DNA from: a phage | Sequence record: PZ386953.1 | DNA length: 64,000 nt | Strand: one strand, 5' to 3' | Shown here: positions 1 to 64,000 of the stretch, piece after piece | Position numbering within the stretch: the first letter of the stretch is position 1 | Layout of the letters: each line of letters starts with the position of its first letter | Translations under genes and position numbers: made by a program | The notes under the pieces: model-generated | What the model was told of the DNA's origin: nothing | What the model saw: only the letters and a program-made list of their open reading frames with translations | Database searches by the model: none

Positions 1-1
1 T

Positions 2-2590
2 ACTAAAAAGGGTGGTGTCAAGGTAAAACTTCGTCAGGATGCTAAAGAGTGGAATGATGCCACAGGGCAACTTCCGGATTCTGGCGATGTAGATATTCCA
101 ATATCTCCATCTGGTGTAGCTCAACCGCAAAACTTCAGATATTCCGTTCTCCAAGCTGGAGAAGTAACTCACGGTGTTTTGGCTTGGGACAACGTTGGGA
201 CATACGCTCAAAATATTGTGCAGGTAAGAAAGAACGGAGAGATTGTTTGGACAGCACAGACAGTTGAGCAGTTTGTCCGTGTTGAGGGTCTGACTAAAGG
301 ATTCTACACAGCCACTGTTGTTGCAACATCTTATAAAGGTGGTGTATCTCCGGAAGCATATTGTGAGTTCAACATTCAGGCACCTGAAGCTCCTGTTTCT
401 GTGGAGGTTAAACAGGGATACTTTGCTATTACCCTGATCCCGCACAGCAGAGACTTGGCTAGTGTAAGCACCCAGTACGACTTTTGGACATCTGGGATGA
501 CAAGATTGCCAGATACCAGTGATGCAACCGTTACTTCAAAAGCCACGCGTATGGGTGTTGGTTCAACTTGGACATCTGAAGGTCTGCAGAACGATAAGAT
601 TTATTATTGGTACATTAGAACCACAAACGCTTTTGGTAGTTCTCAGTTTGTAGAATGCGCTGCACGCTGCTATACATCCATTGAAGATCTGATGCCTCAG
701 ATAGATGCTGAATTTAAAAAGACAGAAACTTATAAAGAGTTGATGAGCACTTTAGATTCCTCTATCGAAGAGGTTGAAAATCGGGTCACAGAGCTCAATA
801 AATACATGGATGGTAGGGTAGATGAAGCATTCCAGCAACTCGGAGATAGGATAGGCGCGGTAGTTACAGAGACAACTCAGAAGTTTGAGGATGTCAATGG
901 TAACATTACAGCACTGGATAAGAAACTTGTTGCTGCACAAAATAAGTTTACTAACGACCTGAACACTGAAAGTGGTAGACTGGCATCCCTGATCGAGACA
1001 ACCAATAAAGCAACTACTGATCTTTTGAACAAAAAGACAGAGGCTTTAGATGAAAAATTGGTTGCCGCCAAGGGTGAGCTGGTAGAGCAAATAGGGGGTG
1101 TTGAGAGCGGATACCTTGCTGGAGATAAAACTCTAGATGGCAAGATCAATACTCAGAGAACAGAGCTTGATGCAAGTATCCTAAGCACCAACAAGGCAAC
1201 AGTGGATCTTTTGAACAAGACCTCTGAAACCCTGGATCAAAAGATTAGTCAGACAAATGCGACGGTATCTAAGAACTATACCACGTTAGATGGTAAGATA
1301 ACCACTGCAAAAACTGATCTCAATACTTTGATCGCTAATACCAATAAGGCCACCACAGATTTATTGAATCAGAAAACATCTGCACTGTCAGAGCAGATAA
1401 CTTCTGCCCGTGGAGAGATCTCTACCAACAAGCAGGCAATTAAGGACTTGGATGGGAAACTTACCTCCACAAAAACAGCACTTGATGCTACAATTTCTGA
1501 TACTAATAAAGCCACTGTGGATCTTATTAACGGTACCGCGTCAGCTATTCGCCAAGAACTTGCGGTTGCTAAACAGGAAATAATTGATGATGTTGGTGAT
1601 GTATCTGAGCTTAGAGCTGCAGTAGCTACAACATCTAAGGCTGTAACCGACTTAGAGGGCAAAGTAAATGCTCAATGGGGAACAAAGATACAGGTAGACT
1701 CCGCAGGGAATAAGTATGTTGCAGGTATCCAGCTGGGCATGGAGGGGTCTGGGGGACAAGTTCAATCATACTTCATGGTTAGTGCAAACAACTTTGCGGT
1801 ATACAACCCCGGAAACGGAACAGCAACCCTTGCTTTCGCAATCAAGAACAACCAAGCGTTCTTGAAAGACGCTTTTATAGAGAATGGCACAATCTCCTCT
1901 GCCAAGATTGCACAAGAAATTTCGTCAAACAACTACGATGGCAACGGGTACCATAAATACGGTTGGTATATTAACAAGAACGGGCATGCCCAATTTATGG
2001 ATGTGTGGGTGAAAGGCAACATTAACGCCAGTTCTGGTAACTTCACAGGGGCAGTTAACGCCACTAGTGGTACCTTCCGTGGAGATGTTTATGCCAATAA
2101 TGGTAGCTTTAGAGGCACCATAGATGCAACCGGAGGTACATTCCGTGGTCGTGTAGAAGCTTCTGTTATCCGTGCTAACCAGTTTGAAGGTGCAATTGTT
2201 GCACACAGGACTTACGGAGATTGTGCTCCAGTATATAACTCCCAGCAGAGGGTTTGCCGTTGGAGGTGGAGATACGTAGATAACGTTTCAGGTCAAGGTA
2301 AGAACGTAACATTCTTCTTTAAACTGAACGGTACTCGTGCCAACTCCCAACTAAATGCGTGGATAGCTGGTCATCAACTCCTTGCTGGCAAGAAGTACGG
2401 AAACGACAATGATGGCATGTGTGCAGTTGGGATAACAGGTCTAGGTGAACAGACTATAGACATTATTATTGAAATCTACACCCCGTGGTCAACGTCAAAC
2501 GTGACAGGTATTACAATATCCTGTCCTACTGTGGTTGTTAGTCGTTCTAACTCCAGCTTCCAGGGACCTTGGAACGAGTCTCACGACTAA
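2..2590 (+). CDS. tail fibre protein, 5'-partial, coiled-coil shaft
   Basis: Frame is open from the window edge (tool start 179 is an internal TTG); about 4 tandem ~60-aa repeats (TNKAT-DLLNK); G/S/T/N-rich C-terminus; hairpin terminator follows. Confidence 0.6.
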   Translation, partial: TKKGGVKVKLRQDAKEWNDATGQLPDSGDVDIPISPSGVAQPQNFRYSVLQAGEVTHGVLAWDNVGTYAQNIVQVRKNGEIVWTAQTVEQFVRVEGLTKGFYTATVVATSYKGGVSPEAYCEFNIQAPEAPVSVEVKQGYFAITLIPHSRDLASVSTQYDFWTSGMTRLPDTSDATVTSKATRMGVGSTWTSEGLQNDKIYYWYIRTTNAFGSSQFVECAARCYTSIEDLMPQIDAEFKKTETYKELMSTLDSSIEEVENRVTELNKYMDGRVDEAFQQLGDRIGAVVTETTQKFEDVNGNITALDKKLVAAQNKFTNDLNTESGRLASLIETTNKATTDLLNKKTEALDEKLVAAKGELVEQIGGVESGYLAGDKTLDGKINTQRTELDASILSTNKATVDLLNKTSETLDQKISQTNATVSKNYTTLDGKITTAKTDLNTLIANTNKATTDLLNQKTSALSEQITSARGEISTNKQAIKDLDGKLTSTKTALDATISDTNKATVDLINGTASAIRQELAVAKQEIIDDVGDVSELRAAVATTSKAVTDLEGKVNAQWGTKIQVDSAGNKYVAGIQLGMEGSGGQVQSYFMVSANNFAVYNPGNGTATLAFAIKNNQAFLKDAFIENGTISSAKIAQEISSNNYDGNGYHKYGWYINKNGHAQFMDVWVKGNINASSGNFTGAVNATSGTFRGDVYANNGSFRGTIDATGGTFRGRVEASVIRANQFEGAIVAHRTYGDCAPVYNSQQRVCRWRWRYVDNVSGQGKNVTFFFKLNGTRANSQLNAWIAGHQLLAGKKYGNDNDGMCAVGITGLGEQTIDIIIEIYTPWSTSNVTGITISCPTVVVSRSNSSFQGPWNESHD
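900..1560 (+). repeat. tandem in-frame coding repeats (~180 bp period)
   Basis: Four imperfect copies encoding TNKATxDLLNKxTxALxxK in the fibre shaft. Confidence 0.55.
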
Positions 2591-2598
2591 CCTTTAAA

Positions 2599-2626
2599 GC
2601 CCCGCTTCGGCGGGGTTTATTTTTAT
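2599..2626 (+). terminator. intrinsic terminator
   Basis: CCCCGC-TTCG-GCGGGG hairpin then TTTATTTTTAT. Confidence 0.7.
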
Positions 2627-2695
2627 GCTCAGATTGACTATTGTTACAAAATTTGGTAAAATACCTTGTAGAGATTTTCATACCGGAGGAGTGAC

Positions 2696-4186
2696 GTGGC
2701 TAAGTATGGATTGACAGAGGCTGGTTTCGTTATACCAACCCTAAATGACCTAATCGTTGAAACTAAGCAAAGCCTGATCCGTGCTTTTGGCGAAAACTTC
2801 AACGTACAGAGTAACTCCGTTGCAGATAAGCTGACCACTATCTTCAACGAGCGAGAGTATCAACTTATTCTTATGGCAGCATCTGTATACGCATCACAGA
2901 CGCTGTATGGGGCAGAAGGTATTTACCTGGACGAACTTCTTGGAAGACAAGGTATTTACCGAAGAGGCCGTTCTAAATCATCAGGTACCTGCCAGTTGAC
3001 GATCAACACAACTGTGCCGTACAATATGATTTATGATTCCAAAACTTATACGCTGGATAGTGGCAACTTTGTTCTTAGCAATGATGTGCAAGTGGCAGGG
3101 AATCTTATTGCCCACAGAATAAATGCTCCAGACCTAAGGATTGGTAAATACAACTTTCAAATTACCAACCAGACAGATGGAAGTATCAAAACAAAAAGTT
3201 TGGTTTTAACAGATAAGGCTCTGGACTCTTCTGATCTGCCAAGCTTTTACGGAGAGATTAAGCAATTCATTGTCGATAATACAACCCTGTTGAACGACGA
3301 TTTGATTCAGATCGATATGTTGACAGGAACGTTGTGGATAGGGTACAATTCGAATCTTGATCAAGTTGGACTTAATAGTAGGGTAGATTTCAGAGTATCC
3401 CCGATTGTAGGGGAAAGAACCATCACCCTGGATGTTATCGCTAACGAGGCTGGTGAGCTGTCAAGAGAGGCAGAAACCGTGACAACAATGTCACCTACTC
3501 CCAGTGGATTTATCAAGCTTACCAACCGCGAAAGATTCAACGAGGGCAGGGATGTTGAGAAAGATTCCGAGTATCGCTTAAGAGCTTCCAGCACTAAACA
3601 GTTAACATCGAAGGCTACCCGTCCTGCAATCCTTAGCGCGGTAAGCGAGGTGAAAGGTGTTGAGAAAGTGAGAGTGTTCTCCAACAACACCGATAAAACT
3701 GATGCTAAAGGTATACCTCCTTACAAGTTCCAAGTGGTTGTGTTTGGTGGTGCAACGGAGGACATTTGCCAAGCACTTTACCAAACTATAGCCTGTACGA
3801 ACAGAACTTATGGTAATATTTTCTACGATGTAACTACATCTGACGGTCAAACTGAAAGAATTTATTATTCCAAGGCAAATACCTACCGCCTGGATGTAAG
3901 AATTACCTACTCAGGTGCTGCGCTTTCCACAACCGAAAAAGATGCCATTGTAGAGGCTCTTTTGCAGGTTGTTAACGGACTGGATGTTGCAGATACGTTG
4001 TACAATATCCAATTGGTTGGTGCTGCATCTGCTGCTGTGTCGATAGGTAGATTTAATAGACTGGTAATTCAAGTTAAACCTGTGGGGGCTTCTGATGAAG
4101 CTTACACTGCAAACGATATTGTTGCAAACATGACCGAGGTGTTTGACCTCGATGAAAGTAATATAACTTTCCAACAAACTATTTAA
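2696..4186 (+). CDS. hypothetical virion/tail protein
   Basis: 496-aa ORF, GTG start 6 nt after GGAGGA, inside the structural block; no recognisable motif. Confidence 0.4.
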   Translation: MAKYGLTEAGFVIPTLNDLIVETKQSLIRAFGENFNVQSNSVADKLTTIFNEREYQLILMAASVYASQTLYGAEGIYLDELLGRQGIYRRGRSKSSGTCQLTINTTVPYNMIYDSKTYTLDSGNFVLSNDVQVAGNLIAHRINAPDLRIGKYNFQITNQTDGSIKTKSLVLTDKALDSSDLPSFYGEIKQFIVDNTTLLNDDLIQIDMLTGTLWIGYNSNLDQVGLNSRVDFRVSPIVGERTITLDVIANEAGELSREAETVTTMSPTPSGFIKLTNRERFNEGRDVEKDSEYRLRASSTKQLTSKATRPAILSAVSEVKGVEKVRVFSNNTDKTDAKGIPPYKFQVVVFGGATEDICQALYQTIACTNRTYGNIFYDVTTSDGQTERIYYSKANTYRLDVRITYSGAALSTTEKDAIVEALLQVVNGLDVADTLYNIQLVGAASAAVSIGRFNRLVIQVKPVGASDEAYTANDIVANMTEVFDLDESNITFQQTI

Positions 4187-4197
4187 GGCGGCGAGAT

Positions 4198-4884
4198 ATG
4201 GCAGAGATTAAGTCGGATGTTAACCACATCCACACTCTGCCAGATTTTGTTCAGGGAGGTCTTGACTACCTGCCTGGAGATTTTCTGGCTGAGAAGGTTA
4301 ATTTAGTCACATTCTTAACCGTGTACCTTAAAAGGTTGGAGGATGTTGATAAGATGCTGGTAGGTTTGGCTGAAGGAAGATTGCTTAATAATGCCAGCGG
4401 AAGATACCTTGACGAAGTTGGTAATCAACTCGGTATTCTTAGGAATGGACTTTCAGATGCTGATTTTCGTGCCACACTAATTATTCAGCAGGCCGCAGCA
4501 TCAAGGGGCGGGACTCGCGAAGATGTCATCTCCACCTTGCGACAATTGTTCGGAAGAAACAATTTCGATACGTGGAAAGGAGACAACTTCAGGTTTGACA
4601 TAAATATTAGAAAAACTTGCTTTGACATATTGCAGTCTATTGATCAGATCTTAGACATGCTACCACTGCCTTGTCATTTGCGTCTTACAGAATCGCAAGG
4701 GCAAGCTTTTGGTTTTGAAGGTGACTCTACAGCTCTTGGCTTCGGATCAGTGTGGGAAGAAAACCAATTCGGAGTTGGTGGGCTGGCTACTTTGCTGTAT
4801 GTTCCTGACGTAAGACCTGATTGGGACACCACAACCATTTATTGTGAAAGTATTACAGTAAACGCAACTAGACAGGAGGGTTAA
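4198..4884 (+). CDS. hypothetical structural protein
   Basis: 228-aa ORF tightly packed in the structural operon. Confidence 0.4.
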   Translation: MAEIKSDVNHIHTLPDFVQGGLDYLPGDFLAEKVNLVTFLTVYLKRLEDVDKMLVGLAEGRLLNNASGRYLDEVGNQLGILRNGLSDADFRATLIIQQAAASRGGTREDVISTLRQLFGRNNFDTWKGDNFRFDINIRKTCFDILQSIDQILDMLPLPCHLRLTESQGQAFGFEGDSTALGFGSVWEENQFGVGGLATLLYVPDVRPDWDTTTIYCESITVNATRQEG

Positions 4885-6956
4885 TGGCAACAGCTGTTTT
4901 TAAACCTTACCGTGATTACTCTACAATGGCTGCACGGTTTCATTACCGCACAGTTCAGGATACTGCCGTTCCTGGTAGGGATTATGATCATGTTGAGGGC
5001 GATATAACTATCCCAGTTGGGGCAACCAGTATTGAAATCCCAGTGGAAATTGTTGACAAATTACCCAACAGGTTACCAAGAAGCTTCTTTATGGAGTTTT
5101 CATCAAAATCTCAAGGGGTGATGATTGGGACACAAAGGGCGAAATGTACAATAGTTTCAGATGAGAATCTTGACAGAATATCTTGGGATACTGTCGAGGA
5201 GAGAATGTTTCACCCAAGATATTGGGTTACAACCACTCAGCAGACTGAAAGTACCTGTATTGTTGCAGATGACAACTGTTGTATTAACCGTTTAGTGTCA
5301 AGAACATATGGAGGTATGGCTGGGTGCATTTGGGAAACAGTTGACAAGTATGACCATTTCGGTATTGGGTTTGATGATCACTATGAGATGAGAAACACCA
5401 AGCTTTGGTTCAGAATGTCAATAACCAATGCCAGCAACTTCTCCACTCCTGAAAAGATGATTATGACTGTAGACCTTGTTGATGGTACAATCATCTATGT
5501 TCCTTTAGCTCAATATGCTGTCAGCATCTCAGAGGATAAGAATGTTGCAGAGATTCATATTGATTTCGAGGACTGCGTCGGGATGGATCAGAACAACAAC
5601 ATGATGGGTGTTGATCCTCGACAGGTGAGAAGAATTTTAATACCGCTCATGCCTAAAGACTGGGTAAGTAATAGCACAGACCCGAGAACGGAAAATGTAG
5701 AGTGTGAGTTGCGCCTAGATCTGCTTCAGCCAGACACGGGCTGGAAAATGATGCAACTTAACAATATTCAGGTTAAAGAGCACGACGTTGGGATCTGCAC
5801 CGCATATGACGATATGTGGAACGTATCTCCTTTAAGGGTGTTGAACAATATCAAGCGTCTGGGCTATACCGGAACCATAAACCATTATGTTGGTATGAGT
5901 CATTATTATGACTACACATGGTCAGGAACCCAATGGTCTATAAACAGAACAGGAGCGCTAAACGCTGCAGCTTATAAATGGCATGATGATTTTATGTACA
6001 ATGCCAAACGACATAACTTCGACGTTATGCAATCTGTAAGTTTTGAGCTTTTCAGCGATGCCTGCCCGTTGGAATGGACCCAAAGAGACTGGAACGATAA
6101 CTACGCTAAAACAGGGTATACACCTTGTAGCTACCTCCTGTCTCCAACCATTGAAGAGGGTATGAATTTCCTTACTGCAGTATTTAAGAATTTTGCATCA
6201 GCCGCTATGAGAAACAACCTGCCAGTGATTATGCAGGTTGGTGAACCGTGGTGGTGGTACAATACCGATACTCGTAGACCTTGTATTTATGATTACCCTA
6301 CAAAACAGGCGTTTTATGATGAGACAGGCGAGTATGCCTTAGATATTGGGACTATTGACGATCCTAAAACTGGAGGTGTTTACGACAAGTATGTAGCATT
6401 TTGTCGTGGTAAGCTTGGCGCTCGTATTGCGGCTATTTCAAAGGCAATAAAGGCACACGCTGCATCAGCTCAGATGACAGCTCTGCTGTTTTTCCCAACC
6501 ATTATGGAAACCGAGCTTACGCAAAAGCTTAACCTTGCTGACCAATATAAAAAAGAAGCAGGCGCTCTTGATTTCTTCTGCACTGAGTGCTACGATTGGG
6601 TGATGCAGGGAGGTATTGAAAAGGCAAAAGAGTCTGTAAACATACCTATCGTTAAGTTAGGTTGGCAACCGTCTGAAATACAATACCTTGCAGGGTTCGT
6701 TCCTAGTAAAGAGCTTGCTCCGGTATATGGATACGACCCAACTAGGAATTACCAAGAATTTTTATGGAGATGTATTTGCGGAAACATGGCAACTATAGAG
6801 TATAGATACCCTGAGGTAAAACAGTATGTGTGGGCATACCCGCAAGTAATGTCTGACAGCATCACTGTTACCGCTAGAGATTCTACCGTGCTTCATATGG
6901 GGCAGGTTGCTCTGAAAGGGTATGTAGAAGATGTTGTCCCGCCAGACTTCTCATAA
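4884..6956 (+). CDS. hypothetical structural protein
   Basis: 690-aa ORF; TAATG stop-start overlap with upstream gene; AGGAGGG RBS. Confidence 0.4.
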   Translation: MATAVFKPYRDYSTMAARFHYRTVQDTAVPGRDYDHVEGDITIPVGATSIEIPVEIVDKLPNRLPRSFFMEFSSKSQGVMIGTQRAKCTIVSDENLDRISWDTVEERMFHPRYWVTTTQQTESTCIVADDNCCINRLVSRTYGGMAGCIWETVDKYDHFGIGFDDHYEMRNTKLWFRMSITNASNFSTPEKMIMTVDLVDGTIIYVPLAQYAVSISEDKNVAEIHIDFEDCVGMDQNNNMMGVDPRQVRRILIPLMPKDWVSNSTDPRTENVECELRLDLLQPDTGWKMMQLNNIQVKEHDVGICTAYDDMWNVSPLRVLNNIKRLGYTGTINHYVGMSHYYDYTWSGTQWSINRTGALNAAAYKWHDDFMYNAKRHNFDVMQSVSFELFSDACPLEWTQRDWNDNYAKTGYTPCSYLLSPTIEEGMNFLTAVFKNFASAAMRNNLPVIMQVGEPWWWYNTDTRRPCIYDYPTKQAFYDETGEYALDIGTIDDPKTGGVYDKYVAFCRGKLGARIAAISKAIKAHAASAQMTALLFFPTIMETELTQKLNLADQYKKEAGALDFFCTECYDWVMQGGIEKAKESVNIPIVKLGWQPSEIQYLAGFVPSKELAPVYGYDPTRNYQEFLWRCICGNMATIEYRYPEVKQYVWAYPQVMSDSITVTARDSTVLHMGQVALKGYVEDVVPPDFS

Positions 6957-6968
6957 TCAGGAGATAAA

Positions 6969-8009
6969 ATGTCAAAACCTAGTTTTCCATTAGAGATTTG
7001 GGCAGAGGAGGATCAGGTTCTGCCTAACACCCACAGACAGAACAGGCTACGCCCGATTGATGATTTGTGGAGAAAAGGTTGGGATCTTGGTCAAAAGCCC
7101 TCATGTGAAGAACTTAACTATATTTTCAATATGCTCGGAACTTGGGCAAAATATATTGCTGACGAGCAGATCCCCGCTCAAGAAGGCCGTTATCTGGTAC
7201 GCGATAATAACTTGAGTGATCTTTTGAACATTCCTGTTGCCCGTAGAAACCTTGGGATTATTACTAAGGAAGAGGCAGACGCCAGATATGTAAAAGTTAC
7301 AGGTGATACAATGACAGGCCCACTGGGTTTGCAACGTATCAACTTTAAAGCTGCCGAGACAGATAAGGCTTGGATAGAGACAACTATTGGCCCAGATAAG
7401 ACAACTCTCGACTTTGGGTTAAGTGATAATACCGGGTCGTTTGATGATGGTGGTACATCTACAGTAGATGCGTTCCGTTGGAGATTCCAGCCAACTCAGC
7501 CGGATATTAATCCAGAGTTCACTTTGATGTACCTTAACGCGATCACGGCTAACCGTGCGCTGTTGAAAGTGGTAGGCAATGTTGAAGTTGTCGATAACAT
7601 GAGGTGCAATAACCTTACTATCAGCAATACAGCAACATTCACCAACTGTAATGTGGCTAGTCAGTTGACGGCTGGGTCAGTATATGTTAATGGTGGTGCA
7701 AGTTGTGACAGCATGGTTGTAAGAAGCCAGCACTGTGTTGTCGGTAACAGAAATGTGGTGCGCTCTGTGAATGGGGTGACGGCTAACGGTAACGGTGATG
7801 TAACAATCACTATCCCGCAGACAGGTGTGCAAGACATCAGAATCGGTGCAAGACTTGTTGACGGCGTTTCTGAATCTCCAATTCGCAACGGCTACGTTGT
7901 CACAGGCTGGCATTTCGGTGACAAAAAAGAGATGCGTGGTTCAACCTACTGGGCAGGACCTTTACAAAAACTTGTAAATGGTCAATGGATCACTGTTAAT
8001 TATGCATAG
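6969..8009 (+). CDS. tail fibre / receptor-binding protein, paralog A
   Basis: 346 aa; N-terminus, central FRWRFQP motif and C-terminal LVNGQWIT shared with 9024..10067. Confidence 0.5.
   Translation: MSKPSFPLEIWAEEDQVLPNTHRQNRLRPIDDLWRKGWDLGQKPSCEELNYIFNMLGTWAKYIADEQIPAQEGRYLVRDNNLSDLLNIPVARRNLGIITKEEADARYVKVTGDTMTGPLGLQRINFKAAETDKAWIETTIGPDKTTLDFGLSDNTGSFDDGGTSTVDAFRWRFQPTQPDINPEFTLMYLNAITANRALLKVVGNVEVVDNMRCNNLTISNTATFTNCNVASQLTAGSVYVNGGASCDSMVVRSQHCVVGNRNVVRSVNGVTANGNGDVTITIPQTGVQDIRIGARLVDGVSESPIRNGYVVTGWHFGDKKEMRGSTYWAGPLQKLVNGQWITVNYA
7965..7994 (+). repeat. 30-bp direct repeat, copy 1 (3' end of fibre gene A)
   Basis: CAAAAACTTGTAAATGGTCAATGGATCACT, identical at 10023..10052. Confidence 0.8.
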
Positions 8010-8023
8010 ATCGGAGGACTAGC

Positions 8024-8608
8024 ATGAAAATACTTCAAGAGTTTAAACTTTACCAACCGGGATCTGGCGAATACCACCCTAACAAGGGAACCAAGGAGCT
8101 GACCCCTCAAGAGGTTGAGGATTACACCGCATACACTGGGTATTTTTTACGTAATGATGATGGCGATTGGTATGTGCAGTCACGAACATTACGACAAGAA
8201 AATCCGGGTTGTATCTTCCTACTTGTTGACGAGAAGGGAATTCTTAAGACATCTACAGAAGAACCTGATGCCCTATGGCCTGCTCCAGGTCTTCGTGTGG
8301 TTATCGCCAAAAAAGAAGAGGTACCAGAAAACATTATGCTTCACCACGACGCTTTGCGTTTAGTTGGTGATGAATTTGTCACAGACAATGAATTCTTTGT
8401 TCAACAGGCAGAGGGTGTCATAGAGACAGAACTTGCTTGGGCTACTGCTAGAATTGGTGCCTATCAAGACATGATTGACCTTGAATATGATCTTACTGAT
8501 GACCAGAAACGTAACATCAGAGATTTGAAAATGTACAGGGTAAAACTTCTTGAAATAGATACATCTAAAGCCCCTGACATTTTCTTCCCGGAGCGACCTA
8601 CCCTCTAA
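8024..8608 (+). CDS. hypothetical protein (fibre-associated?)
   Basis: 194-aa ORF with GGAGGA RBS directly after the fibre gene. Confidence 0.35.
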   Translation: MKILQEFKLYQPGSGEYHPNKGTKELTPQEVEDYTAYTGYFLRNDDGDWYVQSRTLRQENPGCIFLLVDEKGILKTSTEEPDALWPAPGLRVVIAKKEEVPENIMLHHDALRLVGDEFVTDNEFFVQQAEGVIETELAWATARIGAYQDMIDLEYDLTDDQKRNIRDLKMYRVKLLEIDTSKAPDIFFPERPTL

Positions 8609-8619
8609 GAGGAGGTGTT

Positions 8620-8934
8620 GTGGAGTTGGATTTGGCGGCATTGTACGGTATCTGCATGGGTACCGTTGTCCCGATCTGTGTATGGGCTTTCAACCAGTGG
8701 CACACCAAATGGAAAGGCATTTCCAAGAGGTTGGATGAACTGGAGAAAGACCTCATCTTAGTGAAAAACAGTATGGTTACAAAAGATAAACTTGATTCTA
8801 TTATCGAGACCCGGTTAAGCAAGCTAGAGGCCGATATTAACGACCTTAAGCAGGATGTTAGGACAGATGTCTCCGGCATCAGAGCTGATGTACAAAAGAT
8901 TTTGCACATGCTTGTAGAGCATAGTAAAAGGTAA
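8620..8934 (+). CDS. small membrane-anchored coiled-coil protein
   Basis: GTG start after GAGGAGG; N-terminal hydrophobic segment followed by heptad-like sequence. Confidence 0.3.
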   Translation: MELDLAALYGICMGTVVPICVWAFNQWHTKWKGISKRLDELEKDLILVKNSMVTKDKLDSIIETRLSKLEADINDLKQDVRTDVSGIRADVQKILHMLVEHSKR

Positions 8935-9023
8935 ACAAAGGTCAGGACGGAAAGGACTCCGTTCTTGCATTTTGTTCACTAAAGTGTTAAAATAGTCCTA
9001 AGGAATTTTCTCAGGAGAACGTG

Positions 9024-10067
9024 ATGACTAAACCAGTTATCCCTCTTGATATTTGGGCCAATCAGGATGTTGTGCTTGAAAATACGGGAGAATTGAATAA
9101 GTCCCAACCAAAAAAAGAAGAGAGACTGAAAGGTTGGGATATGACACAAAGAGTGGCATGTGAAGTTGTTAACTTTGAACTTCACATGCTTTCTGCGTGG
9201 TTAAAGCATTTAACAGAAGATGTTGTCCCAGGATGGGATAATAGATTCTTAAGGGTCACTAATAATCTGGCAGACGTTCCAGACAAAGCTGCTGCACGTC
9301 AAGTTCTCAATGTATACTCGCCTGAAGAAATGGATGACCTTTATGTTGACAAGGCTGGAGACACAATGATCCAGACTCAAACTTTAGGTCTTCAAAGAAT
9401 CGAGTTTGCATCCGCGTCAACAGACAATGCGGCGATATACACCACCATAACTTCAGACAAGACGATGATGGATTTCTGGATTATGGACAACATCGGTGGT
9501 GCTGACGGCACAGACCTTGATGATCCCTCTCACCAAATAGACGGTTTCCGTTGGAGATTTCAACCTTCTGGTGGGCAGCCTGTGTTTTCAGCTATGAAGC
9601 TCAATGCTATAACTGCCAACCGTGCAAGACTGGCTATCCAAGGAAATCTTGAATGCAACGACGCAAAAAGTTCCTCTGCAAATGCCAATGCAGCTACGAT
9701 ACCAAGAGCCACTGTTAATGGACAACAATCCTGTGGAAGCGCTCAAATAGGTGGAAGAGTTGATTGTAACGATGAAACCGTCAGGGGCCAATATGCAACA
9801 GTTGGTGGAAGAAACGTGGTCCGCAGGGTAAATGGTAACAGCGCAGACGGTAGTGGTAACCTTACTATCCCTATGCCCAGCAGAGGGGTTGATGATGTGA
9901 GGATAGCAAACCGTTTCAAAACCACCTACAGAGAGTCAAGAGTCTACCCTGGACATGTGATGTGCTCGGGTAACTACGCTTATAAACACCCTTATCAAGG
10001 TGATTACTGGACAGGTGCTATCCAAAAACTTGTAAATGGTCAATGGATCACTATATCTTATGCTTAA
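9024..10067 (+). CDS. tail fibre / receptor-binding protein, paralog B
   Basis: Paralog of 6969..8009 with identical 30-nt 3' segment; ATG 3 nt inside tool GTG start, CAGGAGA RBS. Confidence 0.5.
   Translation: MTKPVIPLDIWANQDVVLENTGELNKSQPKKEERLKGWDMTQRVACEVVNFELHMLSAWLKHLTEDVVPGWDNRFLRVTNNLADVPDKAAARQVLNVYSPEEMDDLYVDKAGDTMIQTQTLGLQRIEFASASTDNAAIYTTITSDKTMMDFWIMDNIGGADGTDLDDPSHQIDGFRWRFQPSGGQPVFSAMKLNAITANRARLAIQGNLECNDAKSSSANANAATIPRATVNGQQSCGSAQIGGRVDCNDETVRGQYATVGGRNVVRRVNGNSADGSGNLTIPMPSRGVDDVRIANRFKTTYRESRVYPGHVMCSGNYAYKHPYQGDYWTGAIQKLVNGQWITISYA
10023..10052 (+). repeat. 30-bp direct repeat, copy 2 (3' end of fibre gene B)
   Basis: Identical 30-mer. Confidence 0.8.
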
Positions 10068-10078
10068 AAAGAGGGTAA

Positions 10079-10345
10079 ATGAAACTAACTCAGTTTTTAT
10101 GGGGACTGGTTGCGGCATCTGATGACCCTACGAAAGTGTCCCAATCTAAGCTATGGTCAAACATAGGTATGGCGGTGATGACTGGGGTGTTTATTCATAT
10201 GGGGTATAATGATACGCTTCCTGAATGGTATGCGTGGATATATGCGCCTTCGGTAGCTTGCCCCCAGCTTATTAGCAAATTCATCTCGCTCCGGTGGGGT
10301 TGCCAGCACCCTGACCACGTTAAAAACGAAGAGCAAAAAGCTTAA
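10079..10345 (+). CDS. small membrane protein
   Basis: 88 aa with 2-3 hydrophobic segments; follows fibre gene. Confidence 0.3.
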   Translation: MKLTQFLWGLVAASDDPTKVSQSKLWSNIGMAVMTGVFIHMGYNDTLPEWYAWIYAPSVACPQLISKFISLRWGCQHPDHVKNEEQKA

Positions 10346-10354
10346 GGAGAGATC

Positions 10355-12100
10355 ATGGCGCAAGACATGACAAGCTTTGAGCAGGCGGTAGATCAAGTAA
10401 TTGTTGATTCTGAACGTTTGCACCTGATTGTCAACGGTAACGCTGTGGATGAGGTTGTCGTAGAGGATGGGACCACCATCCCTACGGTACGAAAAGCCAT
10501 GCTTGACACCCTTTATTTTAAAACGCCGCCGATCCCTTGGGCGTATGGTGCATCCACAACAGTTTTTAACCAGCTATATGAGTTTAAAGGGGACACAGGG
10601 CCCCAGTGGTGGTACGCTCCCGCAGCATCAAAATCTAACCCGGTTAGAATGCCAGCAGATCCTTCACAATCCCCAAACTGGAGATTATATACTGACTCTG
10701 CAGTAATGGCAAAATACTATGCAAAACTTAACAGCCCAAGGTTCGAAGGTGACCCGCGAGTACCTACACCTCCAATGGACGATAAGTCAGAGTCTATAGC
10801 AAACACAGAGTTTGTTGTTGACTATGTTGATAGTATATTTAAAGCCATGGAGGGGATGAAAGTTACTGTAGGATCTTTGGTGGTGAAAGGTCTTACAGAA
10901 CTCGCTAACACCATAGTTGGTGGCACCCTTACCTTACATGGACCTGTTAATGGGGCAGATTCTACTGCACGCTTTAGGAATCTAATCCTCACGGCAAATA
11001 CTTCTACACTTACTTTTGCGTGGAGCGATCCTAAGCATGCAGACTGGAGAAGTACAGAGCTGCAACCTCATGAAGTGTCCACCCACAGGGTTATAGCTGA
11101 CACTATAACTTCTGGGAAACCAGTGGCTAATAATAACGATGTACATTTTGATGGTCTGGGTAATAACTTTTTTGACTACGTGTACATTCGTGGTAATGCC
11201 ATGAAGGCAGCAACCGAACCGACATTGCAGGTCGATGGGACCACCAGGGTTAAGAACCTTGAGGTGACAGGTACCGTTACAGGGATAACCTACTCTGTTG
11301 ATGGCACCATGATCTACCCTAGCTATATTGAAAGCACGGGCGATGCATTGATAAACGGCGATTTGGAGGTTGGCGGGTCTGTAGTTATCCGAGGTACAGC
11401 CTCTATCCAAAATATAGCTCTGAATACTTTAAGAGTCAATGAGCGTGCAACTTTTGAAGGAGAAGGGCTTACAGCCAATAAAGGTACAATTACTGAGCTG
11501 ACCACCACCACTTTAACTGCAACAACTGCAAACTCTGAAAACTGCAACATTACCAGAAACTTGCAGGTAAATGGAGATGTTAGTTTAAACGCCGCAGGGA
11601 CTGGCACCACCTACCTTCACAATCTTGAAATATCCGGCACAGTGACCGGATGGCTGCCAGACTTCTCTAATGTCAACTTTGTCTGTAATGGTATTAACTC
11701 CAGTGGTAAGATAACCACCTCTCAAGAAATTGAGGCTGGTAAAACCATCACTGCCCCTACTTTCCACGCAGGGAAGGTAGATTTCGATTTAGAGGAGGTT
11801 GACGCGTCCAGTGGGACATGGACACCTAACGGGCAGGCCAGTATGTATGTTGTCCACGCTAAAGGGGATTTTACAATAGGGCAGTGGCCTGGGACATCAG
11901 CGGAAGATAAACCTTATCCATTTACTGCGGTTATCTATGTAATTCAGGATGCTGTAGGTCACAACGTGACTTTGCACGATAAGTATGCTATCCTGTCGGC
12001 AACACCTGTTATTAACAACAAGGCTAACAGTGTTACCTTGCTGCAATTAACGTATTGTGGTGTTGGTGATATCGTAGATGTAGTAATTGCACAACGTTAA
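10355..12100 (+). CDS. tail fibre / tailspike-like protein
   Basis: 581 aa, G/T/N-rich repetitive beta-type sequence; AAGGAGA RBS; terminator follows. Confidence 0.45.
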   Translation: MAQDMTSFEQAVDQVIVDSERLHLIVNGNAVDEVVVEDGTTIPTVRKAMLDTLYFKTPPIPWAYGASTTVFNQLYEFKGDTGPQWWYAPAASKSNPVRMPADPSQSPNWRLYTDSAVMAKYYAKLNSPRFEGDPRVPTPPMDDKSESIANTEFVVDYVDSIFKAMEGMKVTVGSLVVKGLTELANTIVGGTLTLHGPVNGADSTARFRNLILTANTSTLTFAWSDPKHADWRSTELQPHEVSTHRVIADTITSGKPVANNNDVHFDGLGNNFFDYVYIRGNAMKAATEPTLQVDGTTRVKNLEVTGTVTGITYSVDGTMIYPSYIESTGDALINGDLEVGGSVVIRGTASIQNIALNTLRVNERATFEGEGLTANKGTITELTTTTLTATTANSENCNITRNLQVNGDVSLNAAGTGTTYLHNLEISGTVTGWLPDFSNVNFVCNGINSSGKITTSQEIEAGKTITAPTFHAGKVDFDLEEVDASSGTWTPNGQASMYVVHAKGDFTIGQWPGTSAEDKPYPFTAVIYVIQDAVGHNVTLHDKYAILSATPVINNKANSVTLLQLTYCGVGDIVDVVIAQR

Positions 12101-12107
12101 TATATCT

Positions 12108-12136
12108 AACCGCTCCTGACGGGGCGGTTTTCTTAT
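12108..12136 (+). terminator. intrinsic terminator
   Basis: AACCGCTCC-TGAC-GGGGCGGTT hairpin then TTCTTATC. Confidence 0.6.
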
Positions 12137-12148
12137 CTGGAGAACACA

Positions 12149-15100
12149 ATGCTTCCAATCCCTTTGCTAAAACTTGGTCGTCATTTCCTCGATAAGAGGG
12201 GTGGAATTAAGGAACTTGCTGTTCTGTCATACCCAATAGACAACAGTGATGGTACAAGCAATACAGTATCCTATGTAAATAGCTTAGCTATACTTTTTGA
12301 TGATGGTCAGCTTAATATTACTGGTTATAATAGGTTCGGAGAGTGTCGGACTGGAGATCTTGATACAATAAACTATCCTAATGAGGCAGCTTGGAACGTA
12401 GACCATGTTTGGAGAGCTGACCGTGCATTTGTAATCCGCACATTCGATAATAAATTTTTCTATATTGGTTGCACAGCTGGTCTTATCGGATCGGAGGCAG
12501 CAGGTGGAAACGATGTTTGTGTCAGAGAGTGGACACCTTTGCCGGAACAGATCGTAACAGGGTTGCATTTGGACACCCATCCTGAGAGACTTGTTGAAGT
12601 AATGGGTGGCGTAAACAATACAGTGTGGGTAATTGCTGCACCAGAGGCTGATGGTATGCTTCACCTGTACGGCTCTGGCAATAATACTTACGGCTCTCTT
12701 CATGTTGACAAAAATCAACACGCTACTCCAGTTAAGATTGGTGAAACATCTGAAAGTCCAGAGACAGGTCCTTGGAAAAACCCAAGAATTAATTGTGAAG
12801 TTCATGACAACTCGGTTATTTTTGGTGGTCCTAACGGATTCTGGATTGCAGGTTACGATTTCTTAAGAAATAACAGCAAAAACACACTAATTTATCCAGC
12901 CGAGCATGCGACTCTTGACCAGTTTAAAGGCATCTCGGTGGGCGAGACATGGAAAGGGTTTATGTGTGGACCTAATGGTGCAATTATAGCCACAGAAAGG
13001 ATGCACAAACCTGATGACCAACAGCTTGTTAATGTGTTTTATGGTCAGGATGTTTGGGGTGACGACACGTGGAGAAGCCTTAACATCACCTATACCCATG
13101 AAGTAATTATGGCTCGCGGGTACGGGACTAGTGGAATTTTCTTCAATAATGGTACAAAACAGTACCGTGGTTTCTCCAGAAACCTGTGTAACGATATTGG
13201 TGCTCAATCTGCTAATAATAATCCTAGGGCCAATTTTATTCATTACAGAGCGCTGGCAACAGCTAAGTTTGTTGAACAGACAGAGCCAGTAAGCTGGACA
13301 GAAAGCGTTTATTTTCAAGGGATCCACAGGGAAGGTTTCTTAGGCACATTCTGTGTGGTAAATGGAAAGCTTTGGTGGTCAGGTATCCCAAGGGGCAGTT
13401 TTTCAGGCTCTAATAACCTGTTCGGCGGCAGACTTAACAGCCAAGGGTTCACAGAGATTCCTGAGAATTGGTATAAAAATGTTCCGGTAGATAGCTGGAG
13501 TATCGAAGACATCTTTGATGTCAATGGTGTAAGCAGTGTTAGCAATATATACATTGGCGACACTGTCAAAATGAAGTTGAAACCTCAACCGGAGGGTGCT
13601 ACGTTCATTATTGACAAGATTGAGCTCGTGAACGCTGCAGGTACTGTTGTTACAGATGCAAACTATCAGTTCTCTACTAGCTGGAACCATGGCGGTGCTA
13701 ACGAGGTTGTGGTTACCCAGCATAACCGTAACATCAACAGACGCGGTCTGTATTCTGTCAAGATCACCTATCATGATAAACATGGCGCTGGAAGAACCCA
13801 CACCACACGAAACTTAAACTGGAACATTGTAGTTCCTGCATATCCGTCAGACGGCAAATGGCACACTGTTGGCAGGAAGAAACAGTTCCATGTAAACGAT
13901 ACTGTATACTTTGGGCTTAACGGCTCTCAGCCTGCTCCAGAAAGCGATACAGCATATATGGTTAGGCTTCACAGGCAAGATGCCGGATCTACCACGTATG
14001 ATGTGACCCAGGAGATCTACGACCAGAGACGCAGTATCTATGACAATCTTGTGAAAACACAAGCCTTGTGGGAGTTCAACCCTAACGGCAAAGGCGGGAA
14101 GATGCTGCAGGTTAACGAGCAGAACGGAACATCGTTAACAGTGCACGAGCATGCTGATCCATGGCCTGATCCTGGTAAGCCTAACCCAGGTGCTCGCACA
14201 CTGAAAGTTGTTAGCCACAACGCAGGGTATTTCGGGATACGTTGGGAAGCTACAGTAAAATATGTTGATGGAACAACAAACAATATAGGTATTACTCTGG
14301 GTGGTACCAGTGAAGATAGTTCTCTGAAAATTGCCTACACCCCTAGAGGCATCTCTATTGACAATATGGATATAGTTCGTAACGGTTACGGTGATGTAAA
14401 CATCAAAGTTACCCTCGGTGAACATCTTGGTGGAGAAAGGATCATCATGTATGCCTTTGACCATGATCCTCGCACCAATGGAACCTATGCAAATCAGGCG
14501 TGGAGTTACCTGATAAATGCACCTGAGCCAAATACTAAAGAGTTTTATTATGGTATGAAGCGCGATGTGTGCAAGAAAACAGGAACACATGACTGGATCG
14601 CTATCTGCGTTAAAGATGAGCGGACAGCTTGGGACGAGCCTGTTAACAGATGGTTCATAGGAATCCCAACCAGAAGTGATAAATATGTCACAGAATATAT
14701 TGTGTGCATGGGCGGCACCAACCTGAACCTGTGTTGGAACGAAGATGCAAACAAATATTCCGATTATGACTATATGAGAGATATCTCTTGTAATCAGTGG
14801 TTTAACCAGACTACAGGTTACCCTCCGCGTCAGGCGAGAGTAAACCCTGCAATCTTCACAGATACGCAGGTTTTCTTGACAAAACAGGCCAACGAGGTTC
14901 AGACCTTCAAGAACAAATACGACCCTAACAAGTGGTTTTATAACTGTTATGGCGCATTTTTCTGGGGTCCGGGGGAACTACCTAACGGGGGATCTTGCTT
15001 CGAGGCTGCAACCTATGGCAGCGACTATATTATGGGGCAAGTCAAGAAATACAAAATGATCCCTGGTCCTGAAACCCTGGGTAATGCTGTTGACCCGTAT

Positions 15101-17785
15101 ATAGTCTTCTCGTCTGTCCATGCAAATATGAACGGAGAGAAGTATCCGTTCGACGTTCCGGTAGCCAATGGATACAGACGTGTCGTGATGATCATTAAGT
15201 GCGACCTGATAGGTAAGCAAGTTCCTGCTGAAAACGGAACATCAACACACCCGTTTGAAATTGCTCTGCACTACCAATTTGCAGATTCTCCTTTTGCAGG
15301 GGATAAGAGAATATCTGATACAGATGCACAGCGTTGTAAGAAGGTATTGTTAGGTGCTGGATGGTGGTGGTATGAGTTTGACTTGACAGACAAACTCACA
15401 GACAACACAAAAACTCTTACAGGTATTCGTCTGGACCTTGGTGAAAACATGCACAAAAGTGTCTGCGATGGCACCTATGGTGATCCTACAGTACACTTGA
15501 AATATGTTTCTCTTGAGCATCCGGAGGAAACTGTTATTGGCCCCAAACTGAGACTGTTTGGCAGCTGGATTGCTAAAGACAGAGTAGGAATGGGTAAAAA
15601 GGTAAGAGGATTCCTGATGGATGCGGGGACAGAAGACATGCTGGTTAATGCAGTGTGGCCTACTCTAGAGGGAACCGACTACAACAATGCTGCAAGATCT
15701 GTCAACTGGTTTAACATCCACAGAGCCATGTGGACTACCAACTGCTATTTGTGGAGAGAGCTTAACGATAATGCCTTCGGCTTCAGCAATGGCAGAAGGA
15801 TGGCTATCATTTGCTGGACAACACTGCAACGTTGCTATGACCACAACTATGAAATAGGTGGTAGAGCGTGGAAAGACACCAGGGATAGAATTGTGTACAA
15901 CTTTGCAGACGACAACGGTGGTGGAGCGTATAACTTCGGCACAAGCAGACTTATCCACTTAAACGGATCCTCGGCCTACAAGAAAGAAGGTTACTCTGGA
16001 TCCATGATTGAGTGGGGTCTGGTAAAAGATGCTCGCGTATTGATGGGCCAACAACTTGCTGCTGCAATAGGTCCTAACGCAGTGCAATCTGTTAAACCAG
16101 CGTGGTTCGATATTCCATTGTGGTCATCCGGCACACCAGGGACTGCTGCAATCAATCCTACCACGGGAGATCTGGAAATCTCTTGGGAAGACTTGAAGCA
16201 GGTTGGGGGCTGGGATAAGACAGGGTATCAGGTGCAGTGGTGGAAATCTGACGGATCGTTAGCAGCTGATGAGTTTGTTAAGGACAATTTCTACACCATG
16301 TCCTCTGCAAAAGCACAGGAATTGTTCGGTCAGGCAACTCCGTCAACGATCACCATGTCCATGTGCTGTAAAGACAACAGGACTGGAGCTTTGGGGCCAA
16401 GGGTTGCTAAGGTTTTCTCAGGTATTAAATGGAATCCCTCTGTTCAAAGTGTTTCATGGAAGCAAATAGGTGATAACAAGCTGCTAGTTACCCCCGCCTG
16501 TCAGTTCAACGCAACTCTTAACGTTGATCCTGCTGCTGCGGCAAACTCAGCTAAAGCTTCTGACTTCTCTGTGTCTAACACTGCTATGGCAGATGTGAGG
16601 AAGATTGACACACTGAACGCCAGAATTACCTGTAAAAACACTTATGGCACATTCCAAATCATCAACAACTTCACAGATGCTGATTCTAAGGTAGTGAGGA
16701 CAGCAAGCCAGACTCTGAGTTTAGGAACTCTGGCCTATGCGGCCCTGATCACCGAACAGTCGGCAACACTCCAAGGAGGTGGTGTAGGCAAGTCCATTAC
16801 AACACCTGTGTGGAAGCCAAATGAGTGGGTTGTGTTTGATTTGACTGTGGACTTCTCCAGCGATAATAACTGGACATGGGTAAGGAATTGCTTGTCACAA
16901 CTGATGGGTGGTCCAAGCTCCGTTAGTGATAGCTACGACTCCACTGACCCGAGTGTGTTTCAGGTGGGTAAAACTCACCCGGAGACTGGAGCAACGTTGC
17001 CTGACAGGAAGTATGCTTTGGTTTGCATCTCTTACGGGAAGGCAGATGTCACCTTCTCAGGGACACACACTTATAACGGAACCTACAACTTCTCAAGGAA
17101 GTATAGTCTCAAAGCAGGGAACATTATAGACGAGGTTGGTGTGCTGTATAATCCGGGCAACGGCATAGGGATTGTGGGTGGTAAACTGCAGATGCAGGAA
17201 CCTTCTATTACCCCTTCCAACGTATCCGGGATTAGAAAGACTTGGGAAAGTAGTAATACCAACATTGCAACAGTGGATGCCACCACAGGACTGGTAACAT
17301 TTAAAGCTACTGGGAATGTCACCATAAAGTTTGTAGTTACAGATGATGCAGGGCGCAAAACGTCTTCAACATCTTTTACTGTCAAACAGATGGCACCACA
17401 GTGGAGAATGTGGATAGGTACAGCAACAAACGGGGCATACCCTAATCCGGCAGGTACTTCTGGTATGAAGACTTTCTCTACAAGCAAACCGATGGAGTAC
17501 GGCAGCGGTCCTAAGGTAGGGCAGATGGTGTACTTTGGTGCGTATATTCCTGAAATTATAGGGCTTCCGAGAAGTCAGCTTCAGTTGCTGTTTGGGGCTG
17601 GTGTTGACGATCTTGCCACTTTCGGGTATAGCGACAACATCGAGGCTGCAAGGAGTTCAGGATGGGTAGGGTTCAGAATGGAGTCTGGAAAGGAAGGCAG
17701 GATTCTAGGGACAGCCTCTATAGGTGTTATGTTCCCTGGTGACCAGCAGTATCGTCTAGAAGCCTACGCAACCTTTTCTCGTTAA
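12149..17785 (+). CDS. giant virion protein with Ig-like segment
   Basis: 1878-aa ORF; Ig-like (Big_2-type) stretch near C-terminus (VTFKATGNVTIKFVVTDDAGRKTS); bidirectional terminator follows. Confidence 0.5.
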   Translation: MLPIPLLKLGRHFLDKRGGIKELAVLSYPIDNSDGTSNTVSYVNSLAILFDDGQLNITGYNRFGECRTGDLDTINYPNEAAWNVDHVWRADRAFVIRTFDNKFFYIGCTAGLIGSEAAGGNDVCVREWTPLPEQIVTGLHLDTHPERLVEVMGGVNNTVWVIAAPEADGMLHLYGSGNNTYGSLHVDKNQHATPVKIGETSESPETGPWKNPRINCEVHDNSVIFGGPNGFWIAGYDFLRNNSKNTLIYPAEHATLDQFKGISVGETWKGFMCGPNGAIIATERMHKPDDQQLVNVFYGQDVWGDDTWRSLNITYTHEVIMARGYGTSGIFFNNGTKQYRGFSRNLCNDIGAQSANNNPRANFIHYRALATAKFVEQTEPVSWTESVYFQGIHREGFLGTFCVVNGKLWWSGIPRGSFSGSNNLFGGRLNSQGFTEIPENWYKNVPVDSWSIEDIFDVNGVSSVSNIYIGDTVKMKLKPQPEGATFIIDKIELVNAAGTVVTDANYQFSTSWNHGGANEVVVTQHNRNINRRGLYSVKITYHDKHGAGRTHTTRNLNWNIVVPAYPSDGKWHTVGRKKQFHVNDTVYFGLNGSQPAPESDTAYMVRLHRQDAGSTTYDVTQEIYDQRRSIYDNLVKTQALWEFNPNGKGGKMLQVNEQNGTSLTVHEHADPWPDPGKPNPGARTLKVVSHNAGYFGIRWEATVKYVDGTTNNIGITLGGTSEDSSLKIAYTPRGISIDNMDIVRNGYGDVNIKVTLGEHLGGERIIMYAFDHDPRTNGTYANQAWSYLINAPEPNTKEFYYGMKRDVCKKTGTHDWIAICVKDERTAWDEPVNRWFIGIPTRSDKYVTEYIVCMGGTNLNLCWNEDANKYSDYDYMRDISCNQWFNQTTGYPPRQARVNPAIFTDTQVFLTKQANEVQTFKNKYDPNKWFYNCYGAFFWGPGELPNGGSCFEAATYGSDYIMGQVKKYKMIPGPETLGNAVDPYIVFSSVHANMNGEKYPFDVPVANGYRRVVMIIKCDLIGKQVPAENGTSTHPFEIALHYQFADSPFAGDKRISDTDAQRCKKVLLGAGWWWYEFDLTDKLTDNTKTLTGIRLDLGENMHKSVCDGTYGDPTVHLKYVSLEHPEETVIGPKLRLFGSWIAKDRVGMGKKVRGFLMDAGTEDMLVNAVWPTLEGTDYNNAARSVNWFNIHRAMWTTNCYLWRELNDNAFGFSNGRRMAIICWTTLQRCYDHNYEIGGRAWKDTRDRIVYNFADDNGGGAYNFGTSRLIHLNGSSAYKKEGYSGSMIEWGLVKDARVLMGQQLAAAIGPNAVQSVKPAWFDIPLWSSGTPGTAAINPTTGDLEISWEDLKQVGGWDKTGYQVQWWKSDGSLAADEFVKDNFYTMSSAKAQELFGQATPSTITMSMCCKDNRTGALGPRVAKVFSGIKWNPSVQSVSWKQIGDNKLLVTPACQFNATLNVDPAAAANSAKASDFSVSNTAMADVRKIDTLNARITCKNTYGTFQIINNFTDADSKVVRTASQTLSLGTLAYAALITEQSATLQGGGVGKSITTPVWKPNEWVVFDLTVDFSSDNNWTWVRNCLSQLMGGPSSVSDSYDSTDPSVFQVGKTHPETGATLPDRKYALVCISYGKADVTFSGTHTYNGTYNFSRKYSLKAGNIIDEVGVLYNPGNGIGIVGGKLQMQEPSITPSNVSGIRKTWESSNTNIATVDATTGLVTFKATGNVTIKFVVTDDAGRKTSSTSFTVKQMAPQWRMWIGTATNGAYPNPAGTSGMKTFSTSKPMEYGSGPKVGQMVYFGAYIPEIIGLPRSQLQLLFGAGVDDLATFGYSDNIEAARSSGWVGFRMESGKEGRILGTASIGVMFPGDQQYRLEAYATFSR

Positions 17786-17794
17786 CAAGGGGGT

Positions 17795-17830
17795 AAATAA
17801 AAAGGGGCCAAACGGCCCCTTTCTTTTTAT
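17795..17830. terminator. bidirectional intrinsic terminator
   Basis: AGGGGCC-AAAC-GGCCCCT hairpin flanked by A-tract and T-tract between convergent genes. Confidence 0.7.
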
Positions 17831-17832
17831 AG

Positions 17833-18033
17833 TTAGTAATACTCCCAACATGCCCCATCTTCAGACGGCTTGACGCGCTTACCTTTATGGTCAACATAGG
17901 TATAGCCACAACCTTCACAAATAACAGGTGCTGCATAGCCTTCCTTCCACTGATCCTCAGTGATCAGACCTTCCAAATCTTTGCAGTCAAAGCCAAACAA
18001 CTCTTCAGAGCAATCTTTACAAAAATCAGCCAT
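17833..18033 (-). CDS. zinc-ribbon protein
   Basis: 66 aa with two CxxC pairs; starts just after the bidirectional terminator. Confidence 0.4.
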   Translation of the reverse strand: MADFCKDCSEELFGFDCKDLEGLITEDQWKEGYAAPVICEGCGYTYVDHKGKRVKPSEDGACWEYY

Positions 18034-18036
18034 TTC

Positions 18037-18444
18037 TCAGTCCTCGCATTTAACAAATTTTTCTATAGATCCACCAAGCACAGCTTGTTGTTTGATGGCA
18101 CTTTCTTCATCATAGTGGATAGACTTATGTTCCGTACCTCCAAACTTACCTGTGTGGAAGGTGTGCACCCAAATCTCTTTAGGAAGGTATTTATTCTCTT
18201 CCTCCACCAACTCCCACATACCCCACAAGTGATCTGTGATATCTCTGATGAAATATCCCTCGCCGAGGTTTGTATTCACACTGTAAGCTGATTCGTGATC
18301 TCCGCAAATATAACGGAAGGCAGTGTACTCTTTACCTGGTGTGAAGTGAGTATCCATTAGTATGGCTGTTAAAGAATAAGGGTCTCGAAAGCCCAAGAAC
18401 TTTAGTTTAACAATTTCGACATTTACATCTGCAAGATTATCCAT
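18037..18444 (-). CDS. hypothetical protein, weak metallophosphoesterase-like motifs
   Basis: ATG preceded by AGAGGAG on the - strand (tool start is 57 nt upstream); MDTH and GDHE motifs. Confidence 0.3.
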   Translation of the reverse strand: MDNLADVNVEIVKLKFLGFRDPYSLTAILMDTHFTPGKEYTAFRYICGDHESAYSVNTNLGEGYFIRDITDHLWGMWELVEEENKYLPKEIWVHTFHTGKFGGTEHKSIHYDEESAIKQQAVLGGSIEKFVKCED

Positions 18445-18605
18445 GACGATCTCCTCTGTTTGGTTGGTGAGAATTATATATAGATCTGGTGGTGGTGTCA
18501 AGCTTAATTTTAAGAGATCTGAGAGGGTATTTTATTCAGGAAGGCAATCGCACAGGGTGGAGAAATTTATGAAGGAACAGGCCTCGTTTGAGGCCTTAAA
18601 TTCTA

Positions 18606-18986
18606 TTATGACACTTTGACATAGCGCTCTGACAAAGCTGGGAAGCCAAAAGTAGTGCCGATACTACCATAGGCTATCCACCATTGGAGTTCATCGTGAC
18701 ACCATTTTCCGATCAGGAAGGTGCTGGGATAGCGGGTCAGTATTTTGGCATAAGCTTTAGGATCTACATCTTCTGGGATAATGATGCTTGGAATATCTTT
18801 GTTATGACCACAGCAGCAGTTTAGCGTTTTCAAACCTGCTGCCCACAAACTCATGATAGGCTTAGCCATACACTTATCAAGGCACACACGTTTTTTGCCG
18901 TCACGAAGATTTTTAGGCACATCAACGATAACATTTGGATGCTTGGCACCTTTCACTTTCCAATTATAGGATTTACACTTGCACAT
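18606..18986 (-). CDS. Cys/His-rich protein, possible HNH-type nuclease
   Basis: 126 aa, CKCK...CCCGHN cysteine cluster; GGAGA RBS. Confidence 0.3.
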   Translation of the reverse strand: MCKCKSYNWKVKGAKHPNVIVDVPKNLRDGKKRVCLDKCMAKPIMSLWAAGLKTLNCCCGHNKDIPSIIIPEDVDPKAYAKILTRYPSTFLIGKWCHDELQWWIAYGSIGTTFGFPALSERYVKVS

Positions 18987-19036
18987 TTAATCAGTCTCCG
19001 TCTAGAAAGCCGCACTATACGTTTTTGAGGTATACT

Positions 19037-19207
19037 TTACTTAAAGTCTTTATCACCTGCCACGATTGCATGAATCCACTCATTGTGATGCTCAATAGCG
19101 GTGAGATGTAACATGATGTAGTGATCGTCATTGCCAAACATGATATGATAGGCTTTGGCAGCATTTTGATATAACTTCCACATCAGGTAATGATATCTTC
19201 GCCTCAT
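19037..19207 (-). CDS. small hypothetical protein (56 aa)
   Basis: ORF fills the intergenic gap, GGAG about 9 nt upstream; below tool size cutoff. Confidence 0.25.
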   Translation of the reverse strand: MRRRYHYLMWKLYQNAAKAYHIMFGNDDHYIMLHLTAIEHHNEWIHAIVAGDKDFK

Positions 19208-19212
19208 GGCTC

Positions 19213-19683
19213 TTACTCCGGTTCAGGATCTGGGTAATCTTCAATAATAAAGGGCCATCCGTTCCGCTTAGCCTCAGACTTATACTCAATCTCCTTCATT
19301 GCAAACTCTAACTGATTCTTAGCCGGAATACATGCCGGAGAATCATCAATCCAGATATCTGGGTAGATATCAAACTGCGCCAGGTAGGCTGCCTTCTGAA
19401 CACCACCTGTGTAGAACACACCAACATCGAGCTCCTTGCGCCAATACTCAATGTCTACATTGTCTTGAGTAATGAATCGGAAAGTCACAAGGTAGACTGT
19501 CCACCCCTCCTTCTTCAGATCCCTGATCAGGCTGGAGAAGATGAAAGGGCTCGCATTAAACGTTCCATCAAAGTCGATGGCAATGATGTGCGTGCCGTGG
19601 CGAGTCTCATATGGATTGCTCGTGGTAAGATTGCTGTAATTAAAAGGGACTTCTTCCCCGCAGTAGCTGTAGTCCATATTCAC
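19213..19683 (-). CDS. HAD-superfamily phosphatase-like protein
   Basis: IAIDFDGT near the N-terminus matches HAD motif I (DxDGT). Confidence 0.45.
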   Translation of the reverse strand: MNMDYSYCGEEVPFNYSNLTTSNPYETRHGTHIIAIDFDGTFNASPFIFSSLIRDLKKEGWTVYLVTFRFITQDNVDIEYWRKELDVGVFYTGGVQKAAYLAQFDIYPDIWIDDSPACIPAKNQLEFAMKEIEYKSEAKRNGWPFIIEDYPDPEPE

Positions 19684-19955
19684 ACCTTCTCGTTGATAAA
19701 TTTACGGGCGGTTTGGTGAGTTGTTTCTGCTGTCTTCAGAATGATATTAATTTTATCGTCAAGATCATTCATCTCGGCAGTTAATTCAGGAATCTCTCCG
19801 GCATGCATGGTGAAATCATACATAGACATGCCCAAGATCTCATTGATGCGGCGGTTGCATTCTGCAGCACGCTGGTTCATTTTCCAAGCTAACACCAAAG
19901 CCTCCTGCGTAGCCTCTAGTGCAAAATCTAATACGTCGGCCTCTTCTTTCGTCAT
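19680..19955 (-). CDS. hypothetical protein
   Basis: 91-aa ORF, 4-nt overlap with downstream gene. Confidence 0.35.
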   Translation of the reverse strand: MTKEEADVLDFALEATQEALVLAWKMNQRAAECNRRINEILGMSMYDFTMHAGEIPELTAEMNDLDDKINIILKTAETTHQTARKFINEKV

Positions 19956-20012
19956 CTTAGTCTCTCCTGTTGTATTGTTGGTAGGTGTATGAATACCTTA
20001 TAACTCACCTTT

Positions 20013-20579
20013 TTATTCAAACTGCAATAGTAAGTCCACCACCGCGCTAGGTCTGTCAACAAATTCCCCAGGTCCACATGCCCACAGAGGGTATCCGTCT
20101 ACATACCGCCAAATCCAACCTGCAGTGTGGAGTTCGAGCAGGGCAGTACCGTCCTTACTGTCAACCACTCTTTCCCACAGTGTCGGGCAGCGAAGCTTGA
20201 GGATCGGATCCCCTCCCTTATACCCATCCATGTAGATACCCATTGCAAAGTTCAGCATCATCTTTTTGTGCACTGATCTTTTACTGAGGGTACTCATCAC
20301 TTCCTCTTTGTGAATGTTTGTAAGCTTCTCCTTGGCTACCCGCAGATCGTTGCAACCATTGTTCAGCAGATCTTCCAGACACTTGATCCGAAGGTCGTGA
20401 ATGTCTTTGTCGTGTACCGTTGGCACAGGGTCGTAGCGGTATAGCACTGTTGATACAAGGTTGCTCGGGTGTGGGTCTGACAGCAACCCATAACCCCAAT
20501 ACTCTTCTGTATCTGAAAGGACAAGACACCCAATGTCTCTGTCAAGCTTTCCTGTGTTGTAAGCCACATTGACCGCCAT
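20013..20579 (-). CDS. hypothetical protein
   Basis: 188-aa ORF in co-directional packed block. Confidence 0.4.
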   Translation of the reverse strand: MAVNVAYNTGKLDRDIGCLVLSDTEEYWGYGLLSDPHPSNLVSTVLYRYDPVPTVHDKDIHDLRIKCLEDLLNNGCNDLRVAKEKLTNIHKEEVMSTLSKRSVHKKMMLNFAMGIYMDGYKGGDPILKLRCPTLWERVVDSKDGTALLELHTAGWIWRYVDGYPLWACGPGEFVDRPSAVVDLLLQFE

Positions 20580-20581
20580 GA

Positions 20582-20827
20582 CTATAGCTCCACTAGCAAA
20601 GTGCTTTCAAAGTGCCGTTCATGCAAACCGTTGTAAGGGACCACTTCTACAACGCCATCACGGACATATGGGGCCATCATGGTGGTATAATCTCCAAACG
20701 GGTTGGTATTGTCACTAACCACAACCACCTTCTGCCCTTCCTTGGCAGAGTGCCAAATAGATCTGCACTTCATCAGGTGTTCGAGAGCTCCAGGTAAAAT
20801 TTTGTTACGTTCTTTACGGGTCTTCAT
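20582..20827 (-). CDS. hypothetical protein
   Basis: 81-aa ORF, 4-nt overlap with upstream gene. Confidence 0.35.
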   Translation of the reverse strand: MKTRKERNKILPGALEHLMKCRSIWHSAKEGQKVVVVSDNTNPFGDYTTMMAPYVRDGVVEVVPYNGLHERHFESTLLVEL

Positions 20828-21273
20828 AGCAGGTATAGCTCCTTATGAAAGTGATCTTTTAATTTCTCACTGAGAAACCTCTTGATACCTTCCTCTAAAG
20901 TGTTTTCGATGTAGTCCAGCTTAACTGCTTCGATGGACATATCATAGATTGCCAGCTCTAAGCTGTCAAGTCCCATCATAGCATGAACCATAAGATTTTC
21001 ATCTTCAGATACATTCAGGGGACTTCCTATAACATCTGGAGGCAGAATAGTTTCCCAATTATTCTGGGTGGTAGTTCTCCCGCCATCTACTTTACGGCGC
21101 AGTTCGAATGTGTTCTTAGTGTAGAACACTTCATAAGAAACGATACGACTGTCACTCTCATAATAAACGAAGTTCAGGTAGGAGCCTAGCCGCAGTCGGC
21201 AAACTTCCACCCCAAACCATTGTTTCTTATAAGAATTCAGGCTAATGCTGTCGCATTCACGTTTGCTCAACAC
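20824..21273 (-). CDS. hypothetical protein
   Basis: 149-aa ORF. Confidence 0.35.
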   Translation of the reverse strand: MLSKRECDSISLNSYKKQWFGVEVCRLRLGSYLNFVYYESDSRIVSYEVFYTKNTFELRRKVDGGRTTTQNNWETILPPDVIGSPLNVSEDENLMVHAMMGLDSLELAIYDMSIEAVKLDYIENTLEEGIKRFLSEKLKDHFHKELYLL

Positions 21274-21289
21274 GGCTATCTCCTTTTTG

Positions 21290-21523
21290 TTAATCTTCGT
21301 AAATCAGGATTTCTGCTTTAGGTTTTCGTGCTTTCAGGTCCAGCTCTATCCAGTGCACCATAGCTGTTTCAAGAAAAACAGCTTGGATGCATCCGTCCTC
21401 AGCGTGCCCCACCAACATAACGAGATCTTCACCTTCGTCATCTGCATCACGAACATAAAGAATCTCTCCAGATTCGAAGTCTTTCACAACCTGATTGCTA
21501 GATAATTTTCTAATTTTTGCCAT
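21290..21523 (-). CDS. small protein, divergent member of tandem paralog family
   Basis: 77 aa; shares G-x-V/I...V...F/L...D...IL pattern with the three 87-aa genes downstream. Confidence 0.4.
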   Translation of the reverse strand: MAKIRKLSSNQVVKDFESGEILYVRDADDEGEDLVMLVGHAEDGCIQAVFLETAMVHWIELDLKARKPKAEILIYED

Positions 21524-21524
21524 A

Positions 21525-21788
21525 TCAGAAACCCTCTAAAAAGCTCTTGTAGAAAACAATCTCAGTATCCACACCAGTCACAATCTTGTCGTTCCTGATT
21601 TCATCGGTAAGATAGGTGTCAAAACGCAGAACCTGTGTGGTGTTGTCACACATCCACTCAGCTGTGACCATTGCGAAAATCTTAGCATCTTCATTATCTG
21701 GTGTGAATGTTACCACCTCACCGCACTTAAACTTTTCGATAGGCTGAGTGTTAGCTTTCGGTTCTGCGATAGTGATTTTTGTGGTCAT
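21525..21788 (-). CDS. small protein, tandem paralog 1
   Basis: 87 aa; FxCGxVV...FD...VTxxD pattern. Confidence 0.4.
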   Translation of the reverse strand: MTTKITIAEPKANTQPIEKFKCGEVVTFTPDNEDAKIFAMVTAEWMCDNTTQVLRFDTYLTDEIRNDKIVTGVDTEIVFYKSFLEGF

Positions 21789-22051
21789 TATTCTCCTCCT
21801 TCTTTTGAATAGCTTGTCTCTCCAAGGATGGTAATTTTGGTGTCAAGCTCTGTAACTTTCATGTTTGGCGGCAGATCGTACAACTCATTATTTTCTAAAT
21901 CGAACCCCCACACACAATGTTCTCCTGTTTTGACAATCATAACTATGTTTTGAATGCCGTCTCCGTCGCAACTTACCACGGTCCCACACGGAAAACTGTC
22001 TGCACGCTTTTTGTTCTTCACCTTAGAATTGAATACAATGCTGGTAGCCAT
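21788..22051 (-). CDS. small protein, tandem paralog 2
   Basis: 87 aa; same pattern; 1-nt overlap with neighbours. Confidence 0.4.
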   Translation of the reverse strand: MATSIVFNSKVKNKKRADSFPCGTVVSCDGDGIQNIVMIVKTGEHCVWGFDLENNELYDLPPNMKVTELDTKITILGETSYSKEGGE

Positions 22052-22314
22052 TATTGTTCCTCCACCATAACTTCGCCAAGAATTTCTATGCAGGCATCCA
22101 TTTCTGTAACAACCAAACTGTGAGGCAGTTCTACAAACACCTTTCTGAACAGGTCAAATACCCCAACATATATGTTTGCAGGATGTGATTTTACAACAAG
22201 TGCTGTATTCACATCCCCAAGTTCATCAACAAACATCACCACAGTGCCTGGAGCTACTGAGGACAGATACTTCTTAGTTTTACGGTTTGATGCAAATTTT
22301 AACTCTGTTGCCAT
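22051..22314 (-). CDS. small protein, tandem paralog 3
   Basis: 87 aa; same pattern. Confidence 0.4.
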   Translation of the reverse strand: MATELKFASNRKTKKYLSSVAPGTVVMFVDELGDVNTALVVKSHPANIYVGVFDLFRKVFVELPHSLVVTEMDACIEILGEVMVEEQ

Positions 22315-22329
22315 AAATAACCTCCTCTC

Positions 22330-23811
22330 TTACTTAGCGTACTCGATTAATTCCACAGTTTTCCCAAAGCTCGGGATATAATTTTTATTATACCCCTCAG
22401 TGAGGACCCATAGAGTATCGTACTTTTTCCACTTGTTGTCAACAACCTTTTGTTCAAAGTTATGCTCAAAGTATAGGTCGGTCAGGACGATGACATCTTT
22501 TGCATTAGGTATGTTGGCATCCAGATACTCGAACACGCAAGCAGCTGTTGTGCCCCATGTTGAGTGGACCTCATAGTTGACCATCTCGTCTATGTTGCCG
22601 CGAGTGTATACTTTAACCTCTCCAACCTCAGTTGACCAACAGAACATTGTAACCTTAAACTCTTTATACAGATTGCACAATCCGGTGATTTCATTGAACA
22701 TTTTCTTTAAAGTTCTTTGAGAGATCGAGCCAGAAACGTCTAAAGCCACCACAATATCTATAGTGTTTTCCGGATTACGACCAGGAACAATAACGTGCTG
22801 GTTCTTGTTTATAGCCCCAACTTTTCGCATTGTGCTGGTCAAAGACCCAGATCGGCGACCAGGTTTTCTGTAGGTCAGTTCGGCCTTTCTTTTAGACAAC
22901 ATACGTTGCTTAATGATGTCTATATAGTTGATTACAGGCTTACCTCTGTTCTTGACAAACTCACGCACCGCCTCAGGGCAACGGCCTCCGGACGCTTGCA
23001 TTGCTGCCTCCAGCATATCACCAGAGTCCTGCATGGCCTGATCTTTATCAGATTGGCTGATTACAGGTTGTGGCTGATCATACCCCATAGCCTTTCCAAG
23101 ATTATCACTGGTGCCACCGTTCCCACTCATGTGATCATCGGTTTGTCGCTTATCACTTTGAGAGTTCTCACCTTTACCGTTCTTACTTTTACCGTTATTC
23201 TGATCTCTTTGCTTATCAAGAACTGCATAAACGTTCTCAGCAATCCATCCATGAAACTTCATGTCGCAGTAGCAGCTGGCTAAGAAGCCAAAAGGCTTAC
23301 CTTTCATGAACGTAGTGCTTTTCCCCTTCGGGAAGAAAACACAAGGAGGTTTGCTAAAGTCAACCACAAGGCCTGTGTTGATAACGTGATCACAAGCAAT
23401 ATTGAACAGTTCCGGCTCAAAGCTTTTACCACGGACTAGGTGATCACAGATAATATGCCCCACCTCATGTGACAGAAGGAAGGCCACCTCTTTCACAGAT
23501 TTTGGGGAATAGAAAACTTCAGCCATCTCAAACTGCTCGTCAGTTAGAGAAGCCTTAAGAATAGCCTTGCGTTCATCAGCCAATCCCATAATGAACTCAG
23601 GACTGTAATAGATGCGTTTATGGTCGGTTGCCATGGTGGAGCACCATGTGTGGTTTTCTACGAACTGCAACCCTGACAGTAGTGTGCCATAAAACGGCAA
23701 CTTTTCAAGGAGATACATACGTGCAGCCTGCAACATTCTCAGGGCATCATCTTTCTGCGAGGCAATGATTTCTGAACTTCTGCTATCCATTAAAACTCCA
23801 GGAGGGGCCAT
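22330..23811 (-). CDS. putative zinc metallopeptidase - vWA domain protein
   Basis: HEVGH (HExxH) in N-terminal half; DVSGS (vWA MIDAS DxSxS) in C-terminal half; alternative start at 23790 has a better RBS (first ATG lies inside a hairpin). Confidence 0.6.
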   Translation of the reverse strand: MAPPGVLMDSRSSEIIASQKDDALRMLQAARMYLLEKLPFYGTLLSGLQFVENHTWCSTMATDHKRIYYSPEFIMGLADERKAILKASLTDEQFEMAEVFYSPKSVKEVAFLLSHEVGHIICDHLVRGKSFEPELFNIACDHVINTGLVVDFSKPPCVFFPKGKSTTFMKGKPFGFLASCYCDMKFHGWIAENVYAVLDKQRDQNNGKSKNGKGENSQSDKRQTDDHMSGNGGTSDNLGKAMGYDQPQPVISQSDKDQAMQDSGDMLEAAMQASGGRCPEAVREFVKNRGKPVINYIDIIKQRMLSKRKAELTYRKPGRRSGSLTSTMRKVGAINKNQHVIVPGRNPENTIDIVVALDVSGSISQRTLKKMFNEITGLCNLYKEFKVTMFCWSTEVGEVKVYTRGNIDEMVNYEVHSTWGTTAACVFEYLDANIPNAKDVIVLTDLYFEHNFEQKVVDNKWKKYDTLWVLTEGYNKNYIPSFGKTVELIEYAK

Positions 23812-23823
23812 TGGCCCCTGTCA

Positions 23824-24864
23824 TTATTTAACGTGTTTGAAAATACCTGCCAACTCGGTCATTGTCATGCGGGTGGTCTTCATAAGATCTGTCATAGCTT
23901 TCTCCATAATTGGAGATACTACCATAAAGTTTCCTTTAGTGAAACCTTTATTCCAGTCGGTCACCAACAGGGGTTTAAGTCCAGCTCCAAGACGTTCACC
24001 AGTTAAAGCACAGCATTTGCGAATATACGAACTCTTAAATTGGCTGAACGACAGATCAACTTTCATACCTACATCGTAGAACGTTTGACAATAGAAAGTG
24101 TAAGCTTTGGCAATCTCAACATCATCAGGTAGTGCAGGAACCTCTTCTGTAAGCCCCTCTTCGACCTCCTGAGTCTCTTTTTCCTCTTCATGCACCTGTT
24201 GCGTCATTTCTTCAATCTCTTCTGTGATAGGCTCGTTTACAATGTCGGAAATGTGCTTCTTGGGTGCACGATAAGTAACTTTAGACATCGGTAGCATATC
24301 TTCCTCCTCTTCTTCGTCAAAGAGTGCTAGTTTATCCTCTTCCGTTCCATATTGCAAGATGAAATCTTCAAAAGTATAATCACCTTTCAATTTCTCCATA
24401 CGCTCTTCGCTCAGGTGGAGCATCATCTGCTGGACAATTTTTCGATCAGTTTCGTCTTTAATCAAGACTGCAGTCTTTTTATCTACCAGACAGTCCTTTA
24501 GAGAGTTGCATCTCAATCCCACCACACAACAGTTATCAACCGCATAAGGACCTTCATCATCTATCCGCTCCAGGGATGGGTAGAAAGGATTCCCCAGCCC
24601 GTTTTCATCTGTGTGCATGTCAAAAGGTATAAGGGTATAGTCGCATACTCCATCTCCTAAAAGTTTTTTACCAAATAGGAGGTATTCTTCCCATGACAGG
24701 TCGAACTCTATATCTCGTTTCCGTGCGTTATTCTGTTTGCGTCTATATTTTTTGAGCAAGCGCTCTAACTCTTCTGGTGTATAATATTTTTCAAGATTCA
24801 TGAGTCGTCTCTCGTGCTCTGTAAGTGAAGAAATCGTATCAATTGTCTCAACAGATGTCAACAT
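23824..24864 (-). CDS. acidic protein with two related Cys-containing segments
   Basis: 346 aa; poly-E linker; N- and C-terminal segments both begin LSW/FxxY/F; internal MSKVTYRA encoded by a 29-bp repeat. Confidence 0.4.
   Translation of the reverse strand: MLTSVETIDTISSLTEHERRLMNLEKYYTPEELERLLKKYRRKQNNARKRDIEFDLSWEEYLLFGKKLLGDGVCDYTLIPFDMHTDENGLGNPFYPSLERIDDEGPYAVDNCCVVGLRCNSLKDCLVDKKTAVLIKDETDRKIVQQMMLHLSEERMEKLKGDYTFEDFILQYGTEEDKLALFDEEEEEDMLPMSKVTYRAPKKHISDIVNEPITEEIEEMTQQVHEEEKETQEVEEGLTEEVPALPDDVEIAKAYTFYCQTFYDVGMKVDLSFSQFKSSYIRKCCALTGERLGAGLKPLLVTDWNKGFTKGNFMVVSPIMEKAMTDLMKTTRMTMTELAGIFKHVK
24265..24293 (-). repeat. 29-bp inverted repeat, arm 1
   Basis: Reverse complement of TACCGATGTCTAAAGTTACTTATCGTGCA, inside the 346-aa - strand gene. 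Confidence 0.8.
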
Positions 24865-24874
24865 CAAAAACGTG

Positions 24875-24903
24875 TTGACTTTACTCTAACTCCACAATAT
24901 AGT
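24875..24903 (+). promoter_or_regulatory. sigma70-like promoter
   Basis: TTGACT-17 bp-TATAGT at the strand-switch region. Confidence 0.5.
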
Positions 24904-24943
24904 GCACCCATTCGAAAGAAAACTAACATAGGAGCACTTACTT

Positions 24944-25843
24944 ATGGCAAATCTTAACAGTTTTAGTACGCGGTGGAAACAGGACATAACAACCAATCTT
25001 TCAGCTGGGGACATCCTTTCTGCAATTTACGAGGCTTTAGATGATAAAGCTACTTCAAAAGCGGTTTGTACCAACCCATTAATTCCTATAGTGATGAAGG
25101 TTATTGAGCGTAGATTGGTATCTGGGTCTGATAAGTGGACATATTTAGATAATGAAGGACACACCTATTCCAATGGGTATGTCGATATAAAAGTAGAATA
25201 CGCGGTATCATACCGCCGGAGCGGTTCTGTAACTTTCAACTTCTCTGGAGGTTTTCGATCTCTGGCTACCTCACCTTTTGTTTCCTCGGAGGAGAAGTAT
25301 GAGCTGCCATTTCTTTGGATGATGGCTAACGCGACAGGAAAAACCCCCGTTAGCATCCGAGTAAAATACAACTACAACGGATCTAGTAAGATCTATGCCG
25401 AAAGTGTCTCAGCAAGTTTTTATTTTGTGATGGGGGATGGAATCCTCAAACATATAAAGATGTGCGATATGCATGATGTTATAAATGAAGTGACTGATAA
25501 GAATGTTCTAGTGAAAGACCTCAACAATTTTTATACACCTGGAGACTATTACGTCAGCCGTCCACTGTGCATCTTTAATGCCGCACACCCTCTAGGTGAG
25601 TATTTGATCGCCAATAGCGATATTGCCAATAACCGCTTCGAGGTAGCAAGAGTTCAGAATGAGGTATTGACATCTTGCAAGAGCGGTGATAAGTTTACCG
25701 AAGAAGAGATGGGTGTTTTAGAAATGATGGGATATAAGTGTAGCCTTTGGGTAGATGAGGTGTTTAATGATTGCATCTATGGACAGGATATTTACCCATT
25801 AAAGAAGTATACTGATACAAGTTTAATTTATGCGAGGGTTTGA
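24944..25843 (+). CDS. hypothetical protein
   Basis: 299-aa ORF; AGGAG RBS; consensus-like promoter 24875-24903 upstream. Confidence 0.45.
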   Translation: MANLNSFSTRWKQDITTNLSAGDILSAIYEALDDKATSKAVCTNPLIPIVMKVIERRLVSGSDKWTYLDNEGHTYSNGYVDIKVEYAVSYRRSGSVTFNFSGGFRSLATSPFVSSEEKYELPFLWMMANATGKTPVSIRVKYNYNGSSKIYAESVSASFYFVMGDGILKHIKMCDMHDVINEVTDKNVLVKDLNNFYTPGDYYVSRPLCIFNAAHPLGEYLIANSDIANNRFEVARVQNEVLTSCKSGDKFTEEEMGVLEMMGYKCSLWVDEVFNDCIYGQDIYPLKKYTDTSLIYARV

Positions 25844-25845
25844 CT

Positions 25846-26118
25846 ATGATGAAGGCATGTGGTAATGTATATTACGTCGGTGAACATGTTCAGGCAGACA
25901 GTGTGTGGAAATCTATTAAGTCCACCACTGACGATGCCTTTCTGAGTGGACTATGTTTCCCCAATCCGGGAGACATCCTCCCTCATCCTGGAGATTTTGT
26001 TGTCAACAAGATGGACGGTTATACCGTGTGCCTGATGGTTGAAAAAATCTTTTTAGACACTAGACACAATCACCGTCTTGTGTTAAAATTTCAAGAATGT
26101 AAAATGACAATTGCCTAA
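25846..26118 (+). CDS. hypothetical protein
   Basis: ATG 7 nt after GAGGG; overlaps upstream stop. Confidence 0.4.
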   Translation: MMKACGNVYYVGEHVQADSVWKSIKSTTDDAFLSGLCFPNPGDILPHPGDFVVNKMDGYTVCLMVEKIFLDTRHNHRLVLKFQECKMTIA

Positions 26119-26126
26119 GGAGACCT

Positions 26127-26155
26127 TACCGATGTCTAAAGTTACTTATCGTGCA
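26127..26155 (+). repeat. 29-bp inverted repeat, arm 2
   Basis: TACCGATGTCTAAAGTTACTTATCGTGCA spanning the start codon of 26132..26488. Confidence 0.8.
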
Positions 26156-26488
26156 GCTATTTACTGCAATGAACACCCAATCAATAATGATGGTCACTGC
26201 CTTTTTAAAGAAAATCAATTGGGCTGTATTGTCCTCCCCGATGAAGGGGAAGGTTATCTGATTGCATTGACAGGGTTTGAACCTGAGGCTCTGGAAGCCA
26301 ATCTGGACTACCTGGTAGAAGAGGGTGCTGCAGACCTGGTTGCCAATGGCCTCTCCATAAGCCTTGACGAAGTAGAGCGCTTCATGGGCAATTACCGTGT
26401 AGTGCGTGAGTTTACTATCGAGGTGGAAACTCCCGAGTGGGGTAGCCATGAAACTAATGCCGAAGAAAAAGAAGAGGAGGTAGAATAA
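26132..26488 (+). CDS. hypothetical acidic protein
   Basis: ATG after AAGGAGA; first 8 codons lie in the 29-bp inverted repeat. Confidence 0.4.
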   Translation: MSKVTYRAAIYCNEHPINNDGHCLFKENQLGCIVLPDEGEGYLIALTGFEPEALEANLDYLVEEGAADLVANGLSISLDEVERFMGNYRVVREFTIEVETPEWGSHETNAEEKEEEVE

Positions 26489-26745
26489 TGAAAGTGCAGA
26501 TCTTGACTAATGCTGAGAAGATGTTTATTGAAGATACACCTTTTGAAGCTGGTGAGCTACAGTTCGTTTATTTTGTTGACTTAGATAAGGTGTTTCCTGC
26601 ACTGAATCTAGGTTTGGATGAAGTTCCTCATAAGGTTTTGTGCCGAGTTGTTCGTGCCTTAGCGGCAGAGGGGGAGTTCCACACCCTTCAAGATGTCCAG
26701 ACCTACGGGTATCTTGAACTACAACGAGAAGAAGAGGTGGACTGA
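26488..26745 (+). CDS. hypothetical protein
   Basis: 85 aa; ATGA stop-start overlap. Confidence 0.4.
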   Translation: MKVQILTNAEKMFIEDTPFEAGELQFVYFVDLDKVFPALNLGLDEVPHKVLCRVVRALAAEGEFHTLQDVQTYGYLELQREEEVD

Positions 26746-26747
26746 TA

Positions 26748-27128
26748 ATGGCTCAGTGGAAGACAACAGTTGACCTTCATGATCAGTGGTTAGGACGCAT
26801 CACTGAAGACGGGAAGCTAGTGGAGTGGGACAATAAGCATGTTAGCGAGTTGGCAAGTATTGTGGCTGGCAAGTTACGCTCCAAGTTCCCTGAACAACTG
26901 GATCCTGATAGTTCAAAGTTCGATCCTGAGTTAGAGGATGTTGTATACTACTTCGACACCGTTGATGACTACGACGCGTGGTTTGCAGCACGGGAGCTTT
27001 ACCCACAAGGCTCTGCTATGCGCCAGATGGAAGAAGATTATCCTCCGTGTGAGCAATTCAATAGTGCAATGACTTGCCTCTATGATTGGGCAGATAAGAA
27101 CCTTGTCTGGATTCGGACTGCATTTTAG
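26748..27128 (+). CDS. hypothetical protein
   Basis: 126-aa ORF. Confidence 0.4.
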   Translation: MAQWKTTVDLHDQWLGRITEDGKLVEWDNKHVSELASIVAGKLRSKFPEQLDPDSSKFDPELEDVVYYFDTVDDYDAWFAARELYPQGSAMRQMEEDYPPCEQFNSAMTCLYDWADKNLVWIRTAF

Positions 27129-27172
27129 TGGGCAGGAATGGCGGCAAGGATGCTGCTTAAGGAGTAGTAGAG

Positions 27173-27442
27173 ATGTTATACCAGCAATATGAACTTCGTG
27201 CAGAAAAAGAGTTAAATTTTGACAAAGATATTCACAGATATTATTATGGGAAAGTTAGAGGGCAAGCAAGAAAGTGTACTCCAACACTCTTTTATGCCAG
27301 CAGACGACTAGCGCCAGAAGAGGCAACAGCAGAAAGGGTTGCGTACAACTGGAGAGTCACGTATGATATTGACAGATTCGATGTGATATCTGTTTTGGAA
27401 AACTTTGAAAACACTTACACACAAGTAGAGGACTTTTACTAA
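27173..27442 (+). CDS. hypothetical protein
   Basis: 89-aa ORF. Confidence 0.4.
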   Translation: MLYQQYELRAEKELNFDKDIHRYYYGKVRGQARKCTPTLFYASRRLAPEEATAERVAYNWRVTYDIDRFDVISVLENFENTYTQVEDFY

Positions 27443-28626
27443 TGTCAAGAAACGTATTCGAAAGTGGTCAAATCACTGTCCGTGAGTTGCCAGCTATTAT
27501 TCAGTTTGCCCAACGTCATAGCCGATCTGTCCTAATTTTGGGACCAATGGGTGTGGGTAAAAGCCAGGTGATGAAGCAGATCGCTGATAATATGTTCGGT
27601 GAGCGAGATGACAACCTTGTTGACGTGCGACTGTCAGATAAAGATCCTGCCGACTTATCTGGGCTACCTATCCCTGTAGAAGCGGATGGAACTACACGTA
27701 CAGTGTTTGCAATTCCAGAATTTTGGCCTGCGAATCCTGACTGGAGCGGAATTATCTTTCTGGATGAGCTCACTCATGCAGATAACTACCTGCAAAAGGT
27801 TGCAATGCAAATTATGCTTGACCACAAGTGCGGCACCTATGCATTCCCTAAGGGCTCTGTTTTTGTGGCTGCGGGTAACCGTTCTACAGATGGTGCGGTT
27901 CTTTCGGCGCTCGAAGCCCCTCTGGCTAACCGTTTTATCATTGTAGAGGTTACAAGCAATGCAGAGGTGTTTATTGAGGACTACGCATTCCTCAACGGGG
28001 TTCACTCCTCTGTAATTGGGTATCTGAAAAGAGTTCCATCAGCTATTGATAATTATGAGGCTATGGCTGAGATTAATTGTCCATCTTTTGCCACACCACG
28101 ATCTTGGGTTGCTGCATCTGACATCTTGCACGATTTTGACAGCGGTATTATTTCTGACGCTATGGCCCGTGTTCTTCTGCAAGGTGCTATTGGTCACACT
28201 GCAGCGGTAGAGATCTGGACTTACCACACCAAGAAACGTAATTTACCGGAAATCGGTCGGATTATGGCAGGTGGCTGCAAAGAATATGTAGGTCCTAAGC
28301 AGCCAGACATTTTGTGGATTCTTGGATCTGAAGGTTGTATCGCTATTCGCAATATGATGGAAAATGCAAGTATCTCAGACGAAGATCTTGTCAGCTGCGT
28401 GGCAAACTTCCTCGATTTCCTTTGGGAAAACTTCAAGGACGAGAACCGAGATTTTGTATTCTCAGTCTTTATGGCGATGATGAAACCTAATGCCTTAGGA
28501 AATGCCTTGCTTATCGGTAAAGGGCGTGACAAGATTGTTGCTCAGCTGATCAAAGCATACCCAAACCTGATGAAGATTGTAAAAGAGTTTGGTGAAGAGT
28601 TTAGCGCCATTTTGGCTAAAGCTTAA
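27442..28626 (+). CDS. AAA+ ATPase, MoxR-like
   Basis: Walker A GPMGVGKS, Walker B IIFLDELTHA; TAATG overlap with upstream gene. Confidence 0.6.
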   Translation: MSRNVFESGQITVRELPAIIQFAQRHSRSVLILGPMGVGKSQVMKQIADNMFGERDDNLVDVRLSDKDPADLSGLPIPVEADGTTRTVFAIPEFWPANPDWSGIIFLDELTHADNYLQKVAMQIMLDHKCGTYAFPKGSVFVAAGNRSTDGAVLSALEAPLANRFIIVEVTSNAEVFIEDYAFLNGVHSSVIGYLKRVPSAIDNYEAMAEINCPSFATPRSWVAASDILHDFDSGIISDAMARVLLQGAIGHTAAVEIWTYHTKKRNLPEIGRIMAGGCKEYVGPKQPDILWILGSEGCIAIRNMMENASISDEDLVSCVANFLDFLWENFKDENRDFVFSVFMAMMKPNALGNALLIGKGRDKIVAQLIKAYPNLMKIVKEFGEEFSAILAKA

Positions 28627-28636
28627 GGGGGGTTGT

Positions 28637-29017
28637 ATGGCTAAAGTAGGTAAGCGGGGAAACTACCTGGTGGTATTGACCGAGGAGCCGGAGAAGGAGT
28701 ACGAATGCAGCTCCACTTGCGTGATCGATATCCGAGAAAAAGATGTAGATGAAGTCTGGTTTAAAATATTGGACGCTTGCGATAGCAGTGATTATTTCTT
28801 CATTTATGTCAACGATAAGGCTGGATTCTTCCATGACGACGGAGAGTTGCCGTATGAAATCTATGAACTTGTAGAGGCTTGCCATCGTGGAGATGCGGAG
28901 TTGTTTGGCCTACGGCTGAAAAGCGGTAAATTCTTCTATCAAGATGAGTGCATGAATCTTCATAACTTTGTAGAGGGAACTTGCAACGATGGAGAGATTT
29001 TGGCACACTACGATTAA
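28637..29017 (+). CDS. hypothetical protein
   Basis: ATG after AAGGGGGG; tool start 28589 overlaps upstream gene; terminator follows. Confidence 0.4.
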   Translation: MAKVGKRGNYLVVLTEEPEKEYECSSTCVIDIREKDVDEVWFKILDACDSSDYFFIYVNDKAGFFHDDGELPYEIYELVEACHRGDAELFGLRLKSGKFFYQDECMNLHNFVEGTCNDGEILAHYD

Positions 29018-29028
29018 TTTCTAAGACC

Positions 29029-29057
29029 TCCCCCGCTTCGGCGGGGATTTTCTATTT
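29029..29057 (+). terminator. intrinsic terminator
   Basis: CCCCGC-TTCG-GCGGGG (same stem-loop as 2599) then ATTTTCTATTT. Confidence 0.65.
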
Positions 29058-29066
29058 GGAGTCATT

Positions 29067-29567
29067 GTGAAAATTAAGATCTTTGCTATTATTTTGAGCG
29101 CACTTTTATCGCTGCCTGTTGTTGCAGCACCAAAACAAAAAGTATATCATACTTGCAAGCCATCAGATACTAAGGAAAACATTCTGGCATGCAATATCTA
29201 CAGGGAAGCTAGAGGAGATGGCACGATGGGTATGCTGGCATCTGGGTTTGCCACACTAAACAGGAAATCCCACCCTAAATACCCAGACACTATAAGAAAG
29301 ATTGTCTACCAACCTAACCAGTTTTCGTGGACAAACCACGGCAAAACTTTTAAGGTGACAGAAAAAGATTCATGGGATCACGCTAAAAGTCTTGCAAAGA
29401 TGCTTCTAAAGGTCTATAATAACAACCATGTTGCATACATGGCTATGGACATAACAGGTGGAGCAACACACTACCATACAACCAAAGTACGACCGAAATG
29501 GGCAAAAAAGATGCAGAGGACAGCTCAATTCGGGAGCCATATCTACTACAAGGAGCGCAATAAATGA
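29067..29567 (+). CDS. secreted cell-wall hydrolase, SleB-like
   Basis: N-terminal signal peptide (MKIKIFAIILSALLSLPVVAAP); LNRKSHPKYPDTIRKIVYQPNQFSW resembles the SleB/CwlJ hydrolase core. Confidence 0.5.
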   Translation: MKIKIFAIILSALLSLPVVAAPKQKVYHTCKPSDTKENILACNIYREARGDGTMGMLASGFATLNRKSHPKYPDTIRKIVYQPNQFSWTNHGKTFKVTEKDSWDHAKSLAKMLLKVYNNNHVAYMAMDITGGATHYHTTKVRPKWAKKMQRTAQFGSHIYYKERNK

Positions 29568-31546
29568 TTGTAAACAGTAATGAAACTAAAGCAGTGCTGA
29601 CCGGAAATATGGAGGTCACCAGGGGCTCAATTTCTCTGAACAAAGAGACTTTTGGGCTAATCATTAAAGGGATTTACGAAGATAAGGTGCTGGCAAGCTG
29701 CCGTGAACCAATCTTCAATGCTGTGGACTCCCATGTTGAGTCTGGACGGGGTGATGTACCGATCATCATTCACTCTCCTACAGACCTTGAACCATACTTC
29801 TTTGTGCAGGACGTTGGATTGGGCATGTCAGAAGAGATGGTCCGCAACACTTTCATGAATCTCGGGGAGTCAACCAAGCGCAACAGCAACGCTCTGGTAG
29901 GTAATAAAGGTGTTGGTTCAAAGGCTCCGTTCAGTATGGTGGACACTTTCGATGTTATCAGTGTGCACAATGGTGTTGAAAGCACATATCTATTGTTCTT
30001 GGATCAGGGTATCCCAAACGTTACCAAGATCCGTGAGCGGAAGACTGAAGAGCACAACGGGGTAAAAGTTCAGTTCCATGTTAAGAAAGAGCATGTCCTG
30101 AAATATCGCACTGCTATTGCATCGTGCTTACGCTATGCGAAGTTTCCGTTCATCGTCACCGATCCTATGACCAGTAAGATGTTAGAAGGTGACAAGGTTG
30201 AGGCACAGTATCATTACGAGAAGGATGGCTGGAAAATGACCATCCTGAAAGGTTATACCAGTTCTGATGAGAGCCGTGTTGTGATGGGTCACCAACCTTA
30301 CCGCTCCAAGTTCCTGGAGACATTGACCGATTACCCTGCAATCTGCGTGGAAATTCCTATTGGGGATTGCAATATTAACCCTGGGCGTGAATGGACCATA
30401 GAGGGCCATGACGACGGTGGATTCCAGGATCGCCTGGAGGCCTTTGTCAAAGAAGGTATACGTCTTCGCGGGGCAGAAGTTATTGCAGAACTGGAGACGG
30501 CAAAAACCTCCGCAGAAGCACGTGAAATGATGAAGAATAGTGGAGTGTTCGGACACATCTTCGGCAAAAACTTTATGTGGAACCGTTGGGAAGAAACAGG
30601 GCTTGGCGACTTAGGCGATTGTGAAATTTTCGCTGGCGGCTTAAATAAAGGCCGCATAGGCTATGCTCGTTACGGAAAGTCGGAGTTCTTACGAGGTGTA
30701 TACCTTGTATTTAACGACGGAGATGGTAAATATAACCGAAATAAGTGTAACTACTTAAGCGAAATCACCGGACGCAACGTTTTCTATTGCCGGAACACGG
30801 ATCTGGTGAAAGAGTTTAAAGAGGCGGCACACCATCCGTTCTTTGCAGATACTGTCAAATTGTTATCAGAGCTCCCTCGCCGACCTGCGAAGAAAGGTGA
30901 AACAAAAACTCATTACGAGCCAGGTTATTGGGTTAAAAAGCTTGAGAAGGATGGTTACTTCCGTCGTGAACGTATTACTAAGGCAGAGTTCAAGAAGATT
31001 AAGCACTGCATTCCTTATGAGGGTGATATCCAACGTGGAAGTTGTTGGCTGGGACAGCTGAGTAACATCTACCAGCAAAATTATGACCGTGTGCGTGCTG
31101 CACTCCAGATTCCTGAAGGTGAAGATCTGTACTTGGTATCAGAATCTCGTCTGCTTTGGACTGATCCTGATTGCCAGTATGTTACAGAGAAGAATGTGGA
31201 ACACTTGTTGAAAGAGGATGCTTGGAAATTCTTACTGACTCGCGCAGCAAATGAAACTTCATATGACAGCTTGTATAGACAATTAGGGAAAATTATCCCC
31301 ATGCAGGATTTTGGAAATTATCGGCCACATTTCCACAAGTGGGAAGGTAACACCGCGTGGAAGCACAGTGAGCTAAATCATCGTGCCAAAATCTTAATCG
31401 CCAACCGGGTTAAGTGCGGGAAGGCCTATATTGCAAGATTGGAAAAGAAATATCCACTTTTGAAGCATGTGGGCTTGAAATATTGGGACACCCCTGCTAT
31501 GATTGAATACCGTGAGCTGATCGATACAAAGAATAACATCAAATAA
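29564..31546 (+). CDS. GHKL-type ATPase-like protein
   Basis: Bergerat-fold motifs in order: N-box EPIFNAVDS, G1 DVGLGM, G2 GNKGVGSK. Confidence 0.5.
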   Translation: MIVNSNETKAVLTGNMEVTRGSISLNKETFGLIIKGIYEDKVLASCREPIFNAVDSHVESGRGDVPIIIHSPTDLEPYFFVQDVGLGMSEEMVRNTFMNLGESTKRNSNALVGNKGVGSKAPFSMVDTFDVISVHNGVESTYLLFLDQGIPNVTKIRERKTEEHNGVKVQFHVKKEHVLKYRTAIASCLRYAKFPFIVTDPMTSKMLEGDKVEAQYHYEKDGWKMTILKGYTSSDESRVVMGHQPYRSKFLETLTDYPAICVEIPIGDCNINPGREWTIEGHDDGGFQDRLEAFVKEGIRLRGAEVIAELETAKTSAEAREMMKNSGVFGHIFGKNFMWNRWEETGLGDLGDCEIFAGGLNKGRIGYARYGKSEFLRGVYLVFNDGDGKYNRNKCNYLSEITGRNVFYCRNTDLVKEFKEAAHHPFFADTVKLLSELPRRPAKKGETKTHYEPGYWVKKLEKDGYFRRERITKAEFKKIKHCIPYEGDIQRGSCWLGQLSNIYQQNYDRVRAALQIPEGEDLYLVSESRLLWTDPDCQYVTEKNVEHLLKEDAWKFLLTRAANETSYDSLYRQLGKIIPMQDFGNYRPHFHKWEGNTAWKHSELNHRAKILIANRVKCGKAYIARLEKKYPLLKHVGLKYWDTPAMIEYRELIDTKNNIK

Positions 31547-31556
31547 GGAGACCAAG

Positions 31557-32762
31557 ATGATTTTCATCTACGAACATTTCAAAACCCGTAAAGAAGCACG
31601 AGACCGCCGTGCAGAACTTGAGAAGAAGGGTTTCACATGTGCCGTTGAGAAAGGCGACACAACCTGGACACTGGCAGTTGGTGCCCCAGAGTTGTTCGAT
31701 CCTGACCGTGACAGCGTCTGCTACACCCGTGAGGATTTTGAAACCCGCGAAGAGGCCCGTTTATTTCGATACGGTCTGGAAGATAACGGTAAGTACGCTA
31801 TGATCTTAGATTTAGGCGAAGGTTCCGTTAAACGTTGGGGCGTGGTATACCCACTGTGTGTTGTTCACGGTGTGGGGTTCACTGGGGTGGCAATCAAGTC
31901 AGAAGAACCTTTAGTAGAAGTCAAAGATCCGGTGCTGGAGGTGGTGAGCAGTGTGTCTCAGCAACAGACTCGAAACATCGAGCCTTTGGTGGTTATTTGT
32001 GGGGAACTCCTCCAGATCACCTGCAACGAAGGCATTTTTGAAATTCGCCGCAGCGAAAGTGAGGAAGTTTACCAGAAAGTCTTCGACCATATCTCTGTTC
32101 AGGAATATGACGAGGCAATTGGTGAAATCCTTGTCTGGTTGGAACGCAAGAATGAGTTCACTACACTTGCAGACAACCTGATTATGAAAGATGGTAAGCT
32201 CTATTACTACGGTGTAGAGATGCAATCTACCATTGCAAAGAAAATTGAGGAAGATTATATAGATGGAACACTGGACGACCGATATGTTAAATTCCTTGTC
32301 CGTCTGCTACGCAACCCGTCTGCAAAATCTGTGAACATGCTCTACGATTTCATGCAGGCTAATGACATCCAGGTTGCAGAAGATGGTCGAATCATTTGCT
32401 ATAAGGGGGTTCAGTTTAACGGAAGCAAGTGGGTGGATTGGCACAGCGGTAAAGTTCCACAATACCAGGGTGCTTTTGTATCCATGCCTCGTAACTTTGT
32501 AGAAGATGATCCGGAAGCTGCGTGTTCTTATGGCCTGCACTGCGCCAGCAAAGAGTATGCAGCGGGCTATGGCACCGTAATGATGGTTATGGTTGACCCT
32601 GCGGATGTGGTTAGTGTGCCATACCAACACAACAGTGCTAAGTGCCGTGCATGCCGCTACGAAATCGTAGCAGCACCGGAATCACGCAAAGATGGCGATC
32701 CGATTGAATACGTGGTTGACCGTGATGGTAACACTATCGACATTCTTTACGAGGAGGCGTAA
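31557..32762 (+). CDS. hypothetical protein
   Basis: 401-aa ORF, AAGGAGA RBS, tightly coupled to flanking ATPase and helicase genes. Confidence 0.45.
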   Translation: MIFIYEHFKTRKEARDRRAELEKKGFTCAVEKGDTTWTLAVGAPELFDPDRDSVCYTREDFETREEARLFRYGLEDNGKYAMILDLGEGSVKRWGVVYPLCVVHGVGFTGVAIKSEEPLVEVKDPVLEVVSSVSQQQTRNIEPLVVICGELLQITCNEGIFEIRRSESEEVYQKVFDHISVQEYDEAIGEILVWLERKNEFTTLADNLIMKDGKLYYYGVEMQSTIAKKIEEDYIDGTLDDRYVKFLVRLLRNPSAKSVNMLYDFMQANDIQVAEDGRIICYKGVQFNGSKWVDWHSGKVPQYQGAFVSMPRNFVEDDPEAACSYGLHCASKEYAAGYGTVMMVMVDPADVVSVPYQHNSAKCRACRYEIVAAPESRKDGDPIEYVVDRDGNTIDILYEEA

Positions 32763-34132
32763 TGGAAAAAGGGCAGTATGATGTAGGCACAGATGCTGCC
32801 CTCGTTGCAATCATGAGCGGTGAGAATGTCTTCGTTTCAGGACCCGCAGGTTGTGGGAAGACGTACCTCATCAACATGATCCAGTCAATGTATGGAGACT
32901 CTTGCATAACGGTTGCCCCGACAGGGGTAGCCGCTTTAAACGTTAATGGAGCAACAGCACACCGAACCTTCGATCTTGCAGCAGGTGTGAGCATGGAGTC
33001 AGACTGGACCGCAATAAGGGCAAAAACAGCAAAGCCTTTGAAGAGCAAGGCATTTACCATCCTAATTATCGATGAAATCTCTATGATCCGTGCTGATAAG
33101 TTTATAGAGATGGATAGGAAACTCCGCTTCCTTCGAAAAAATGACAAACCTTTCGGAGGCATACAGGTCATATTGTTTGGCGATTTTTACCAGGCACCTC
33201 CTGTTGTCTCTTCTATGGAGAAGGAAGCCTACTTCAACTTCTACCATACGGACTTGTGTTGCTATACCGAATCTTGGAAAGAGCTTGACCTCCACAACAT
33301 AGCCCTAATAGATCAGTTCCGACAGGAGTCTATTCGATTTGCTACAATGCTCAACTGTGTTCGTGAGGGTCGTCGTATAAAAGAGGTTGTAGCAGAACTT
33401 AATGCTCGCTGTTACAAAGGAGGTGTACCAACAGACGCTCTCACAATTTGCGCCACCAACAAACAAGCAGAGGAAGTGAACAGAAGGTTCTATGATGCCA
33501 TCAACGCCCCAGAGAAGGTATACACTGGTGAAATGAAGGGTAAGTTTCCCTCTACCTTGCCAGTTGAGCAGGAGATGAAGTTGAAAATTGGCATGAAAGT
33601 TATGATAACCGCCAACGATGTTGACCCGACGCACAAAGTACCTTATTATGTTAACGGAACACGTGCCACAATTGTTAAATTTAAGAACAAGGCGGTGGTG
33701 GTGGAGCTTGAAGATGGAACACAGGTTGACATAGAACAAAGGTTGTGGGAGAATAACGAGTATAAGCCATCTCAAAGATACAACATTGCAGAAAGGAAGA
33801 TGGAGAAGTTTATAGAGAGGGTAGTGATTGGATCATACAAGCAACTCCCTCTGAAATCTGGGTACGCCGTAACATCTCATAAAAGTCAAGGACTTACGCT
33901 AGATTGTTACAACCTGGACCTTGGAAAGAACGGAGCTTTCTCTCCTGGGATGACGTATGTTGCTTTGAGTCGAGTTAAGACAATACAAGGAATAAACTTG
34001 TTGCGTCCACTAAGAGAAGTTGACATTATTGTTGACCCGCGAGTAGTAGAGTTTTACAATACAACCTTTCCTGACTTAGACAAAATTGTCAGGAAAGATT
34101 TTGAAACCAGAGCAGAAGAGGGGGACGTATGA
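32762..34132 (+). CDS. PIF1/RecD-like superfamily 1 helicase
   Basis: Walker A GPAGCGKTY; Walker B IIIDEISMI; C-terminal SH3-like core. Confidence 0.6.
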   Translation: MEKGQYDVGTDAALVAIMSGENVFVSGPAGCGKTYLINMIQSMYGDSCITVAPTGVAALNVNGATAHRTFDLAAGVSMESDWTAIRAKTAKPLKSKAFTILIIDEISMIRADKFIEMDRKLRFLRKNDKPFGGIQVILFGDFYQAPPVVSSMEKEAYFNFYHTDLCCYTESWKELDLHNIALIDQFRQESIRFATMLNCVREGRRIKEVVAELNARCYKGGVPTDALTICATNKQAEEVNRRFYDAINAPEKVYTGEMKGKFPSTLPVEQEMKLKIGMKVMITANDVDPTHKVPYYVNGTRATIVKFKNKAVVVELEDGTQVDIEQRLWENNEYKPSQRYNIAERKMEKFIERVVIGSYKQLPLKSGYAVTSHKSQGLTLDCYNLDLGKNGAFSPGMTYVALSRVKTIQGINLLRPLREVDIIVDPRVVEFYNTTFPDLDKIVRKDFETRAEEGDV

Positions 34133-34470
34133 GTTTGTGGAGAAATATAGTTAACTACGTGTGTGGCAATCCAACTCCTGAAGAGAAGGATGTTGTGATT
34201 CACGATTTTACTAAAAGATCTCGTGAAAAAGATCTACTGCTGACAAAGGTGACTGATAAAGATCCTGCAGTAGGGGACTGGGCAGGTTTTGCGTTTACAT
34301 CGGACAAATACACCTTTAACAAAGGTGACTATCTTGTTGTGGATTTTAACGAAGACATCGAGGGTGCTGAACCTTACTATCAAACCCTTATTGTTGCAGG
34401 GTGTGTTAATCTCTCTGCAGGTATGCACAGTTTGATTCTTTTTGAGCTTGACTCTGAAGACCTTGAGTAG
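34129..34470 (+). CDS. hypothetical protein
   Basis: 113 aa; ATGA overlap. Confidence 0.4.
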   Translation: MSLWRNIVNYVCGNPTPEEKDVVIHDFTKRSREKDLLLTKVTDKDPAVGDWAGFAFTSDKYTFNKGDYLVVDFNEDIEGAEPYYQTLIVAGCVNLSAGMHSLILFELDSEDLE

Positions 34471-34531
34471 TAAGATGTGAGTATAAAGGGGAGGCACTCC
34501 TCCCCACAAAAACTAAGGAGAGCACCAAACG

Positions 34532-35857
34532 ATGAGTAAAACCAAATTAGAACTAACCTGGATAGGTAAAAACGAGCGCAAAAAGTTAGAGCCGCACATT
34601 TTGTTAGAAGATTCTAGCAAGTCTTACCACAGCCAGAAAGTGACTGAAAACGATATTTTTGATAATAAACTGATTTTTGGAGATAACTTATTAGCATTGA
34701 AGGCGCTAGAGCAAGAGTATGCAGGCAAAGTGAAGTGTGTTTACATAGACCCACCATTCAATACTGGAAGGGCTTTTGAGCACTACGATGATAGCCTTGA
34801 GCATTCCATTTGGCTGGGCTTAATGAGGGATAGGTTAGAAATAATTCGTAATCTTCTAAGTGATGATGGGGTAATATTCGTTCACTTAGATGATTGCGAA
34901 ATGGCGTATTTAAAAGTTTTGATGGACGAGATTTTTGGTCGTGCAAATCAGTTAAATACCATATCGATGACCACAAATTCCCCTTCGGGATTTAAGGCAA
35001 TAGGAGCCACAGTTTTCTCCACAGCAAACTTTTTGCTTGTATATGCAAAAGATCGCACCCAGAAACCGCTTAACAAAATCTATATACCTAAAGGGTATGA
35101 TACAGGATATAACAAATACCTATTAAACCCGGATGACCATTATAAAAATTGGACGTGGTGCGGTATTGCCGATGCGTTTGCAAAGGCCAATGGCTATAAA
35201 GATGCAAAAGAGGCCAAGAAAAAACTGCCTGATACATTCGATGATGAATTAGCACAATTCGCAATTGATAATGCAGAACGTGTATTTCAATCTGTTGCAA
35301 TCGGCGGTGGTGCTAAAATAAAGAGAAAAGAAACTATCGAGAAGTCAAAGAAAGATAGGGATAAGGTTTATGTACATCCAAATGAAGATGTTGAAGGATT
35401 TTATATCGTAAATGGTAGGCAAATGGTCTTTTACTCCAACAGGCTTTTGGAAATTGACGGTGATATGCAACCTGCGGAACTAATAACTGATGTTTGGACA
35501 GACATTAGTTGGAATGGAATAGCAAATGAAGGCGGCGTTAGTTTCAAAAATGGGAAAAAACCAGAAGCGCTTTTGAAGCGAATTTTCGAAATGTGTACGC
35601 GAGAAGGCGATTTGGTATTGGATTCATTCGGTGGTTCGGGAACTACTGCTGCTGTAGCTCACAAGATGAAAAGACGTTGGATCTCAATCGAGCTGGGTGA
35701 TCATTGTCATACCCATATTATTCCGCGCTTGGAAAAAGTGATCGATGGTGAAGATCAAGGTGGTATTTCTAAGTCTGTAAACTGGCAAGGTGGTGGTGGC
35801 TTCAGTTATTACAAACTTGCCCCGACCTTAATTGCGAAAGATAAGTCTGATCAATAA
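34532..35857 (+). CDS. DNA N6-adenine (or N4-cytosine) methyltransferase, beta class
   Basis: Motif IV IDPPFNTG precedes motif I LDSFGGSGTT. Confidence 0.7.
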   Translation: MSKTKLELTWIGKNERKKLEPHILLEDSSKSYHSQKVTENDIFDNKLIFGDNLLALKALEQEYAGKVKCVYIDPPFNTGRAFEHYDDSLEHSIWLGLMRDRLEIIRNLLSDDGVIFVHLDDCEMAYLKVLMDEIFGRANQLNTISMTTNSPSGFKAIGATVFSTANFLLVYAKDRTQKPLNKIYIPKGYDTGYNKYLLNPDDHYKNWTWCGIADAFAKANGYKDAKEAKKKLPDTFDDELAQFAIDNAERVFQSVAIGGGAKIKRKETIEKSKKDRDKVYVHPNEDVEGFYIVNGRQMVFYSNRLLEIDGDMQPAELITDVWTDISWNGIANEGGVSFKNGKKPEALLKRIFEMCTREGDLVLDSFGGSGTTAAVAHKMKRRWISIELGDHCHTHIIPRLEKVIDGEDQGGISKSVNWQGGGGFSYYKLAPTLIAKDKSDQ

Positions 35858-35870
35858 AGAGTACAATCAA

Positions 35871-36176
35871 ATGATGAAATGTTATAAACCATACACTTTT
35901 GAAATCGATTTCGAACTTGACGATATGTTCACTGTGGAAGCTCAGGCAGTTGTCCAGTTGCCAGACCCAGAGTGCCGTGATTCTGATGTTGACTATTACG
36001 GATTTAGACAAATTACCGATGTGCATGTTTACCACAACGGTGAAGAGGTGGACTTCCACCAATTGCCAAACGATATGCGCCACTCAATTTACAAACGTGC
36101 AGCCCGTGAACTAGAGTCCTATCTGGATGCAGCGACGACAGCAGCTGCATTTGCTGAAGAAGTGGGAGGTTTCTGA
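35871..36176 (+). CDS. hypothetical protein
   Basis: ATG downstream of tool TTG start; avoids overlap with the methyltransferase. Confidence 0.35.
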   Translation: MMKCYKPYTFEIDFELDDMFTVEAQAVVQLPDPECRDSDVDYYGFRQITDVHVYHNGEEVDFHQLPNDMRHSIYKRAARELESYLDAATTAAAFAEEVGGF

Positions 36177-36571
36177 TGATTACAGGTGTGAAGATTATCC
36201 AATACCACTTAACCAAATTGGAAGATGCTGAAAAAGAGCTTGCAGAAGTTCTAAATAGTGGATATACTTTGCTATCATGCGCCTGCTCAGACACCTACGC
36301 TGTGTGGACACTTATCCGGAAGGAGGAGCCTGCAGGGATCTTGGTGCCAAACCCTAAGATTATCAGTGAAGTGGATGACTGCTCTCAGGACGGCCTGTCA
36401 GAAGACTGGGAAGCATGGGAAGGTGGTGAAAACCCTGCACCAGGTAAGTGGGTAAAATACAAACTACGTAGCGGTGCACAGCACGCTGGATACTCTGATA
36501 ACCTGGACTGGAGTCATTCTTCACCGGAATCATTGGTAAGTGCATATGATATCGTTGCTTTTCAGGAATAA
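36176..36571 (+). CDS. hypothetical protein
   Basis: 131 aa; ATGA overlap. Confidence 0.4.
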   Translation: MITGVKIIQYHLTKLEDAEKELAEVLNSGYTLLSCACSDTYAVWTLIRKEEPAGILVPNPKIISEVDDCSQDGLSEDWEAWEGGENPAPGKWVKYKLRSGAQHAGYSDNLDWSHSSPESLVSAYDIVAFQE

Positions 36572-36583
36572 GGAGAGAGTGTT

Positions 36584-37066
36584 ATGTCAGATTTTATGTG
36601 GAAAGTAGGTTATGCCTCTCCTGAAATGTGCGAGGCTTGCTTTGTAAAAATAGGCCGCGAGGATATTGACAAAGTGATCTTTAAGTTTCGTGATGTATCT
36701 GTGATCGGCAACCGAGTGCTTAAGCACTTAAAGAATCTGAAGCTCACCAAAAAGAAGTTCTTCGGACTTTTCGAAGAGAAAGTTGATGCTTGGACCCATT
36801 GCATTCAGGAAGCTAAATCTCACTACAGTGCTATCGTTACCCCAGAACGGGTAGCCAAGATGGAAGGATTCATCAACAGCACAGAGTTTGAGTGCCTAAA
36901 GGCTGCCCTTAATAGTTATCCAAAGTGCCTCAAACACCTTGACAAGTATGTAGAAAAGGATGGGGAAATGTATCTCACCCTGGATGCATACTATGAGATG
37001 CAAGAAATTTTAAATTTAGATTTGACATTGGTATCCACCGAGTATACAATAGGTATCCGGGTTTAA
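36584..37066 (+). CDS. hypothetical protein
   Basis: 160 aa; AAGGAGAGAG RBS; terminator follows. Confidence 0.4.
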   Translation: MSDFMWKVGYASPEMCEACFVKIGREDIDKVIFKFRDVSVIGNRVLKHLKNLKLTKKKFFGLFEEKVDAWTHCIQEAKSHYSAIVTPERVAKMEGFINSTEFECLKAALNSYPKCLKHLDKYVEKDGEMYLTLDAYYEMQEILNLDLTLVSTEYTIGIRV

Positions 37067-37070
37067 CACT

Positions 37071-37100
37071 AGGCCCTGCCCGAAAGGGTGGGGCTTTTTG
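37071..37100 (+). terminator. intrinsic terminator
   Basis: GCCCTGCCC-GAAA-GGGTGGGGC then TTTTTG; same 22-mer at 47206. Confidence 0.7.
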
Positions 37101-37117
37101 CATTAGGAGACAGCAAA

Positions 37118-37882
37118 TTGAAATTTATCTATAAAGAACACTACCACAAAGGTGTTGTGTGGAGTCTATTTGACGGATCTGGCGGTGCAGTCATTGACTG
37201 GGCAAAAGCTGGATATCTGTGCCTGTGCTTTAACGCAGAAGGTGCTGACCACGGCAGTTATGCAGAGGTGATCACCGATCATCCCAACATTCACTATGTG
37301 GACTATTGGATTGACCCGTGGTTCCCTCAGGAAACTTTTTGCATGTATCCGGCTCCAGATTTTATTCTTGCATTTCCTCCGTGCACGCATTTAGCGGTAT
37401 CAGGTGCTGCACATTTTAAGAAAAAGCTGGCTAAGGACCCCATGATCCAAATTAATGCTGTAAAGGATGCTCGGGTTGCGGAAGAGCTGGGAGAGATTTA
37501 CGATTGCCCGTGGCATGTAGAGAATCCTGTGGGTGTTATGTCCACACTGTGGCGCAAACCTGATTACCGTTTTCACCCTTCGGATTATGGCGGGTATTTA
37601 CCGGAAGATGATGTAAACCCATGGTTTCCTGAATTTATAGCTCCACGTGATGCCTATCCAAAAATAACTTGCGGCTGGATAGGTAATGGATTTATAATCC
37701 CAGCCACAAAACCTGTCCCGCAAATAGTTGACGCGGTTAGCGGGTATTCCATGCAACACGCCAAGCTGGGTGGAAAGAGTGCAAGAACGAAGATGATTCG
37801 AAGCCTCACACCACGTGGCTGGGCAAAAGCCGTATTCCTAGCAAACGAGCCTGTAGTAAGGAGCAGAATTAATGGGAAGTAA
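37118..37882 (+). CDS. DNA cytosine-C5 methyltransferase-like protein
   Basis: Motif I LFDGSGG, motif IV PPC, motif VI ENP in canonical order; TTG start 7 nt after AGGAGA (tool GTG start lies inside the terminator). Confidence 0.45.
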   Translation: MKFIYKEHYHKGVVWSLFDGSGGAVIDWAKAGYLCLCFNAEGADHGSYAEVITDHPNIHYVDYWIDPWFPQETFCMYPAPDFILAFPPCTHLAVSGAAHFKKKLAKDPMIQINAVKDARVAEELGEIYDCPWHVENPVGVMSTLWRKPDYRFHPSDYGGYLPEDDVNPWFPEFIAPRDAYPKITCGWIGNGFIIPATKPVPQIVDAVSGYSMQHAKLGGKSARTKMIRSLTPRGWAKAVFLANEPVVRSRINGK

Positions 37883-39950
37883 ATTTATGGCATCTGCATA
37901 CAACCGTTTCGGTGAGCCAAACCCGAAAGCAACTAAGTATAAAAGTGGGGGAAGTGTGAAACGAGACTATCGTGATGAAAAAGAAGTTGAAACTGTAGAG
38001 ACTGTTTTAGAAAATACTAAAATTGTCCCTGTCCCACAACAAAATATCGGTCTGATGGCTGCACAATATTTTGGTGTGCGATCAGCATTGTCCCAAGAAG
38101 ACGGTGTGACAGTCACTGCAACATATTTCCCATATTACGACCGCTACGGAAATCTGTCTGGTTTCAAAAAGCGTGACTGGACTATTCCTAAAGAGCAAAG
38201 GGGCCATTTCTCCGTTGTTGGCATCGTAAAGGCCAACTCCCAGATGTTTGGTCAAAAGCTGTGTGCATCTTCCAACAACCGTAAGCAGATTAACGTTTGT
38301 GAGGGAGAAGGTGATGTTATTGCAGCATGGCAGGCTGCATATCAGATACAAGTAAAAGGGATTCTCACCAACGCTAAAGCCCCGGCAAAGGTGAAGCAGT
38401 GGGCTAAAGAGGTCCAGGACGGGATCGACGCAGTTATCAACGGTGGTGATCTGGCAGGAAAACCCTGCCTGCCTTTTGTTGGAATTAACTGTGGATGTGC
38501 AAACGCAGTAGATACTTTTGCAAACAATGAGAAGTTTATCCGTAGCTATGGAACAGTTGTGCTGGCAATGGATAACGATGCAGCTAACGAGGTAGAGAAG
38601 CAAAAACACGTCATTAAAGGTGTTGAGGCCACGCACAATATCGCAGCATTTTTGATGGCTGATAACGTTTACCACGTAGAATACCCTGGTGAAGTAAATG
38701 ACCCTGACGGTGTAAAAGATATCCGAGACATGCTGAAGGCTAAAAAGCTGGAAGATATTGTCAACATGTTCCGGCACCCTGTTAAATATGTGCCTGATGC
38801 TGTGTCGGATTTAGAAGACTTCTCTATCGAGTCTTTGCGGAAAAAGACTTCCAACGGGGTAGATATCAGTGCAGAGTTCCCAAAACTGCAAAAAATGCTA
38901 AAAGGCTTGCACAAAGGGACACTTGTAATGCTTACAGGTCCATCAGGCGGCGGTAAAACAACCGTGGCTAAAAAACTGGAACACTGTATTGCAAGATACC
39001 TAATGGACCCGACATGCCCGAAGGCCGATGACTATGAAGAGGATGATCGTCTATGCATGATTCATCTTGAGGAGGACCCAGAGGAAGCAATTAACTCCTT
39101 GTATGCAAACCAGTTAGGGTTTGATGTTAAAGAGTTTGTTGAAGATCCTAGCCAGTTTTTAACTGATCAAGAACACGCAGAGATTCACCAATCATGGGCA
39201 AAAGCTGGAAAAATCAAAGTGTTCAAACATTTCGGGTCTATTCCAGTGGACGAGTTGATTACCAAGCTTAAGCAAATGGTTTGCCTGTACCATTGTCGTT
39301 ATATTGTGCTGGATCACCTGTCCATGGTAATTTCAGGGCTTAATGTTAAGGATGAGCGAAAAGAACTGGACATGGCTATGACCCAACTGGCTGCGTTTTG
39401 TAAGCAGTTTAACGTGTTTATCTTGGTGATCGCTCACCTCAAACGTACAGAGATTGTGCCCCCTAAGGACAAGGATGGTAACCCATTACCTTTCTGGTAT
39501 CCTGTGCGAAAAGAGAATTTGCGAGGATCGGCTGGGCTTGAACAGTTGAGTTGGGTAGTCATAGGTGTCGAGGCCGAAGAAATGGTGGATCGTTCTCGTG
39601 GACGTGTCCGTCTGGTAGGTCTTAAAAACCGTCCAGCAAAAACTTTAGGTATTGCTGACACTTTAGTTATGGATCCGCATACAGGTAAGTTCCATGATGC
39701 CAGTAATTGGTACTGGGACAAAGAAATGCAGATGTTTACAGACGGAGAAGGTGGGGAGGTTGTTTGGAGACCTCAGGCTATGTTTGAGGATCAGGAGCAT
39801 GCAGTTGTAGAAACACCTATGGGCAAGGTTGTGGCTGATAAGGTTGTAACACCCACTGTCAAGCCTATTGACACGCAGGAAGACCTCCAATACGATGATC
39901 CATCCTCTGATCCGGTCCCTGGTTTTGAGGATGATGAAACACCTTTTTAA
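37872..39950 (+). CDS. primase-helicase (TOPRIM + DnaB-like)
   Basis: TOPRIM-like EGEGD and DNDAANE; Walker A GPSGGGKTT; precedes the polymerase. Confidence 0.7.
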   Translation: MGSKFMASAYNRFGEPNPKATKYKSGGSVKRDYRDEKEVETVETVLENTKIVPVPQQNIGLMAAQYFGVRSALSQEDGVTVTATYFPYYDRYGNLSGFKKRDWTIPKEQRGHFSVVGIVKANSQMFGQKLCASSNNRKQINVCEGEGDVIAAWQAAYQIQVKGILTNAKAPAKVKQWAKEVQDGIDAVINGGDLAGKPCLPFVGINCGCANAVDTFANNEKFIRSYGTVVLAMDNDAANEVEKQKHVIKGVEATHNIAAFLMADNVYHVEYPGEVNDPDGVKDIRDMLKAKKLEDIVNMFRHPVKYVPDAVSDLEDFSIESLRKKTSNGVDISAEFPKLQKMLKGLHKGTLVMLTGPSGGGKTTVAKKLEHCIARYLMDPTCPKADDYEEDDRLCMIHLEEDPEEAINSLYANQLGFDVKEFVEDPSQFLTDQEHAEIHQSWAKAGKIKVFKHFGSIPVDELITKLKQMVCLYHCRYIVLDHLSMVISGLNVKDERKELDMAMTQLAAFCKQFNVFILVIAHLKRTEIVPPKDKDGNPLPFWYPVRKENLRGSAGLEQLSWVVIGVEAEEMVDRSRGRVRLVGLKNRPAKTLGIADTLVMDPHTGKFHDASNWYWDKEMQMFTDGEGGEVVWRPQAMFEDQEHAVVETPMGKVVADKVVTPTVKPIDTQEDLQYDDPSSDPVPGFEDDETPF

Positions 39951-40008
39951 TGTTTAACAAAGAGTGGGAGGGGTAGTACAACCGCCTCCCCTTTAAGGAG
40001 AACTGTAT

Positions 40009-42786
40009 ATGAGCATGTGGTCGTTCGACTTTGAGTCATCCGGTTTGCTGGAAGATCCAGATCTTTATTATCACTGCGGCCTGTTTAAAGAGCTGAATAA
40101 GAACCGTTTTATGCTGTTCCTTCCTCTAAATGACCGCACACACTACTCCGAAGAGGATATAGAGAAGGCTAAGAACTTTATTCTGGCAAAGAAAACTCTT
40201 CATAAAGATTTTGAAGTTCGCATAGCAGATTTTTCGGAGTTGGAAGGTTGGCTTACAGGCAATTCCGACTGGTCACCAACAGCTTTGAACTGCCATAACT
40301 GCTACAGTTATGACTTTATGCTGATGGAAAGATTATCCGGTATTCATTTTGATATGTTCCGTGATCCTAAATGCATGGGGACTATCAACGACCACCAGGT
40401 TAACCTGTTTGATACGTTGGCGATGAGCAGAATCTTGTGGCCTGATCGCCCTTTACCAAAAGGTTGTCCGGACTCTGTATTCAACCCGGTTACTAAGAAA
40501 ATGCAGCCTGTTGGTCCTCACGGCCTTATGGCATGGGGCTACGCCCTTGGTAACCAGAAAGTTCAAATTGATGACTGGCGCGATCTTCCGTTGTGGAAGT
40601 ATGTGGATCGTGTATTCGAGGACGTTATCATCCAGGAGCTGCTCTGGAAAGAGCTGGTAGCGGAATCAAAAGGTGTATTCTACGGCAAATCTGACATGCA
40701 GAACTTTATGTACGATCCAGCCAAAGAGAAGCCGAAAGGGTTCAAGAAAATCACCTGGAAGAACGCATTACGCCGAGGCATGCTGCAGCACTTCCTGATG
40801 GAGCTGCAGGCCCGTCAGGGTGTATACTTCGACATAGATGGAGCTATTGCTTTACGTGACCGTTGTGATGCGTGGATGAAAGAAATCGCTGATCGTGTTG
40901 AACCTCAACTTCCTTTAAAAGAGCTGTCAATGTCTCAGCGGCCCAAGTTCCCTGAAAAGCCGTTTAACCAAGATGGGACAATCTCCAACAATGGTTGGAA
41001 ATGGTTAAAAGATAAGCTTGGCTATCCTGTGGACATGAGTGCTTTGGAGTTCAAAGCCCCGCCTAAGCGAGCATTTACCTCCACAGGAGATGTCAGCAAG
41101 ATGGGGATAAAATGGTGTGAAGAGATGGGCTGCAAAGACCCTGATAAGATGGCTGATTTCTTGAGAGGCTATATTAAGGGCACTTCCACACCACAACCTT
41201 TACCTAAAGAGCTGATGGATCAGGCAATAAGTGATCTACAGCAGAAGCGAATGCCGGACTGCAAGATACCTATGAAAATCAGCAATCAGGACGACATTAA
41301 GCGATACCTGATCAGTGCTGGTTGGCTTCCGACAATGTGGAGAACTAAGGATGTAACTAAAGACAGCAAGAAGAAAGCTCTACCTGATGCAGATGTTGAT
41401 GCACGAGTATATGCATACATGGACGAGCTTTTAGAGTCAGAGTATTGTGACCTGATTATCAACTTCTGGAACAAAACTGATGCTAAGTTTCAGACAACCG
41501 TGCACAAGTTCCGAAGCTTTCCTAACTCCGAAAGGATTAAAAAGGAAGTATTCGGGAAAATACGTAGAAAAGCCAGAGCACTTATTACTTCTCCGCAGCT
41601 GAAAGATACGTTTGGACACCTATGCCCAAATCTTGAAAAATTGAACGGAGAGATGGCTAAAGATATCGTCTTGTGGTTATCATTGCGAAACCGCAGATCG
41701 GTCCTTGATCCAATCAAGGAGGATAAGGTTGATACTGGTCTTCTTAATCACCCACGTTTGAAGATTGACCATAAGCTTCCTGCTAAAAGTTCTGGATTAA
41801 CAAACACTTCCCGACAGAAACACAGTATTTGTGCAAACATGCCTAAACCATCTCCTAAAGTGGTTATGGGTAAAGAGATGCGCAGTCTGTGGGGTGTTCC
41901 TCCAGGATACTTTGAGATCGGTATTGACGGGTCCAACTTAGAGCAGCTTATCGGGGCTTGGGGTGCCTTTGAGTTCGACAACGGCCTGTATTACGATGTT
42001 GTAAGTAACGGGGATGCCCACCAAAACAATGCTGAGGCATATACGAAAGTAGCAGGTAGAGAGGTGTCTCGTAACGACGGTAAACCTATCACGTACGGGG
42101 TTATGTATGGGGCACAAAAAGATAAAGTTGCAGACATGCTGGATATCTCCCCAGAGTTGGGGCAAAGGGTAATCGATGCGCTTTGGGATGCCAACCCTGG
42201 TCTTAAAGGGCGTAAAGAGGATCTGGAGAAATTCTGGGAAGCAACGGGTAAGAAGTTTATCTACTCTTTTGATGGTCATGCTATCTGGACCCGATCTAAA
42301 CACTCTTTACTTAATGCATACCAACAAAATGGTGGTGCATCGTTGTGTGACTTAGTTGGGATACTCATGCACCACCAAATGGTGAAGCGTGGGTGGTACG
42401 ATGAAGGTGTTCGTCGTATTATTTATTACCATGATGAGTACCAACTTCAGGTCCCTGACACGCCTAAGTATAAGACTGTGTACACCTTCGACACAATTGA
42501 AGAATTGGAAGCATTTAAGGCAGAGCAGGAGGCCAAACTTCATGTGTTTGACGGTCATAAGTACAAAAAGGCACGCAAGGATGAAAACGGAAACGAAGTG
42601 GTTGACAGAGACGGAAACACGGTGTACGATCCTATCCTGAACGATGACGGAAAGCTTGAACTTATCTGGAGCCCTGTGGGTGAAATGGTGGTGCATTGCT
42701 TCTGGCAAGCTTCTAAAATGATGGGCGTTCCATTCCAGATCACAGGTGAATACTTGTGTGGTCGGAACTGGGGTGATTGTCACTAA
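40009..42786 (+). CDS. family A DNA polymerase with 3'-5' exonuclease domain
   Basis: Exo I FDFES, motif B K-x3-YG (RNDGKPITYGVMYG), motif C YHDE; AAGGAGA RBS. Confidence 0.8.
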   Translation: MSMWSFDFESSGLLEDPDLYYHCGLFKELNKNRFMLFLPLNDRTHYSEEDIEKAKNFILAKKTLHKDFEVRIADFSELEGWLTGNSDWSPTALNCHNCYSYDFMLMERLSGIHFDMFRDPKCMGTINDHQVNLFDTLAMSRILWPDRPLPKGCPDSVFNPVTKKMQPVGPHGLMAWGYALGNQKVQIDDWRDLPLWKYVDRVFEDVIIQELLWKELVAESKGVFYGKSDMQNFMYDPAKEKPKGFKKITWKNALRRGMLQHFLMELQARQGVYFDIDGAIALRDRCDAWMKEIADRVEPQLPLKELSMSQRPKFPEKPFNQDGTISNNGWKWLKDKLGYPVDMSALEFKAPPKRAFTSTGDVSKMGIKWCEEMGCKDPDKMADFLRGYIKGTSTPQPLPKELMDQAISDLQQKRMPDCKIPMKISNQDDIKRYLISAGWLPTMWRTKDVTKDSKKKALPDADVDARVYAYMDELLESEYCDLIINFWNKTDAKFQTTVHKFRSFPNSERIKKEVFGKIRRKARALITSPQLKDTFGHLCPNLEKLNGEMAKDIVLWLSLRNRRSVLDPIKEDKVDTGLLNHPRLKIDHKLPAKSSGLTNTSRQKHSICANMPKPSPKVVMGKEMRSLWGVPPGYFEIGIDGSNLEQLIGAWGAFEFDNGLYYDVVSNGDAHQNNAEAYTKVAGREVSRNDGKPITYGVMYGAQKDKVADMLDISPELGQRVIDALWDANPGLKGRKEDLEKFWEATGKKFIYSFDGHAIWTRSKHSLLNAYQQNGGASLCDLVGILMHHQMVKRGWYDEGVRRIIYYHDEYQLQVPDTPKYKTVYTFDTIEELEAFKAEQEAKLHVFDGHKYKKARKDENGNEVVDRDGNTVYDPILNDDGKLELIWSPVGEMVVHCFWQASKMMGVPFQITGEYLCGRNWGDCH

Positions 42787-42835
42787 TGTAAACTATCAGC
42801 ACAGGGAGGTGCTGTTGAGCAAAGAGGGGATTTTT

Positions 42836-43120
42836 ATGGTAGTAGAACCAACAAAAACATTTACATCTATGACTATCCCTGTTATTATGCAGGTGGAGTG
42901 TGTTCAGGTATCTCAAGTGTGGCCTGGCACCAAAATCCCAACAGGGCCTGATTTCTTTCAGGTTGGGAAAGTGTACAATGTCTGGAAGGCACCAGATTGT
43001 TACCCTTTCATTAAAGATGACCGTGGAATGTTGTGGTATCTTGGAAATGATTTGACACTGCACCTTGGGAATGCTATTATTGCAGTATTCAGACTTAACA
43101 AGAAGGAGACCGATCAATGA
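42836..43120 (+). CDS. small protein, paralog family 2, member a
   Basis: ATG after AAAGAGGGG; G-x-Y...KD..G..W pattern shared with next two genes. Confidence 0.4.
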   Translation: MVVEPTKTFTSMTIPVIMQVECVQVSQVWPGTKIPTGPDFFQVGKVYNVWKAPDCYPFIKDDRGMLWYLGNDLTLHLGNAIIAVFRLNKKETDQ

Positions 43121-43344
43121 CAACTTTGGTTAAAGCTACTTTTGTAGAAGAAAAGATGACAGACCTGTCCTTCTTTAAAGAAGGAAAGACCTACGAGGTT
43201 TATTACGATAAAGCTCGTGCAAACAAAATGATTAAAGACGAGGAAGGGGTTGCCTGGTATATCTCTCACCTGGCAAACGGTGAGTATCATATCTACGGAA
43301 CCACTTTGCTTGCCAAGTTTGTAGTTGTTGAAGAGGACCTATGA
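43117..43344 (+). CDS. small protein, paralog family 2, member b
   Basis: 75 aa; ATGA overlap; shared pattern. Confidence 0.4.
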   Translation: MTTLVKATFVEEKMTDLSFFKEGKTYEVYYDKARANKMIKDEEGVAWYISHLANGEYHIYGTTLLAKFVVVEEDL

Positions 43345-43535
43345 AAGTAAAGTATCTTGCTGAAGGTATGAATAGGTATTTTACCCTTGGGGAAGAATAT
43401 TGGCCCTTTACAAACAACGGTGATGTCTACGTGAAAGATAATTTCGGCACGCCGTGGTTTCTGCACTCTAATGGGCTGGGATACTCCATTTACTGCGGTG
43501 CAGTGAACAACACAACTCTTGCAGAGTTCGTTTAG
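43341..43535 (+). CDS. small protein, paralog family 2, member c
   Basis: 64 aa; ATGA overlap; shared pattern. Confidence 0.4.
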   Translation: MKVKYLAEGMNRYFTLGEEYWPFTNNGDVYVKDNFGTPWFLHSNGLGYSIYCGAVNNTTLAEFV

Positions 43536-43545
43536 AGGAGGTAGG

Positions 43546-43917
43546 ATGTTAGTAAAAGGTACCCACACAGTCAAACAACGTATTGAAGTTGAGATTGATG
43601 ATTGTGAGCTGAAGCATATTTTACGGTCATGCTCCAACGTTTTGCTCCTTAGTATTCTTCAGGAGCGAGCGGAGAACGAGTTCTTAAATGCATTGGCAGG
43701 CCGTCCCGGTGACTTCTGTGTGCGTAAGCGTGGTGACAACAAGTCATGGTTGTGGGAAATCGATGCCGACTGGGATTACCACAAAAATGAGGGTATAGAT
43801 GAGCCTATTCGTGAACTGACTGACAAAGAGATTCAGATGTACAATGAAGTTTGTCATTGGGCAACACGCCAACAAATTTACCTAGACCCTGTGTGGCTGA
43901 TTGAAAATAGCCATTGA
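43546..43917 (+). CDS. hypothetical protein
   Basis: ATG after AGGAGG (tool GTG start is 27 nt upstream). Confidence 0.4.
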   Translation: MLVKGTHTVKQRIEVEIDDCELKHILRSCSNVLLLSILQERAENEFLNALAGRPGDFCVRKRGDNKSWLWEIDADWDYHKNEGIDEPIRELTDKEIQMYNEVCHWATRQQIYLDPVWLIENSH

Positions 43918-43993
43918 CAAGAAGTAAGATTAGATATAAGATGCTTCGCACAAACAGAGTGTTGATTTTTAAATAACTAAGGAGACTGCTAAG

Positions 43994-44248
43994 ATGAAAA
44001 TTACTTTGAAGTCAGAATGCGTTGCAAATGACCGAGCTTTTAAAGATTGCACAGTCGGTGCAATTTATGAAGCAGAGTTTTGTGAGAACCCTCTGGTAAA
44101 AGCCCTCCTGGAAGAAGGGGCCCCTTTATCACAAGAAGAGATCGATGAGCTGGAAAACTCAGCACAGTGCCTTACCTTTAAAGATGATGAAGGAGACTCT
44201 GTCTGGTGCACTGTTAATGAAGTAGTTTTTGTAAAACCTGAACATTAA
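43994..44248 (+). CDS. small protein, paralog family 3, member a
   Basis: 84 aa; D-x-AF-x-DCT motif shared with 44312..44572. Confidence 0.4.
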   Translation: MKITLKSECVANDRAFKDCTVGAIYEAEFCENPLVKALLEEGAPLSQEEIDELENSAQCLTFKDDEGDSVWCTVNEVVFVKPEH

Positions 44249-44251
44249 TAC

Positions 44252-44280
44252 TTGACAACAGTGATGGAGCCTAATATAAT
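44252..44280 (+). promoter_or_regulatory. consensus sigma70-like promoter
   Basis: TTGACA-17 bp-TATAAT, perfect consensus. Confidence 0.6.
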
Positions 44281-44311
44281 GGCCCTATCAAAACGAAAGG
44301 GGACCACAGCA

Positions 44312-44572
44312 ATGACCAAACAATACCAACGAATTAAAGCCAAGGTTAAGCCAGACTATCTGGAGAAAGACTCTGCTTTTCGGGACTGCACAGCCGACAA
44401 AGTTTACACAGGGGCTGTCCTGTTGAACGATAAACTTGAAGTAGATGTGCTGGGTAAAGAGGCCGTTATCGAGGATGACAACGGTGACTGTGTTTTCTGC
44501 ACCACACGGGAGCTAGAAGTCTTAGAATACTTCGGTGAAATCTTCAACTCTTTAGACGACGAGGAAGCGTGA
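44312..44572 (+). CDS. small protein, paralog family 3, member b
   Basis: ATG downstream of consensus promoter 44252-44280 (tool TTG start is the -35 box itself). Confidence 0.4.
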   Translation: MTKQYQRIKAKVKPDYLEKDSAFRDCTADKVYTGAVLLNDKLEVDVLGKEAVIEDDNGDCVFCTTRELEVLEYFGEIFNSLDDEEA

Positions 44573-44961
44573 TGAAAAATATTTGGGATATTGATATCTT
44601 TGAAGCCTCTAAGCTTGACGGTGCTGATGGAGTTATTATGGTGTCTGATGGCAAGGCAACACTAACTTCCGGAGATATCATCTATGCCTTGGACGAGCTG
44701 GCGCTTCTGAAATCTACCGGTAACACTTTAGAGGAGCGTCTTCAAGGCTTCGCCTTCAAAGAAGGCACAAATACCGCCATGATGTGCACCACACGGACAG
44801 TTCAGGTTGGTAACGGTGTCTATATGATCATTGCGGTGTGTCCTAAATTCAGCAACGTCAATAAAGATGATGCTGACGCTGTCAACGATGTGGTTGTTCT
44901 CTTCGGAGGTGACGCTATGGCAGACCTGATGAATGCAGGAGAAGCGGCAAATGAAGACTGA
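44569..44961 (+). CDS. hypothetical protein
   Basis: 130 aa; ATGA overlap. Confidence 0.4.
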   Translation: MMKNIWDIDIFEASKLDGADGVIMVSDGKATLTSGDIIYALDELALLKSTGNTLEERLQGFAFKEGTNTAMMCTTRTVQVGNGVYMIIAVCPKFSNVNKDDADAVNDVVVLFGGDAMADLMNAGEAANED

Positions 44962-45253
44962 AAACATTACCCCAGCAGGGTTCTTAAAAGTATACCGTGA
45001 ACTGCTATATACTACAGAGGACAGTGTTCTAGAGTATCCAGAATATCTTTTGCTGTATAAGTATCTGCAGGAGGCTGGTGAAAATCTGCCAGTTAGTGCA
45101 GAAGGTGGTCCGAACTGGATATACAGCGCATGGAGAAAGGTTGACATTCTCCCAGATCCAGGTAAAGATATGGTAGTTTGGCAGCTTATCAACAACATTG
45201 GGATTCCAATCTTTGATGAAGCTGTTAAAATCTATTTTGAACTTGACGATTAA
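44951..45253 (+). CDS. hypothetical protein
   Basis: ATG about 9 nt after AGGAG; short overlap with upstream gene. Confidence 0.35.
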   Translation: MKTENITPAGFLKVYRELLYTTEDSVLEYPEYLLLYKYLQEAGENLPVSAEGGPNWIYSAWRKVDILPDPGKDMVVWQLINNIGIPIFDEAVKIYFELDD

Positions 45254-45270
45254 TATCAGGAGACCTTAAG

Positions 45271-45516
45271 ATGACTGAAGTAGTTGCTCGCGCAGGACAG
45301 AAAGTACGTTGTGTTGAAGTAGGTTTTGGTGGCAAAGGGTGTCAAAACTTGACTCAAGGTAAGGAATACGCTGTTATTTCTGGTGGTGGCGACGAAAGTA
45401 TTGTGTTCGAGGGCCACATCCTGGATGCTGAAAACTTTGAAATCTTTGACGACGATGGGGATCCGATCACCTGCCTGCTGGACGGGAATTGGGGAACTTT
45501 CGAAGTGATTGGCTAA
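45271..45516 (+). CDS. hypothetical protein
   Basis: 81 aa; CAGGAGA RBS. Confidence 0.4.
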   Translation: MTEVVARAGQKVRCVEVGFGGKGCQNLTQGKEYAVISGGGDESIVFEGHILDAENFEIFDDDGDPITCLLDGNWGTFEVIG

Positions 45517-45599
45517 CAAATACCTATTGTAATTTGCAGAAGGGGATGCTAAAATAGTGTCTCCTTCTATGTTGTTCAAATAAAATCGGAGATTCCATA

Positions 45600-45965
45600 A
45601 TGGAACAAATGAACGATCAAGCGTCGGTTGCGATGAACGAGCAAGAACAACCTCAAGAATTTTTCTTAGGGTTAAGTAAAGATCAAGTGTCTCTTCTACT
45701 AGTGCTTTCTTCTTTCATGGGAAGACTTCAGGAGCTCACACAACAACCAGAGGCTGAACAATTATTTCAAGCTCTGCGTGAAGAAGAAAAATATCGTCGT
45801 TTGGACTATGCCTTAGGTTGGGTAGCTCAACAACGAGATATGCTGATGGCCCTCTCTGGGACCACAAGTTTTGCAATGGGGCTGTTGGCTCAAGTTCAGG
45901 ACAAATTAATTCAAGCAGGGTTTGCACACACGGCAAACACTAACGAAGAACAAGGAGACAAATAA
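45600..45965 (+). CDS. hypothetical protein
   Basis: 121 aa; promoter-like TTGTAA-17-TAAAAT at 45527-45555 upstream. Confidence 0.4.
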   Translation: MEQMNDQASVAMNEQEQPQEFFLGLSKDQVSLLLVLSSFMGRLQELTQQPEAEQLFQALREEEKYRRLDYALGWVAQQRDMLMALSGTTSFAMGLLAQVQDKLIQAGFAHTANTNEEQGDK

Positions 45966-47191
45966 TGAGCGTTATTCAACAATTCGCTAACCCGATGAAT
46001 CCGCGTGAAACTGTTTTACTGGCTCACGGCATGATTAAACGTGTCAGCATCAAGCCTATCAAAGGTGCTGATCCTACAACAGGTATTAAAACCACTGTGT
46101 GGCAAGGTAAGAAAATTGAATCCAGCCACACCATCTCTTTACTGATTTCTGAACTGGATTCCTCTGATAACCTGCTTCAAGGTGGTGAAGAAGTTTGGAT
46201 CAGCATGGGTGATAAGCTGCTTAAACCTGGTCATCAAGACTCTGTCTCTGTTAAAATTGATGACAAGTGGGAAACCGTAACGCCGGGATGGATCGTAAAT
46301 ATTCCTTTGAAGGCAAACGAGCATAACGGTAAGACCTATTACAAAGGCTCACTGGCTAAGATGGTCAAGCTGGGTGCAGGAGAGGCTCCAGCAGCGACTC
46401 AGCAGCAAAAACAGCAACAAGGTGCACAATCACAAGGCCAGAAGCAGAAACCTCAGCAGAATGCCAATCAGGACGTTTTACGCATCTATGGTGATGTGAC
46501 TCAGATTGTTGGCAACGTGGTTACTGTTAATGACCACAAGATTGGCGAAGGTGCTATGGTTGTAACTGATGAGCAGCTTAAAGACCTGGTGGTAGGTGGT
46601 CGTGTTGCAGCCATTGTTGACAAAGACACCGGAAACATTATCAGTGGTTTCAAGGCCTATCCTCCTAAGGCAGAGAACGGCACTCAAGGCTCTGGTGGCA
46701 AGCGTAAATCCTCTTACGACCCTATCGGTGTGGAAACGGGGCATAGCATCAATGCGTTGCAGATCATCCTGGATCGCGGGTTTAAGGTAGACGACCCACT
46801 GGGCGTGGCTAAAACACTGCACGTAGTCACCATTGAGCTTAAGAAAGAGTATGCTCAAGCCACCAACCGAACTGAAGATGAAGTAGGTGCCAGTGTCGGT
46901 AATGCGGTGTTGAACGCTTGTCGCCGTATTGACAAGAAAACGAAAGTTGATGATTTTGCAGTGGCAATTACTGCAGAAGCAAAAGATGTCTTGACTAATC
47001 TAGCTGAGCCGTTGTACGATTGGATCAAGAACGGTGCTGAGTCCACTGACCATCAAGAACCTCAGGCTGCCAAACAGGAAGCAGCTCCACAGCAAAACAC
47101 TGTAGACGCTCCTCCTGTAAATGATGCGGAAGATGACCCAATGGATCAGAATCCAGCACAGTACGTCTTTGATGATGACATCCCATTTTAA
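45965..47191 (+). CDS. DNA-binding protein with SSB-type acidic C-terminal tail
   Basis: 408 aa ending ...YVFDDDIPF (E. coli SSB ends DDDIPF); Q-rich and G-rich linkers; TAATG overlap; terminator follows. Confidence 0.45.
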   Translation: MSVIQQFANPMNPRETVLLAHGMIKRVSIKPIKGADPTTGIKTTVWQGKKIESSHTISLLISELDSSDNLLQGGEEVWISMGDKLLKPGHQDSVSVKIDDKWETVTPGWIVNIPLKANEHNGKTYYKGSLAKMVKLGAGEAPAATQQQKQQQGAQSQGQKQKPQQNANQDVLRIYGDVTQIVGNVVTVNDHKIGEGAMVVTDEQLKDLVVGGRVAAIVDKDTGNIISGFKAYPPKAENGTQGSGGKRKSSYDPIGVETGHSINALQIILDRGFKVDDPLGVAKTLHVVTIELKKEYAQATNRTEDEVGASVGNAVLNACRRIDKKTKVDDFAVAITAEAKDVLTNLAEPLYDWIKNGAESTDHQEPQAAKQEAAPQQNTVDAPPVNDAEDDPMDQNPAQYVFDDDIPF

Positions 47192-47203
47192 CATTTAGTT
47201 AAC

Positions 47204-47234
47204 ATAGCCCTGCCCGAAAGGGTGGGGCATTTTT
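47204..47234 (+). terminator. intrinsic terminator
   Basis: GCCCTGCCC-GAAA-GGGTGGGGC then ATTTTTG. Confidence 0.7.
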
Positions 47235-47253
47235 GTATAAGGAGATCTAAAAA

Positions 47254-47670
47254 ATGACATTAGAAGATATCATTGTTAAACCTGAGAACTATGACCAATA
47301 CAACCTGTCAACTCAATCTGTAGACCTTGGATGCGCCACGGTCAGTGCGTGGCTGGTTAACGGAAAAGAGCTGGATAAATGCTTAGAAGCTCACATGTCT
47401 ATTAACAAGTTTCTGGATGAAAATACTCACTGGCTTGAGGGTGCAGGAGTATATGCTTCATGGTTGGAAAGTATGGGATTCGACTACCAATCTGAAGAAG
47501 GGTGGTGGAGCTATTTAGCTATCTGCCCAGAGACGCTGCAATGCTTCATGAAATATTCTGAAGATTTGGAGTACCGGGCGGTGGTTGATAGTGCTATTGC
47601 CCGTTATAGCCGTAAACCTTTTTCCCACGACATTAAAACTGTGGAAGAGTTTGTTGAAGTTTTCTGTTGA
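47254..47670 (+). CDS. hypothetical protein
   Basis: 138 aa; TAAGGAGA RBS. Confidence 0.4.
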   Translation: MTLEDIIVKPENYDQYNLSTQSVDLGCATVSAWLVNGKELDKCLEAHMSINKFLDENTHWLEGAGVYASWLESMGFDYQSEEGWWSYLAICPETLQCFMKYSEDLEYRAVVDSAIARYSRKPFSHDIKTVEEFVEVFC

Positions 47671-47766
47671 CACAGGTGGAAAGGTGTGCAATTATAACTT
47701 CATAGAACGGGAGGACGTGATGAACGAAGAAAACTGGGATGTATAACTAACAGGAGGCCACTGCCC

Positions 47767-47964
47767 ATGATTTATCGAATCCGTGTAAGAGAAGATGCAC
47801 CAGGCTGTTACTTTGACTGGCGTGGGTGGTGGTTTCTCCACCCAATGGATGGACTCACGGATAGAATGCTGGATGCTGCCCTTTATACAGATACCGACAT
47901 AGAATATAATCTCTATCTGAAGGACGGTATAGATAACGGCCTGTTTGAAGCAATTCCTGTGTAA
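47767..47964 (+). CDS. hypothetical protein
   Basis: 65 aa; AGGAGG RBS; promoter 47667-47696 upstream. Confidence 0.35.
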   Translation: MIYRIRVREDAPGCYFDWRGWWFLHPMDGLTDRMLDAALYTDTDIEYNLYLKDGIDNGLFEAIPV

Positions 47965-48029
47965 GAGACTGTGATAGCTATGTTTTATGATCTTCCTGTA
48001 ACACCACCTGTTGAACCCGGAGAACTAAG

Positions 48030-48455
48030 ATGATCTATGAAATGCCAAAACTGATTCGTGACGATGCCCAAAACGCCCACACCTTTATCATGGGCAAGCG
48101 CATGGATATTATTTGTCATAAAGATTTCTGGGAAGGTAGTTACTTCACAGAATATTTTGGTAAACTGGATAATGGTCTGCTGATCCAGTTCTACACCGAT
48201 GCGGAAAACAATATCTGCTGGGAGTTCGAAACTGAAGATATCCATAAACTTTTCACCTTCCTAGGTATTAAGGTTGAGGCCAAGTTTGAAGAAGGCGAGT
48301 GCGACGATTGTGGATTCTACGAGGTAACAGATTTCTATCTCCCAAGTGGTGAGAACCTTTACTATGAAAGCCACTTCGGCAACTCAAATATGCCACAAGG
48401 TTGGGATGAGTTTTTTGAAATTGCGGAAGAGGAGCTGACATACCGTGATTATTGA
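48030..48455 (+). CDS. hypothetical protein
   Basis: 141-aa ORF. Confidence 0.4.
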   Translation: MIYEMPKLIRDDAQNAHTFIMGKRMDIICHKDFWEGSYFTEYFGKLDNGLLIQFYTDAENNICWEFETEDIHKLFTFLGIKVEAKFEEGECDDCGFYEVTDFYLPSGENLYYESHFGNSNMPQGWDEFFEIAEEELTYRDY

Positions 48456-48903
48456 TACTGTAGCGGGAGATTTAATCTCCCTTTTTAAGAGCGGTGCTGG
48501 TCACCTGATCCACGGTTGTAACTGCTTTCATACAATGGGTGCAGGCATAGCGAAAGATATTGCCCGTGAGTTCCCTCAAGCACTGGCAGCCGACAAAGAG
48601 ACTGCCTATGGTAATCTGGACAAGCTGGGTATGTTTTCTTGTTGGGAGCATTTTGCCAAGAACAGGGTCGTATATGGAATCAACCTGTATACCCAGTTCT
48701 ACCCAGGGCCCAATGCTGAATACTTCTCAATAATGAAAGGTTTTGAGCGAGTCAACGAGGTATTCAAAGGTGTGTCATTGCCGTTCTACATTCCTAAAAT
48801 TGGATGCGGTATTGGCGGTCTAAAGTGGGAACATGTAGAAGATGTAATTAATCTTGCAACCACAGATATTGATGTGGTTGTAGTAGAGTACAAAAAGTGT
48901 TGA
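48445..48903 (+). CDS. macro-domain-like protein (ADP-ribose binding/processing?)
   Basis: N-terminal HGCNCFHTMGAGIAKDI and later IGCGIGGL resemble macro-domain glycine-rich loops. Confidence 0.4.
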   Translation: MIIDTVAGDLISLFKSGAGHLIHGCNCFHTMGAGIAKDIAREFPQALAADKETAYGNLDKLGMFSCWEHFAKNRVVYGINLYTQFYPGPNAEYFSIMKGFERVNEVFKGVSLPFYIPKIGCGIGGLKWEHVEDVINLATTDIDVVVVEYKKC

Positions 48904-48928
48904 CGACCATCTTCTGAGGTGATATAGT
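48900..48928 (+). promoter_or_regulatory. sigma70-like promoter
   Basis: TTGACG-17 bp-TATAGT. Confidence 0.5.
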
Positions 48929-48957
48929 TTCCACAACAACTAAGAGAGGAGAGCACT

Positions 48958-49128
48958 GTGGAGACTAAAATCTTAATTCTTGCTGTGGTAGATACAACCG
49001 AAGGAGCTATATTCGAATCTGCAGGGGGGTATTTCTACCTACCATACGGAAAAAGAACTTCCGAGCCAAGTAAAGATTCAATCCTCAAGGTGTTCCCGTG
49101 TGCTTTCTGGCTGGAGATTTTGGTATAA
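48958..49128 (+). CDS. small hypothetical protein (56 aa)
   Basis: GTG 8 nt after GAGGAGAG, downstream of promoter 48900-48928; below tool size cutoff. Confidence 0.25.
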   Translation: METKILILAVVDTTEGAIFESAGGYFYLPYGKRTSEPSKDSILKVFPCAFWLEILV

Positions 49129-49155
49129 GATTGCAGAGGATTTGGGAGAGAATTA

Positions 49156-49349
49156 TGAGAAACAAGAAAGAGCTTTACTCTGGTGAGTGGATCAACGATC
49201 AACAGGTGGGAGAGGTAACCTGCTTCCGATGTTTTACCAGGTACAATCTTAAAACTGCACCAAAAAGTGTTCCAAAGACTGATGGTTATTACATAAAAGA
49301 ACCTCATTGCCCAAAATGTAAATGCCGATTATACTGGAGTAACCTATAA
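49156..49349 (+). CDS. small zinc-ribbon protein
   Basis: ATG after GGGAGAGA; CFRCF...CPKCKC pairs. Confidence 0.35.
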
Positions 49350-49353
49350 AAGA

Positions 49354-49381
49354 TTGACATCTGAAAACTGCAGTGTATAAT
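49354..49381 (+). promoter_or_regulatory. consensus sigma70-like promoter
   Basis: TTGACA-16 bp-TATAAT. Confidence 0.55.
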
Positions 49382-49412
49382 ATATGCATAAACTAACAGA
49401 GAGTGATGTATT

Positions 49413-49604
49413 ATGGTAATTTTTAACCGGGATGGTATCATAGTTAGACAGCACCCCTTCCTTGAATACTATCAAATTGAGCAATGGTGCTACGGGGATT
49501 GCAGTCACTCCTACGGGCAAAGTTGGGGATATCGCACAGTTTTTGAATCAACAGATCTTGATAAAGTAAAACAGAAAGTTTTAGAACTTCTTAACAACAA
49601 GTGA
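49413..49604 (+). CDS. hypothetical protein
   Basis: 63 aa; consensus promoter 49354-49381 upstream. Confidence 0.35.
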   Translation: MVIFNRDGIIVRQHPFLEYYQIEQWCYGDCSHSYGQSWGYRTVFESTDLDKVKQKVLELLNNK

Positions 49605-49614
49605 GTATCGTGCC

Positions 49615-49947
49615 ATGGTAACTTTGGAAAGACGTAAAGCTATCGCCGCCACACTGGCAGACATCTTTTGGGATTGCAACTTAAAAGATACCCGAAATTG
49701 TGGCGCATCTGTAGATGTATTATTCCCACGGCCCACCATTGTTGCAATGGGAAACCTGTTAAACGTAGTGTACGGAGCATGGGACAAAGAAGGTGGATTC
49801 TATATCTGGCAACCTGACTACGGAGCCTGGAAAGAGGTAAGGGGTGCGGATGACTTTGGGCCTACAGTTGCTAAGATGGATGGCTGGGAAATTTATGTTG
49901 GAAACGACATGAAGCTGAAAGGCGAGATTGTTTACTGGTTACCTTAA
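49615..49947 (+). CDS. hypothetical protein
   Basis: 110-aa ORF. Confidence 0.4.
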   Translation: MVTLERRKAIAATLADIFWDCNLKDTRNCGASVDVLFPRPTIVAMGNLLNVVYGAWDKEGGFYIWQPDYGAWKEVRGADDFGPTVAKMDGWEIYVGNDMKLKGEIVYWLP

Positions 49948-49967
49948 GAAAGTGCAGGAGATAAAGT

Positions 49968-50213
49968 ATGAACAAAGGGTGGACATTTGTAGACGGCGTT
50001 AAAAACATGCCTCTAGGAAAGTATATCGTAGCCATGGCTGATGAGGATGGCAATGTAGATTTCGGAGCTTGCGAGGTTGTTCTTGCAGGATCTGGTAACT
50101 ATGTGAGTAAAACCGGGATAATTAACGGTCAGTTCTACTTTGATCACAACCCTGTTGTAGCGTATATGGCTATGCCAGAGTTCAAGTTCCCAAAGGAGGG
50201 TGCAGATGTTTAA
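49968..50213 (+). CDS. hypothetical protein
   Basis: 81 aa; CAGGAGA RBS. Confidence 0.4.
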   Translation: MNKGWTFVDGVKNMPLGKYIVAMADEDGNVDFGACEVVLAGSGNYVSKTGIINGQFYFDHNPVVAYMAMPEFKFPKEGADV

Positions 50214-50403
50214 GCTTAAATCTGCATGGAACATCGCTGTGGGGGACGAGATCCGTATCCCAGGTGGAAAGACCATTATGAAGATATCTCGTATTGAGTA
50301 CGAAGGTGACCGTGTATTCCACATCTTCGCAGAAGATGGTCGAGAAATTTATATACAGGCAGGTTCTCACATCTATATCCGTAAGAAAGGGGACGACAAA
50401 TGA
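50206..50403 (+). CDS. hypothetical protein
   Basis: ATG 5-6 nt after AAGGAGGG. Confidence 0.4.
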   Translation: MFKLKSAWNIAVGDEIRIPGGKTIMKISRIEYEGDRVFHIFAEDGREIYIQAGSHIYIRKKGDDK

Positions 50404-50729
50404 CAGAGATCATCATTTCAACTGCAGGGTATGTGTTCCTGACAATCATTGCACTGACTATTTTGGTGACAGTGTATGGGTTTGTTATCCTTCCTATCCT
50501 TGAGACATTTAGTTTGTGTCGGTGTTGGAGAAAAGCTTACGGTCCACAACCATGGAAGGACTGGCCCCACCTGGTGCGCTTAGCGTTCTCTTATGCTTAC
50601 GATCACTACAGTAGTGCATGCATAACCGGATACCACGCCCACAACTGGAGCTGGGAAGGGTTGAGGAAATGGAATGTTACAAAGACCATACCTCTGCGCA
50701 TGTACAAACCTAAAAACAAAGACAACTGA
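50400..50729 (+). CDS. membrane protein
   Basis: 109 aa with long N-terminal hydrophobic segment; ATGA overlap. Confidence 0.4.
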   Translation: MTEIIISTAGYVFLTIIALTILVTVYGFVILPILETFSLCRCWRKAYGPQPWKDWPHLVRLAFSYAYDHYSSACITGYHAHNWSWEGLRKWNVTKTIPLRMYKPKNKDN

Positions 50730-50732
50730 TAC

Positions 50733-50761
50733 TTGAAAATTCCTGGCATATCAAGTATAAG
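50733..50761 (+). promoter_or_regulatory. sigma70-like promoter inside a palindrome
   Basis: TTGAAA-17 bp-TATAAG; embedded in TACTTGA...TCAAGTA inverted repeat. Confidence 0.4.
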
Positions 50762-51036
50762 GGGGATTTCTAAAATGGATTTCCTCCTTTTGATATTTCA
50801 CCGGGCTGGATATTTTAAAATTCTTAGAAAATCAGAAAATGGATCGAAAACTAAAATGTATTTTTCAGAGTAGGCGCGACAAGCTGAATAACTCATCCTA
50901 TCGTTTGCACCATATTCCAGGCCACCATTATAGATTTTCCCACACATGCTCACATCCTTCTACCAGAACTTTCCCACTCGCCCTTGGCCTTTTATGGCAA
51001 TAATCCAGCCACTATCTTGAAGTTGCGGTACAGCTT

Positions 51037-51128
51037 TCCAAGTACTCGATCTGTTTTTCGTTTCAAAGATTGAATTTTCTGAAAATTTTTCTCGATAAAT
51101 TTCCAAGTACTCGATCTGTTTTTCGTTT
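51037..51128 (+). repeat. iteron-like direct repeats
   Basis: TTCCAAGTACTCGATCTGTTTTTCGTTT at 51037-51064 and 51101-51128; partial third copy TCGATTTTTCGTTTT at 51189. Confidence 0.7.
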
Positions 51129-51332
51129 TCTGAATCGGATTTTCTGGAAATCGTTCCAGCTCTCTACCTGAAATTTTTGGGGACGAAATCGATTTTTCGT
51201 TTTCAGAAATGGATTTTTAAAATTTCTATATGGGAATATTTTATGGGATACTGTTTTATAGGAAATTGTTACGGAGGGTAATTAGCATGCTAATTAAATT
51301 TATTAAATGCGAGGAGTTCTCATTTAGAATTT

Positions 51333-51350
51333 TGAATGATAATCATTCTC
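51333..51350 (+). promoter_or_regulatory. Fur-box-like sequence
   Basis: TGAATGATAATCATTCTC matches about 15 of 19 positions of GATAATGATAATCATTATC; weaker copy at 51464-51480. Confidence 0.3.
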
Positions 51351-51365
51351 GTTTGCAGAATAACG

Positions 51366-51388
51366 GGCAGGCCCGGTGATTGTCTCCC
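51366..51388 (+). repeat. 23-bp GC-rich element, copy A
   Basis: GGCAGGCCCGGTGATTGTCTCCC; exact reverse complement at 60968..60990; diverged tandem copy at 51505..51540. Confidence 0.75.
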
Positions 51389-51745
51389 GGCCCCTGTTGC
51401 CCCGGCTTGTTATTATAGTATCACACAGGACAAAGAAGGCAAGGATTTTTTGCATAAATTTTTAAATGATAATGATAACCGTTCTCATTTTATGCAGCGC
51501 CCATCCCCGGTGGTTGTCTCCCCCGTCACCGGTGCCTGCCGTCCTTTCGATAGGTATATTGTGCCCCCCCTGGCGGGGCCGCTGTCAACACCTTTTCAAA
51601 AAATTTTTCTAACCTGATGCGCTAACCGTTGCAACCTGGCGGGGCCAGCCTGGCAGGACCTAACTGACCAGGTGGGAGAGGGTGAAATCTTGCAAACCTG
51701 GTAGGCCCATGCTGTAGGGTAAACAATTGAAGAGGAGGTACAAAA

Positions 51746-51886
51746 ATGAAAGGTAATGCTACTCACCTGGGAAATGTAGTGATTAATGATACAGAAGCGC
51801 GGGAACATAAAGAAGAGTACGAAAAAATGGTGGTTAACCTGGCGGGGGCGGCAGGTGGATTCTATCATAAAAATAATTTAAAATAA
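51746..51886 (+). CDS. small protein (46 aa)
   Basis: ATG after GAAGAGGAGG; below tool size cutoff. Confidence 0.35.
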   Translation: MKGNATHLGNVVINDTEAREHKEEYEKMVVNLAGAAGGFYHKNNLK

Positions 51887-51889
51887 TCG

Positions 51890-51918
51890 TTGACAACAAG
51901 GTTAATCATGGTATTATT
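51890..51918 (+). promoter_or_regulatory. sigma70-like early promoter
   Basis: TTGACA-17 bp-TATTAT. Confidence 0.5.
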
Positions 51919-51967
51919 ACCCTACAAGGTGAACAACACCGCACTAACCAGTAAAGAGGATAAAATC

Positions 51968-52165
51968 ATGAACGCATACGGGATCAAAGTACGTCGCAAC
52001 ACTCGCCAGGTGGTCACCGATCAAATGGTTTGCCAGGTGGACGTAACCATCAACAACGGGCAAGGCCTTTATAAATTCCGTCGCGGTCAGAGCTATACCC
52101 GGCAACAGCTTAATCGTTGCGCCCTGACAAAAGGACAGATCAACCACTGGTTTAATAAAAAATAA
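51968..52165 (+). CDS. small basic early protein (66 aa)
   Basis: ATG after AAGAGGATAAAATC leader; promoter 51890-51918 (tool start 51890 is the -35 TTG). Confidence 0.5.
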   Translation: MNAYGIKVRRNTRQVVTDQMVCQVDVTINNGQGLYKFRRGQSYTRQQLNRCALTKGQINHWFNKK

Positions 52166-52168
52166 GTA

Positions 52169-52197
52169 TTGACATATAGTCCGACACCAAATACACT
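52169..52197 (+). promoter_or_regulatory. sigma70-like early promoter
   Basis: TTGACA-17 bp-TACACT. Confidence 0.45.
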
Positions 52198-52229
52198 AAA
52201 AGCACAAAAGACACTAAGAGGATAAAATC

Positions 52230-52628
52230 ATGAAAACCACCACCTTTAATTTTGATAATGCGGACTTTTCTTTTTCTGATGTCAAGAACTGCCGCCGTGA
52301 TCGTGGATTTTACAAGGCTTATAATCTGGTGGGCCTGGACGATGACAATAATTTGCACGAAGTAGCTGAGATCCGGTATTATGCCGCCGCCAGCGGGAAC
52401 ACTCACTACTGCGTGTTTTGGATTCACGACAACAAGAACAATAAGTACGGTTATACTGGCGGCAAGGCGAGCGGTCACGGTTACGATAAAGCTAACGCAG
52501 CACTTGAGAGCGCATTAAATGCTATGGGGATCACTGCCGACGGCTGGATCTACGAAGAAGAGTTTTTGTCGGCACTTGCTGACCACCTGGGCTATAAAAA
52601 ACACATTGTAACATGCGCCCACGAATAA
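52230..52628 (+). CDS. hypothetical early protein
   Basis: 132 aa; identical AAGAGGATAAAATCATG leader; promoter 52169-52197. Confidence 0.5.
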   Translation: MKTTTFNFDNADFSFSDVKNCRRDRGFYKAYNLVGLDDDNNLHEVAEIRYYAAASGNTHYCVFWIHDNKNNKYGYTGGKASGHGYDKANAALESALNAMGITADGWIYEEEFLSALADHLGYKKHIVTCAHE

Positions 52629-52710
52629 AAATCATTGACACGCTGCAAAATTTAAGTAAACTAGACACAAAAGGCGGGAATGTTTCCCGCCAGCACAAAG
52701 GAAAAAGATC

Positions 52711-53106
52711 ATGAATAAGAACGTACGCCGCATCATGAACGAACTGGCAAACGATGAAAAAATTATTGATATGCATTTGGTCAACATTTGCCGCCGTTGT
52801 GTAACATATAACAACCGCGCCGCAAAAGCGCGTGAGATGAACGCAAAAGGCACCTTAAAGCCCTTTCAGGTGGTTGTAAAATCTATAACTAGCGCAGCAG
52901 GCCAGGCGCAGGACCACAACAACGAGAGCGCTAATATTGATCCGTCTTACGTAATGAAACGGATCCGGACTTGCAAGAATAAAGAGCAGGTATATAACGT
53001 CATAGATTGGCTGGACTCCCTGGGCGATGTGGTTTACAATAGGTTTTCTGCAGCTATCGAGATCCAGCTTGACAGATTGGACGGGAAAGTACTAAAAACT
53101 TATTGA
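52711..53106 (+). CDS. hypothetical early protein
   Basis: 131 aa; promoter 52635-52662, leader hairpin 52673-52691. Confidence 0.5.
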   Translation: MNKNVRRIMNELANDEKIIDMHLVNICRRCVTYNNRAAKAREMNAKGTLKPFQVVVKSITSAAGQAQDHNNESANIDPSYVMKRIRTCKNKEQVYNVIDWLDSLGDVVYNRFSAAIEIQLDRLDGKVLKTY

Positions 53107-53108
53107 GT

Positions 53109-53154
53109 TTATTTTTAGATGGCCTTGACACCAGGGCCATCAATAAAGTAAACT
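53109..53154 (+). promoter_or_regulatory. 46-bp palindromic promoter box, copy 1
   Basis: TTATTTTTAGATGGCCTTGACACCAGGGCCATCAATAAAGTAAACT; 7-bp inverted repeat GATGGCC/GGCCATC brackets the -35 TTGACA. Confidence 0.55.
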
Positions 53155-53186
53155 AACCACAGTTGAGCGGAAAAGGAGGCTTAAAG

Positions 53187-53306
53187 ATGAGCACTACACG
53201 CCAGCACACAAAGGTAACCATCATCGTTTGCATCATTGGGTACATCCTGGCGCAAATGTTGATGGGTAGCGCCAACGGTGTCGCAAAATTTTTCTTAAAC
53301 TTTTAA
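53187..53306 (+). CDS. small hydrophobic peptide (39 aa)
   Basis: ATG 6 nt after AAGGAGG, downstream of promoter box 53109-53154; one hydrophobic helix. Confidence 0.35.
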   Translation: MSTTRQHTKVTIIVCIIGYILAQMLMGSANGVAKFFLNF

Positions 53307-53334
53307 TTGACAAGCTAACTTAAATCGATATAAT
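53307..53334 (+). promoter_or_regulatory. consensus sigma70-like early promoter
   Basis: TTGACA-16 bp-TATAAT. Confidence 0.55.
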
Positions 53335-53385
53335 AAGCACATAAACGGGAAAACTTCCCAGAACACACAAAAGGAGAAAAACACC

Positions 53386-53727
53386 ATGACTACTATGACC
53401 GCCTCAGAAAAAGCTATGCAGATCGCTGAACTGAAAAAACAGATCGCAGACCTTGAGAATAAGATCGATAACTTTGAAATCGACGAGGACAAGTACGACG
53501 AAAACTATGATGAATGGTTAGACGAGATCTACGGCGAAATTATGATCGGAAACATTTCTTTTCTTCCGTCGCGTATCCTCAAGGAGCTAGATCCTATCGC
53601 TTACCGCTGCGGATTTAGCGACTACATCGACAGCCTGGATATTGAGAACGATGAAGAATACCAGGAATTACAGACAGAGTTAGAAGAAGCAAAAGAAGAG
53701 CTTGCGGAGCTGGAAGAAAACGAGTAA
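53386..53727 (+). CDS. highly acidic coiled-coil early protein
   Basis: 113 aa, D/E-rich, ends EELAELEENE; consensus promoter 53307-53334. Confidence 0.5.
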   Translation: MTTMTASEKAMQIAELKKQIADLENKIDNFEIDEDKYDENYDEWLDEIYGEIMIGNISFLPSRILKELDPIAYRCGFSDYIDSLDIENDEEYQELQTELEEAKEELAELEENE

Positions 53728-53729
53728 GC

Positions 53730-53775
53730 TTATTTTTAGATGGCCTTGACACCAGGGCCATCAATAAAGTAAACT
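53730..53775 (+). promoter_or_regulatory. 46-bp palindromic promoter box, copy 2
   Basis: Identical 46-mer to copy 1, immediately after a stop codon. Confidence 0.55.
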
Positions 53776-53816
53776 TTATACTGTTAACACTGAACGAATG
53801 CATAGGAGTTAAAACC

Positions 53817-54062
53817 ATGGCAGCACTAATCACCAAATATTATGCCCCTACCAATACCAAAAGCGCCCGTATCATGGTAAAAGGCTTCGGACGTAAAAAG
53901 GTGTACACCTGGGATTATGCCTTAGACACGGAAGACAACTACACCAACGCAATGACCGATTTTATTAATGAACTAAATAAGCAGATCTTGACAAGTTATA
54001 AAGTGACCGATATTGCTTATATAGGTGAAGGCGGGATCTGTTTTGTAGGCATTGTGAAATAG
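53817..54062 (+). CDS. hypothetical early protein
   Basis: 81 aa; ATAGGAGTTAAAACCATGGC leader repeated at 58407; promoter box upstream. Confidence 0.45.
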   Translation: MAALITKYYAPTNTKSARIMVKGFGRKKVYTWDYALDTEDNYTNAMTDFINELNKQILTSYKVTDIAYIGEGGICFVGIVK

Positions 54063-54110
54063 TTATTTTTTCGGTGGTCCTGGTTGCAGGGCCATCTATA
54101 AAGATAATTT
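54062..54110 (+). promoter_or_regulatory. diverged promoter box, copy 4
   Basis: TTATTTTTTCGGTGGTCCTGGTTGCAGGGCCATCTATAAAG: same layout, degenerate arms. Confidence 0.3.
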
Positions 54111-54136
54111 ATTAACACCATGAAAGGAGAAAGTAC

Positions 54137-54490
54137 ATGATCAGCGGGGCAAGTTTTATTATTGGCGCTATTGCTACGGCTTTAATTGTAAATAAGATCC
54201 AGGATAAAAAGGAAAGAGGAAGTACCGCCCTTGCAGAATATCCATTTTGGGCATTCAACGATAACGAAGATTATATTATAAAGTATAAAAATAAAGAAGG
54301 TGACCAAGTAACACCGCGACCGATCCCGGCTTACAAAATGCAGGAAACACTATACCGCCTGAAGGCGGGGGGCGCAAAAATTGTAGACTTTTGGGGATAC
54401 GACCACACAGATCAGGAAGTTATAAAGCGCCGTATCCGGGCTATTCAGGCCAATATTGAAGTTAGCAAGGGGGGAATATATGAAAATTAA
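54137..54490 (+). CDS. membrane-anchored early protein
   Basis: 117 aa, N-terminal hydrophobic helix; GAAAGGAGA RBS. Confidence 0.45.
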   Translation: MISGASFIIGAIATALIVNKIQDKKERGSTALAEYPFWAFNDNEDYIIKYKNKEGDQVTPRPIPAYKMQETLYRLKAGGAKIVDFWGYDHTDQEVIKRRIRAIQANIEVSKGGIYEN

Positions 54491-54677
54491 TTTCGAGAAA
54501 ATTGTAAAGCGCCCTCATGATTCCGAAGAGCTGCCAGAACGCCGCCAGCGTAACAATAAACTGAATAAGCCAAAAAGGTTTGGGAAGATCTGGCGTAATC
54601 ATTATGATCGTAAATTGCCCGGCCTACTTTTGGAACGTGAACGACAGGCAGAACGATACCGCCATAAAGACAAATAA
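54480..54677 (+). CDS. small basic protein (65 aa)
   Basis: ATG after AAGGGGGG, overlaps upstream stop; terminator follows. Confidence 0.35.
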   Translation: MKINFEKIVKRPHDSEELPERRQRNNKLNKPKRFGKIWRNHYDRKLPGLLLERERQAERYRHKDK

Positions 54678-54685
54678 CAACCAAC

Positions 54686-54715
54686 TCCCCGCCATTGTGC
54701 GGGGCTTTTTATTTC
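54686..54715 (+). terminator. intrinsic terminator
   Basis: CCCCGC-CATTGT-GCGGGG then CTTTTTATTTC. Confidence 0.65.
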
Positions 54716-54836
54716 TATCCTACGAATAGCGCCCCTGGTTGGCCCTGTAAGCGCCAAAAAGGCCCCCACCTATGCAATCGCCCCCCTTTAACCTGAAAAC
54801 ATCGCCCATGGCCGTTTCATGGCGTTAAAAATATCA

Positions 54837-54864
54837 TTGACATCGTCAACAGGTTAGCTATACT
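54837..54864 (+). promoter_or_regulatory. sigma70-like early promoter
   Basis: TTGACA-16 bp-TATACT. Confidence 0.5.
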
Positions 54865-54896
54865 AACCACATCAAAGAGAGAAAGGAGTAAACGCC

Positions 54897-55157
54897 ATGC
54901 GTAAATTAAAAAATTTTGATAAAGTTGATGTTATCCTGAATAATTTTTACTACTGCAACAACAAGGCTATTTGGTGGCGTGATAGTTCCACCGATAAAGT
55001 TAAGGCGCGCTTTCTTCAAGGGCACTGGCAAGGCCGCCCAGTGATTAAAATCATGGGGCAATTGGTAGCTTTCAAAAATTGCCGCCGTGCTGATGATATC
55101 GAAGATATCTTGAACGTTTTACGCTACAACAATTTTAAAAATAGTGTTGACAAGTAA
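54897..55157 (+). CDS. hypothetical early protein
   Basis: 86 aa; promoter 54837-54864; GAAAGGAG RBS. Confidence 0.45.
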   Translation: MRKLKNFDKVDVILNNFYYCNNKAIWWRDSSTDKVKARFLQGHWQGRPVIKIMGQLVAFKNCRRADDIEDILNVLRYNNFKNSVDK

Positions 55158-55174
55158 GATTAAACAAGTATACT
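55147..55174 (+). promoter_or_regulatory. sigma70-like early promoter
   Basis: TTGACA-16 bp-TATACT, overlaps upstream stop codon. Confidence 0.5.
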
Positions 55175-55231
55175 TAATCACATAGGCGGGAAAAATTCCC
55201 GCCACCGCCGAAGAAAATAGGAGAAAATATC

Positions 55232-55855
55232 ATGACTACCGTTAACATTACCGCAGGTTACAATTTATCTTTCGACGTGCTGACCGACGAACAAAAAGAA
55301 AAAGCCGTTGAAATGGTCCGCGAAAGAGAGGAAAACAGCGGTGATAACTTTTTCGCAGAAAGCGTAATTGAATACTATAAAGAATATGTTTTTCCAGAGT
55401 ATGGCCTTGAAGATACCGAAGTACATTGGTCAGGCTTTTGGTGCCAGGGTGACGGCGCGTCAATCAGTGCTGAAAACGTGGATTTAGAAAAATTTTTGCG
55501 TAAAGTAAAGGCCCTGACCAAGTTCCGATCAATTCGTCACTTGTTCGGCACAATGCACGATGGCGAGTTATCAGCCAGTGTTGAACGCGACAAGTACAGC
55601 CATTACAGCCATGAAAACACTGTAAGCGGGTACATTGATACCACTTGGCTAGATCTGACCGCCAAACAAGAAAACAAAGTGGAAGACCTGGAAGAACTGA
55701 TCACCGAGACGGTACGGGAGCTATCCCGCAAGGTTTACGTAGACCTGGAGGAGGCCTATCTAGAACAGTTCACCGCAGAAAACCTGATCGGCCTTATCGA
55801 GGCCAATAACTGGCGGTTTGATGTCGATGAATATGGTGAGATGACTTTTTCATAA
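55232..55855 (+). CDS. acidic early protein
   Basis: 207 aa, net acidic; promoter 55147-55174 and leader hairpin 55185-55203. Confidence 0.5.
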   Translation: MTTVNITAGYNLSFDVLTDEQKEKAVEMVREREENSGDNFFAESVIEYYKEYVFPEYGLEDTEVHWSGFWCQGDGASISAENVDLEKFLRKVKALTKFRSIRHLFGTMHDGELSASVERDKYSHYSHENTVSGYIDTTWLDLTAKQENKVEDLEELITETVRELSRKVYVDLEEAYLEQFTAENLIGLIEANNWRFDVDEYGEMTFS

Positions 55856-55863
55856 ATAAAGTG

Positions 55864-55891
55864 TTGCAATAACCTAAAAACCTGCTATATT
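55864..55891 (+). promoter_or_regulatory. sigma70-like early promoter
   Basis: TTGCAA-16 bp-TATATT. Confidence 0.45.
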
Positions 55892-55945
55892 AAAACTCAA
55901 GGGGGCAAGACGTTTGCCCCAACACAAAACAAAGAGGATAACATC

Positions 55946-56326
55946 ATGAAAAACACTACCAAGGCTATTGACACCGTTATGTTTAACCTGGTTACATTCC
56001 GTGAAGATATGAAAGATCTTCCTCGTGAAACAGTGTGCGACCATATCGAAAACTATCGCAAACTAATCAAAGAGTTGCCTTTAAAACGTGATCAATATGC
56101 GGCTAACGCCATGCTTAATGCCATGATCAAAAAGATGATCCAGTGTGATTTAACCCTGGCCTATGATTATGCAGGCGGTCGTTTTGCAGTATACAATCAG
56201 CCCGTGCCCGGTATGAGCACCACCGAAGAATTGCACGCGCTCAATCTAAAACAAGACGTGTGGGATAGTATGCCTCGCGTGGTGGTATGGGTAGAAAGCG
56301 GAAAGATTTACGGCGATAATTTTTAA
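55946..56326 (+). CDS. hypothetical early protein
   Basis: 126 aa; promoter 55864-55891, leader hairpin, AAAGAGGATAACATCATG. Confidence 0.45.
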   Translation: MKNTTKAIDTVMFNLVTFREDMKDLPRETVCDHIENYRKLIKELPLKRDQYAANAMLNAMIKKMIQCDLTLAYDYAGGRFAVYNQPVPGMSTTEELHALNLKQDVWDSMPRVVVWVESGKIYGDNF

Positions 56327-56390
56327 TCAGGTAGCAGGCGGCATATTTGCCGCCTTATTGTTAATCAGAACTGTAAAAGAGGTACATAGA

Positions 56391-56762
56391 ATGGAATTTA
56401 TTATTTTGGCTGTATTGGTTGCCTTGTTTAACGCCTGGATCGCTGGCAAGATGGGAAGATCCGCCTTTTTATGGTTTATTATATCTATTTTCCTGGGGGT
56501 GGTTGCAACTATTGTATTGGTTATCCTTGCAATTGTTGACAAGGGGAATAATAGAAAGGGTAAAGTATTTTCAGACCTGTACGACGCTCAAACGTTTGTC
56601 AACGCCTATTATAGTGATCTTCCAGTCTCCCTACGCTGCAGCCTGGCACAACAGGTTTTTGATGAGGCTAAAACCAGAGATCAAGCCCATGAGATATGTT
56701 TAACTGAGGCGGATCGCCTATTTGAGAGGAATAGAAAATATGTGGGCCAACCGTTTAAATAA
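56391..56762 (+). CDS. membrane protein
   Basis: ATG after AAAGAGG; two predicted TM helices. Confidence 0.45.
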   Translation: MEFIILAVLVALFNAWIAGKMGRSAFLWFIISIFLGVVATIVLVILAIVDKGNNRKGKVFSDLYDAQTFVNAYYSDLPVSLRCSLAQQVFDEAKTRDQAHEICLTEADRLFERNRKYVGQPFK

Positions 56763-56985
56763 TGCCACGTTAATTAATCCCTTTAGTGAAGATTTGAAGC
56801 CAGCCGCCTGGCGTGACGGATTCAATAACGAACGCTTTATTTTCAGGCCTGATCTTGAGGAATTTTATAACAATGGATCGAACAACAGCGGAGATAATTT
56901 TTCTTGTGGTGTGCGTGGTGATGGTACTCCTGGGGGCCATTGTAAACCACGTCACTACTACCAGAAGGAAAGGGGGAGACGATGA
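56740..56985 (+). CDS. hypothetical protein (frame uncertain)
   Basis: ATG after GAGAGGA; TGA overlaps next start (ATGA); an alternative 41-aa TM peptide ORF exists in another frame (56873..56998). Confidence 0.3.
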   Translation: MWANRLNNATLINPFSEDLKPAAWRDGFNNERFIFRPDLEEFYNNGSNNSGDNFSCGVRGDGTPGGHCKPRHYYQKERGRR

Positions 56986-57101
56986 CAACCAAGGATAAGC
57001 CATGTACCGATAAGGTGCGCCGCGTTATGGTATGGCTTGAGATTATCGCCCTTGAAATATTGCTAGGCGTAGGGATGTACTTTATCGCTGTAAGTAACTA
57101 A
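56982..57101 (+). CDS. small membrane peptide (39 aa)
   Basis: ATG 6 nt after AAGGGGGAG; one TM helix; terminator follows. Confidence 0.35.
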   Translation: MTTKDKPCTDKVRRVMVWLEIIALEILLGVGMYFIAVSN

Positions 57102-57104
57102 GAA

Positions 57105-57134
57105 CGGCCCCCGATCATGGGGGCCTATCTTTTA
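57105..57134 (+). terminator. intrinsic terminator
   Basis: GGCCCCC-GATCAT-GGGGGCC then TATCTTTT. Confidence 0.6.
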
Positions 57135-57240
57135 AAAAAATTTTTCTTCCGTGGTGTTGCAATCCGATCCGGAATGTGGATAATAACAATCAACGGGGAG
57201 CTAATCCCCACCACCACAAAAACCAGAAAGGAGAAACAAA

Positions 57241-57441
57241 ATGAGCAACAATATCCGCGTTATTAACTTCAAAAAAGAAGAAAAAATTGCCGTGCTGATT
57301 GACGGTCAAGAAATCTTCAAGGGCGACTATGAAGATCATCAAACGGCGATTAGTATCACTCGCGTGATTGGTTACCATAATTTCTACCCCCAAGGCGCTG
57401 AGGCAGCAGTTAAACGAATCAAAGAGATTGTAGGCCTGTAA
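57241..57441 (+). CDS. hypothetical early protein
   Basis: 66 aa; promoter 57157-57186; GAAAGGAGA RBS. Confidence 0.45.
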   Translation: MSNNIRVINFKKEEKIAVLIDGQEIFKGDYEDHQTAISITRVIGYHNFYPQGAEAAVKRIKEIVGL

Positions 57442-57444
57442 AAT

Positions 57445-57490
57445 TTATTTTTAGATGGCCTTGACTTCAGGGCCATCAATAAAGTAAATT
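57445..57490 (+). promoter_or_regulatory. 46-bp palindromic promoter box, copy 3
   Basis: Same box with 3 substitutions (TTGACT, TAAATT). Confidence 0.5.
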
Positions 57491-57532
57491 TAAACCCTGT
57501 TAAAATAATCAGTGCAAAAAGGAGTAATGGTC

Positions 57533-57832
57533 ATGTTTATACCCGCCAATAATCTTTATTTCTTTGATGGTCAGATCGTAGACGGTGTGGAAGTGGAGAT
57601 CACTGGGTGCCCTGGTGGTCAGGCTATGACTTTTCGGAATAATGCCTTTGATGATTCTCGTATCGTTATGAGAATGGAAGTTACAAAGCTGGACGACAAG
57701 AAAACACTCATTGACTATTCCGTGAAAGATCATCCAGACCACCACATGATCTATGGTGATTTGTGCATTGTTGACCGTGACAAGGTGAGCGGCATTGTGA
57801 TCGCTATTGTGAACGATGTTTTCTCAAACTAA
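57533..57832 (+). CDS. hypothetical early protein
   Basis: ATG 8 nt after AAGGAG (tool GTG start is 21 nt upstream); promoter box 57445-57490. Confidence 0.45.
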   Translation: MFIPANNLYFFDGQIVDGVEVEITGCPGGQAMTFRNNAFDDSRIVMRMEVTKLDDKKTLIDYSVKDHPDHHMIYGDLCIVDRDKVSGIVIAIVNDVFSN

Positions 57833-57849
57833 TTTCAGCAGGTGATTTT

Positions 57850-58200
57850 ATGAAAGTTAAATTATATTACCTCAATGAGCTTAACCCGCTTGCACAAGTC
57901 CACGCCCTGGATAACGCTGTTTATTGTGAAAAGTCTATATACAGTGTTGAGCTTAACGCTATGCGTGAACGCCTTAAAGGCGGTTACTTTGACATCCATG
58001 CTGCAATCAACGGCCTGAATATAGAATTTATCCGCTTACGTAACAGCCGCCAGAATCTGGCAAGAATGGAACAAGATCCGGCCCACCTTCGTAAGCTGGT
58101 TATTGAAAATCATCTGATGTTTAATGCCGATGGTGATTATTACCATTTTCACCGTAAACGCTGGTACCGTAGCGGCAATATAGGAAAGAATGCAAAATAA
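57850..58200 (+). CDS. hypothetical early protein
   Basis: 116 aa; terminator follows. Confidence 0.45.
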   Translation: MKVKLYYLNELNPLAQVHALDNAVYCEKSIYSVELNAMRERLKGGYFDIHAAINGLNIEFIRLRNSRQNLARMEQDPAHLRKLVIENHLMFNADGDYYHFHRKRWYRSGNIGKNAK

Positions 58201-58236
58201 GGCCCCTGGCAGGGCCTGCAGCGATATAATCACATA

Positions 58237-58270
58237 AAGGCTATGCGGTTGCATAGCCTTTATTATTTTG
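58237..58270 (+). terminator. intrinsic terminator
   Basis: AGGCTATGC-GGTT-GCATAGCCT then TTATTATTTT. Confidence 0.65.
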
Positions 58271-58406
58271 GCGTTACAGCGGCCCCCAAGGCGCTTAAAA
58301 AATTTTTAAAGAAGTACTTGCATCAAGTCCTACAATATGGATAATAAAGGGTGTCGGGGGGCGGTGAGGCCTCCAATCATTAACCGGATAGATAGGAGTT
58401 AAAACC

Positions 58407-58691
58407 ATGGCTATTGTTACCGTTGGCGATGTAGTAGAAATGGAAGCCAAATACTTAAAAGCTGGTATGCATATCATACGGAATGATCAAGAATTGTTAT
58501 TAACCATGGTTGAATATAATCCCGGTCAGGATTATCCAAGCATTGACTACTTTTTCCAGTATGTTGATGAAGAATTAAAAGAGGATGAGGCTTATCAGGG
58601 TGAATTTTGTAATTTCTTTTGCTCTGATGAGGTTGTAAAAGTTATCTATCAACCTGGCGTACCTTTCCCGCTGCACGCTATCAATAAATAA
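58407..58691 (+). CDS. hypothetical early protein
   Basis: 94 aa; promoter-like 58318-58346; repeated leader ATAGGAGTTAAAACCATGGC. Confidence 0.45.
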   Translation: MAIVTVGDVVEMEAKYLKAGMHIIRNDQELLLTMVEYNPGQDYPSIDYFFQYVDEELKEDEAYQGEFCNFFCSDEVVKVIYQPGVPFPLHAINK

Positions 58692-58747
58692 ACCTGGCGG
58701 GGCCGAAAAGGCCCCCCAATTATGAAAATAAAGAGAGGCAAATCATC

Positions 58748-58981
58748 ATGATGGAACAAATTAAACGCGCCGAGGCTATTAATGGCAACGTGATCTATTT
58801 TGTCAGCAAAAACGAAAAAGGCGTACCCTATGCGGCGGTAATAGTACAGCCTGACGGCGATTATTGGTGCACTGTGTACGGCGCTTATTCTTTTGGGCGT
58901 CCGGTGCATGATAAAATTTTGAAAGTAGCGAACCCTACCGGGAAAAATATTACAGCAGAAAAATTTTTTGAAAATAGTTGA
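58748..58981 (+). CDS. hypothetical early protein
   Basis: 77-aa ORF after hairpin 58699-58715. Confidence 0.4.
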   Translation: MMEQIKRAEAINGNVIYFVSKNEKGVPYAAVIVQPDGDYWCTVYGAYSFGRPVHDKILKVANPTGKNITAEKFFENS

Positions 58982-59005
58982 CATGACTATATAAAACTGT
59001 AGTAT
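58978..59005 (+). promoter_or_regulatory. sigma70-like early promoter
   Basis: TTGACA-16 bp-TAGTAT. Confidence 0.45.
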
Positions 59006-59057
59006 ATAAATCAAAGGGGGCAACAAGCCCCACCAACCACAAAGAGGATAAAAAATC

Positions 59058-59237
59058 ATGGCTATTATTGCAAAGACCGAGATCGTAGGCTTAGATTCTA
59101 TTCTCCTCGCATATGAGGAAGCTATAGAAATGTATGTGGTTTCCTATGGTGAGTATATCCGTGAATATGAATCTATTGATCTAGCTTTTGAATGTTATAT
59201 TCGCCAGGTTAATAAAGCGTACGATGATTATCGTTAA
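59058..59237 (+). CDS. small protein (59 aa)
   Basis: ATG after AAAGAGGATAAAAAATC; promoter 58978-59005; below tool cutoff. Confidence 0.4.
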   Translation: MAIIAKTEIVGLDSILLAYEEAIEMYVVSYGEYIREYESIDLAFECYIRQVNKAYDDYR

Positions 59238-59328
59238 AATAGTTTGACAACAAACAACCATCTAACAAAGCATAATACATAAGGTGGTAGAATGATCCGC
59301 CACCCGGAACAAAGAAGAGGTAAACACC

Positions 59329-59574
59329 ATGAAAAGCAATAAAGGTTATAACGGTTACAAAAACAAAACTCATTGGAATGTAAGCCTTTGGATTAATAAC
59401 GATGAGTCATTGTACCGGTTGGCCCAAGGATTTATTAACGCTAATGCTAATCGTAATGATGCGGCGCGGGATATGATGCTTTTTCTGGAGCTAACCGGAC
59501 AAGATAAGACCCCGGACGGCTTCAAGTACAGCACTACGGCGATCCGTGCCGCGATGGTTGGAATGAAACACTAA
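59329..59574 (+). CDS. hypothetical early protein
   Basis: 81 aa; AAGAAGAGG RBS. Confidence 0.45.
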   Translation: MKSNKGYNGYKNKTHWNVSLWINNDESLYRLAQGFINANANRNDAARDMMLFLELTGQDKTPDGFKYSTTAIRAAMVGMKH

Positions 59575-59651
59575 AAGCACATAGCCGCCTTACCCTGGGG
59601 CTGTAGTAGCGGCCCCATGAATAAGGTTACTAACAGAAGAGAATAAACACT

Positions 59652-59756
59652 ATGAAACAGAAATTAATCGATGCAGTGATCTTGGTTATTGCCCTGGGTA
59701 TTGGCCTGATTGCAACCATGTCTAATATGATCTTGTCTTCCAACGGTATCGGGTGA
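59652..59756 (+). CDS. small membrane peptide (34 aa)
   Basis: Single hydrophobic helix; weak RBS; below tool cutoff. Confidence 0.25.
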   Translation: MKQKLIDAVILVIALGIGLIATMSNMILSSNGIG

Positions 59757-59765
59757 GGTTGGCAA

Positions 59766-59981
59766 ATGATCACTAACAAAACAGGCAAAACAGAATTTTT
59801 ACGCAACTTACAGATCGGCAAGCCTGAGATCTGGTACTGCACTAAAACACCGCGTGACGAAATGAAAGACTTCACCGCCACGCTGCAACGGGTAAAGATA
59901 TCTATCACGCAGAAAAAGGCCTTACTAGTGGTGGAAGGGGAGATCCCCCAAACCGTTGTTATAGTTGAGCGTACAGCATAG
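59766..59981 (+). CDS. hypothetical protein
   Basis: 71-aa ORF. Confidence 0.4.
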   Translation: MITNKTGKTEFLRNLQIGKPEIWYCTKTPRDEMKDFTATLQRVKISITQKKALLVVEGEIPQTVVIVERTA

Positions 59982-60072
59982 TTTAATTTATACCGATACC
60001 CGAAAATTAACCAACAAAGCATAAACAGGCGGTTACCGCCGCCTTAAACGTAGCAGAAAGAGGATAGACACA

Positions 60073-60363
60073 ATGAAAAAGATGATCGCAGTGGTTGCCC
60101 TGGTTGTTGGACTTAGTGCGCCTGCAATGGCTAATGAGCTGGCAAAAGAGGTTAATCTAACGGATATTCATGCCGTCAATCGAATCGGGGTTACTTATCG
60201 CTTATGCCTTGCCACTAAAACTTTTAATGACGGTACAACAGAGTACTACGGGTTTGAGGGTATCCGGTGCGGTGAGCTTGCTCGCGACCTTAAGGAAGAT
60301 CCAGACCTGGAAGATCTGCCCATCACCGTAAACGGTAAAGCTTACGTAAACCGCCAACAATAA
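60073..60363 (+). CDS. secreted/periplasmic small protein
   Basis: Signal peptide MKKMIAVVALVVGLSAPAMA; AAAGAGGAT leader. Confidence 0.45.
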   Translation: MKKMIAVVALVVGLSAPAMANELAKEVNLTDIHAVNRIGVTYRLCLATKTFNDGTTEYYGFEGIRCGELARDLKEDPDLEDLPITVNGKAYVNRQQ

Positions 60364-60379
60364 GTAAGGGAGATGTAAA

Positions 60380-60571
60380 ATGAATACTGAACAAGTTAGA
60401 AAGGTATTGGCGGTACTGCGTTATCATAATCATAGAAAGGTCATAGACGATCCTGATTATGTAGATTCAAGCCTGGAAGAAGACACGCTACAAGCTATCA
60501 GCCATATGCAAGAATTGCTTAAGCGCATGACAGAGAAAAACCGACCGGACTACATAGGGGGTAAAATATGA
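60380..60571 (+). CDS. hypothetical protein
   Basis: 63 aa; AAGGGAG RBS. Confidence 0.4.
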   Translation: MNTEQVRKVLAVLRYHNHRKVIDDPDYVDSSLEEDTLQAISHMQELLKRMTEKNRPDYIGGKI

Positions 60572-60879
60572 TCGCTATTACGCCAACCGTTTTAGATTGG
60601 TATCGGCAACGCATAGCTCCTCCGCTGGCTATCTTCAAAGATGCGGAATCAAAACAACGCCGGATCTCAATACATGAGATCATCAACCTTAACGCTGGAG
60701 GCACACCATACCGCCCAGGGCCTGGCCGTGAGATGGACAATACGTTAGCGATCCTGAAGATACGCCGTAAACGGTCCTCCCTTACGCTGGACTCCTTACA
60801 CACAATGCAGTCTCCGTTCCAGGTGACCGGGAAACGGATCGCCAGGTCCTGGACAAAGGCCAATGATCGGACCGTATAA
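60568..60879 (+). CDS. hypothetical basic protein
   Basis: 103 aa; ATGA overlap. Confidence 0.4.
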   Translation: MIAITPTVLDWYRQRIAPPLAIFKDAESKQRRISIHEIINLNAGGTPYRPGPGREMDNTLAILKIRRKRSSLTLDSLHTMQSPFQVTGKRIARSWTKANDRTV

Positions 60880-60967
60880 ATAAAAAGTGCTTTGGTACTG
60901 ATTTTGGGGGTTGACTTGTTCGGCCCCTTTTGCTATTCTTATTAAACGGGCGGCACTTGGGAACAGG

Positions 60968-60990
60968 GGGAGACAATCACCGGGCCTGCC
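60968..60990 (-). repeat. 23-bp GC-rich element, copy C (inverted)
   Basis: GGGAGACAATCACCGGGCCTGCC is the exact reverse complement of copy A. Confidence 0.75.
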
Positions 60991-61098
60991 TGTCATATAA
61001 GAACTATAAAAACCGTTGACATCTGCCAGGTGGTGGGGTAACATTTATCTTGAAGGGGCAAAAGTGCCCACACAACAACCAGAAGAGAGGAAAACATT

Positions 61099-61371
61099 AT
61101 GTCAAGCTGGATTAATCAAGAAGTCGAATCACGTTTTAATGCTATTTGGGATCTCATCGAAAAAGAGGACGGAACATCAAGCCCTTATCTCAATAATCTT
61201 GAATTCCATTTCGTGGAAGCGATGAACGCAGAACATGATCACGAAGGTGGTGCGGATGAGTTCGCTAAAGGGTATGGCTTCAACAATGCCAACGAAATGA
61301 TCGAGGCGGTTGTACTCCAGGCTGAGGAAGATTATCAATTAAAAACGCTTGAATTCTGCCGCCGTAAGTAA
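61099..61371 (+). CDS. acidic early protein
   Basis: 90 aa, D/E-rich; promoter 61005-61034 and leader hairpin. Confidence 0.45.
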   Translation: MSSWINQEVESRFNAIWDLIEKEDGTSSPYLNNLEFHFVEAMNAEHDHEGGADEFAKGYGFNNANEMIEAVVLQAEEDYQLKTLEFCRRK

Positions 61372-61433
61372 TAAGATAATGACACGGGCCAAAAGGCCCA
61401 CTAAACAAAAACCACATAAAGAGGAAAAACATC

Positions 61434-61697
61434 ATGAAACGTCTTGACCAGCTCAAACTAGTTCAATATATGGCTTATCGTGTTCTGGAAGTCCAGAAAG
61501 GTAGCAAAAAAGAGGTTTGCGAGAAAGCTTATAAGATCTTTACCCGCAAAAAAGATGACTGGATGCTACGCCAGACCAAAAAGGCTGACATCTTGGGGTA
61601 CCTGGAAGAAGAGATCCGACTTGAAGAACAAGAAGAGATCCGCCGTAGTGAGGCAGATTATCAGGCAGCTTGGGAAAACTGGATGAGCAACAAATAA
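61434..61697 (+). CDS. hypothetical early protein
   Basis: 87 aa; AAAGAGGAAAAACATCATG leader. Confidence 0.45.
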   Translation: MKRLDQLKLVQYMAYRVLEVQKGSKKEVCEKAYKIFTRKKDDWMLRQTKKADILGYLEEEIRLEEQEEIRRSEADYQAAWENWMSNK

Positions 61698-61763
61698 TAC
61701 AACAAGTTACATGGTCAGGGGCAATAAAGCCCCTTGATCACATAAAAATTATGCTATCCTTGG

Positions 61764-61792
61764 TTGACAGGGATCGGCAGTTTTGCTATATT
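61764..61792 (+). promoter_or_regulatory. sigma70-like early promoter
   Basis: TTGACA-17 bp-TATATT. Confidence 0.5.
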
Positions 61793-61842
61793 CTTTTTTG
61801 AAGGGAAGTTGTAAGAAAATTAACTGAGAGGTAAAAAACACC

Positions 61843-62262
61843 ATGAACATTAAATCTGATAATCCGGCATATAGCTTTGATAACGCTTTTTGTCACGGTC
61901 CGGCGGCGAAAGGATTCGAAATCGATGGTAAACTAATTATTGTCAATGTTGACGGGGAAGAGGTTGCAGTATATCCGGTGGCGGACGTTAAAAGCCGTCT
62001 ACAATGCCGCATGGATGTTACCGCCTATCAGCTTGATCCGGTCCGCGTAGTTGCCCTGGTCCTGGAGGAAGAGATCAAAGCCATGCATCATAGCAACAAG
62101 TTTATCGGTGACGCGCAAGATAATATGAAGGTATGCCGCCATAAAGTTAACGAAGTTCTTAAAGAATACGGCTTCAAAGATCTGATGATCAAGCGTGATG
62201 AAAAATTCCGCTATCGTAATGACCTGGCAAATCGAATCTATCAAATATACGAATCATTATAA
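61843..62262 (+). CDS. hypothetical early protein
   Basis: 139 aa; promoter 61764-61792; terminator follows. Confidence 0.5.
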   Translation: MNIKSDNPAYSFDNAFCHGPAAKGFEIDGKLIIVNVDGEEVAVYPVADVKSRLQCRMDVTAYQLDPVRVVALVLEEEIKAMHHSNKFIGDAQDNMKVCRHKVNEVLKEYGFKDLMIKRDEKFRYRNDLANRIYQIYESL

Positions 62263-62280
62263 TTTCTTAACTGAACTATC

Positions 62281-62310
62281 AGGGGCTTTAAAAGGCCCCT
62301 TTCTTTTTGT
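62281..62310 (+). terminator. intrinsic terminator
   Basis: AGGGGC...GCCCCT hairpin then TTCTTTTTG, ends the early array. Confidence 0.65.
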
Positions 62311-62879
62311 CTGTATTTCTCCTACCACAAACGGCCCCACCTGGCAAGTGGAATAATTGACTAGCCATCAATCCCACACACTGTACAAATATACATGTAA
62401 AATAGCTATTGCATAATCTTTCATTGTGTGGTAGCAGGGCCATTTTTACACGTTTTTCCTTCCAAAATTGCACGTAATGCCGCTATTGCACAAAATTTAA
62501 CCTGATGCATATCTTCAGTGTCTTGTCAACAACTAAAAATCTTTATAAGTCATACACTTACACACTCACAAAAGCGTGTTCTACGTGAAAAATCGAGTAT
62601 AACTATAGCCGCCAGATCTCAGAATTTACGTACGTTCACCATTCTATAGTCTGCTAAGTATTTATTCCAACCATAGAATAATGGAATAGTCAATACCTGC
62701 ATAAAATAATTATTCGTGTAAACTGCATAACATAAATCAGCTTAGGTGTCAACATTTTTCGTAAACAGCCTGAAATTATCACGGTGAGTTATCATAAACA
62801 GAGAAATCTTTAGTCGTCTAATGTTTACTGTACATTACTATACTTACTGGAATCATTAGATGACTAAGAGAAAGATAAG

Positions 62880-63360
62880 AAATAATTAACAATACAATTA
62901 TTTTATCTGTAACAATAAGGCAACTATGCAAACGAATGGCATGGCGCGACGGAGTCGCGACATAATATAAAAGCAGTAACCATCACCCCCGTGATAGTTT
63001 GTCTGCAAACTATTAATCAGATCATAGTTGCCTTGTATTTAGTTAATCATGACATAACAAGCAAGGCAACTATAGATCTGCTAATAGTTGCCCTGCTTTT
63101 ATATTATGTCATATATTATTAACCTGTTAATTGTCAGCTTATTGGCTGTTAGCTTGTCAATTGTTAACTTGTTAATTGTTATCATGCAAACGAATGTCAT
63201 GGCTTATCATCTTTGTGTAAACAGTCAATCATGTAAATGATAAGTATGTGAACAGTTATCCATGTAAACTATTAGACATGTAAACAATCAGGTGTGCAAA
63301 AGTGTCATAGTATGTCACTATTGTGTCTAAAGTGTCACCAGTATGTCAGACAAGTTTTTC
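62880..63360. repeat. repeat-dense AT-rich non-coding region
   Basis: AAGGCAACTAT in alternating orientation x4 (62918, 63026, 63063, 63085); GCAAACGAATG(G/T)CATGGC x2; several (T/C)GTAAAC motifs; TTAATTGT repeats. Confidence 0.6.
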
Positions 63361-64000
63361 TCCTCTTTGTCAAGTGCTGCATGAAAAATTTACAAACTGG
63401 TATGGTAGCATTTTTGCGGCCCTGTTTACATTCAGCGATGTATGTATAAACCTTGCTGTGTGGGCGTTTAGACGTCTAGACGGTTGGAAGTCTGCAGGTC
63501 AATATCTAATCTATTGGCTGCTAACCATATCCCACACAAATAGTAATAAATATAATTGTTATATGCGTAAACAGTAACTCATGTTATCAATCCCTGTATG
63601 TATCGCCAGTGGTGCGCATAATGGGTATTATGTTAAATTGCCCGTAATGATAACTATTCTCACAATGATAGGTATTCTCATTCACCCCCACAAGATAGGT
63701 TGCAAATGTTGTGCCACTGTGTGAACGGCCTAGCCTATTAATTTGCCTCACTGCCTTGATATTTGAGAATTGTTATAAGAATGAGAAGTATTCCCATTTC
63801 GTCCGCTTGGCAGCACTCCAGTCGCTACCGGCTCCTGACAGGGCAGCACTCCTGTCGGTCAGGTCAAAATCGTGGTATAACTGGACCTGTTCAGATATTT
63901 CTGGCTGACTCTTCAGGCCTGTGTGGGAAAAGCCGACCCCTCCGGCGGCGGGGAGGGGGTCAATTAAAAAATTTACGGGGTATATGAAGCGCTCTTCAGG

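What the first reader, a model, noticed from the sequence alone, without database searches (positions are those of the whole stretch)
22330..28626. Split vWA-metallopeptidase and MoxR-like AAA+ ATPase pair
The 493-aa - strand protein combines an HExxH metallopeptidase-like N-domain with a vWA domain (DVSGS), and the 394-aa + strand protein is a MoxR-class AAA+ ATPase. vWA-MoxR pairs normally work together as chaperone or conflict systems. Here they sit on opposite strands 3.6 kb apart on either side of the inverted-repeat region, as if separated by a rearrangement. Possible roles are virion assembly or counter-defence.
Basis: partly seen in the sequence, partly recalled or inferred. Interest (0 to 1): 0.55.

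Follow-up and report, generated by a model that had tools for sequence, protein, structure and literature searches.

The report
Split phage MoxR ATPase–vWA peptidase pair
Two real genes of an rV5-like E. coli phage, a MoxR-type ATPase and a zinc-peptidase/vWA partner, form an ancient phage gene pair that one old inversion pulled apart; both genes are already annotated, and a 2025 preprint already reports that the ATPase is needed to overcome a bacterial defence system.

Summary
Both ORFs exist as described. The window is a Vequintavirus, 99.8% identical to phage Murica. The minus-strand protein (best read as 486 aa, 22330-23790) matches Pfam DUF2201_N and the DUF2201 vWA-like domain, with an invariant HExxH and a complete MIDAS motif. 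The 394-aa plus-strand protein is a MoxR-class AAA+ ATPase. Direct Pfam hits are sub-threshold, but homologues at about 1e-43 carry AAA_3/AAA_5, all catalytic motifs are conserved, and its model is closest to NorQ and CbbQ.

The pair is the N4 gp24/gp25-type module, also described in jumbo phages. In 68 of 70 diverse viral loci holding both genes, the peptidase gene lies directly downstream of the ATPase gene. The split is confined to Vequintavirus, Mydovirus and Seunavirus. One inversion of the segment from the anti-sigma-like gene through the promoters to the ATPase explains it.

The ATPase is 393/394 identical to bas54_0063, which a 2025 preprint reports as required to overcome defence system DS-28. 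In that preprint's supplement, insertions in the peptidase orthologue are also depleted in the DS-28-carrying host (log2FC -2.2, q 0.009). The seven genes between the two are unaffected.

Mechanism and target remain open.

The parts
22330..23790 (-). Peptidase-vWA gene (486 aa; the open frame extends 7 codons further, to 23811). Orthologue of Murica gp12 and bas54_0055, and of the N4 gp25 type.
   Evidence: ORF. Pfam DUF2201_N plus DUF2201. 476/486 identical to bas54_0055. Annotated start. RBS and hairpin.
22849..23772 (-). N-terminal putative Zn-metallopeptidase domain (DUF2201_N). The HEVGH motif lies at 23455-23469.
   Evidence: Pfam E 4.4e-28. H108 and H112 are invariant; E109 and H117 are at least 90% conserved; R120, N130, A132, D134 and N138 are invariant (486-aa numbering). 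Coordinates verified.
22348..22755 (-). C-terminal vWA domain with a complete MIDAS motif. DVSGS lies at 22726-22740; T414 and D438 complete it.
23803..23819 (.). GC-rich palindromic hairpin between the anti-sigma-like gene and the peptidase gene. It sits at or near one proposed inversion junction.
   Evidence: Annotated as a terminator in Murica.
23824..24801 (-). 325-aa 'anti-sigma factor'/HNH-like gene, the first gene of the minus-strand unit. In every split lineage it lies upstream of the peptidase gene, as the first gene after the promoters.
   Evidence: Homologues occupy the same position in Mydo and GAP31, but sit on the other side of the promoters in SSBI34.
24833..24903 (.). Back-to-back sigma-70-like promoters that would drive both units. 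Minus strand: TTGACA-17-TACGAT, 24861 to 24833. Plus strand: TTGACT-17-TATAGT, 24875 to 24903. The two -35 boxes form a palindrome.
   Evidence: Consensus scan and sequence. These are pattern matches only; the region-wide number of promoter-like matches (18) is close to the shuffle expectation (14.1, sd 3.7), and function was not tested.
27173..27442 (+). 89-aa gene whose stop overlaps the ATPase start (TAATG). It contains a near-consensus promoter-like site at 27219-27247.
   Evidence: 89/89 identical to bas54_0062. Not required in host CFE311.
27442..28626 (+). MoxR-class AAA+ ATPase gene (394 aa). Orthologue of rV5 'MoxR ATPase', Murica gp4 and bas54_0063, and of the N4 gp24 type.
   Evidence: ORF. 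393/394 identical to bas54_0063. Motifs: Walker A 27541-27564, Walker B 27763-27768, Arg finger R164 27931-27933, sensor-2 R220 28099-28101. Model and fold matches.
28147..28623 (+). C-terminal helical extension of the ATPase, about 160 aa beyond the AAA+ lid. NorQ and CbbQ lack it. It is a candidate partner- or substrate-binding region.
   Evidence: Secondary structure of the model. NorQ and CbbQ are about 250-267 aa, and the fold alignments cover about 270-280 columns. The suggested role is inference.

Best explanation
The two genes encode the two halves of an ancient phage MoxR-vWA machine of the N4 gp24/gp25 type. They are still used together even though an old inversion placed them in divergent transcription units. 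Proposed mechanism: both units are transcribed early from back-to-back sigma-70-type promoters. The ATPase forms an AAA+ ring. The vWA domain of the partner docks on that ring, as NorD does on NorQ and CbbO does on CbbQ. Its MIDAS site captures an acidic residue of a target protein. ATP hydrolysis remodels the target, and the fused HExxH peptidase cleaves it. The biological output in this phage lineage is counter-defence: neutralising the two-gene E. coli system DS-28, either directly or by processing a phage or host factor. Shown here or in print: the domain identities, the ancestral adjacency, the inversion-type rearrangement, the dispensability of both genes on K-12, and the requirement for the ATPase against DS-28. 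Inferred: ring formation, ATPase-vWA docking, MIDAS capture, proteolysis, the identity of the target, and continued cooperation of the two proteins.
For: Identity of the parts: Pfam DUF2201_N plus DUF2201; invariant HExxH and MIDAS columns; vWA fold. ATPase homologues at E about 1e-43 carry AAA_3/AAA_5/bpMoxR. Walker A/B, N146, R164 and R220 are invariant. The AF2 model (pLDDT 82.8) has a beta-hairpin at 75-90, and its best structural matches are NorQ, solved with the NorD vWA domain, and CbbQ2. Linkage: 68 of 70 IMG/VR loci with both genes have the peptidase directly downstream on the same strand. The same holds in SSBI34, CB7, G7C, an Asteriusvirus, S-TIM54, UPEC06 and two distant contigs. 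Per-host-genus counts of the two proteins in phage records are similar for most genera. Both are core genes of N4-like viruses (PMC7650795). The pair was described in jumbo phages as a chaperone-cochaperone pair (PMC7824862). Function: bas54_0063, 393/394 identical, is reported as required to overcome cloned DS-28 (bioRxiv 10.1101/2025.11.20.689424). In host CFE311, insertions in 0063 (log2FC -7.23) and in the peptidase 0055 (log2FC -2.20, q 0.009) are depleted, while 0056-0062 and 0064 are not. Both genes are non-essential on K-12. Purifying selection: about 93% nucleotide but 98.5% protein identity to FV3.
Against: No interaction, ATPase or protease activity has been measured. The peptidase effect in CFE311 is far weaker than that of the ATPase. 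It comes from a whole clinical strain rather than cloned DS-28, and 21 of about 229 features are significantly depleted there, so it could be coincidental. The preprint pairs the ATPase with a different gene, bas54_0140, and not with the peptidase. The N-terminal domain found no solved metallopeptidase relative. The composition of DS-28 could not be retrieved. The anti-defence evidence comes from a preprint.
Confidence: 0.55

Rival explanations
1. The two genes became functionally uncoupled after the split. In Vequintavirus the ATPase acts against DS-28 with another partner (the 99-aa bas54_0140 product, or alone). The peptidase-vWA protein has a separate role, possibly against something else in the host.
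For: The preprint identifies 0063 and 0140, not 0055, as the anti-DS-28 genes. The effect sizes differ greatly: -7.23 and -5.48 against -2.20. The genes have been in different transcription units since before Vequintavirus, Mydovirus and Seunavirus diverged.
Against: Both genes remain intact and under purifying selection in every split lineage examined. All MIDAS and HExxH residues are retained. vWA partners of MoxR proteins have no known stand-alone activity (established knowledge of RavA-ViaA, CbbQ-CbbO and NorQ-NorD). The peptidase is co-depleted in the same host while its neighbours are not.
Confidence: 0.25
2. The pair is a virion-assembly chaperone and processing protease, as proposed for jumbo phages and by analogy with the MoxR-vWA tail-assembly system of Acidianus two-tailed virus. 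On this view the DS-28 phenotype is indirect.
For: Proposal in Iyer et al. 2021 (PMC7824862). The pair is a core module of N4-like viruses. Proteostasis genes lie nearby in some phages: Hsp20 in S-TIM54, and Hsp20, ClpS and ClpP in a 578-kb contig.
Against: Both genes tolerate insertions at about 94% of TA sites with no fitness cost on K-12, which is hard to reconcile with a morphogenetic role. They lie in an early-type region next to rIIA/rIIB and an anti-sigma-like gene, behind sigma-70-like promoters, and not in the structural module. In N4-like phages they sit among RNAP II and nucleotide-metabolism genes.
Confidence: 0.1
3. The pair is a general host-takeover or proteostasis remodeller. 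It would act on a host complex such as a respiratory or metallo-enzyme, as cellular MoxR-vWA pairs do. That action would incidentally prevent triggering of DS-28.
For: Cellular MoxR-vWA systems (NorQD, CbbQO, RavA-ViaA, CoxDE) mature or remodel specific enzyme complexes. The pair is found widely in phages of unrelated hosts, many of which need not carry DS-28.
Against: No phenotype is seen on K-12. The specific loss of plating on cloned DS-28 points to a defence-linked role.
Confidence: 0.1

Closest known systems
bas54_0063 (MoxR ATPase) and bas54_0055 (putative metallopeptidase) of Escherichia phage MaxBurger/Bas54, MZ501093 (HIDEN-SEQ preprint, bioRxiv 10.1101/2025.11.20.689424)
   Same: Orthologues: 393/394 and 476/486 identical, with identical gene order from the peptidase through rIIA.
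   Different: Essentially nothing at sequence level: one substitution, N98D, in the ATPase. The second anti-DS-28 gene, bas54_0140, is not inside this 64-kb window.
N4 gp24 (AAA+ ATPase) and gp25 (vWA-like), core genes of Schitoviridae
   Same: Same two families (G7C gp25: DUF2201_N 1e-54 and DUF2201 3e-34; G7C gp24 is an ATPase homologue). ATPase upstream, peptidase-vWA downstream.
   Different: About 22-28% identity. There the genes are adjacent and co-directional, sometimes with an HNH homing endonuclease inserted between them. Here they are on opposite strands, 3.6 kb apart.
MoxR AAA+ and peptidase-fused vWA pair of group 2.2 jumbo phages (Iyer et al. 2021, PMC7824862)
   Same: Same architecture: an N-terminal metallopeptidase fused to vWA, next to a MoxR ATPase. 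Asteriusvirus homologues were detected.
   Different: That paper proposed a virion-assembly role. The data for the rV5-like orthologues point to a dispensable, defence-linked role instead.
NorQ-NorD and CbbQ-CbbO (cellular MoxR-vWA remodelling pairs)
   Same: Nearest solved structures for the ATPase (Foldseek E about 1e-7, target-normalised TM about 0.63). NorD vWA is among the fold matches of the partner. Same ring-plus-MIDAS-adaptor logic.
   Different: 16-23% identity. The cellular adaptors have no fused HExxH peptidase. The phage ATPase carries an extra C-terminal helical domain of about 160 aa. The substrates are metallo-enzymes or Rubisco.
MoxR-vWA ternary conflict systems of multicellular bacteria (Kaur et al. 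2020, PMC7159879)
   Same: A MoxR-vWA core used in a biological conflict context.
   Different: Those are host-side systems with a third component (VMAP, iSTAND, FtsH or beta-propeller) and effector domains. No such third gene is present here, the bpMoxR Pfam match is sub-threshold, and there are no PADLOC matches.

Membership tests
MoxR-class AAA+ ATPase (helix-2-insert clade; Pfam AAA_3/AAA_5) | Walker A, Walker B, sensor 1, arginine finger and sensor 2 all present | tested here: met
   GPMGVGKS (34-41), D108-E109, N146, R164 in 'NRF' and R220 in 'TPR' are all invariant across 37 homologues.
MoxR-class AAA+ ATPase (helix-2-insert clade; Pfam AAA_3/AAA_5) | The protein itself scores above the curated cut-off of a MoxR-type Pfam model | tested here: not met
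   AAA_5 16.8 bits (cut-off 22); bpMoxR 15.2 (cut-off 27); AAA_3 not reported. NCBIfam and PDB sequence searches gave only P-loop-level hits to Clp proteins.
MoxR-class AAA+ ATPase (helix-2-insert clade; Pfam AAA_3/AAA_5) | Significant homology to proteins that do match the MoxR models | tested here: met
   Homologues at E about 1e-43, 31-37% identity over 70-92% of the query, carry PF07726 (AAA_3), PF07728 (AAA_5) and sometimes PF20030 (bpMoxR).
MoxR-class AAA+ ATPase (helix-2-insert clade; Pfam AAA_3/AAA_5) | Beta-hairpin insert in helix 2 and a pre-sensor-1 hairpin; nearest structures are MoxR members | tested here: met
   The AF2 model (pLDDT 82.8) has strands 75-81 and 84-90 between beta2 and beta3, and short strands at about 129-135. 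The top Foldseek hits are NorQ and CbbQ2. This rests on a predicted structure, not a solved one.
MoxR-class AAA+ ATPase (helix-2-insert clade; Pfam AAA_3/AAA_5) | Hexameric ring and ATP hydrolysis | not testable with these tools
   Requires biochemistry or a multimer prediction.
DUF2201-type metallopeptidase-vWA protein (Pfam PF13203 + PF09967) | Both Pfam domains above their curated cut-offs, in N-to-C order | tested here: met
   PF13203 99.1 bits (cut-off 23.2); PF09967 44 bits (cut-off 26.4).
DUF2201-type metallopeptidase-vWA protein (Pfam PF13203 + PF09967) | Conserved HExxH zinc-binding and catalytic motif | tested here: met
   HEVGH. H108 and H112 are invariant and E109 is at least 90% conserved across 29 sequences.
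DUF2201-type metallopeptidase-vWA protein (Pfam PF13203 + PF09967) | vWA fold with a complete MIDAS motif (DxSxS...T...D) | tested here: met
DUF2201-type metallopeptidase-vWA protein (Pfam PF13203 + PF09967) | N-terminal domain has a metallopeptidase fold and proteolytic activity | tested here: inconclusive
Phage MoxR - peptidase-vWA module (N4 gp24/gp25 type; Iyer 2021 jumbo-phage pair) | Both components encoded in the same genome and homologous to the N4-like and jumbo-phage proteins | tested here: met
   tblastn and HMM matches to G7C gp24/gp25, Asteriusvirus and S-TIM54 proteins.
Phage MoxR - peptidase-vWA module (N4 gp24/gp25 type; Iyer 2021 jumbo-phage pair) | ATPase gene immediately upstream of the peptidase-vWA gene on the same strand | tested here: not met
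   Here the genes are on opposite strands, 3.6 kb apart. This departure is shared with Mydovirus and Seunavirus and is explained by an inversion.
Phage MoxR - peptidase-vWA module (N4 gp24/gp25 type; Iyer 2021 jumbo-phage pair) | Physical and functional cooperation of the two proteins | not testable with these tools
   There is only indirect support: co-depletion in host CFE311.
Anti-DS-28 counter-defence genes of Bas54 (HIDEN-SEQ preprint) | Orthology to bas54_0063 | tested here: met
   393/394 identical, in the same genomic position.
Anti-DS-28 counter-defence genes of Bas54 (HIDEN-SEQ preprint) | Loss of plating on DS-28 when the gene is deleted | not testable with these tools
   Reported for Bas54 in the preprint (Fig. 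4e). Not reproducible here.
Anti-DS-28 counter-defence genes of Bas54 (HIDEN-SEQ preprint) | Presence of the second required gene (bas54_0140 orthologue) | tested here: not met
   tblastn found no match in the 64-kb window. In Bas54 the gene lies about 38 kb beyond the ATPase gene, so its orthologue is expected to fall just outside the window.
Bacterial MoxR-vWA ternary conflict systems or other known defence systems | A third component (VMAP, iSTAND, FtsH or beta-propeller), or a match to a defence-system model | tested here: not met
   The bpMoxR match is sub-threshold. PADLOC gave only weak P-loop matches for the ATPase and none for the peptidase. No such neighbouring gene is present.

The most novel reading that the evidence does not exclude
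The split pair is still one machine, and it represents a widespread, ancient class of ATP-driven proteolytic counter-defence. A phage MoxR ring and its MIDAS/Zn-peptidase adaptor would capture, unfold and cut a host immune protein such as a DS-28 component. That would explain why the module is kept as a core or near-core feature in N4-like viruses, Vequintavirinae, jumbo phages and marine phages.
Probability: 0.25. Interest if true: 0.65.

Novelty: already known. Interest (0 to 1): 0.3.

Why it matters
The module is one of the few non-structural, non-replication gene pairs shared by very different phage groups: N4-like viruses (where it is core), rV5-like phages, jumbo phages and cyanophages. 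Its function has long been unknown. The recent genetic link of the ATPase to DS-28 gives a first experimental handle. The supplementary data suggest that the peptidase-vWA partner is part of the same phenotype, which the preprint does not discuss. If so, this would be an enzymatic, ATP-dependent anti-defence mechanism rather than a stoichiometric inhibitor. The split lineages offer a natural test of whether operon linkage is needed for the pair to work. As a genome-scan finding, though, it is ordinary: the genes are correctly recognisable and were already annotated and studied.

Tried and rejected
Searches that led nowhere:
- Direct family and structure-sequence searches with the ATPase (Pfam, NCBIfam, PDB phmmer) gave only P-loop-level hits to ClpB/ClpC, p97 and similar proteins. 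They could not assign a clade.
- PADLOC gave nothing meaningful.
- The search for related loci with the peptidase alignment failed because no stretch was conserved enough. The ATPase alignment was used instead.
- The composition of DS-28 could not be obtained. DefensePredictor's text does not name it, and its supplements are not held.
- The CFE303 sheet, which I hoped to use as a negative control, is a duplicate of the CFE311 analysis.

Ideas considered and rejected:
- The 325-aa 'anti-sigma/HNH-like' gene as a remnant of the HNH homing endonuclease found between the pair in CB7 and G7C. Its SSBI34 homologue lies on the far side of the promoters, not between the pair.
- The perfect 29-nt inverted repeat as the inversion breakpoints. 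Its arms lie inside the interval rather than at the junctions, and both arms occur together only in Murica-type genomes.
- A polar effect as the cause of the peptidase depletion. Insertions in the upstream gene 0056 and the downstream genes 0054 and 0053 are not depleted.

Full report
WHAT THE WINDOW IS. A 7-kb stretch around the finding is 99.8% identical to Escherichia phage Murica, and 122 phage records match it, mostly rV5-like Vequintavirus genomes. Public records already label the two genes 'metallopeptidase, contains von Willebrand factor domain' (Murica gp12) and 'ATPase / MoxR ATPase' (Murica gp4, rV5, LL12).

THE OBSERVATION. Both ORFs exist at the stated coordinates.

The minus-strand protein:
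- It matches Pfam DUF2201_N (E 4.4e-28) and the DUF2201 vWA-like domain (E 2.9e-11), both well above their curated cut-offs.
- Across 29 homologues, some only about 20% identical, the two histidines of HExxH are invariant and the glutamate is nearly so. The full MIDAS set is also invariant: D351-x-S353-x-S355, T414 and D438 in 486-aa numbering.
- An AF2 model (pLDDT 81) has two folded domains joined by a disordered Asp/Gly/Ser/Gln-rich linker.
- The C-terminal domain matches vWA/MIDAS domains, including Midasin, BchD and NorD.
- No solved relative surfaced for the N-terminal domain. 'Metallopeptidase' therefore rests on the Pfam match and the motif.
- The real start is most likely Met8 (ATG at 23790). 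It is preceded by GGAG and a GC-rich hairpin, as in the public annotations, which gives 486 aa.

The plus-strand protein:
- Direct searches see little beyond the P-loop. All Pfam hits are sub-threshold, and the PDB and NCBIfam hits are to Clp-type proteins over about 40 residues.
- A database search finds homologues at E about 1e-43 (31-37% identity over 70-92% of the query) that carry AAA_3, AAA_5 and sometimes bpMoxR.
- An alignment of 37 sequences shows invariant Walker A, Walker B (D108 E109), sensor 1 (N146), an 'NRF' arginine finger (R164) and a 'TPR' sensor 2 (R220).
- The AF2 model (pLDDT 82.8, pTM 0.75) has a beta-hairpin inserted after beta2, plus an extra C-terminal helical domain of about 160 residues.
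- Its best matches among solved structures are NorQ, solved in complex with the NorD vWA domain, and the Rubisco activase CbbQ2 (E about 1e-7, target-normalised TM about 0.63).
- MoxR class is therefore supported, with the caveat that the protein itself fails the Pfam thresholds.

THE PAIR IS ANCIENT AND NORMALLY CONTIGUOUS.
- tblastn finds the ATPase in 821 phage records and the peptidase in 664. Counts per host genus are similar for most genera: Escherichia 216 and 214, Pseudomonas 108 and 102, Pectobacterium 26 and 26, Cronobacter 17 and 17. Vibrio is the exception (103 and 44).
- The records span Vequintavirinae, N4-like podoviruses, jumbo phages and a cyanophage.
- In G7C the two genes are gp24 and gp25, with an HNH homing endonuclease between them. 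Both are listed as pan-family core proteins of N4-like viruses (PMC7650795).
- Iyer et al. 2021 described the same MoxR plus peptidase-fused vWA pair in group 2.2 jumbo phages (PMC7824862).
- I fetched 80 IMG/VR loci with the ATPase and scanned them with HMMs of both proteins. Seventy contain both genes, and in 68 of those the peptidase gene lies directly downstream on the same strand (gap 5-525 nt).
- Nine of the ten ATPase-only loci end within 184 nt of the ATPase gene.
- The only two split cases are an rV5-like contig and a Mydo/KB57-like contig.
- Those 80 loci are dominated by one marine or freshwater clade, so they are not independent samples. The same order is nevertheless seen in SSBI34, CB7, UPEC06, an Asteriusvirus, S-TIM54 and two distant large contigs.

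THE SPLIT IS ONE OLD INVERSION. The split layout occurs in Vequintavirus, Mydovirus and Seunavirus GAP31. In each, an 'anti-sigma factor'-like gene is the first gene after the promoters and lies upstream of the peptidase gene. Other Vequintavirinae (SSBI34, Certrevirus CB7, UPEC06) keep the contiguous layout.

Flanking-gene homology gives these orders:
- SSBI34: primase <- helicase <- SleB <- RNA ligase <- phosphatase <- ... <- anti-sigma-like | HD-hydrolase -> ... -> ATPase -> peptidase.
- The window: peptidase <- anti-sigma-like | ... -> ATPase -> 126-aa gene -> SleB -> rIIA -> rIIB -> helicase -> primase.

Flipping the segment from the anti-sigma-like gene through the promoters to the ATPase converts one order into the other. 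In Mydo and GAP31 the phosphatase and RNA ligase genes lie downstream of the ATPase, as this model predicts. Outgroups make the contiguous state ancestral.

After the inversion both genes still lie behind one back-to-back pair of sigma-70-like promoters (24833-24903). That would preserve early co-expression. These promoters are pattern matches, not measured promoters.

FUNCTION. The HIDEN-SEQ preprint (bioRxiv 10.1101/2025.11.20.689424) studied Bas54 (MaxBurger, MZ501093). Its gene order here is identical to the window, and its proteins are 393/394 (ATPase) and 476/486 (peptidase) identical.
- The authors report that deleting bas54_0063 (the MoxR ATPase), or the unrelated 99-aa gene bas54_0140, makes the phage sensitive to cloned DS-28. 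DS-28 is a two-gene predicted defence system of E. coli CFE311.
- Their supplement shows that both the ATPase and the peptidase are non-essential on K-12, with 60/64 and 81/86 TA sites hit.
- In CFE311, insertions in the ATPase vanish (log2FC -7.23). Insertions in the peptidase fall about 4.6-fold (log2FC -2.20, q 0.009). None of the seven intervening genes, nor the genes flanking the peptidase, is depleted.
- That pattern argues against polar effects and links the two split genes. The preprint's main text does not mention it.
- Caution is needed. Twenty-one of about 229 features are significantly depleted in that strain. The strain differs from K-12 in more than DS-28. The sheet labelled CFE303 is a duplicate of the CFE311 analysis, so I had no negative control.

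MECHANISM (INFERRED). By analogy with NorQ-NorD and CbbQ-CbbO, the vWA domain docks on the AAA+ ring and uses its MIDAS site to hold an acidic residue of a target. ATP hydrolysis remodels the target, and the fused HExxH domain cleaves it. The target could be a DS-28 component, or a phage or host factor that controls triggering of DS-28. I could not retrieve the composition of DS-28. The virion-assembly role proposed for jumbo phages fits poorly with the genes' dispensability and their early-region location. It cannot be excluded for other lineages, where the pair is core and sometimes sits beside Hsp20, ClpS and ClpP.

VERDICT. The feature itself is already known: it is annotated in over a hundred genomes, the pair type is published, and the ATPase's phenotype has been reported. 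This analysis adds three things: the single-inversion account of the split and its phyletic limits, the equation with N4 gp24/gp25, and the unremarked co-depletion of the peptidase gene in the published data.

Noticed in passing
window 24265-24293 and 26127-26155: A perfect 29-nt inverted repeat, with none expected by chance, straddles the divergent promoters. Both arms are coding and in frame. They encode (L)PMSKVTYRA in the middle of the 325-aa anti-sigma-like protein and at the annotated N-terminus of the 118-aa plus-strand gene (Murica gp8). Similarity stops abruptly at the arm ends. Both arms are exact in Murica and LL12. Only the plus-strand arm is found in Bas50 (exact), and in Bas54 and an IMG/VR relative (1 mismatch each). 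It could be a recent gene-conversion tract, a substrate for a 1.8-kb inversion that would swap the 5' parts of the two genes, an internal translation start, or a shared translational operator.
   Followed up: partly
window 22330-23790; PHROG 1314; RefSeq NC_041871, NC_048741: The peptidase-vWA family is labelled 'HNH endonuclease' in PHROGs, and from there in several RefSeq records. No HNH domain is detectable. This looks like a propagated mis-annotation, perhaps seeded by the HNH homing endonucleases that often sit next to this gene.
   Followed up: partly
L004 4918-5394 (G7C gp24.1); L005 5584-6096 (CB7_109): In two unrelated phage groups (N4-like G7C and Certrevirus CB7) an HNH homing endonuclease gene is inserted exactly between the ATPase and peptidase genes. 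The junction appears to be a recurrent insertion site. L082, with a gap of 525 nt, may be a further case.
   Followed up: no
window 21525-22314 (-): Three tandem 87-aa genes lie directly downstream of the peptidase gene. The first two are clear paralogues (33 identical positions in a 90-column alignment). The third is more weakly related (27 of 94 to the second), and a fourth 77-aa gene at 21290-21523 shows no convincing similarity. Bas54 has one copy fewer in this array. Function unknown.
   Followed up: partly
window 27219-27247 (+): A near-consensus sigma-70-like promoter (TTGACA-17-TATTAT, 11 of 12) lies inside the 89-aa gene, about 195 nt upstream of the ATPase start. The ATPase may have its own promoter. 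That would fit the absence of any effect from transposon insertions in upstream genes.
   Followed up: no
window 26469-26490, 26729-26750, 27423-27444 (+): Three successive gene junctions in the plus-strand unit share an 'AAGnAGAGGnnn...TAATG' motif: a Shine-Dalgarno sequence followed by overlapping stop and start codons. This indicates translational coupling of the small genes leading into the ATPase gene.
   Followed up: no
Supplement of bioRxiv 10.1101/2025.11.20.689424, Extended Data Table 8, sheets Data S6 and S7: Sheet S6 is titled K-12 vs CFE303, but its command line names the CFE311 files and its numbers are identical to S7. The CFE303 table seems to be missing from the deposited file.
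   Followed up: yes
GenBank MG0656xx records (e.g. MG065635, MG065647): Sixteen records named 'Campylobacter phage', with host Campylobacter jejuni, are 96-99% identical to this E. coli rV5-like region. The host labels look doubtful, possibly through contamination or mislabelling.
   Followed up: no
MZ326168.1 (Salmonella phage NINP13076): In this 161-kb record the ATPase (133185-134348, +) and peptidase (96376-97794, +) genes are about 35 kb apart on the same strand. That is unlike GAP31, which has comparably similar versions of both proteins. Either a further rearrangement or an assembly problem could explain it.
   Followed up: no
L011 3686-6318 (cyanophage S-TIM54); L093 592-7591 (578-kb contig): In distant phages the pair sits among proteostasis genes: Hsp20 directly upstream in S-TIM54, and Hsp20, ClpS and ClpP nearby in a 578-kb contig. 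This hints at a protein-quality-control or degradation context for the module.
   Followed up: partly
window 29067-31546 (+): Downstream of the ATPase unit lie a SleB-type cell-wall hydrolase with a signal-peptide-like N-terminus and an rIIA homologue. The peptidase unit begins with a Srd-like 'anti-sigma' gene. The whole neighbourhood looks like an early host-takeover and anti-defence region.
   Followed up: no

Follow-up and report, generated by a model that had tools for sequence, protein, structure and literature searches.

The window, a 64,000-nucleotide stretch of phage DNA (PZ386953.1), carries on its plus strand at positions 29067–29567 an intact open reading frame (ORF) of 166 aa with a GTG start and a TGA stop, as found by ORF analysis of the whole stretch. 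The original prediction had placed a gene here; the gene is real and the coordinates are right to the base. The window derives from a Vequintavirus, an rV5-like coliphage: over the 6 kb that surround the gene, identity to Escherichia phage EdH4 is 99.8%, and to dozens of other Vequintavirus myophages it is 97–99%. The features of the locus are collected in Table 1.

Table 1 Features of the hydrolase locus and the candidate holin gene, with positions in the window
Feature	Position	Strand	Basis or remark
MoxR-like AAA+ ATPase	27442..28626	+	PHROG 1297, E = 3.7e-110; relatives' annotations
Conserved hypothetical ORF, 126 aa, no transmembrane segment	28637..29017	+	PHROG 12370; no Pfam match
Intrinsic-terminator-like hairpin CCCCGC-TTCG-GCGGGG (29031–29046) plus T-run	29031..29053	+	14 nt upstream of the start
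Shine–Dalgarno sequence GGAG	29058..29061	+	5 nt before GTG; kept in relatives L013 and L014
Predicted secreted SleB/CwlJ-family (Hydrolase_2) peptidoglycan hydrolase	29067..29567	+	Pfam, PHROG, PDB, AlphaFold2/Foldseek, dN/dS
Predicted Sec type I signal peptide, codons 1–20	29067..29126	+	MKIK / IFAIILSALLSL / PVVA, own heuristic
Cys30 to Cys42 codons, likely periplasmic disulfide pair	29154..29192	+	Subclade-specific; disulfide inferred
Catalytic Glu47 codon, motif Y-R-E-A-R-G	29205..29207	+	Aligns with the Glu of Y-G-E-S-R-G in SleB 4f55/4fet
rIIA	29564..31546	+	PHROG 612, E = 1.8e-124; HATPase_c_3 domain
rIIB	31557..32762	+	PHROG 609, E = 2.2e-60
Homologue of JeffSchatz 'putative holin' bas55_0113	56391..56759	+	tblastn, 97.6% identity; candidate by annotation

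The hydrolase gene and its neighbourhood

No possible start codon lies between the upstream stop codon and the GTG at 29067. We considered the next methionine, M54, as an alternative start and rejected it, because the catalytic Glu47 would be lost. Comparison with two diverged relatives yields dN/dS values of 0.03–0.04, far beyond chance, and the GTG start, the Shine–Dalgarno sequence and the terminator are all kept in diverged relatives. The hydrolase gene is under strong purifying selection.

The gene had been described as lying between an AAA+ ATPase gene and a GHKL ATPase gene inside the replication module. The order is correct, but the 126-aa ORF and the terminator hairpin intervene on the upstream side. 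The downstream gene does encode a HATPase_c_3 domain, but it is rIIA, with rIIB next and a gene for a Dda/PIF1-like helicase after that; its closest surroundings are thus formed by the rII pair, not by replication enzymes. As a description of the wider region, 'replication module' is roughly fair. The hydrolase gene is on the strand that also encodes helicase, primase and DNA polymerase, in a rightward early/middle arm. This arm begins at a divergent promoter region, runs on through methylase genes to those for primase/helicase and DNA polymerase, and corresponds to the proposed transcription unit '10-1-238-164' of rV5 (PMC3606486). The TGA of the hydrolase gene overlaps the ATG of rIIA (ATGA), which suggests that the translation of the two genes is coupled.

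The terminator hairpin is annotated in EdH4 and is invariant in relatives whose coding dS reaches 0.59. We rejected a promoter of the gene's own, as the 20 nt that separate the hairpin from the GTG are too short for one. With that space too small, the hydrolase gene is probably expressed by read-through of the terminator, and the combination of read-through with a GTG start suggests that expression is deliberately low. A sigma-70 scan from 24 to 36 kb returned 22 sites compared with 21.6 in shuffled sequence, which is no excess, and the internal TTGCAA-17-TATAAT (29392–29420) was left uninterpreted for this reason. Among the ORFs of the window, none that flanks or overlaps the hydrolase gene contains a transmembrane segment, in agreement with the earlier remark that no holin gene is adjacent.

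Family, fold and active site

Pfam profile PF07486, Hydrolase_2 ('Cell Wall Hydrolase'), matches the protein with 70.4 bits (E = 2.1e-19; curated cut-off 27 bits) over profile positions 2–100 of 100, and PHROG 938, 'endolysin', matches it with E = 1.6e-27. The sole phmmer matches among PDB sequences are 4f55 and 4fet, both catalytic domains of Bacillus SleB. The AlphaFold2 model, which rests on 11 sequences, has a mean pLDDT of 88.7 with low confidence confined to the first 20 residues. In a Foldseek search against the PDB, 4f55 and 4fet alone were retrieved with a probability of 1.00 and target-normalised TM scores of 0.72–0.79. The superposition with SleB has an rmsd of 2.7 Å over 128 columns, and all other PDB entries gave E > 2.

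Glu47 sits in the helix N-I-Y-R-E-A-R-G and is conserved to 99% in an alignment of 151 sequences, consisting of the hydrolase and the 150 top-ranking sequences among 11,355 database representatives. The signature residues Y45, R49, N65, R66, Q85-F86-S87-W88, P143, W145 and H158 are all present. Taken together, the Pfam match, the exclusive structural matches to SleB and Glu47 bear out the original assignment to a SleB/CwlJ-like hydrolase. The catalytic glutamate of SleB is presumably E157 in B. cereus and E151 in B. anthracis. SleB is a lytic transglycosylase that relies on its catalytic glutamate (PMC12331253), and by analogy the hydrolase may use the same chemistry.

SleB proper combines an N-terminal peptidoglycan-binding domain with the catalytic domain. 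The hydrolase has a single Pfam domain, preceded in residues 21–37 by a short linker, and since the second domain is absent its architecture resembles CwlJ rather than SleB. The hydrolase may be active on the peptidoglycan of E. coli, although the spore cortex on which SleB acts contains muramic δ-lactam, a feature absent from E. coli.

Two patterns of paired cysteines occur in the family. C30 and C42 co-occur in 27 of the 27 sequences of the alignment that have C30, and 71% of the family instead carry theirs at positions 39 and 77. This would fit alternative disulfides formed in an oxidising compartment.

Signal peptide and export

A signal peptide had been claimed, with signal-peptide prediction proposed as a check. 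Our own heuristic finds a textbook tripartite Sec type I layout, comprising (i) the n-region MKIK with two lysines and hence two positive charges, (ii) the h-region IFAIILSALLSL of 12 residues, rich in L, I, F and A, with a Kyte–Doolittle mean of 2.7, and (iii) a c-region P-V-V-A followed by A-P, which provides a −3/−1 site of the form V-x-A. The heuristic looks for a charged n-region, an h-region of 7–15 residues and small residues at −3/−1, and the hydrolase has all three. Predicted cleavage after A20 leaves a mature protein of 146 aa and 16.9 kDa with a pI of about 9.9. Both export and the cleavage site are thus inferred from the amino-acid sequence.

Two other kinds of N-terminus were considered and rejected. 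For a lipoprotein, the lipobox is absent and there is no cysteine near the cleavage site. For a signal-anchor-release (SAR) domain, the h-region has the wrong composition (62% L/I/V/F/M and 25% G/A/S/T) and is only ~12 residues long, and it is followed by a proline and the V-V-A site.

The N-termini of PVP-SE1 gp243, T5.083 and a phi92-like homologue have the same build with A-x-A-type sites, yet they cannot be aligned with that of the hydrolase. Four phage lineages have retained this kind of N-terminus although its sequence differs between them, which counts toward export, as do the co-varying cysteine pairs and the signal peptide published for the Certrevirus orthologue CB7_83. Of the 150 top-ranking representatives, 133 likewise have a hydrophobic N-terminal stretch. 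We hold with high confidence that the protein belongs to the SleB family and is exported.

Lysis genes elsewhere in the genome

Near-identical relatives encode endolysins of the lambda R type, among them JeffSchatz bas55_0204 and rV5 gp89. The bas55_0204 product, annotated as 'endolysin', starts MKLDKNVQRKAFLDMIAYSEGTDNGRQ, matches PHROG 90 (E = 5e-56) and has no hydrophobic N-terminus; our own comparison with the lambda R sequence shows it to be plainly of this type. In JeffSchatz, a phage of the BASEL collection, Rz/Rz1-type spanins are encoded directly upstream of the terminase gene. The endolysin and spanin genes of the relatives fall outside the window, and of the relatives' lysis-related genes the holin candidate alone (Table 1) falls inside it, 27 kb from the hydrolase gene. 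A canonical lysis cassette elsewhere in the genome had been named as an observation that would speak against the original proposal. The near-identical relatives largely bear this objection out: they do have such lysis genes, albeit dispersed and not grouped in a cassette. In the description of the rV5 genome, gp89 is called 'an obvious lysin' and a distant holin is proposed, and the SleB-like gene is absent from the discussion of lysis (PMC3606486).

The statement that the gene is not part of a lysis cassette holds, as its neighbours are the hypothetical ORF and rIIA. With a signal peptide, and with neither holin nor spanin genes next to its own, the hydrolase does not have the properties of a canonical holin-dependent endolysin; nor, given the lambda-R-type endolysin encoded by the relatives, does it have those of the principal lysis enzyme. 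The idea that it serves as the Sec-exported main endolysin of the phage is unlikely, because relatives carry a lambda-R-type endolysin, Rz/Rz1-type spanins and a holin candidate elsewhere. The same follows from phages in which a SleB-like protein stands beside another endolysin, namely T5.083 beside lys in T5 and gp243 beside gp146 in PVP-SE1, gp146 being a characterised endolysin (PMC3352856). The reading that we tentatively favour is that the hydrolase may be a muralytic enzyme with an accessory role in the periplasm, where it would loosen or remodel the sacculus in the course of infection.

The muralytic fold and the signal peptide would also suit a true second endolysin, exported without a holin, inactive while the membrane is energised and freed when the holin collapses the proton-motive force (PMF). 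Such an enzyme would either duplicate the lambda-R-type endolysin or act in synergy with it. Restraint by the PMF is known for Lys44 of the Oenococcus phage fOg44 and for SAR endolysins. We consider a second endolysin possible but rather unlikely: the gene belongs to the early/middle arm, a long way from all holin and spanin genes, and a cleaved, freely soluble enzyme that is made early would require some restraint.

Orthologues and more distant homologues

Searches with tblastn matched 1240 phage records, 116 of them at 95–100% identity and the rest below 60%; PVP-SE1, Klebsiella phage KP12 and a Certrevirus are 49–58% identical. The records of the relatives name the gene product 'cell wall hydrolase', 'SleB cell wall hydrolase' or 'putative hydrolase (CwlJ)'. 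In PHROGs and in several entries of GenBank the family goes by plain 'endolysin', a label that agrees with a second endolysin and not with an accessory role. It is well supported that the hydrolase is the Vequintavirus orthologue of the 'cell wall hydrolase SleB' gene of rV5-like phages. The orthologues rV5 YP_002003504, PVP-SE1 gp243, Cronobacter CR3_087 and Pectobacterium CB7_83 match the hydrolase in size and in the architecture of the signal peptide.

In the Vequintavirinae, the gene had already been annotated, its family assigned and its signal peptide described, and the impact of our analysis on annotation is accordingly small. For the Certrevirus protein CB7_83, Buttimer et al. (2020) reported a signal peptide, homologues in all Vequintavirinae genera and, as data not shown in that paper, toxicity on expression in E. 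coli; they also noted that its CR3 homologue, CR3_087, is 'implicated in host lysis' (PMC7344957). Their points have been repeated in later genome papers (PMC9769974 among them). Both the implication in lysis and the toxicity of the orthologue speak for a second endolysin, as does the fact that every Vequintavirinae genus has the SleB-like gene, whereas their cytoplasmic endolysins vary between an M15 peptidase, a lysozyme-like and a lambda-R-like enzyme. Our literature search found no biochemical, localisation or expression study of a SleB-like enzyme from a Gram-negative phage and no transcriptome or time-course data for a Vequintavirus. The main text of a phage transposon-mutagenesis preprint makes no mention of Vequintavirinae, rV5, phage T5, hydrolase, rIIA or endolysin.

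The gene order SleB-like, rIIA, rIIB, helicase is found again in PVP-SE1, where it runs across the arbitrary ends of the record and gp243 precedes rIIA as in Vequintavirus, and in nine Seunavirus-like viral contigs. In Certrevirus, small ORFs downstream of the SleB-like gene replace rIIA/rIIB, with no other material difference. One of them, which holds the place taken by rIIA in the window, is a small overlapping ORF with two transmembrane segments that was proposed as a (class II) holin in these phages, for which no lysis cassette was found (PMC7344957). The copy in phi92-like phages has genes for a TerD-like protein and a glycosyltransferase as neighbours; T5.083 is located in the early region of T5, which also has lys and a holin; and the PaoP5 copy, with a membrane-anchor-like N-terminus, adjoins a DNA ligase gene. 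We therefore rejected a general linkage between SleB-like and rII genes. Because the copies of Certrevirus, T5, phi92-like phages and PaoP5 have other neighbours, the linkage is lineage-specific, and the trait that recurs is a SleB-like gene among early/middle genes, apart from the canonical lysis genes. T5-like Salmonella phages were described in similar terms, with a SleB-domain 'endolysin far from holin' beside an M15 endolysin that adjoins the holin (PMC11180984).

The early/middle position in four phage lineages raises the question of whether the enzyme serves a periplasmic purpose other than lysis. It could remodel peptidoglycan for envelope-spanning phage structures, interfere with superinfecting phages or with envelope-stress or defence signalling via a changed sacculus or muropeptide pool, or have a role tied to rIIA/rIIB. 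The overlap of the hydrolase stop codon with the rIIA start, the gene order maintained in Vequintavirus and Seunavirus-like genomes and the apparent dispensability of the T5 copy under laboratory conditions are in line with such a purpose. However, the rII linkage extends neither to Certrevirus, which has no rIIA/rIIB at this place, nor to T5, phi92-like phages and PaoP5 with their unrelated neighbours, and we regard a purpose outside lysis as improbable.

Homologues from uncultured phages differ in their N-termini, which are SAR-like Gly/Ala/Ser-rich anchors, carry lipoboxes or have no extension at all. Phages thus use the SleB fold in all topological formats known for endolysins, and the SAR-like anchors are a further point in favour of a second endolysin. 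We scanned 12 neighbourhoods of such homologues for small membrane proteins and found no consistent lysis cassette. In many uncultured phages, a SAR-like homologue could be the only lysin, which would be at odds with an accessory role there.

In a genome-wide CRISPRi-ART screen of T5, knock-down of T5.083 was scored 'Not Fit', as were the canonical endolysin lys and several virion genes, and the holin was scored 'Fit' (PMC11879866). That knock-down of the holin reduced fitness and knock-down of lys or T5.083 alone did not is what redundancy of two endolysins predicts. Yet the screen has many false negatives: since lys and virion genes are also 'Not Fit', it is insensitive for many genes and the negative result for T5.083 is weak evidence. 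The screen is equally compatible with T5.083 being dispensable and with T5.083 and lys being redundant.

Proposed role of the hydrolase

As the best explanation overall, we propose with moderate confidence an exported SleB-fold enzyme in an accessory role. The gene would be transcribed within the long rightward early/middle operon by polymerases that read through the conserved upstream terminator hairpin, and translated from a weak GTG start, an arrangement that should keep expression low. The 20-residue signal peptide would direct export of the pre-protein via SecYEG, with cleavage after Ala20 by signal peptidase I. The basic mature protein of 146 residues would fold in the periplasm, probably with a Cys30–Cys42 disulfide, and would use Glu47 to cut glycan strands in the sacculus of the host, acting as a lytic transglycosylase if the analogy with SleB holds. 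Main lysis would be left to a soluble lambda-R-type enzyme that is encoded elsewhere in the genome, released by the holin and helped by Rz/Rz1. The hydrolase would at most assist final lysis or be redundant with the main enzyme.

A more speculative variant, to which we assign very little probability, combines the hydrolase and rIIA/rIIB into one envelope module, in which the enzyme would be a PMF-gated second endolysin, pre-loaded into the periplasm and harmless only while the membrane is energised. The rII proteins, as 'membrane integrity protectors', would then silence the hydrolase by blocking premature depolarisation, for example by abortive-infection channels. If this variant were true, the rII proteins would gain a concrete client outside T4.

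Several large, unrelated virulent phages of enterobacteria, among them rV5-like, PVP-SE1-like, phi92-like and T5-like phages, keep a second, probably Sec-exported hydrolase of the SleB fold in their early/middle regions and hold it under strong purifying selection, and they also have a conventional endolysin, which is documented for the rV5-like, PVP-SE1-like and T5-like groups. Pipelines that call the Hydrolase_2 family 'endolysin' will mis-assign the lysis gene in such phages.

Comparison with known systems

The closest counterparts outside the Vequintavirinae are the SleB-like proteins of T5 (T5.083) and of phi92-like phages (Stephanstirmvirinae). Both are secreted single-domain Hydrolase_2 proteins, 37–43% identical to the hydrolase, and both are encoded in early/middle regions away from the canonical endolysin and holin genes, with neighbours unrelated to those in the window. 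T5.083 has the commoner Cys39/Cys77 pair, whereas the hydrolase has Cys30/Cys42.

Bacillus SleB and CwlJ share the catalytic fold and the glutamate motif with the hydrolase (4f55, 4fet), at only 21–24% identity. CwlJ is a single-domain protein like the hydrolase, in contrast to SleB with its N-terminal peptidoglycan-binding domain. A phage enzyme in E. coli meets neither a spore nor the partner YpeB nor a muramic-δ-lactam substrate.

Export by the host Sec system without a holin pore is familiar from Lys44, the Sec-secreted endolysin of fOg44, and from the SAR endolysins Lyz of P1 and R21 of phage 21. Each of these is the only endolysin of its phage, is linked to a holin or pinholin and has another catalytic fold. 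SAR domains are long, rich in Gly, Ala and Ser and remain uncleaved, whereas the N-terminus of the hydrolase is short, rich in Leu and Ile and ends in a signal peptidase I site.

Expression of the hydrolase gene and its neighbours

The hydrolase gene is preceded by a terminator hairpin whose distance to the GTG start codon is just 14-20 nt, too short for a promoter. Because a promoter does not fit into this gap, expression of the hydrolase, rIIA and rIIB appears to depend on read-through of the terminator, and the hairpin may serve to attenuate the expression of a toxic gene. A sigma-70-like site within the hydrolase ORF, ~145 nt upstream of rIIA, could allow independent expression of rIIA, but the frequency of promoter-like sites in this part of the window does not exceed that in shuffled sequence.

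Features of the hydrolase region and of a related phage
Feature	Location	Sequence record	Remarks
Intrinsic-terminator hairpin	29031-29053	window	strong, conserved; upstream of hydrolase GTG
Cys30 codon	29154-29156	window	hydrolase gene
Cys42 codon	29190-29192	window	hydrolase gene
Sigma-70-like TTGCAA-17-TATAAT	29392-29420	window	inside hydrolase ORF; 10/12 matches
rIIB N-terminal ~124 aa	31557-31930	window	two short repeats; marginal Pfam SPOR match
Lambda-R-type endolysin bas55_0204 (JeffSchatz)	31103-31573	L003 (JeffSchatz locus)	outside window

SPOR domains bind the glycan strands of peptidoglycan. The two repeats of rIIB (YEHFKTRKEARDRRAELEKKGF... and REDFETREEARLFRYGLEDNGKY...) give rise to a marginal Pfam match to this domain. 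With the cut-off at 21 bits, the isolated N-terminus reaches a score of 22.9 bits, and full-length rIIB one of 19.4 bits. The match is curious, given the neighbouring peptidoglycan hydrolase gene; rIIB itself is without an export signal.

Homologues and the endolysin of relatives

Uncultured-phage homologues, encoded on contigs among L038-L048, L054-L057 and L079-L088, differ in their N-termini: some are SAR-like and rich in Gly/Ala/Ser/Thr (e.g. MSRAVNIASGLLTMSGLAAVAVTLTMM), others carry a lipobox (FIIGC), and in further homologues the N-terminal extension is absent. From these sequences, the Hydrolase_2 fold appears in all export formats known for endolysins.

Several unannotated records (MG065635, MG065646, MG065656, MG065659 and others), titled 'Campylobacter phage C12/C5/D1/C3' with Campylobacter jejuni as host, were retrieved by DNA comparison of the region (16 records) and by tblastn with the hydrolase protein (23 records). 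The DNA of C12 and C5 is 97-98% identical to the E. coli Vequintavirus of the window, and the D1 hydrolase is 98.8% identical to its counterpart; C3, with a protein identity of only about 41%, seems to be phi92-like. As regards the stated host, the records appear to be mislabelled or to stem from coliphage contamination.

The endolysin bas55_0204 matches PHROG 90 (5e-56) and yields no match at E<=0.01 in the Pfam copy searched, although pfam00959 is cited in the rV5 paper (PMC3606486).

Comparison with phage T5

For T5 (NC_005859), we considered T5.040, T5.041 and T5.083 in the supplement of the CRISPRi-ART screen (PMC11879866). The holin is scored 'Fit', whereas a score of 'Not Fit' is given both to lys, the canonical endolysin, and to T5.083, the secreted SleB-like protein. 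This pattern could reflect either two redundant muralytic enzymes or mere low sensitivity of the screen.

The usual cysteine pair of the family, at positions 39 and 77, occurs in 71% of members, T5.083 among them, whereas the Vequintavirinae/phi92-like subclade carries Cys30 and Cys42 instead, as a strictly co-occurring pair. Judging by these sequences, the subclade has swapped the 39/77 pair for Cys30/Cys42.

Follow-up and report, generated by a model that had tools for sequence, protein, structure and literature searches.

Locus and gene setting

The analyzed stretch of DNA (sequence record PZ386953.1, 64,000 nucleotides; here called the window) shares 99.3% identity with phage Murica and comes from an rV5-like E. 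coli phage (Vequintavirus). It holds two DNA methyltransferase (MTase) genes, ORF A and ORF B, both on the plus strand and located where an earlier note on this DNA had placed them (Table 1). Both genes are real, and over 100 rV5-like phage entries in GenBank already carry their annotation. They lie within the replication module of the myovirus, with a Dda-like helicase on one side of them and primase/helicase and polymerase genes on the other. Downstream of ORF A, three small ORFs of unknown function are followed by ORF B.

The earlier note had described two DNA MTases of different chemical classes, about 1.2 kb apart and with no nuclease partner, and all of this was borne out. ORF A belongs to PF01555 and to the type III Mods, ORF B has the motifs and the fold of a C5-cytosine MTase, and the intergenic gap measures 1230 to 1260 nt. 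No nuclease domain was detected in the flanking and intervening ORFs using Pfam, PHROGs, and PADLOC. Similarly, tblastn searches of the window and of the complete genome of the close relative Bas51 returned no match to the Res, the SNF2 protein, or the Mod C-terminal domain of the E. coli donor system described below. By these searches, both MTases are orphans that lack a cognate endonuclease.

Table 1. Positions in the window of the two MTase genes, their motifs, and associated sequence features
Feature	Position	Strand	Details
ORF A, orphan beta-class N6-adenine DNA MTase (type III Mod without C-terminal domain)	34532..35857	+	441 aa
ORF A motif IV, DPPF (catalytic), aa 73-76	34748..34759	+	Aligns with DPPY of the EcoP15I and H. 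pylori Mods
ORF A motif I, FGGSGTT (AdoMet binding), aa 366-372	35627..35647	+	Motif position and alignment with PDB matches
Segment common to phage and E. coli type III mod, 1.35 kb	34519..35866	+	blastn
Truncation junction	35846..35873	+	Small deletion causing a frameshift and ...KDKSDQ-stop (protein and DNA alignments)
Terminator-like hairpin, 11-bp stem with 7 G-C pairs, T-run	37071..37096	+	3' of the upstream 160-aa ORF
ORF B Shine-Dalgarno sequence, AGGAGA (strong)	37105..37110	+	7 nt 5' of TTG 37118
ORF B, short orphan C5-cytosine DNA MTase, phrog_757 family	37118..37882	+	254 aa, TTG start
ORF B motif I, FDGSGG, aa 18-23 (254-aa numbering)	37169..37186	+	Alignment of 25 homologs
ORF B motif IV, FPPC, aa 86-89	37373..37384	+	Catalytic Cys, C89 (254-aa numbering) or C99 (264-aa numbering)
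ORF B motif VI, ENP, aa 135-137	37520..37528	+	Glu equivalent to that of ENV; E128 of the 236-aa homolog

ORF A is a type III Mod without a C-terminal domain

ORF A matched the Pfam family PF01555 (N6_N4_Mtase) with an E value of 5.9e-42 and 144.5 bits (cut-off, 26.7). Its catalytic motif IV precedes the AdoMet-binding motif I, which represents the motif order of beta-class enzymes, with the TRD in between. Motif IV begins with Asp and not with Ser, which favors an N6-adenine MTase. Residues 1 to 439 matched the PADLOC profile MTase_III (PDLC03636) with an E value of 6.6e-204, and the best PDB matches were type III Mods as well, namely 6k0w (3e-29) and 4zcf (4e-24). Like these two proteins, the Mods of H. 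pylori (6k0w) and EcoP15I (4zcf), ORF A displays the beta-class order and combines an N-terminal domain (NTD), a split MTase domain, and a central TRD, all of which are homologous to those of known Mods.

Two hallmarks of a Mod are missing. The profile match covers positions 2 to 444 of 575 and stops there, leaving ORF A without the Res-docking C-terminal domain (CTD) that is present in EcoP15I Mod, and no adjacent res gene was found in either the window or the whole Bas51 genome. The CTD of EcoP15I Mod (aa 539-644) is in extensive contact with Res, whereas the Mod subunits dimerize via their NTD and MTase domains, Mod2 being a stand-alone methylase (PMC4490356).

Origin, truncation, and selection of ORF A

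The segment that the phage has in common with an E. coli type III mod gene was 93.8% identical, over 1363 alignment columns, to positions 7987-9349 of the E. coli sequence L012. It starts within the ribosome-binding site, 13 nt upstream of the ATG, and ends approximately 450 codons into the 567-codon mod. Its GC content is 39.4%, compared to 43.8% for the window, and it was found in 29 of 5426 complete E. coli genomes. At the protein level, ORF A was 96% identical to an E. coli Mod (P0123) over 439 residues. The bacterial homolog, which has 567 aa and belongs to a type III system inserted by tRNA-Sec in E. coli (WP_024226319 in strain 2014C-3011), runs 126 residues beyond the match in the protein alignment.

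Past the truncation junction, the next bacterial codons (INKEYN) persist in another frame. The downstream 114-aa ORF was considered as a possible carrier of the missing CTD and rejected, since only the 6-residue out-of-frame relic matched; this ORF itself showed weak PHROG matches to "DNA methyltransferase" families. The truncated gene is under purifying selection. Comparison with the E. coli mod revealed 49 synonymous versus 18 nonsynonymous differences and a dN/dS ratio (omega) of 0.085, and the comparison with the Bas51 copy gave an omega of 0.074. In addition, another myovirus contig carries an 84%-identical, ORF A-like copy of 444 aa at a locus other than this one.

In the E. coli donor, mod is positioned directly upstream of a gene for a 912-aa protein that matches REase_III with an E value of 8.9e-191. 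Although PGAP labels the HTH gene of this island "mads1," the island matched neither MADS nor ARMADA II, as it has no mad6-8 and no DUF1998 helicase. The most fitting description is a type III R-M system that includes a DrmD-like SNF2 gene and into which AbiD has been inserted. Neither res nor the SNF2 gene is found in the phage, where ORF A sits in the replication module instead. Judged by these comparisons, ORF A descends from the Mod subunit of a type III R-M system in E. coli, acquired recently by horizontal transfer and shortened. Lactococcal 936-type phages reportedly follow the same strategy and carry captured host R-M methylases as orphan copies in a lytic phage (PMC4190342). ORF A differs from them in that its donor is a type III Mod, that the Res-docking domain has been trimmed, and that the protective role is a predicted one.

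ORF B combines the fold and catalytic motifs of a C5-cytosine MTase with an unusually short sequence

The mechanically called start of ORF B, GTG 37088, would yield a protein of 264 aa, and it falls inside the terminator-like hairpin. TTG 37118 is preceded by a strong Shine-Dalgarno sequence, and the gene most likely begins there and encodes 254 aa, as in the Bas51 annotation. The length of about 255 aa proposed earlier was therefore accurate. The accompanying suspicion that the protein is atypical also proved justified, since ORF B had no match in Pfam or NCBIfam and contains only a short stretch after motif VI.

The motifs did not arise by chance: ORF B matched phrog_757 with an E value of 3.4e-87 over residues 10 to 261 and has 3549 homologs. 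The family is present in 1506 phage records. ORF B did not match PF00145 even at an E value of 0.1; 17 of 25 homologs matched this profile weakly (best E value, 1.3e-6). The motifs that characterize the PF00145 family, motif I, the catalytic PC, and the ENV-like Glu, are nevertheless in place, and PPC, ENP, and RSLTPR were invariant across the 25 homologs. The Cys of FPPC aligns with C81 of M.HhaI and with the PC of Dcm, and corresponds to C82 of a 236-aa Hanrivervirus protein discussed below.

The three-dimensional fold is that of a C5-MTase, with DNMT3A as the best structural match and Dnmt2 tRNA methylases also among the fold matches. ORF B shares the Rossmann-type fold, motif I, the PC Cys, and the ENV-like Glu with M.HhaI, M.HaeIII, Dcm, and DNMT3A/B. 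However, it is 70 to 220 aa shorter than M.HhaI (327 aa) and Dcm (472 aa), and where canonical enzymes have a TRD of approximately 80 to 100 aa, little sequence separates its motif VI from the C-terminal helix. QxRxR (motif VIII) and GN (motif X) were not recognizable in ORF B, and its RSLTPRG sequence resembles either motif IX (RxLTPRE) or the DNMT3-type motif X (GRSWSVP). Only motif IV aligned when the family was compared with Dcm by hhalign and with M.HhaI and Dcm by hmmsearch. Relatives of ORF B are encoded by very different phages, within their early or replication regions. Those of T4-like phages, of a T1-like phage, and of a lambdoid prophage had no conserved nuclease neighbor.

Relationship of ORF B to the K42 Dcm protein

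ORF B belongs to the same family as the Dcm protein of the T1-like phage K42/KarlJaspers, which triggers retron Ec86. The wild-type K42 Dcm, but not a mutant, raised 5mC on the msDNA of retron Ec86 as determined by LC-MS, and its CCWGG specificity was assumed by analogy (preprint, bioRxiv 10.1101/2023.08.16.553469). A 236-aa Hanrivervirus protein (phage vB_EcoM egaa), which served as a proxy, is 53% identical to ORF B and carries C82, E128, K175, and K176, exactly the residues that were mutated in the product of the 711-bp K42 gene. C99, E145, and K192 of ORF B (264-aa numbering) align with the first three, which gives the catalytic Cys, the Glu, and one of the two Lys residues an equivalent, whereas K176 is replaced by Ile. 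ORF B and K42 Dcm share DNMT3A as the best structural match and are similar in size (254 and 236 aa); they differ in the family of the phage that encodes them.

The Bas51 methylome

Bas51 has four putative methylase genes. In its virions, m6A was reported at 1405 GATC adenines, at 509 to 511 GTAC adenines, and at 349 to 576 "other" sites, the count of 349 belonging to the T83P mutant (PMC12548924); the genome contains 1406 and 516 GATC and GTAC adenines, respectively. The GATC modification was assigned to bas51_0176, a gene outside the window, and the GTAC modification, which was approximately 99% complete, was independent of this gene (PMC12548924). The escape mutations D69G, D79G, and T83P fit only bas51_0176 (177 aa), and an alternative assignment was rejected. 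Our literature search for methylation data on Vequintavirus/rV5 retrieved nothing beyond the Bas51 paper.

It is possible, though doubtful, that ORF A is the enzyme that methylates GTAC in Bas51 on both strands and thus behaves as a type II-like orphan with a palindromic site. With 509 to 511 of 516 GTAC adenines being modified without any need for bas51_0176, only bas51_0070, the ORF A ortholog, and bas51_0200 remain as candidate adenine methylases, and the latter had no Pfam or PDB match at all. No methylase for GTAC is known from E. coli K-12, which we counted in favor of ORF A. On the other hand, bas51_0200 contains a clear motif I (EPSAGRGSF) and NPPF and is an equally good candidate. Known type III Mods recognize asymmetric sites and methylate one strand, a palindromic GTAC would be unusual for such an enzyme, and the bacterial homolog of ORF A pairs with a Res.

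Proposed function of the two MTases

We favor the explanation, with a probability of about 0.65, that ORF A is a captured, trimmed Mod that protects the phage against the donor-type system, and that ORF B is a minimal C5-MTase that makes 5mC. Each gene most likely encodes an active, stand-alone DNA MTase that modifies replicating phage DNA. ORF A retains the N-terminal, MTase, and TRD parts, which in EcoP15I are sufficient to form a stand-alone N6-adenine methylase dimer. Lacking the CTD by which EcoP15I Mod contacts Res, it would not assemble with a host Res; the loss of this domain could also impair the enzyme. ORF A is predicted to methylate the recognition site of the donor system on phage DNA, which would enable the phage to grow on the minority of strains that possess this system or one of the same specificity. 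ORF B, relying on the Cys (PPC) and Glu (ENP) chemistry and belonging to a family that is spread through enterobacterial phages and prophages, would place 5mC on a short DNA motif. As ORF A was copied, in truncated form and with 96% identity, from one particular type III Mod of E. coli, protection is expected against that system only, and the two MTases together probably confer narrow rather than broad protection. Because the donor system is rare (29 of the 5426 genomes), the selective benefit is not obvious.

Orphan phage methylases are a familiar anti-restriction device, and as both genes had been annotated before, their detection by itself adds little. The origin of ORF A, however, documents that a gene passed very recently from a type III system of E. 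coli into a widespread group of therapeutic-candidate phages. The position of the break, just before the Res-contacting domain, offers a clean and testable case of a phage that keeps only the self-protective half of a defense system. It should be noted that rV5-like phages encode up to four methylases and are still sensitive to restriction, and that two related phage methylases are known retron triggers. For these reasons, the methylases may be a liability as much as a shield, which matters for host-range prediction in phage therapy.

Alternative explanations

An unlikely alternative is that ORF A forms mixed dimers with the resident Mod and acts as a dominant-negative poison of Mod2Res1 assembly, in addition to methylating phage DNA. 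Such dimers are conceivable because ORF A, at 96% identity with the host Mod, retains the NTD/MTase interface for dimerization while the Res-docking CTD is gone. If so, the donor-type type III enzyme would be switched off directly, and the loss of the CTD would be adaptive and not accidental.

We consider it quite improbable that the methylases serve phage biology (replication, packaging, gene timing, or evasion of mismatch repair) or counter methylation-sensing defenses and have no part in restriction evasion. The location of both genes inside the replication module and the occurrence of ORF B relatives in the corresponding regions of diverse phages would suit this role, as would the finding that in Drexlerviridae the possession of methylase genes showed no straightforward relation to resistance against restriction. 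The near-identity of ORF A to a restriction-system Mod argues for an anti-restriction function, and since phage methylases are documented liabilities that trigger retrons, a compensating, defense-related benefit is implied.

The earlier note had expected dual methylation to protect the phage broadly. The word "dual" is incomplete, given the four putative methylases of Bas51 and the origin of its GATC m6A from bas51_0176. That ORF A and ORF B methylate the genome densely enough for broad protection is very unlikely, despite the co-occurrence of m6A and 5mC chemistry in a single genome and the full methylation of Bas51 virions at GATC and GTAC. Vequintavirinae stand out in BASEL for their exceptional susceptibility to the tested type I, II, and III systems and are also targeted by Druantia III and ARMADA II, the GATC methylation is due to another gene, and ORF A descends from one specific restriction system. 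Published plating data have already largely refuted the expectation of broad protection.

It is highly unlikely that ORF A is a decaying, functionless remnant of horizontal transfer. Its frameshift truncation and the out-of-frame relic codons downstream would fit decay, but the low omega values relative to the bacterial gene and between phages, the intact frame in the listed Vequintavirus relatives, the retention of all catalytic motifs, and the similar 444-aa form at another locus in a different phage speak against it.

The least credible reading is that ORF B acts on RNA or transfers a group other than methyl, for instance carboxymethyl from host Cx-SAM as in CmoX. Cx-SAM is a product of E. 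coli, the fold matches include Dnmt2 tRNA methylases, and the invariant Arg in IRSLTP may match the position of CmoX R350 (N304 in M.HhaI); however, DNMT3A, which uses SAM, has an Arg at this position as well (GRSW). Members of CmoX are defined by SPPC plus the Arg and usually neighbor cmoA, whereas FPPC was found in 25 of 25 members of the ORF B family, and none of the nine ORFs scanned between positions 31557 and 39950 had a CmoA-like Pfam match. Finally, the family member K42 Dcm yielded 5mC by LC-MS (bioRxiv 10.1101/2023.08.16.553469).

Genomic locus of ORF A and ORF B

Both methyltransferase genes lie where the earlier note had placed them, the single correction being the start of ORF B. 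They belong to a replication module which on the + strand reads rIIA/rIIB, Dda/Pif1-like helicase, a 113-aa ORF, ORF A, three small ORFs, ORF B, primase/helicase, and DNA polymerase. Over the surrounding 4 kb, identity is 99.3% with Escherichia phage Murica and 97 to 99% with over 100 further rV5-like phages (Vequintavirus). In these records, ORF A is labeled "putative adenine methyltransferase" and ORF B "Dcm-like C5 cytosine methyltransferase" or "site specific DNA methylase". Between 16 and 39 unannotated "Campylobacter phage" records (MG0656xx, host C. jejuni) also show 97 to 99% identity with E. coli rV5-like phages over the region; these are probably mislabeled or contaminant assemblies.

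Features of the window and related loci discussed in the text
Feature	Record	Coordinates	Strand	Size	Remarks
Segment shared with E. coli mod	Window	34519-35866			93.8% DNA identity
ORF A	Window	34532-35857	+	441 aa	Pfam N6_N4_Mtase, E 5.9e-42
First small ORF	Window	35832-36176	+		PHROG 4240, function unknown
Second small ORF	Window	36176-36571	+		PHROG 11995, function unknown
Third small ORF	Window	36584-37066	+		PHROG 12900, function unknown
Promoter-like site	Window	37022-37050			TTGACA-17-TACAAT
Terminator-like hairpin	Window	37071-37096			11-bp stem
ORF B, mechanical start	Window	37088		264 aa	GTG
ORF B, most likely extent	Window	37118-37882	+	254 aa	TTG start
Gap before polymerase ORF	Window	39950-40009		58 nt	
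Putative homing endonuclease gene	Bas51 (L001)	12011-12745			
Lambdoid prophage locus	E. coli prophage (L007)	3494-5747			PF05869 Dam and ORF B-family gene
Truncated mod copy	Myovirus contig (L021)	6001-7335		444 aa	84% identity with ORF A
Type III island	E. coli 2014C-3011 (L018), NZ_CP027591	5062284-5071633			

In the related phage Bas51 (WalterGehring), a putative homing endonuclease gene separates primase/helicase from DNA polymerase, and another lies within the polymerase gene itself. At the first of these positions the window has only a short gap, and its polymerase ORF is uninterrupted (925 aa).

ORF A is a trimmed type III mod gene

The assignment of ORF A to the beta class was borne out, since DPPF (residues 73 to 76) precedes FGGSGTT (residues 366 to 372), and a Pfam N6_N4_Mtase match was obtained. 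The closest solved structures are type III Mod subunits, from H. pylori (6k0w) and EcoP15I (4zcf). A PADLOC scan returned one type III methyltransferase model (PDLC03636, E 6.6e-204), which matched residues 1 to 439 of ORF A, yet only positions 2 to 444 of the 575 in the profile. Database searches yielded a 567-aa E. coli chromosomal protein with 96% identity across 99% of ORF A, as well as hundreds of homologues of 560 to 600 aa (58 to 76% identity) across many bacterial phyla. Among the 120 best homologues, mean identity to ORF A was 56% in the target-recognition region versus 73 to 75% in the catalytic lobes. This fairly conserved central region suggests one shared or similar specificity across the set.

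The DNA shared with the E. coli mod gene extends from 13 nt upstream of the ATG to about codon 450. Near that codon, a small deletion shifts the frame so that ORF A ends in KDKSDQ followed by a stop codon. The bacterial codons that come after this point (INKEYN) can be read downstream in another frame. The GC content of ORF A is 39.4%, compared with 43.8% for the window. In E. coli, the mod island adjoins tRNA-Sec and a degraded integrase and is present in 29 of 5426 complete genomes. It comprises a small HTH gene, a DrmD-like SNF2 protein, AbiD, a hypothetical gene, Mod, and a 912-aa protein matching a type III restriction enzyme model (E 8.9e-191). An Acinetobacter locus (L016) holds a homologue in the same SNF2 ... 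Mod-Res frame with other genes inserted. The DrmD-like SNF2 gene was always found ahead of the donor-type Mod-Res pair, with differing defense genes inserted between SNF2 and Mod. In E. coli these are AbiD and either AIPR or a hypothetical gene; the Acinetobacter locus has an AAA_21/DUF4276 pair there. The arrangement looks like an internal hotspot, or else a three-gene system scored by PADLOC as plain type III.

Searches of the window and of the full Bas51 genome yielded no counterpart of Res, the SNF2 protein, or the C-terminal part of Mod. The first small ORF was rejected as the missing C-terminal domain. It has weak matches (E 2e-5) to small PHROGs labeled "DNA methyltransferase". In EcoP15I, Mod dimerizes via its N-terminal and MTase domains, Mod2 is a stand-alone methylase, and the extensive Res contacts are made by the C-terminal domain (aa 539 to 644) of one protomer (PMC4490356). 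ORF A aligns to residues 52 to 522 of EcoP15I Mod; by this analogy, it retains the parts needed for methylation and is without the Res-docking domain. Relative to the E. coli gene, ORF A has 49 synonymous and 18 nonsynonymous changes (omega 0.085), and omega between the copies of two phages is 0.074; purifying selection has therefore kept the truncated gene. On another myovirus contig, an equally truncated copy is flanked by PhoH and ClpP genes, so the short form circulates among phages, and its different locus suggests movement between phage genomes.

Orphan methylases are familiar from phages, and some of them were acquired from host R-M systems. Both genes are already annotated in public records, and relatives of ORF B have been the subject of earlier work. 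In the literature searched, we found no description of the rV5-group adenine methylase as derived from an E. coli type III mod, with 94% nucleotide identity and without the Res-contact domain.

ORF B belongs to a widespread family of short C5 methyltransferases

The mechanical GTG start of ORF B falls within the terminator-like hairpin, and a good Shine-Dalgarno sequence (AGGAGA) lies 7 nt ahead of the TTG; the TTG is thus the most likely start. The Bas51 annotation has the same extent. A near-consensus sigma-70 promoter-like site (11/12) was observed within the end of a 160-aa ORF, directly upstream of the strong hairpin; if both function, this is a curious arrangement.

Motifs FDGSGG, FPPC, and ENP are present. 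Pfam, NCBIfam, and PADLOC scans of ORF B gave no match; it matches phrog_757 (E 3.4e-87) and has 3549 homologues of about 225 to 260 aa. Across 25 diverse members, PPC, ENP, GG..TK.IRSL.PR, and further positions are invariant, and 17 of the 25 weakly match PF00145. A PDB search with the family profile returned C5 methyltransferases only, as weak matches. AlphaFold gives a confident model (pLDDT 85.6, pTM 0.86), which in Foldseek comes closest to the catalytic domains of DNMT3A/B (E about 1e-6).

The family occurs in 1506 of 50,697 phage records, mostly of Escherichia, Klebsiella, and Salmonella. Its contexts are highly varied, including T1-like phage, T4-like phages, and the lambdoid prophage nin region beside a PF05869 Dam, with no conserved nuclease neighbor in any of these three. 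In one lambdoid E. coli prophage, the family gene stands two genes downstream of the small Dam, just before ninG; given the rV5-like genomes, pairing of a small Dam with a short Dcm recurs in unrelated phages.

According to a preprint (bioRxiv 10.1101/2023.08.16.553469), retron Ec86 is triggered by a 711-bp "Dcm-like" gene of T1-like phage K42, and 5mC in msDNA (LC-MS) was raised by the wild-type protein and not by a C82A/E128A/K175A/K176A mutant. The CCWGG specificity given for this enzyme was an assumption carried over from E. coli Dcm rather than a measurement. A 711-bp gene of Hanrivervirus phage egaa encodes a protein with 53% identity to ORF B and with exactly C82, E128, K175, and K176, which lie in the FPPC, ENP, and FKKTC motifs. 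Judging from these correspondences, K42 Dcm is very probably a member of the ORF B family.

Methylation and restriction in rV5-like phages

The data establish what the two genes are, their fold, the donor system and the point of truncation of ORF A, its selection, and the absence of a nuclease. As to activity, specificity, and benefit, we infer that ORF A would be made during infection and would methylate the donor-type type III recognition site on replicating phage DNA, thereby protecting progeny in strains carrying such a system. Loss of the C-terminal domain would keep ORF A out of the restriction complex, and ORF B would place 5mC at a short motif. Retrons sense relatives of both kinds of enzyme. 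[quoted passage not shown]

Four putative DNA methylase genes occur in rV5-like phages (bas51_0070, 0074, 0176, and 0200 in MZ501111). Native sequencing of Bas51 virion DNA detected m6A at 1405 GATC, 509 GTAC, and 576 other adenines, with cytosine modification not called; when "the N6 adenine methyltransferase" carried T83P, the counts were 35, 511, and 349 (2025 study, PMC12548924). These further 349 to 576 m6A sites are without motif. We counted 703 GATC and 258 GTAC sites in Bas51, i.e., 1406 and 516 adenines, so both motifs are essentially fully methylated in virions (about 99% for GTAC adenines). The escape mutations D69G, D79G, and T83P are compatible with bas51_0176 alone (177 aa, encoded outside the window), which rules out ORF A as the GATC methylase. 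The GTAC methylation is phage encoded. Candidate enzymes for it are the orthologue of ORF A and the 272-aa bas51_0200, which has no Pfam or PDB match and carries the motifs EPSAGRGSF and NPPF.
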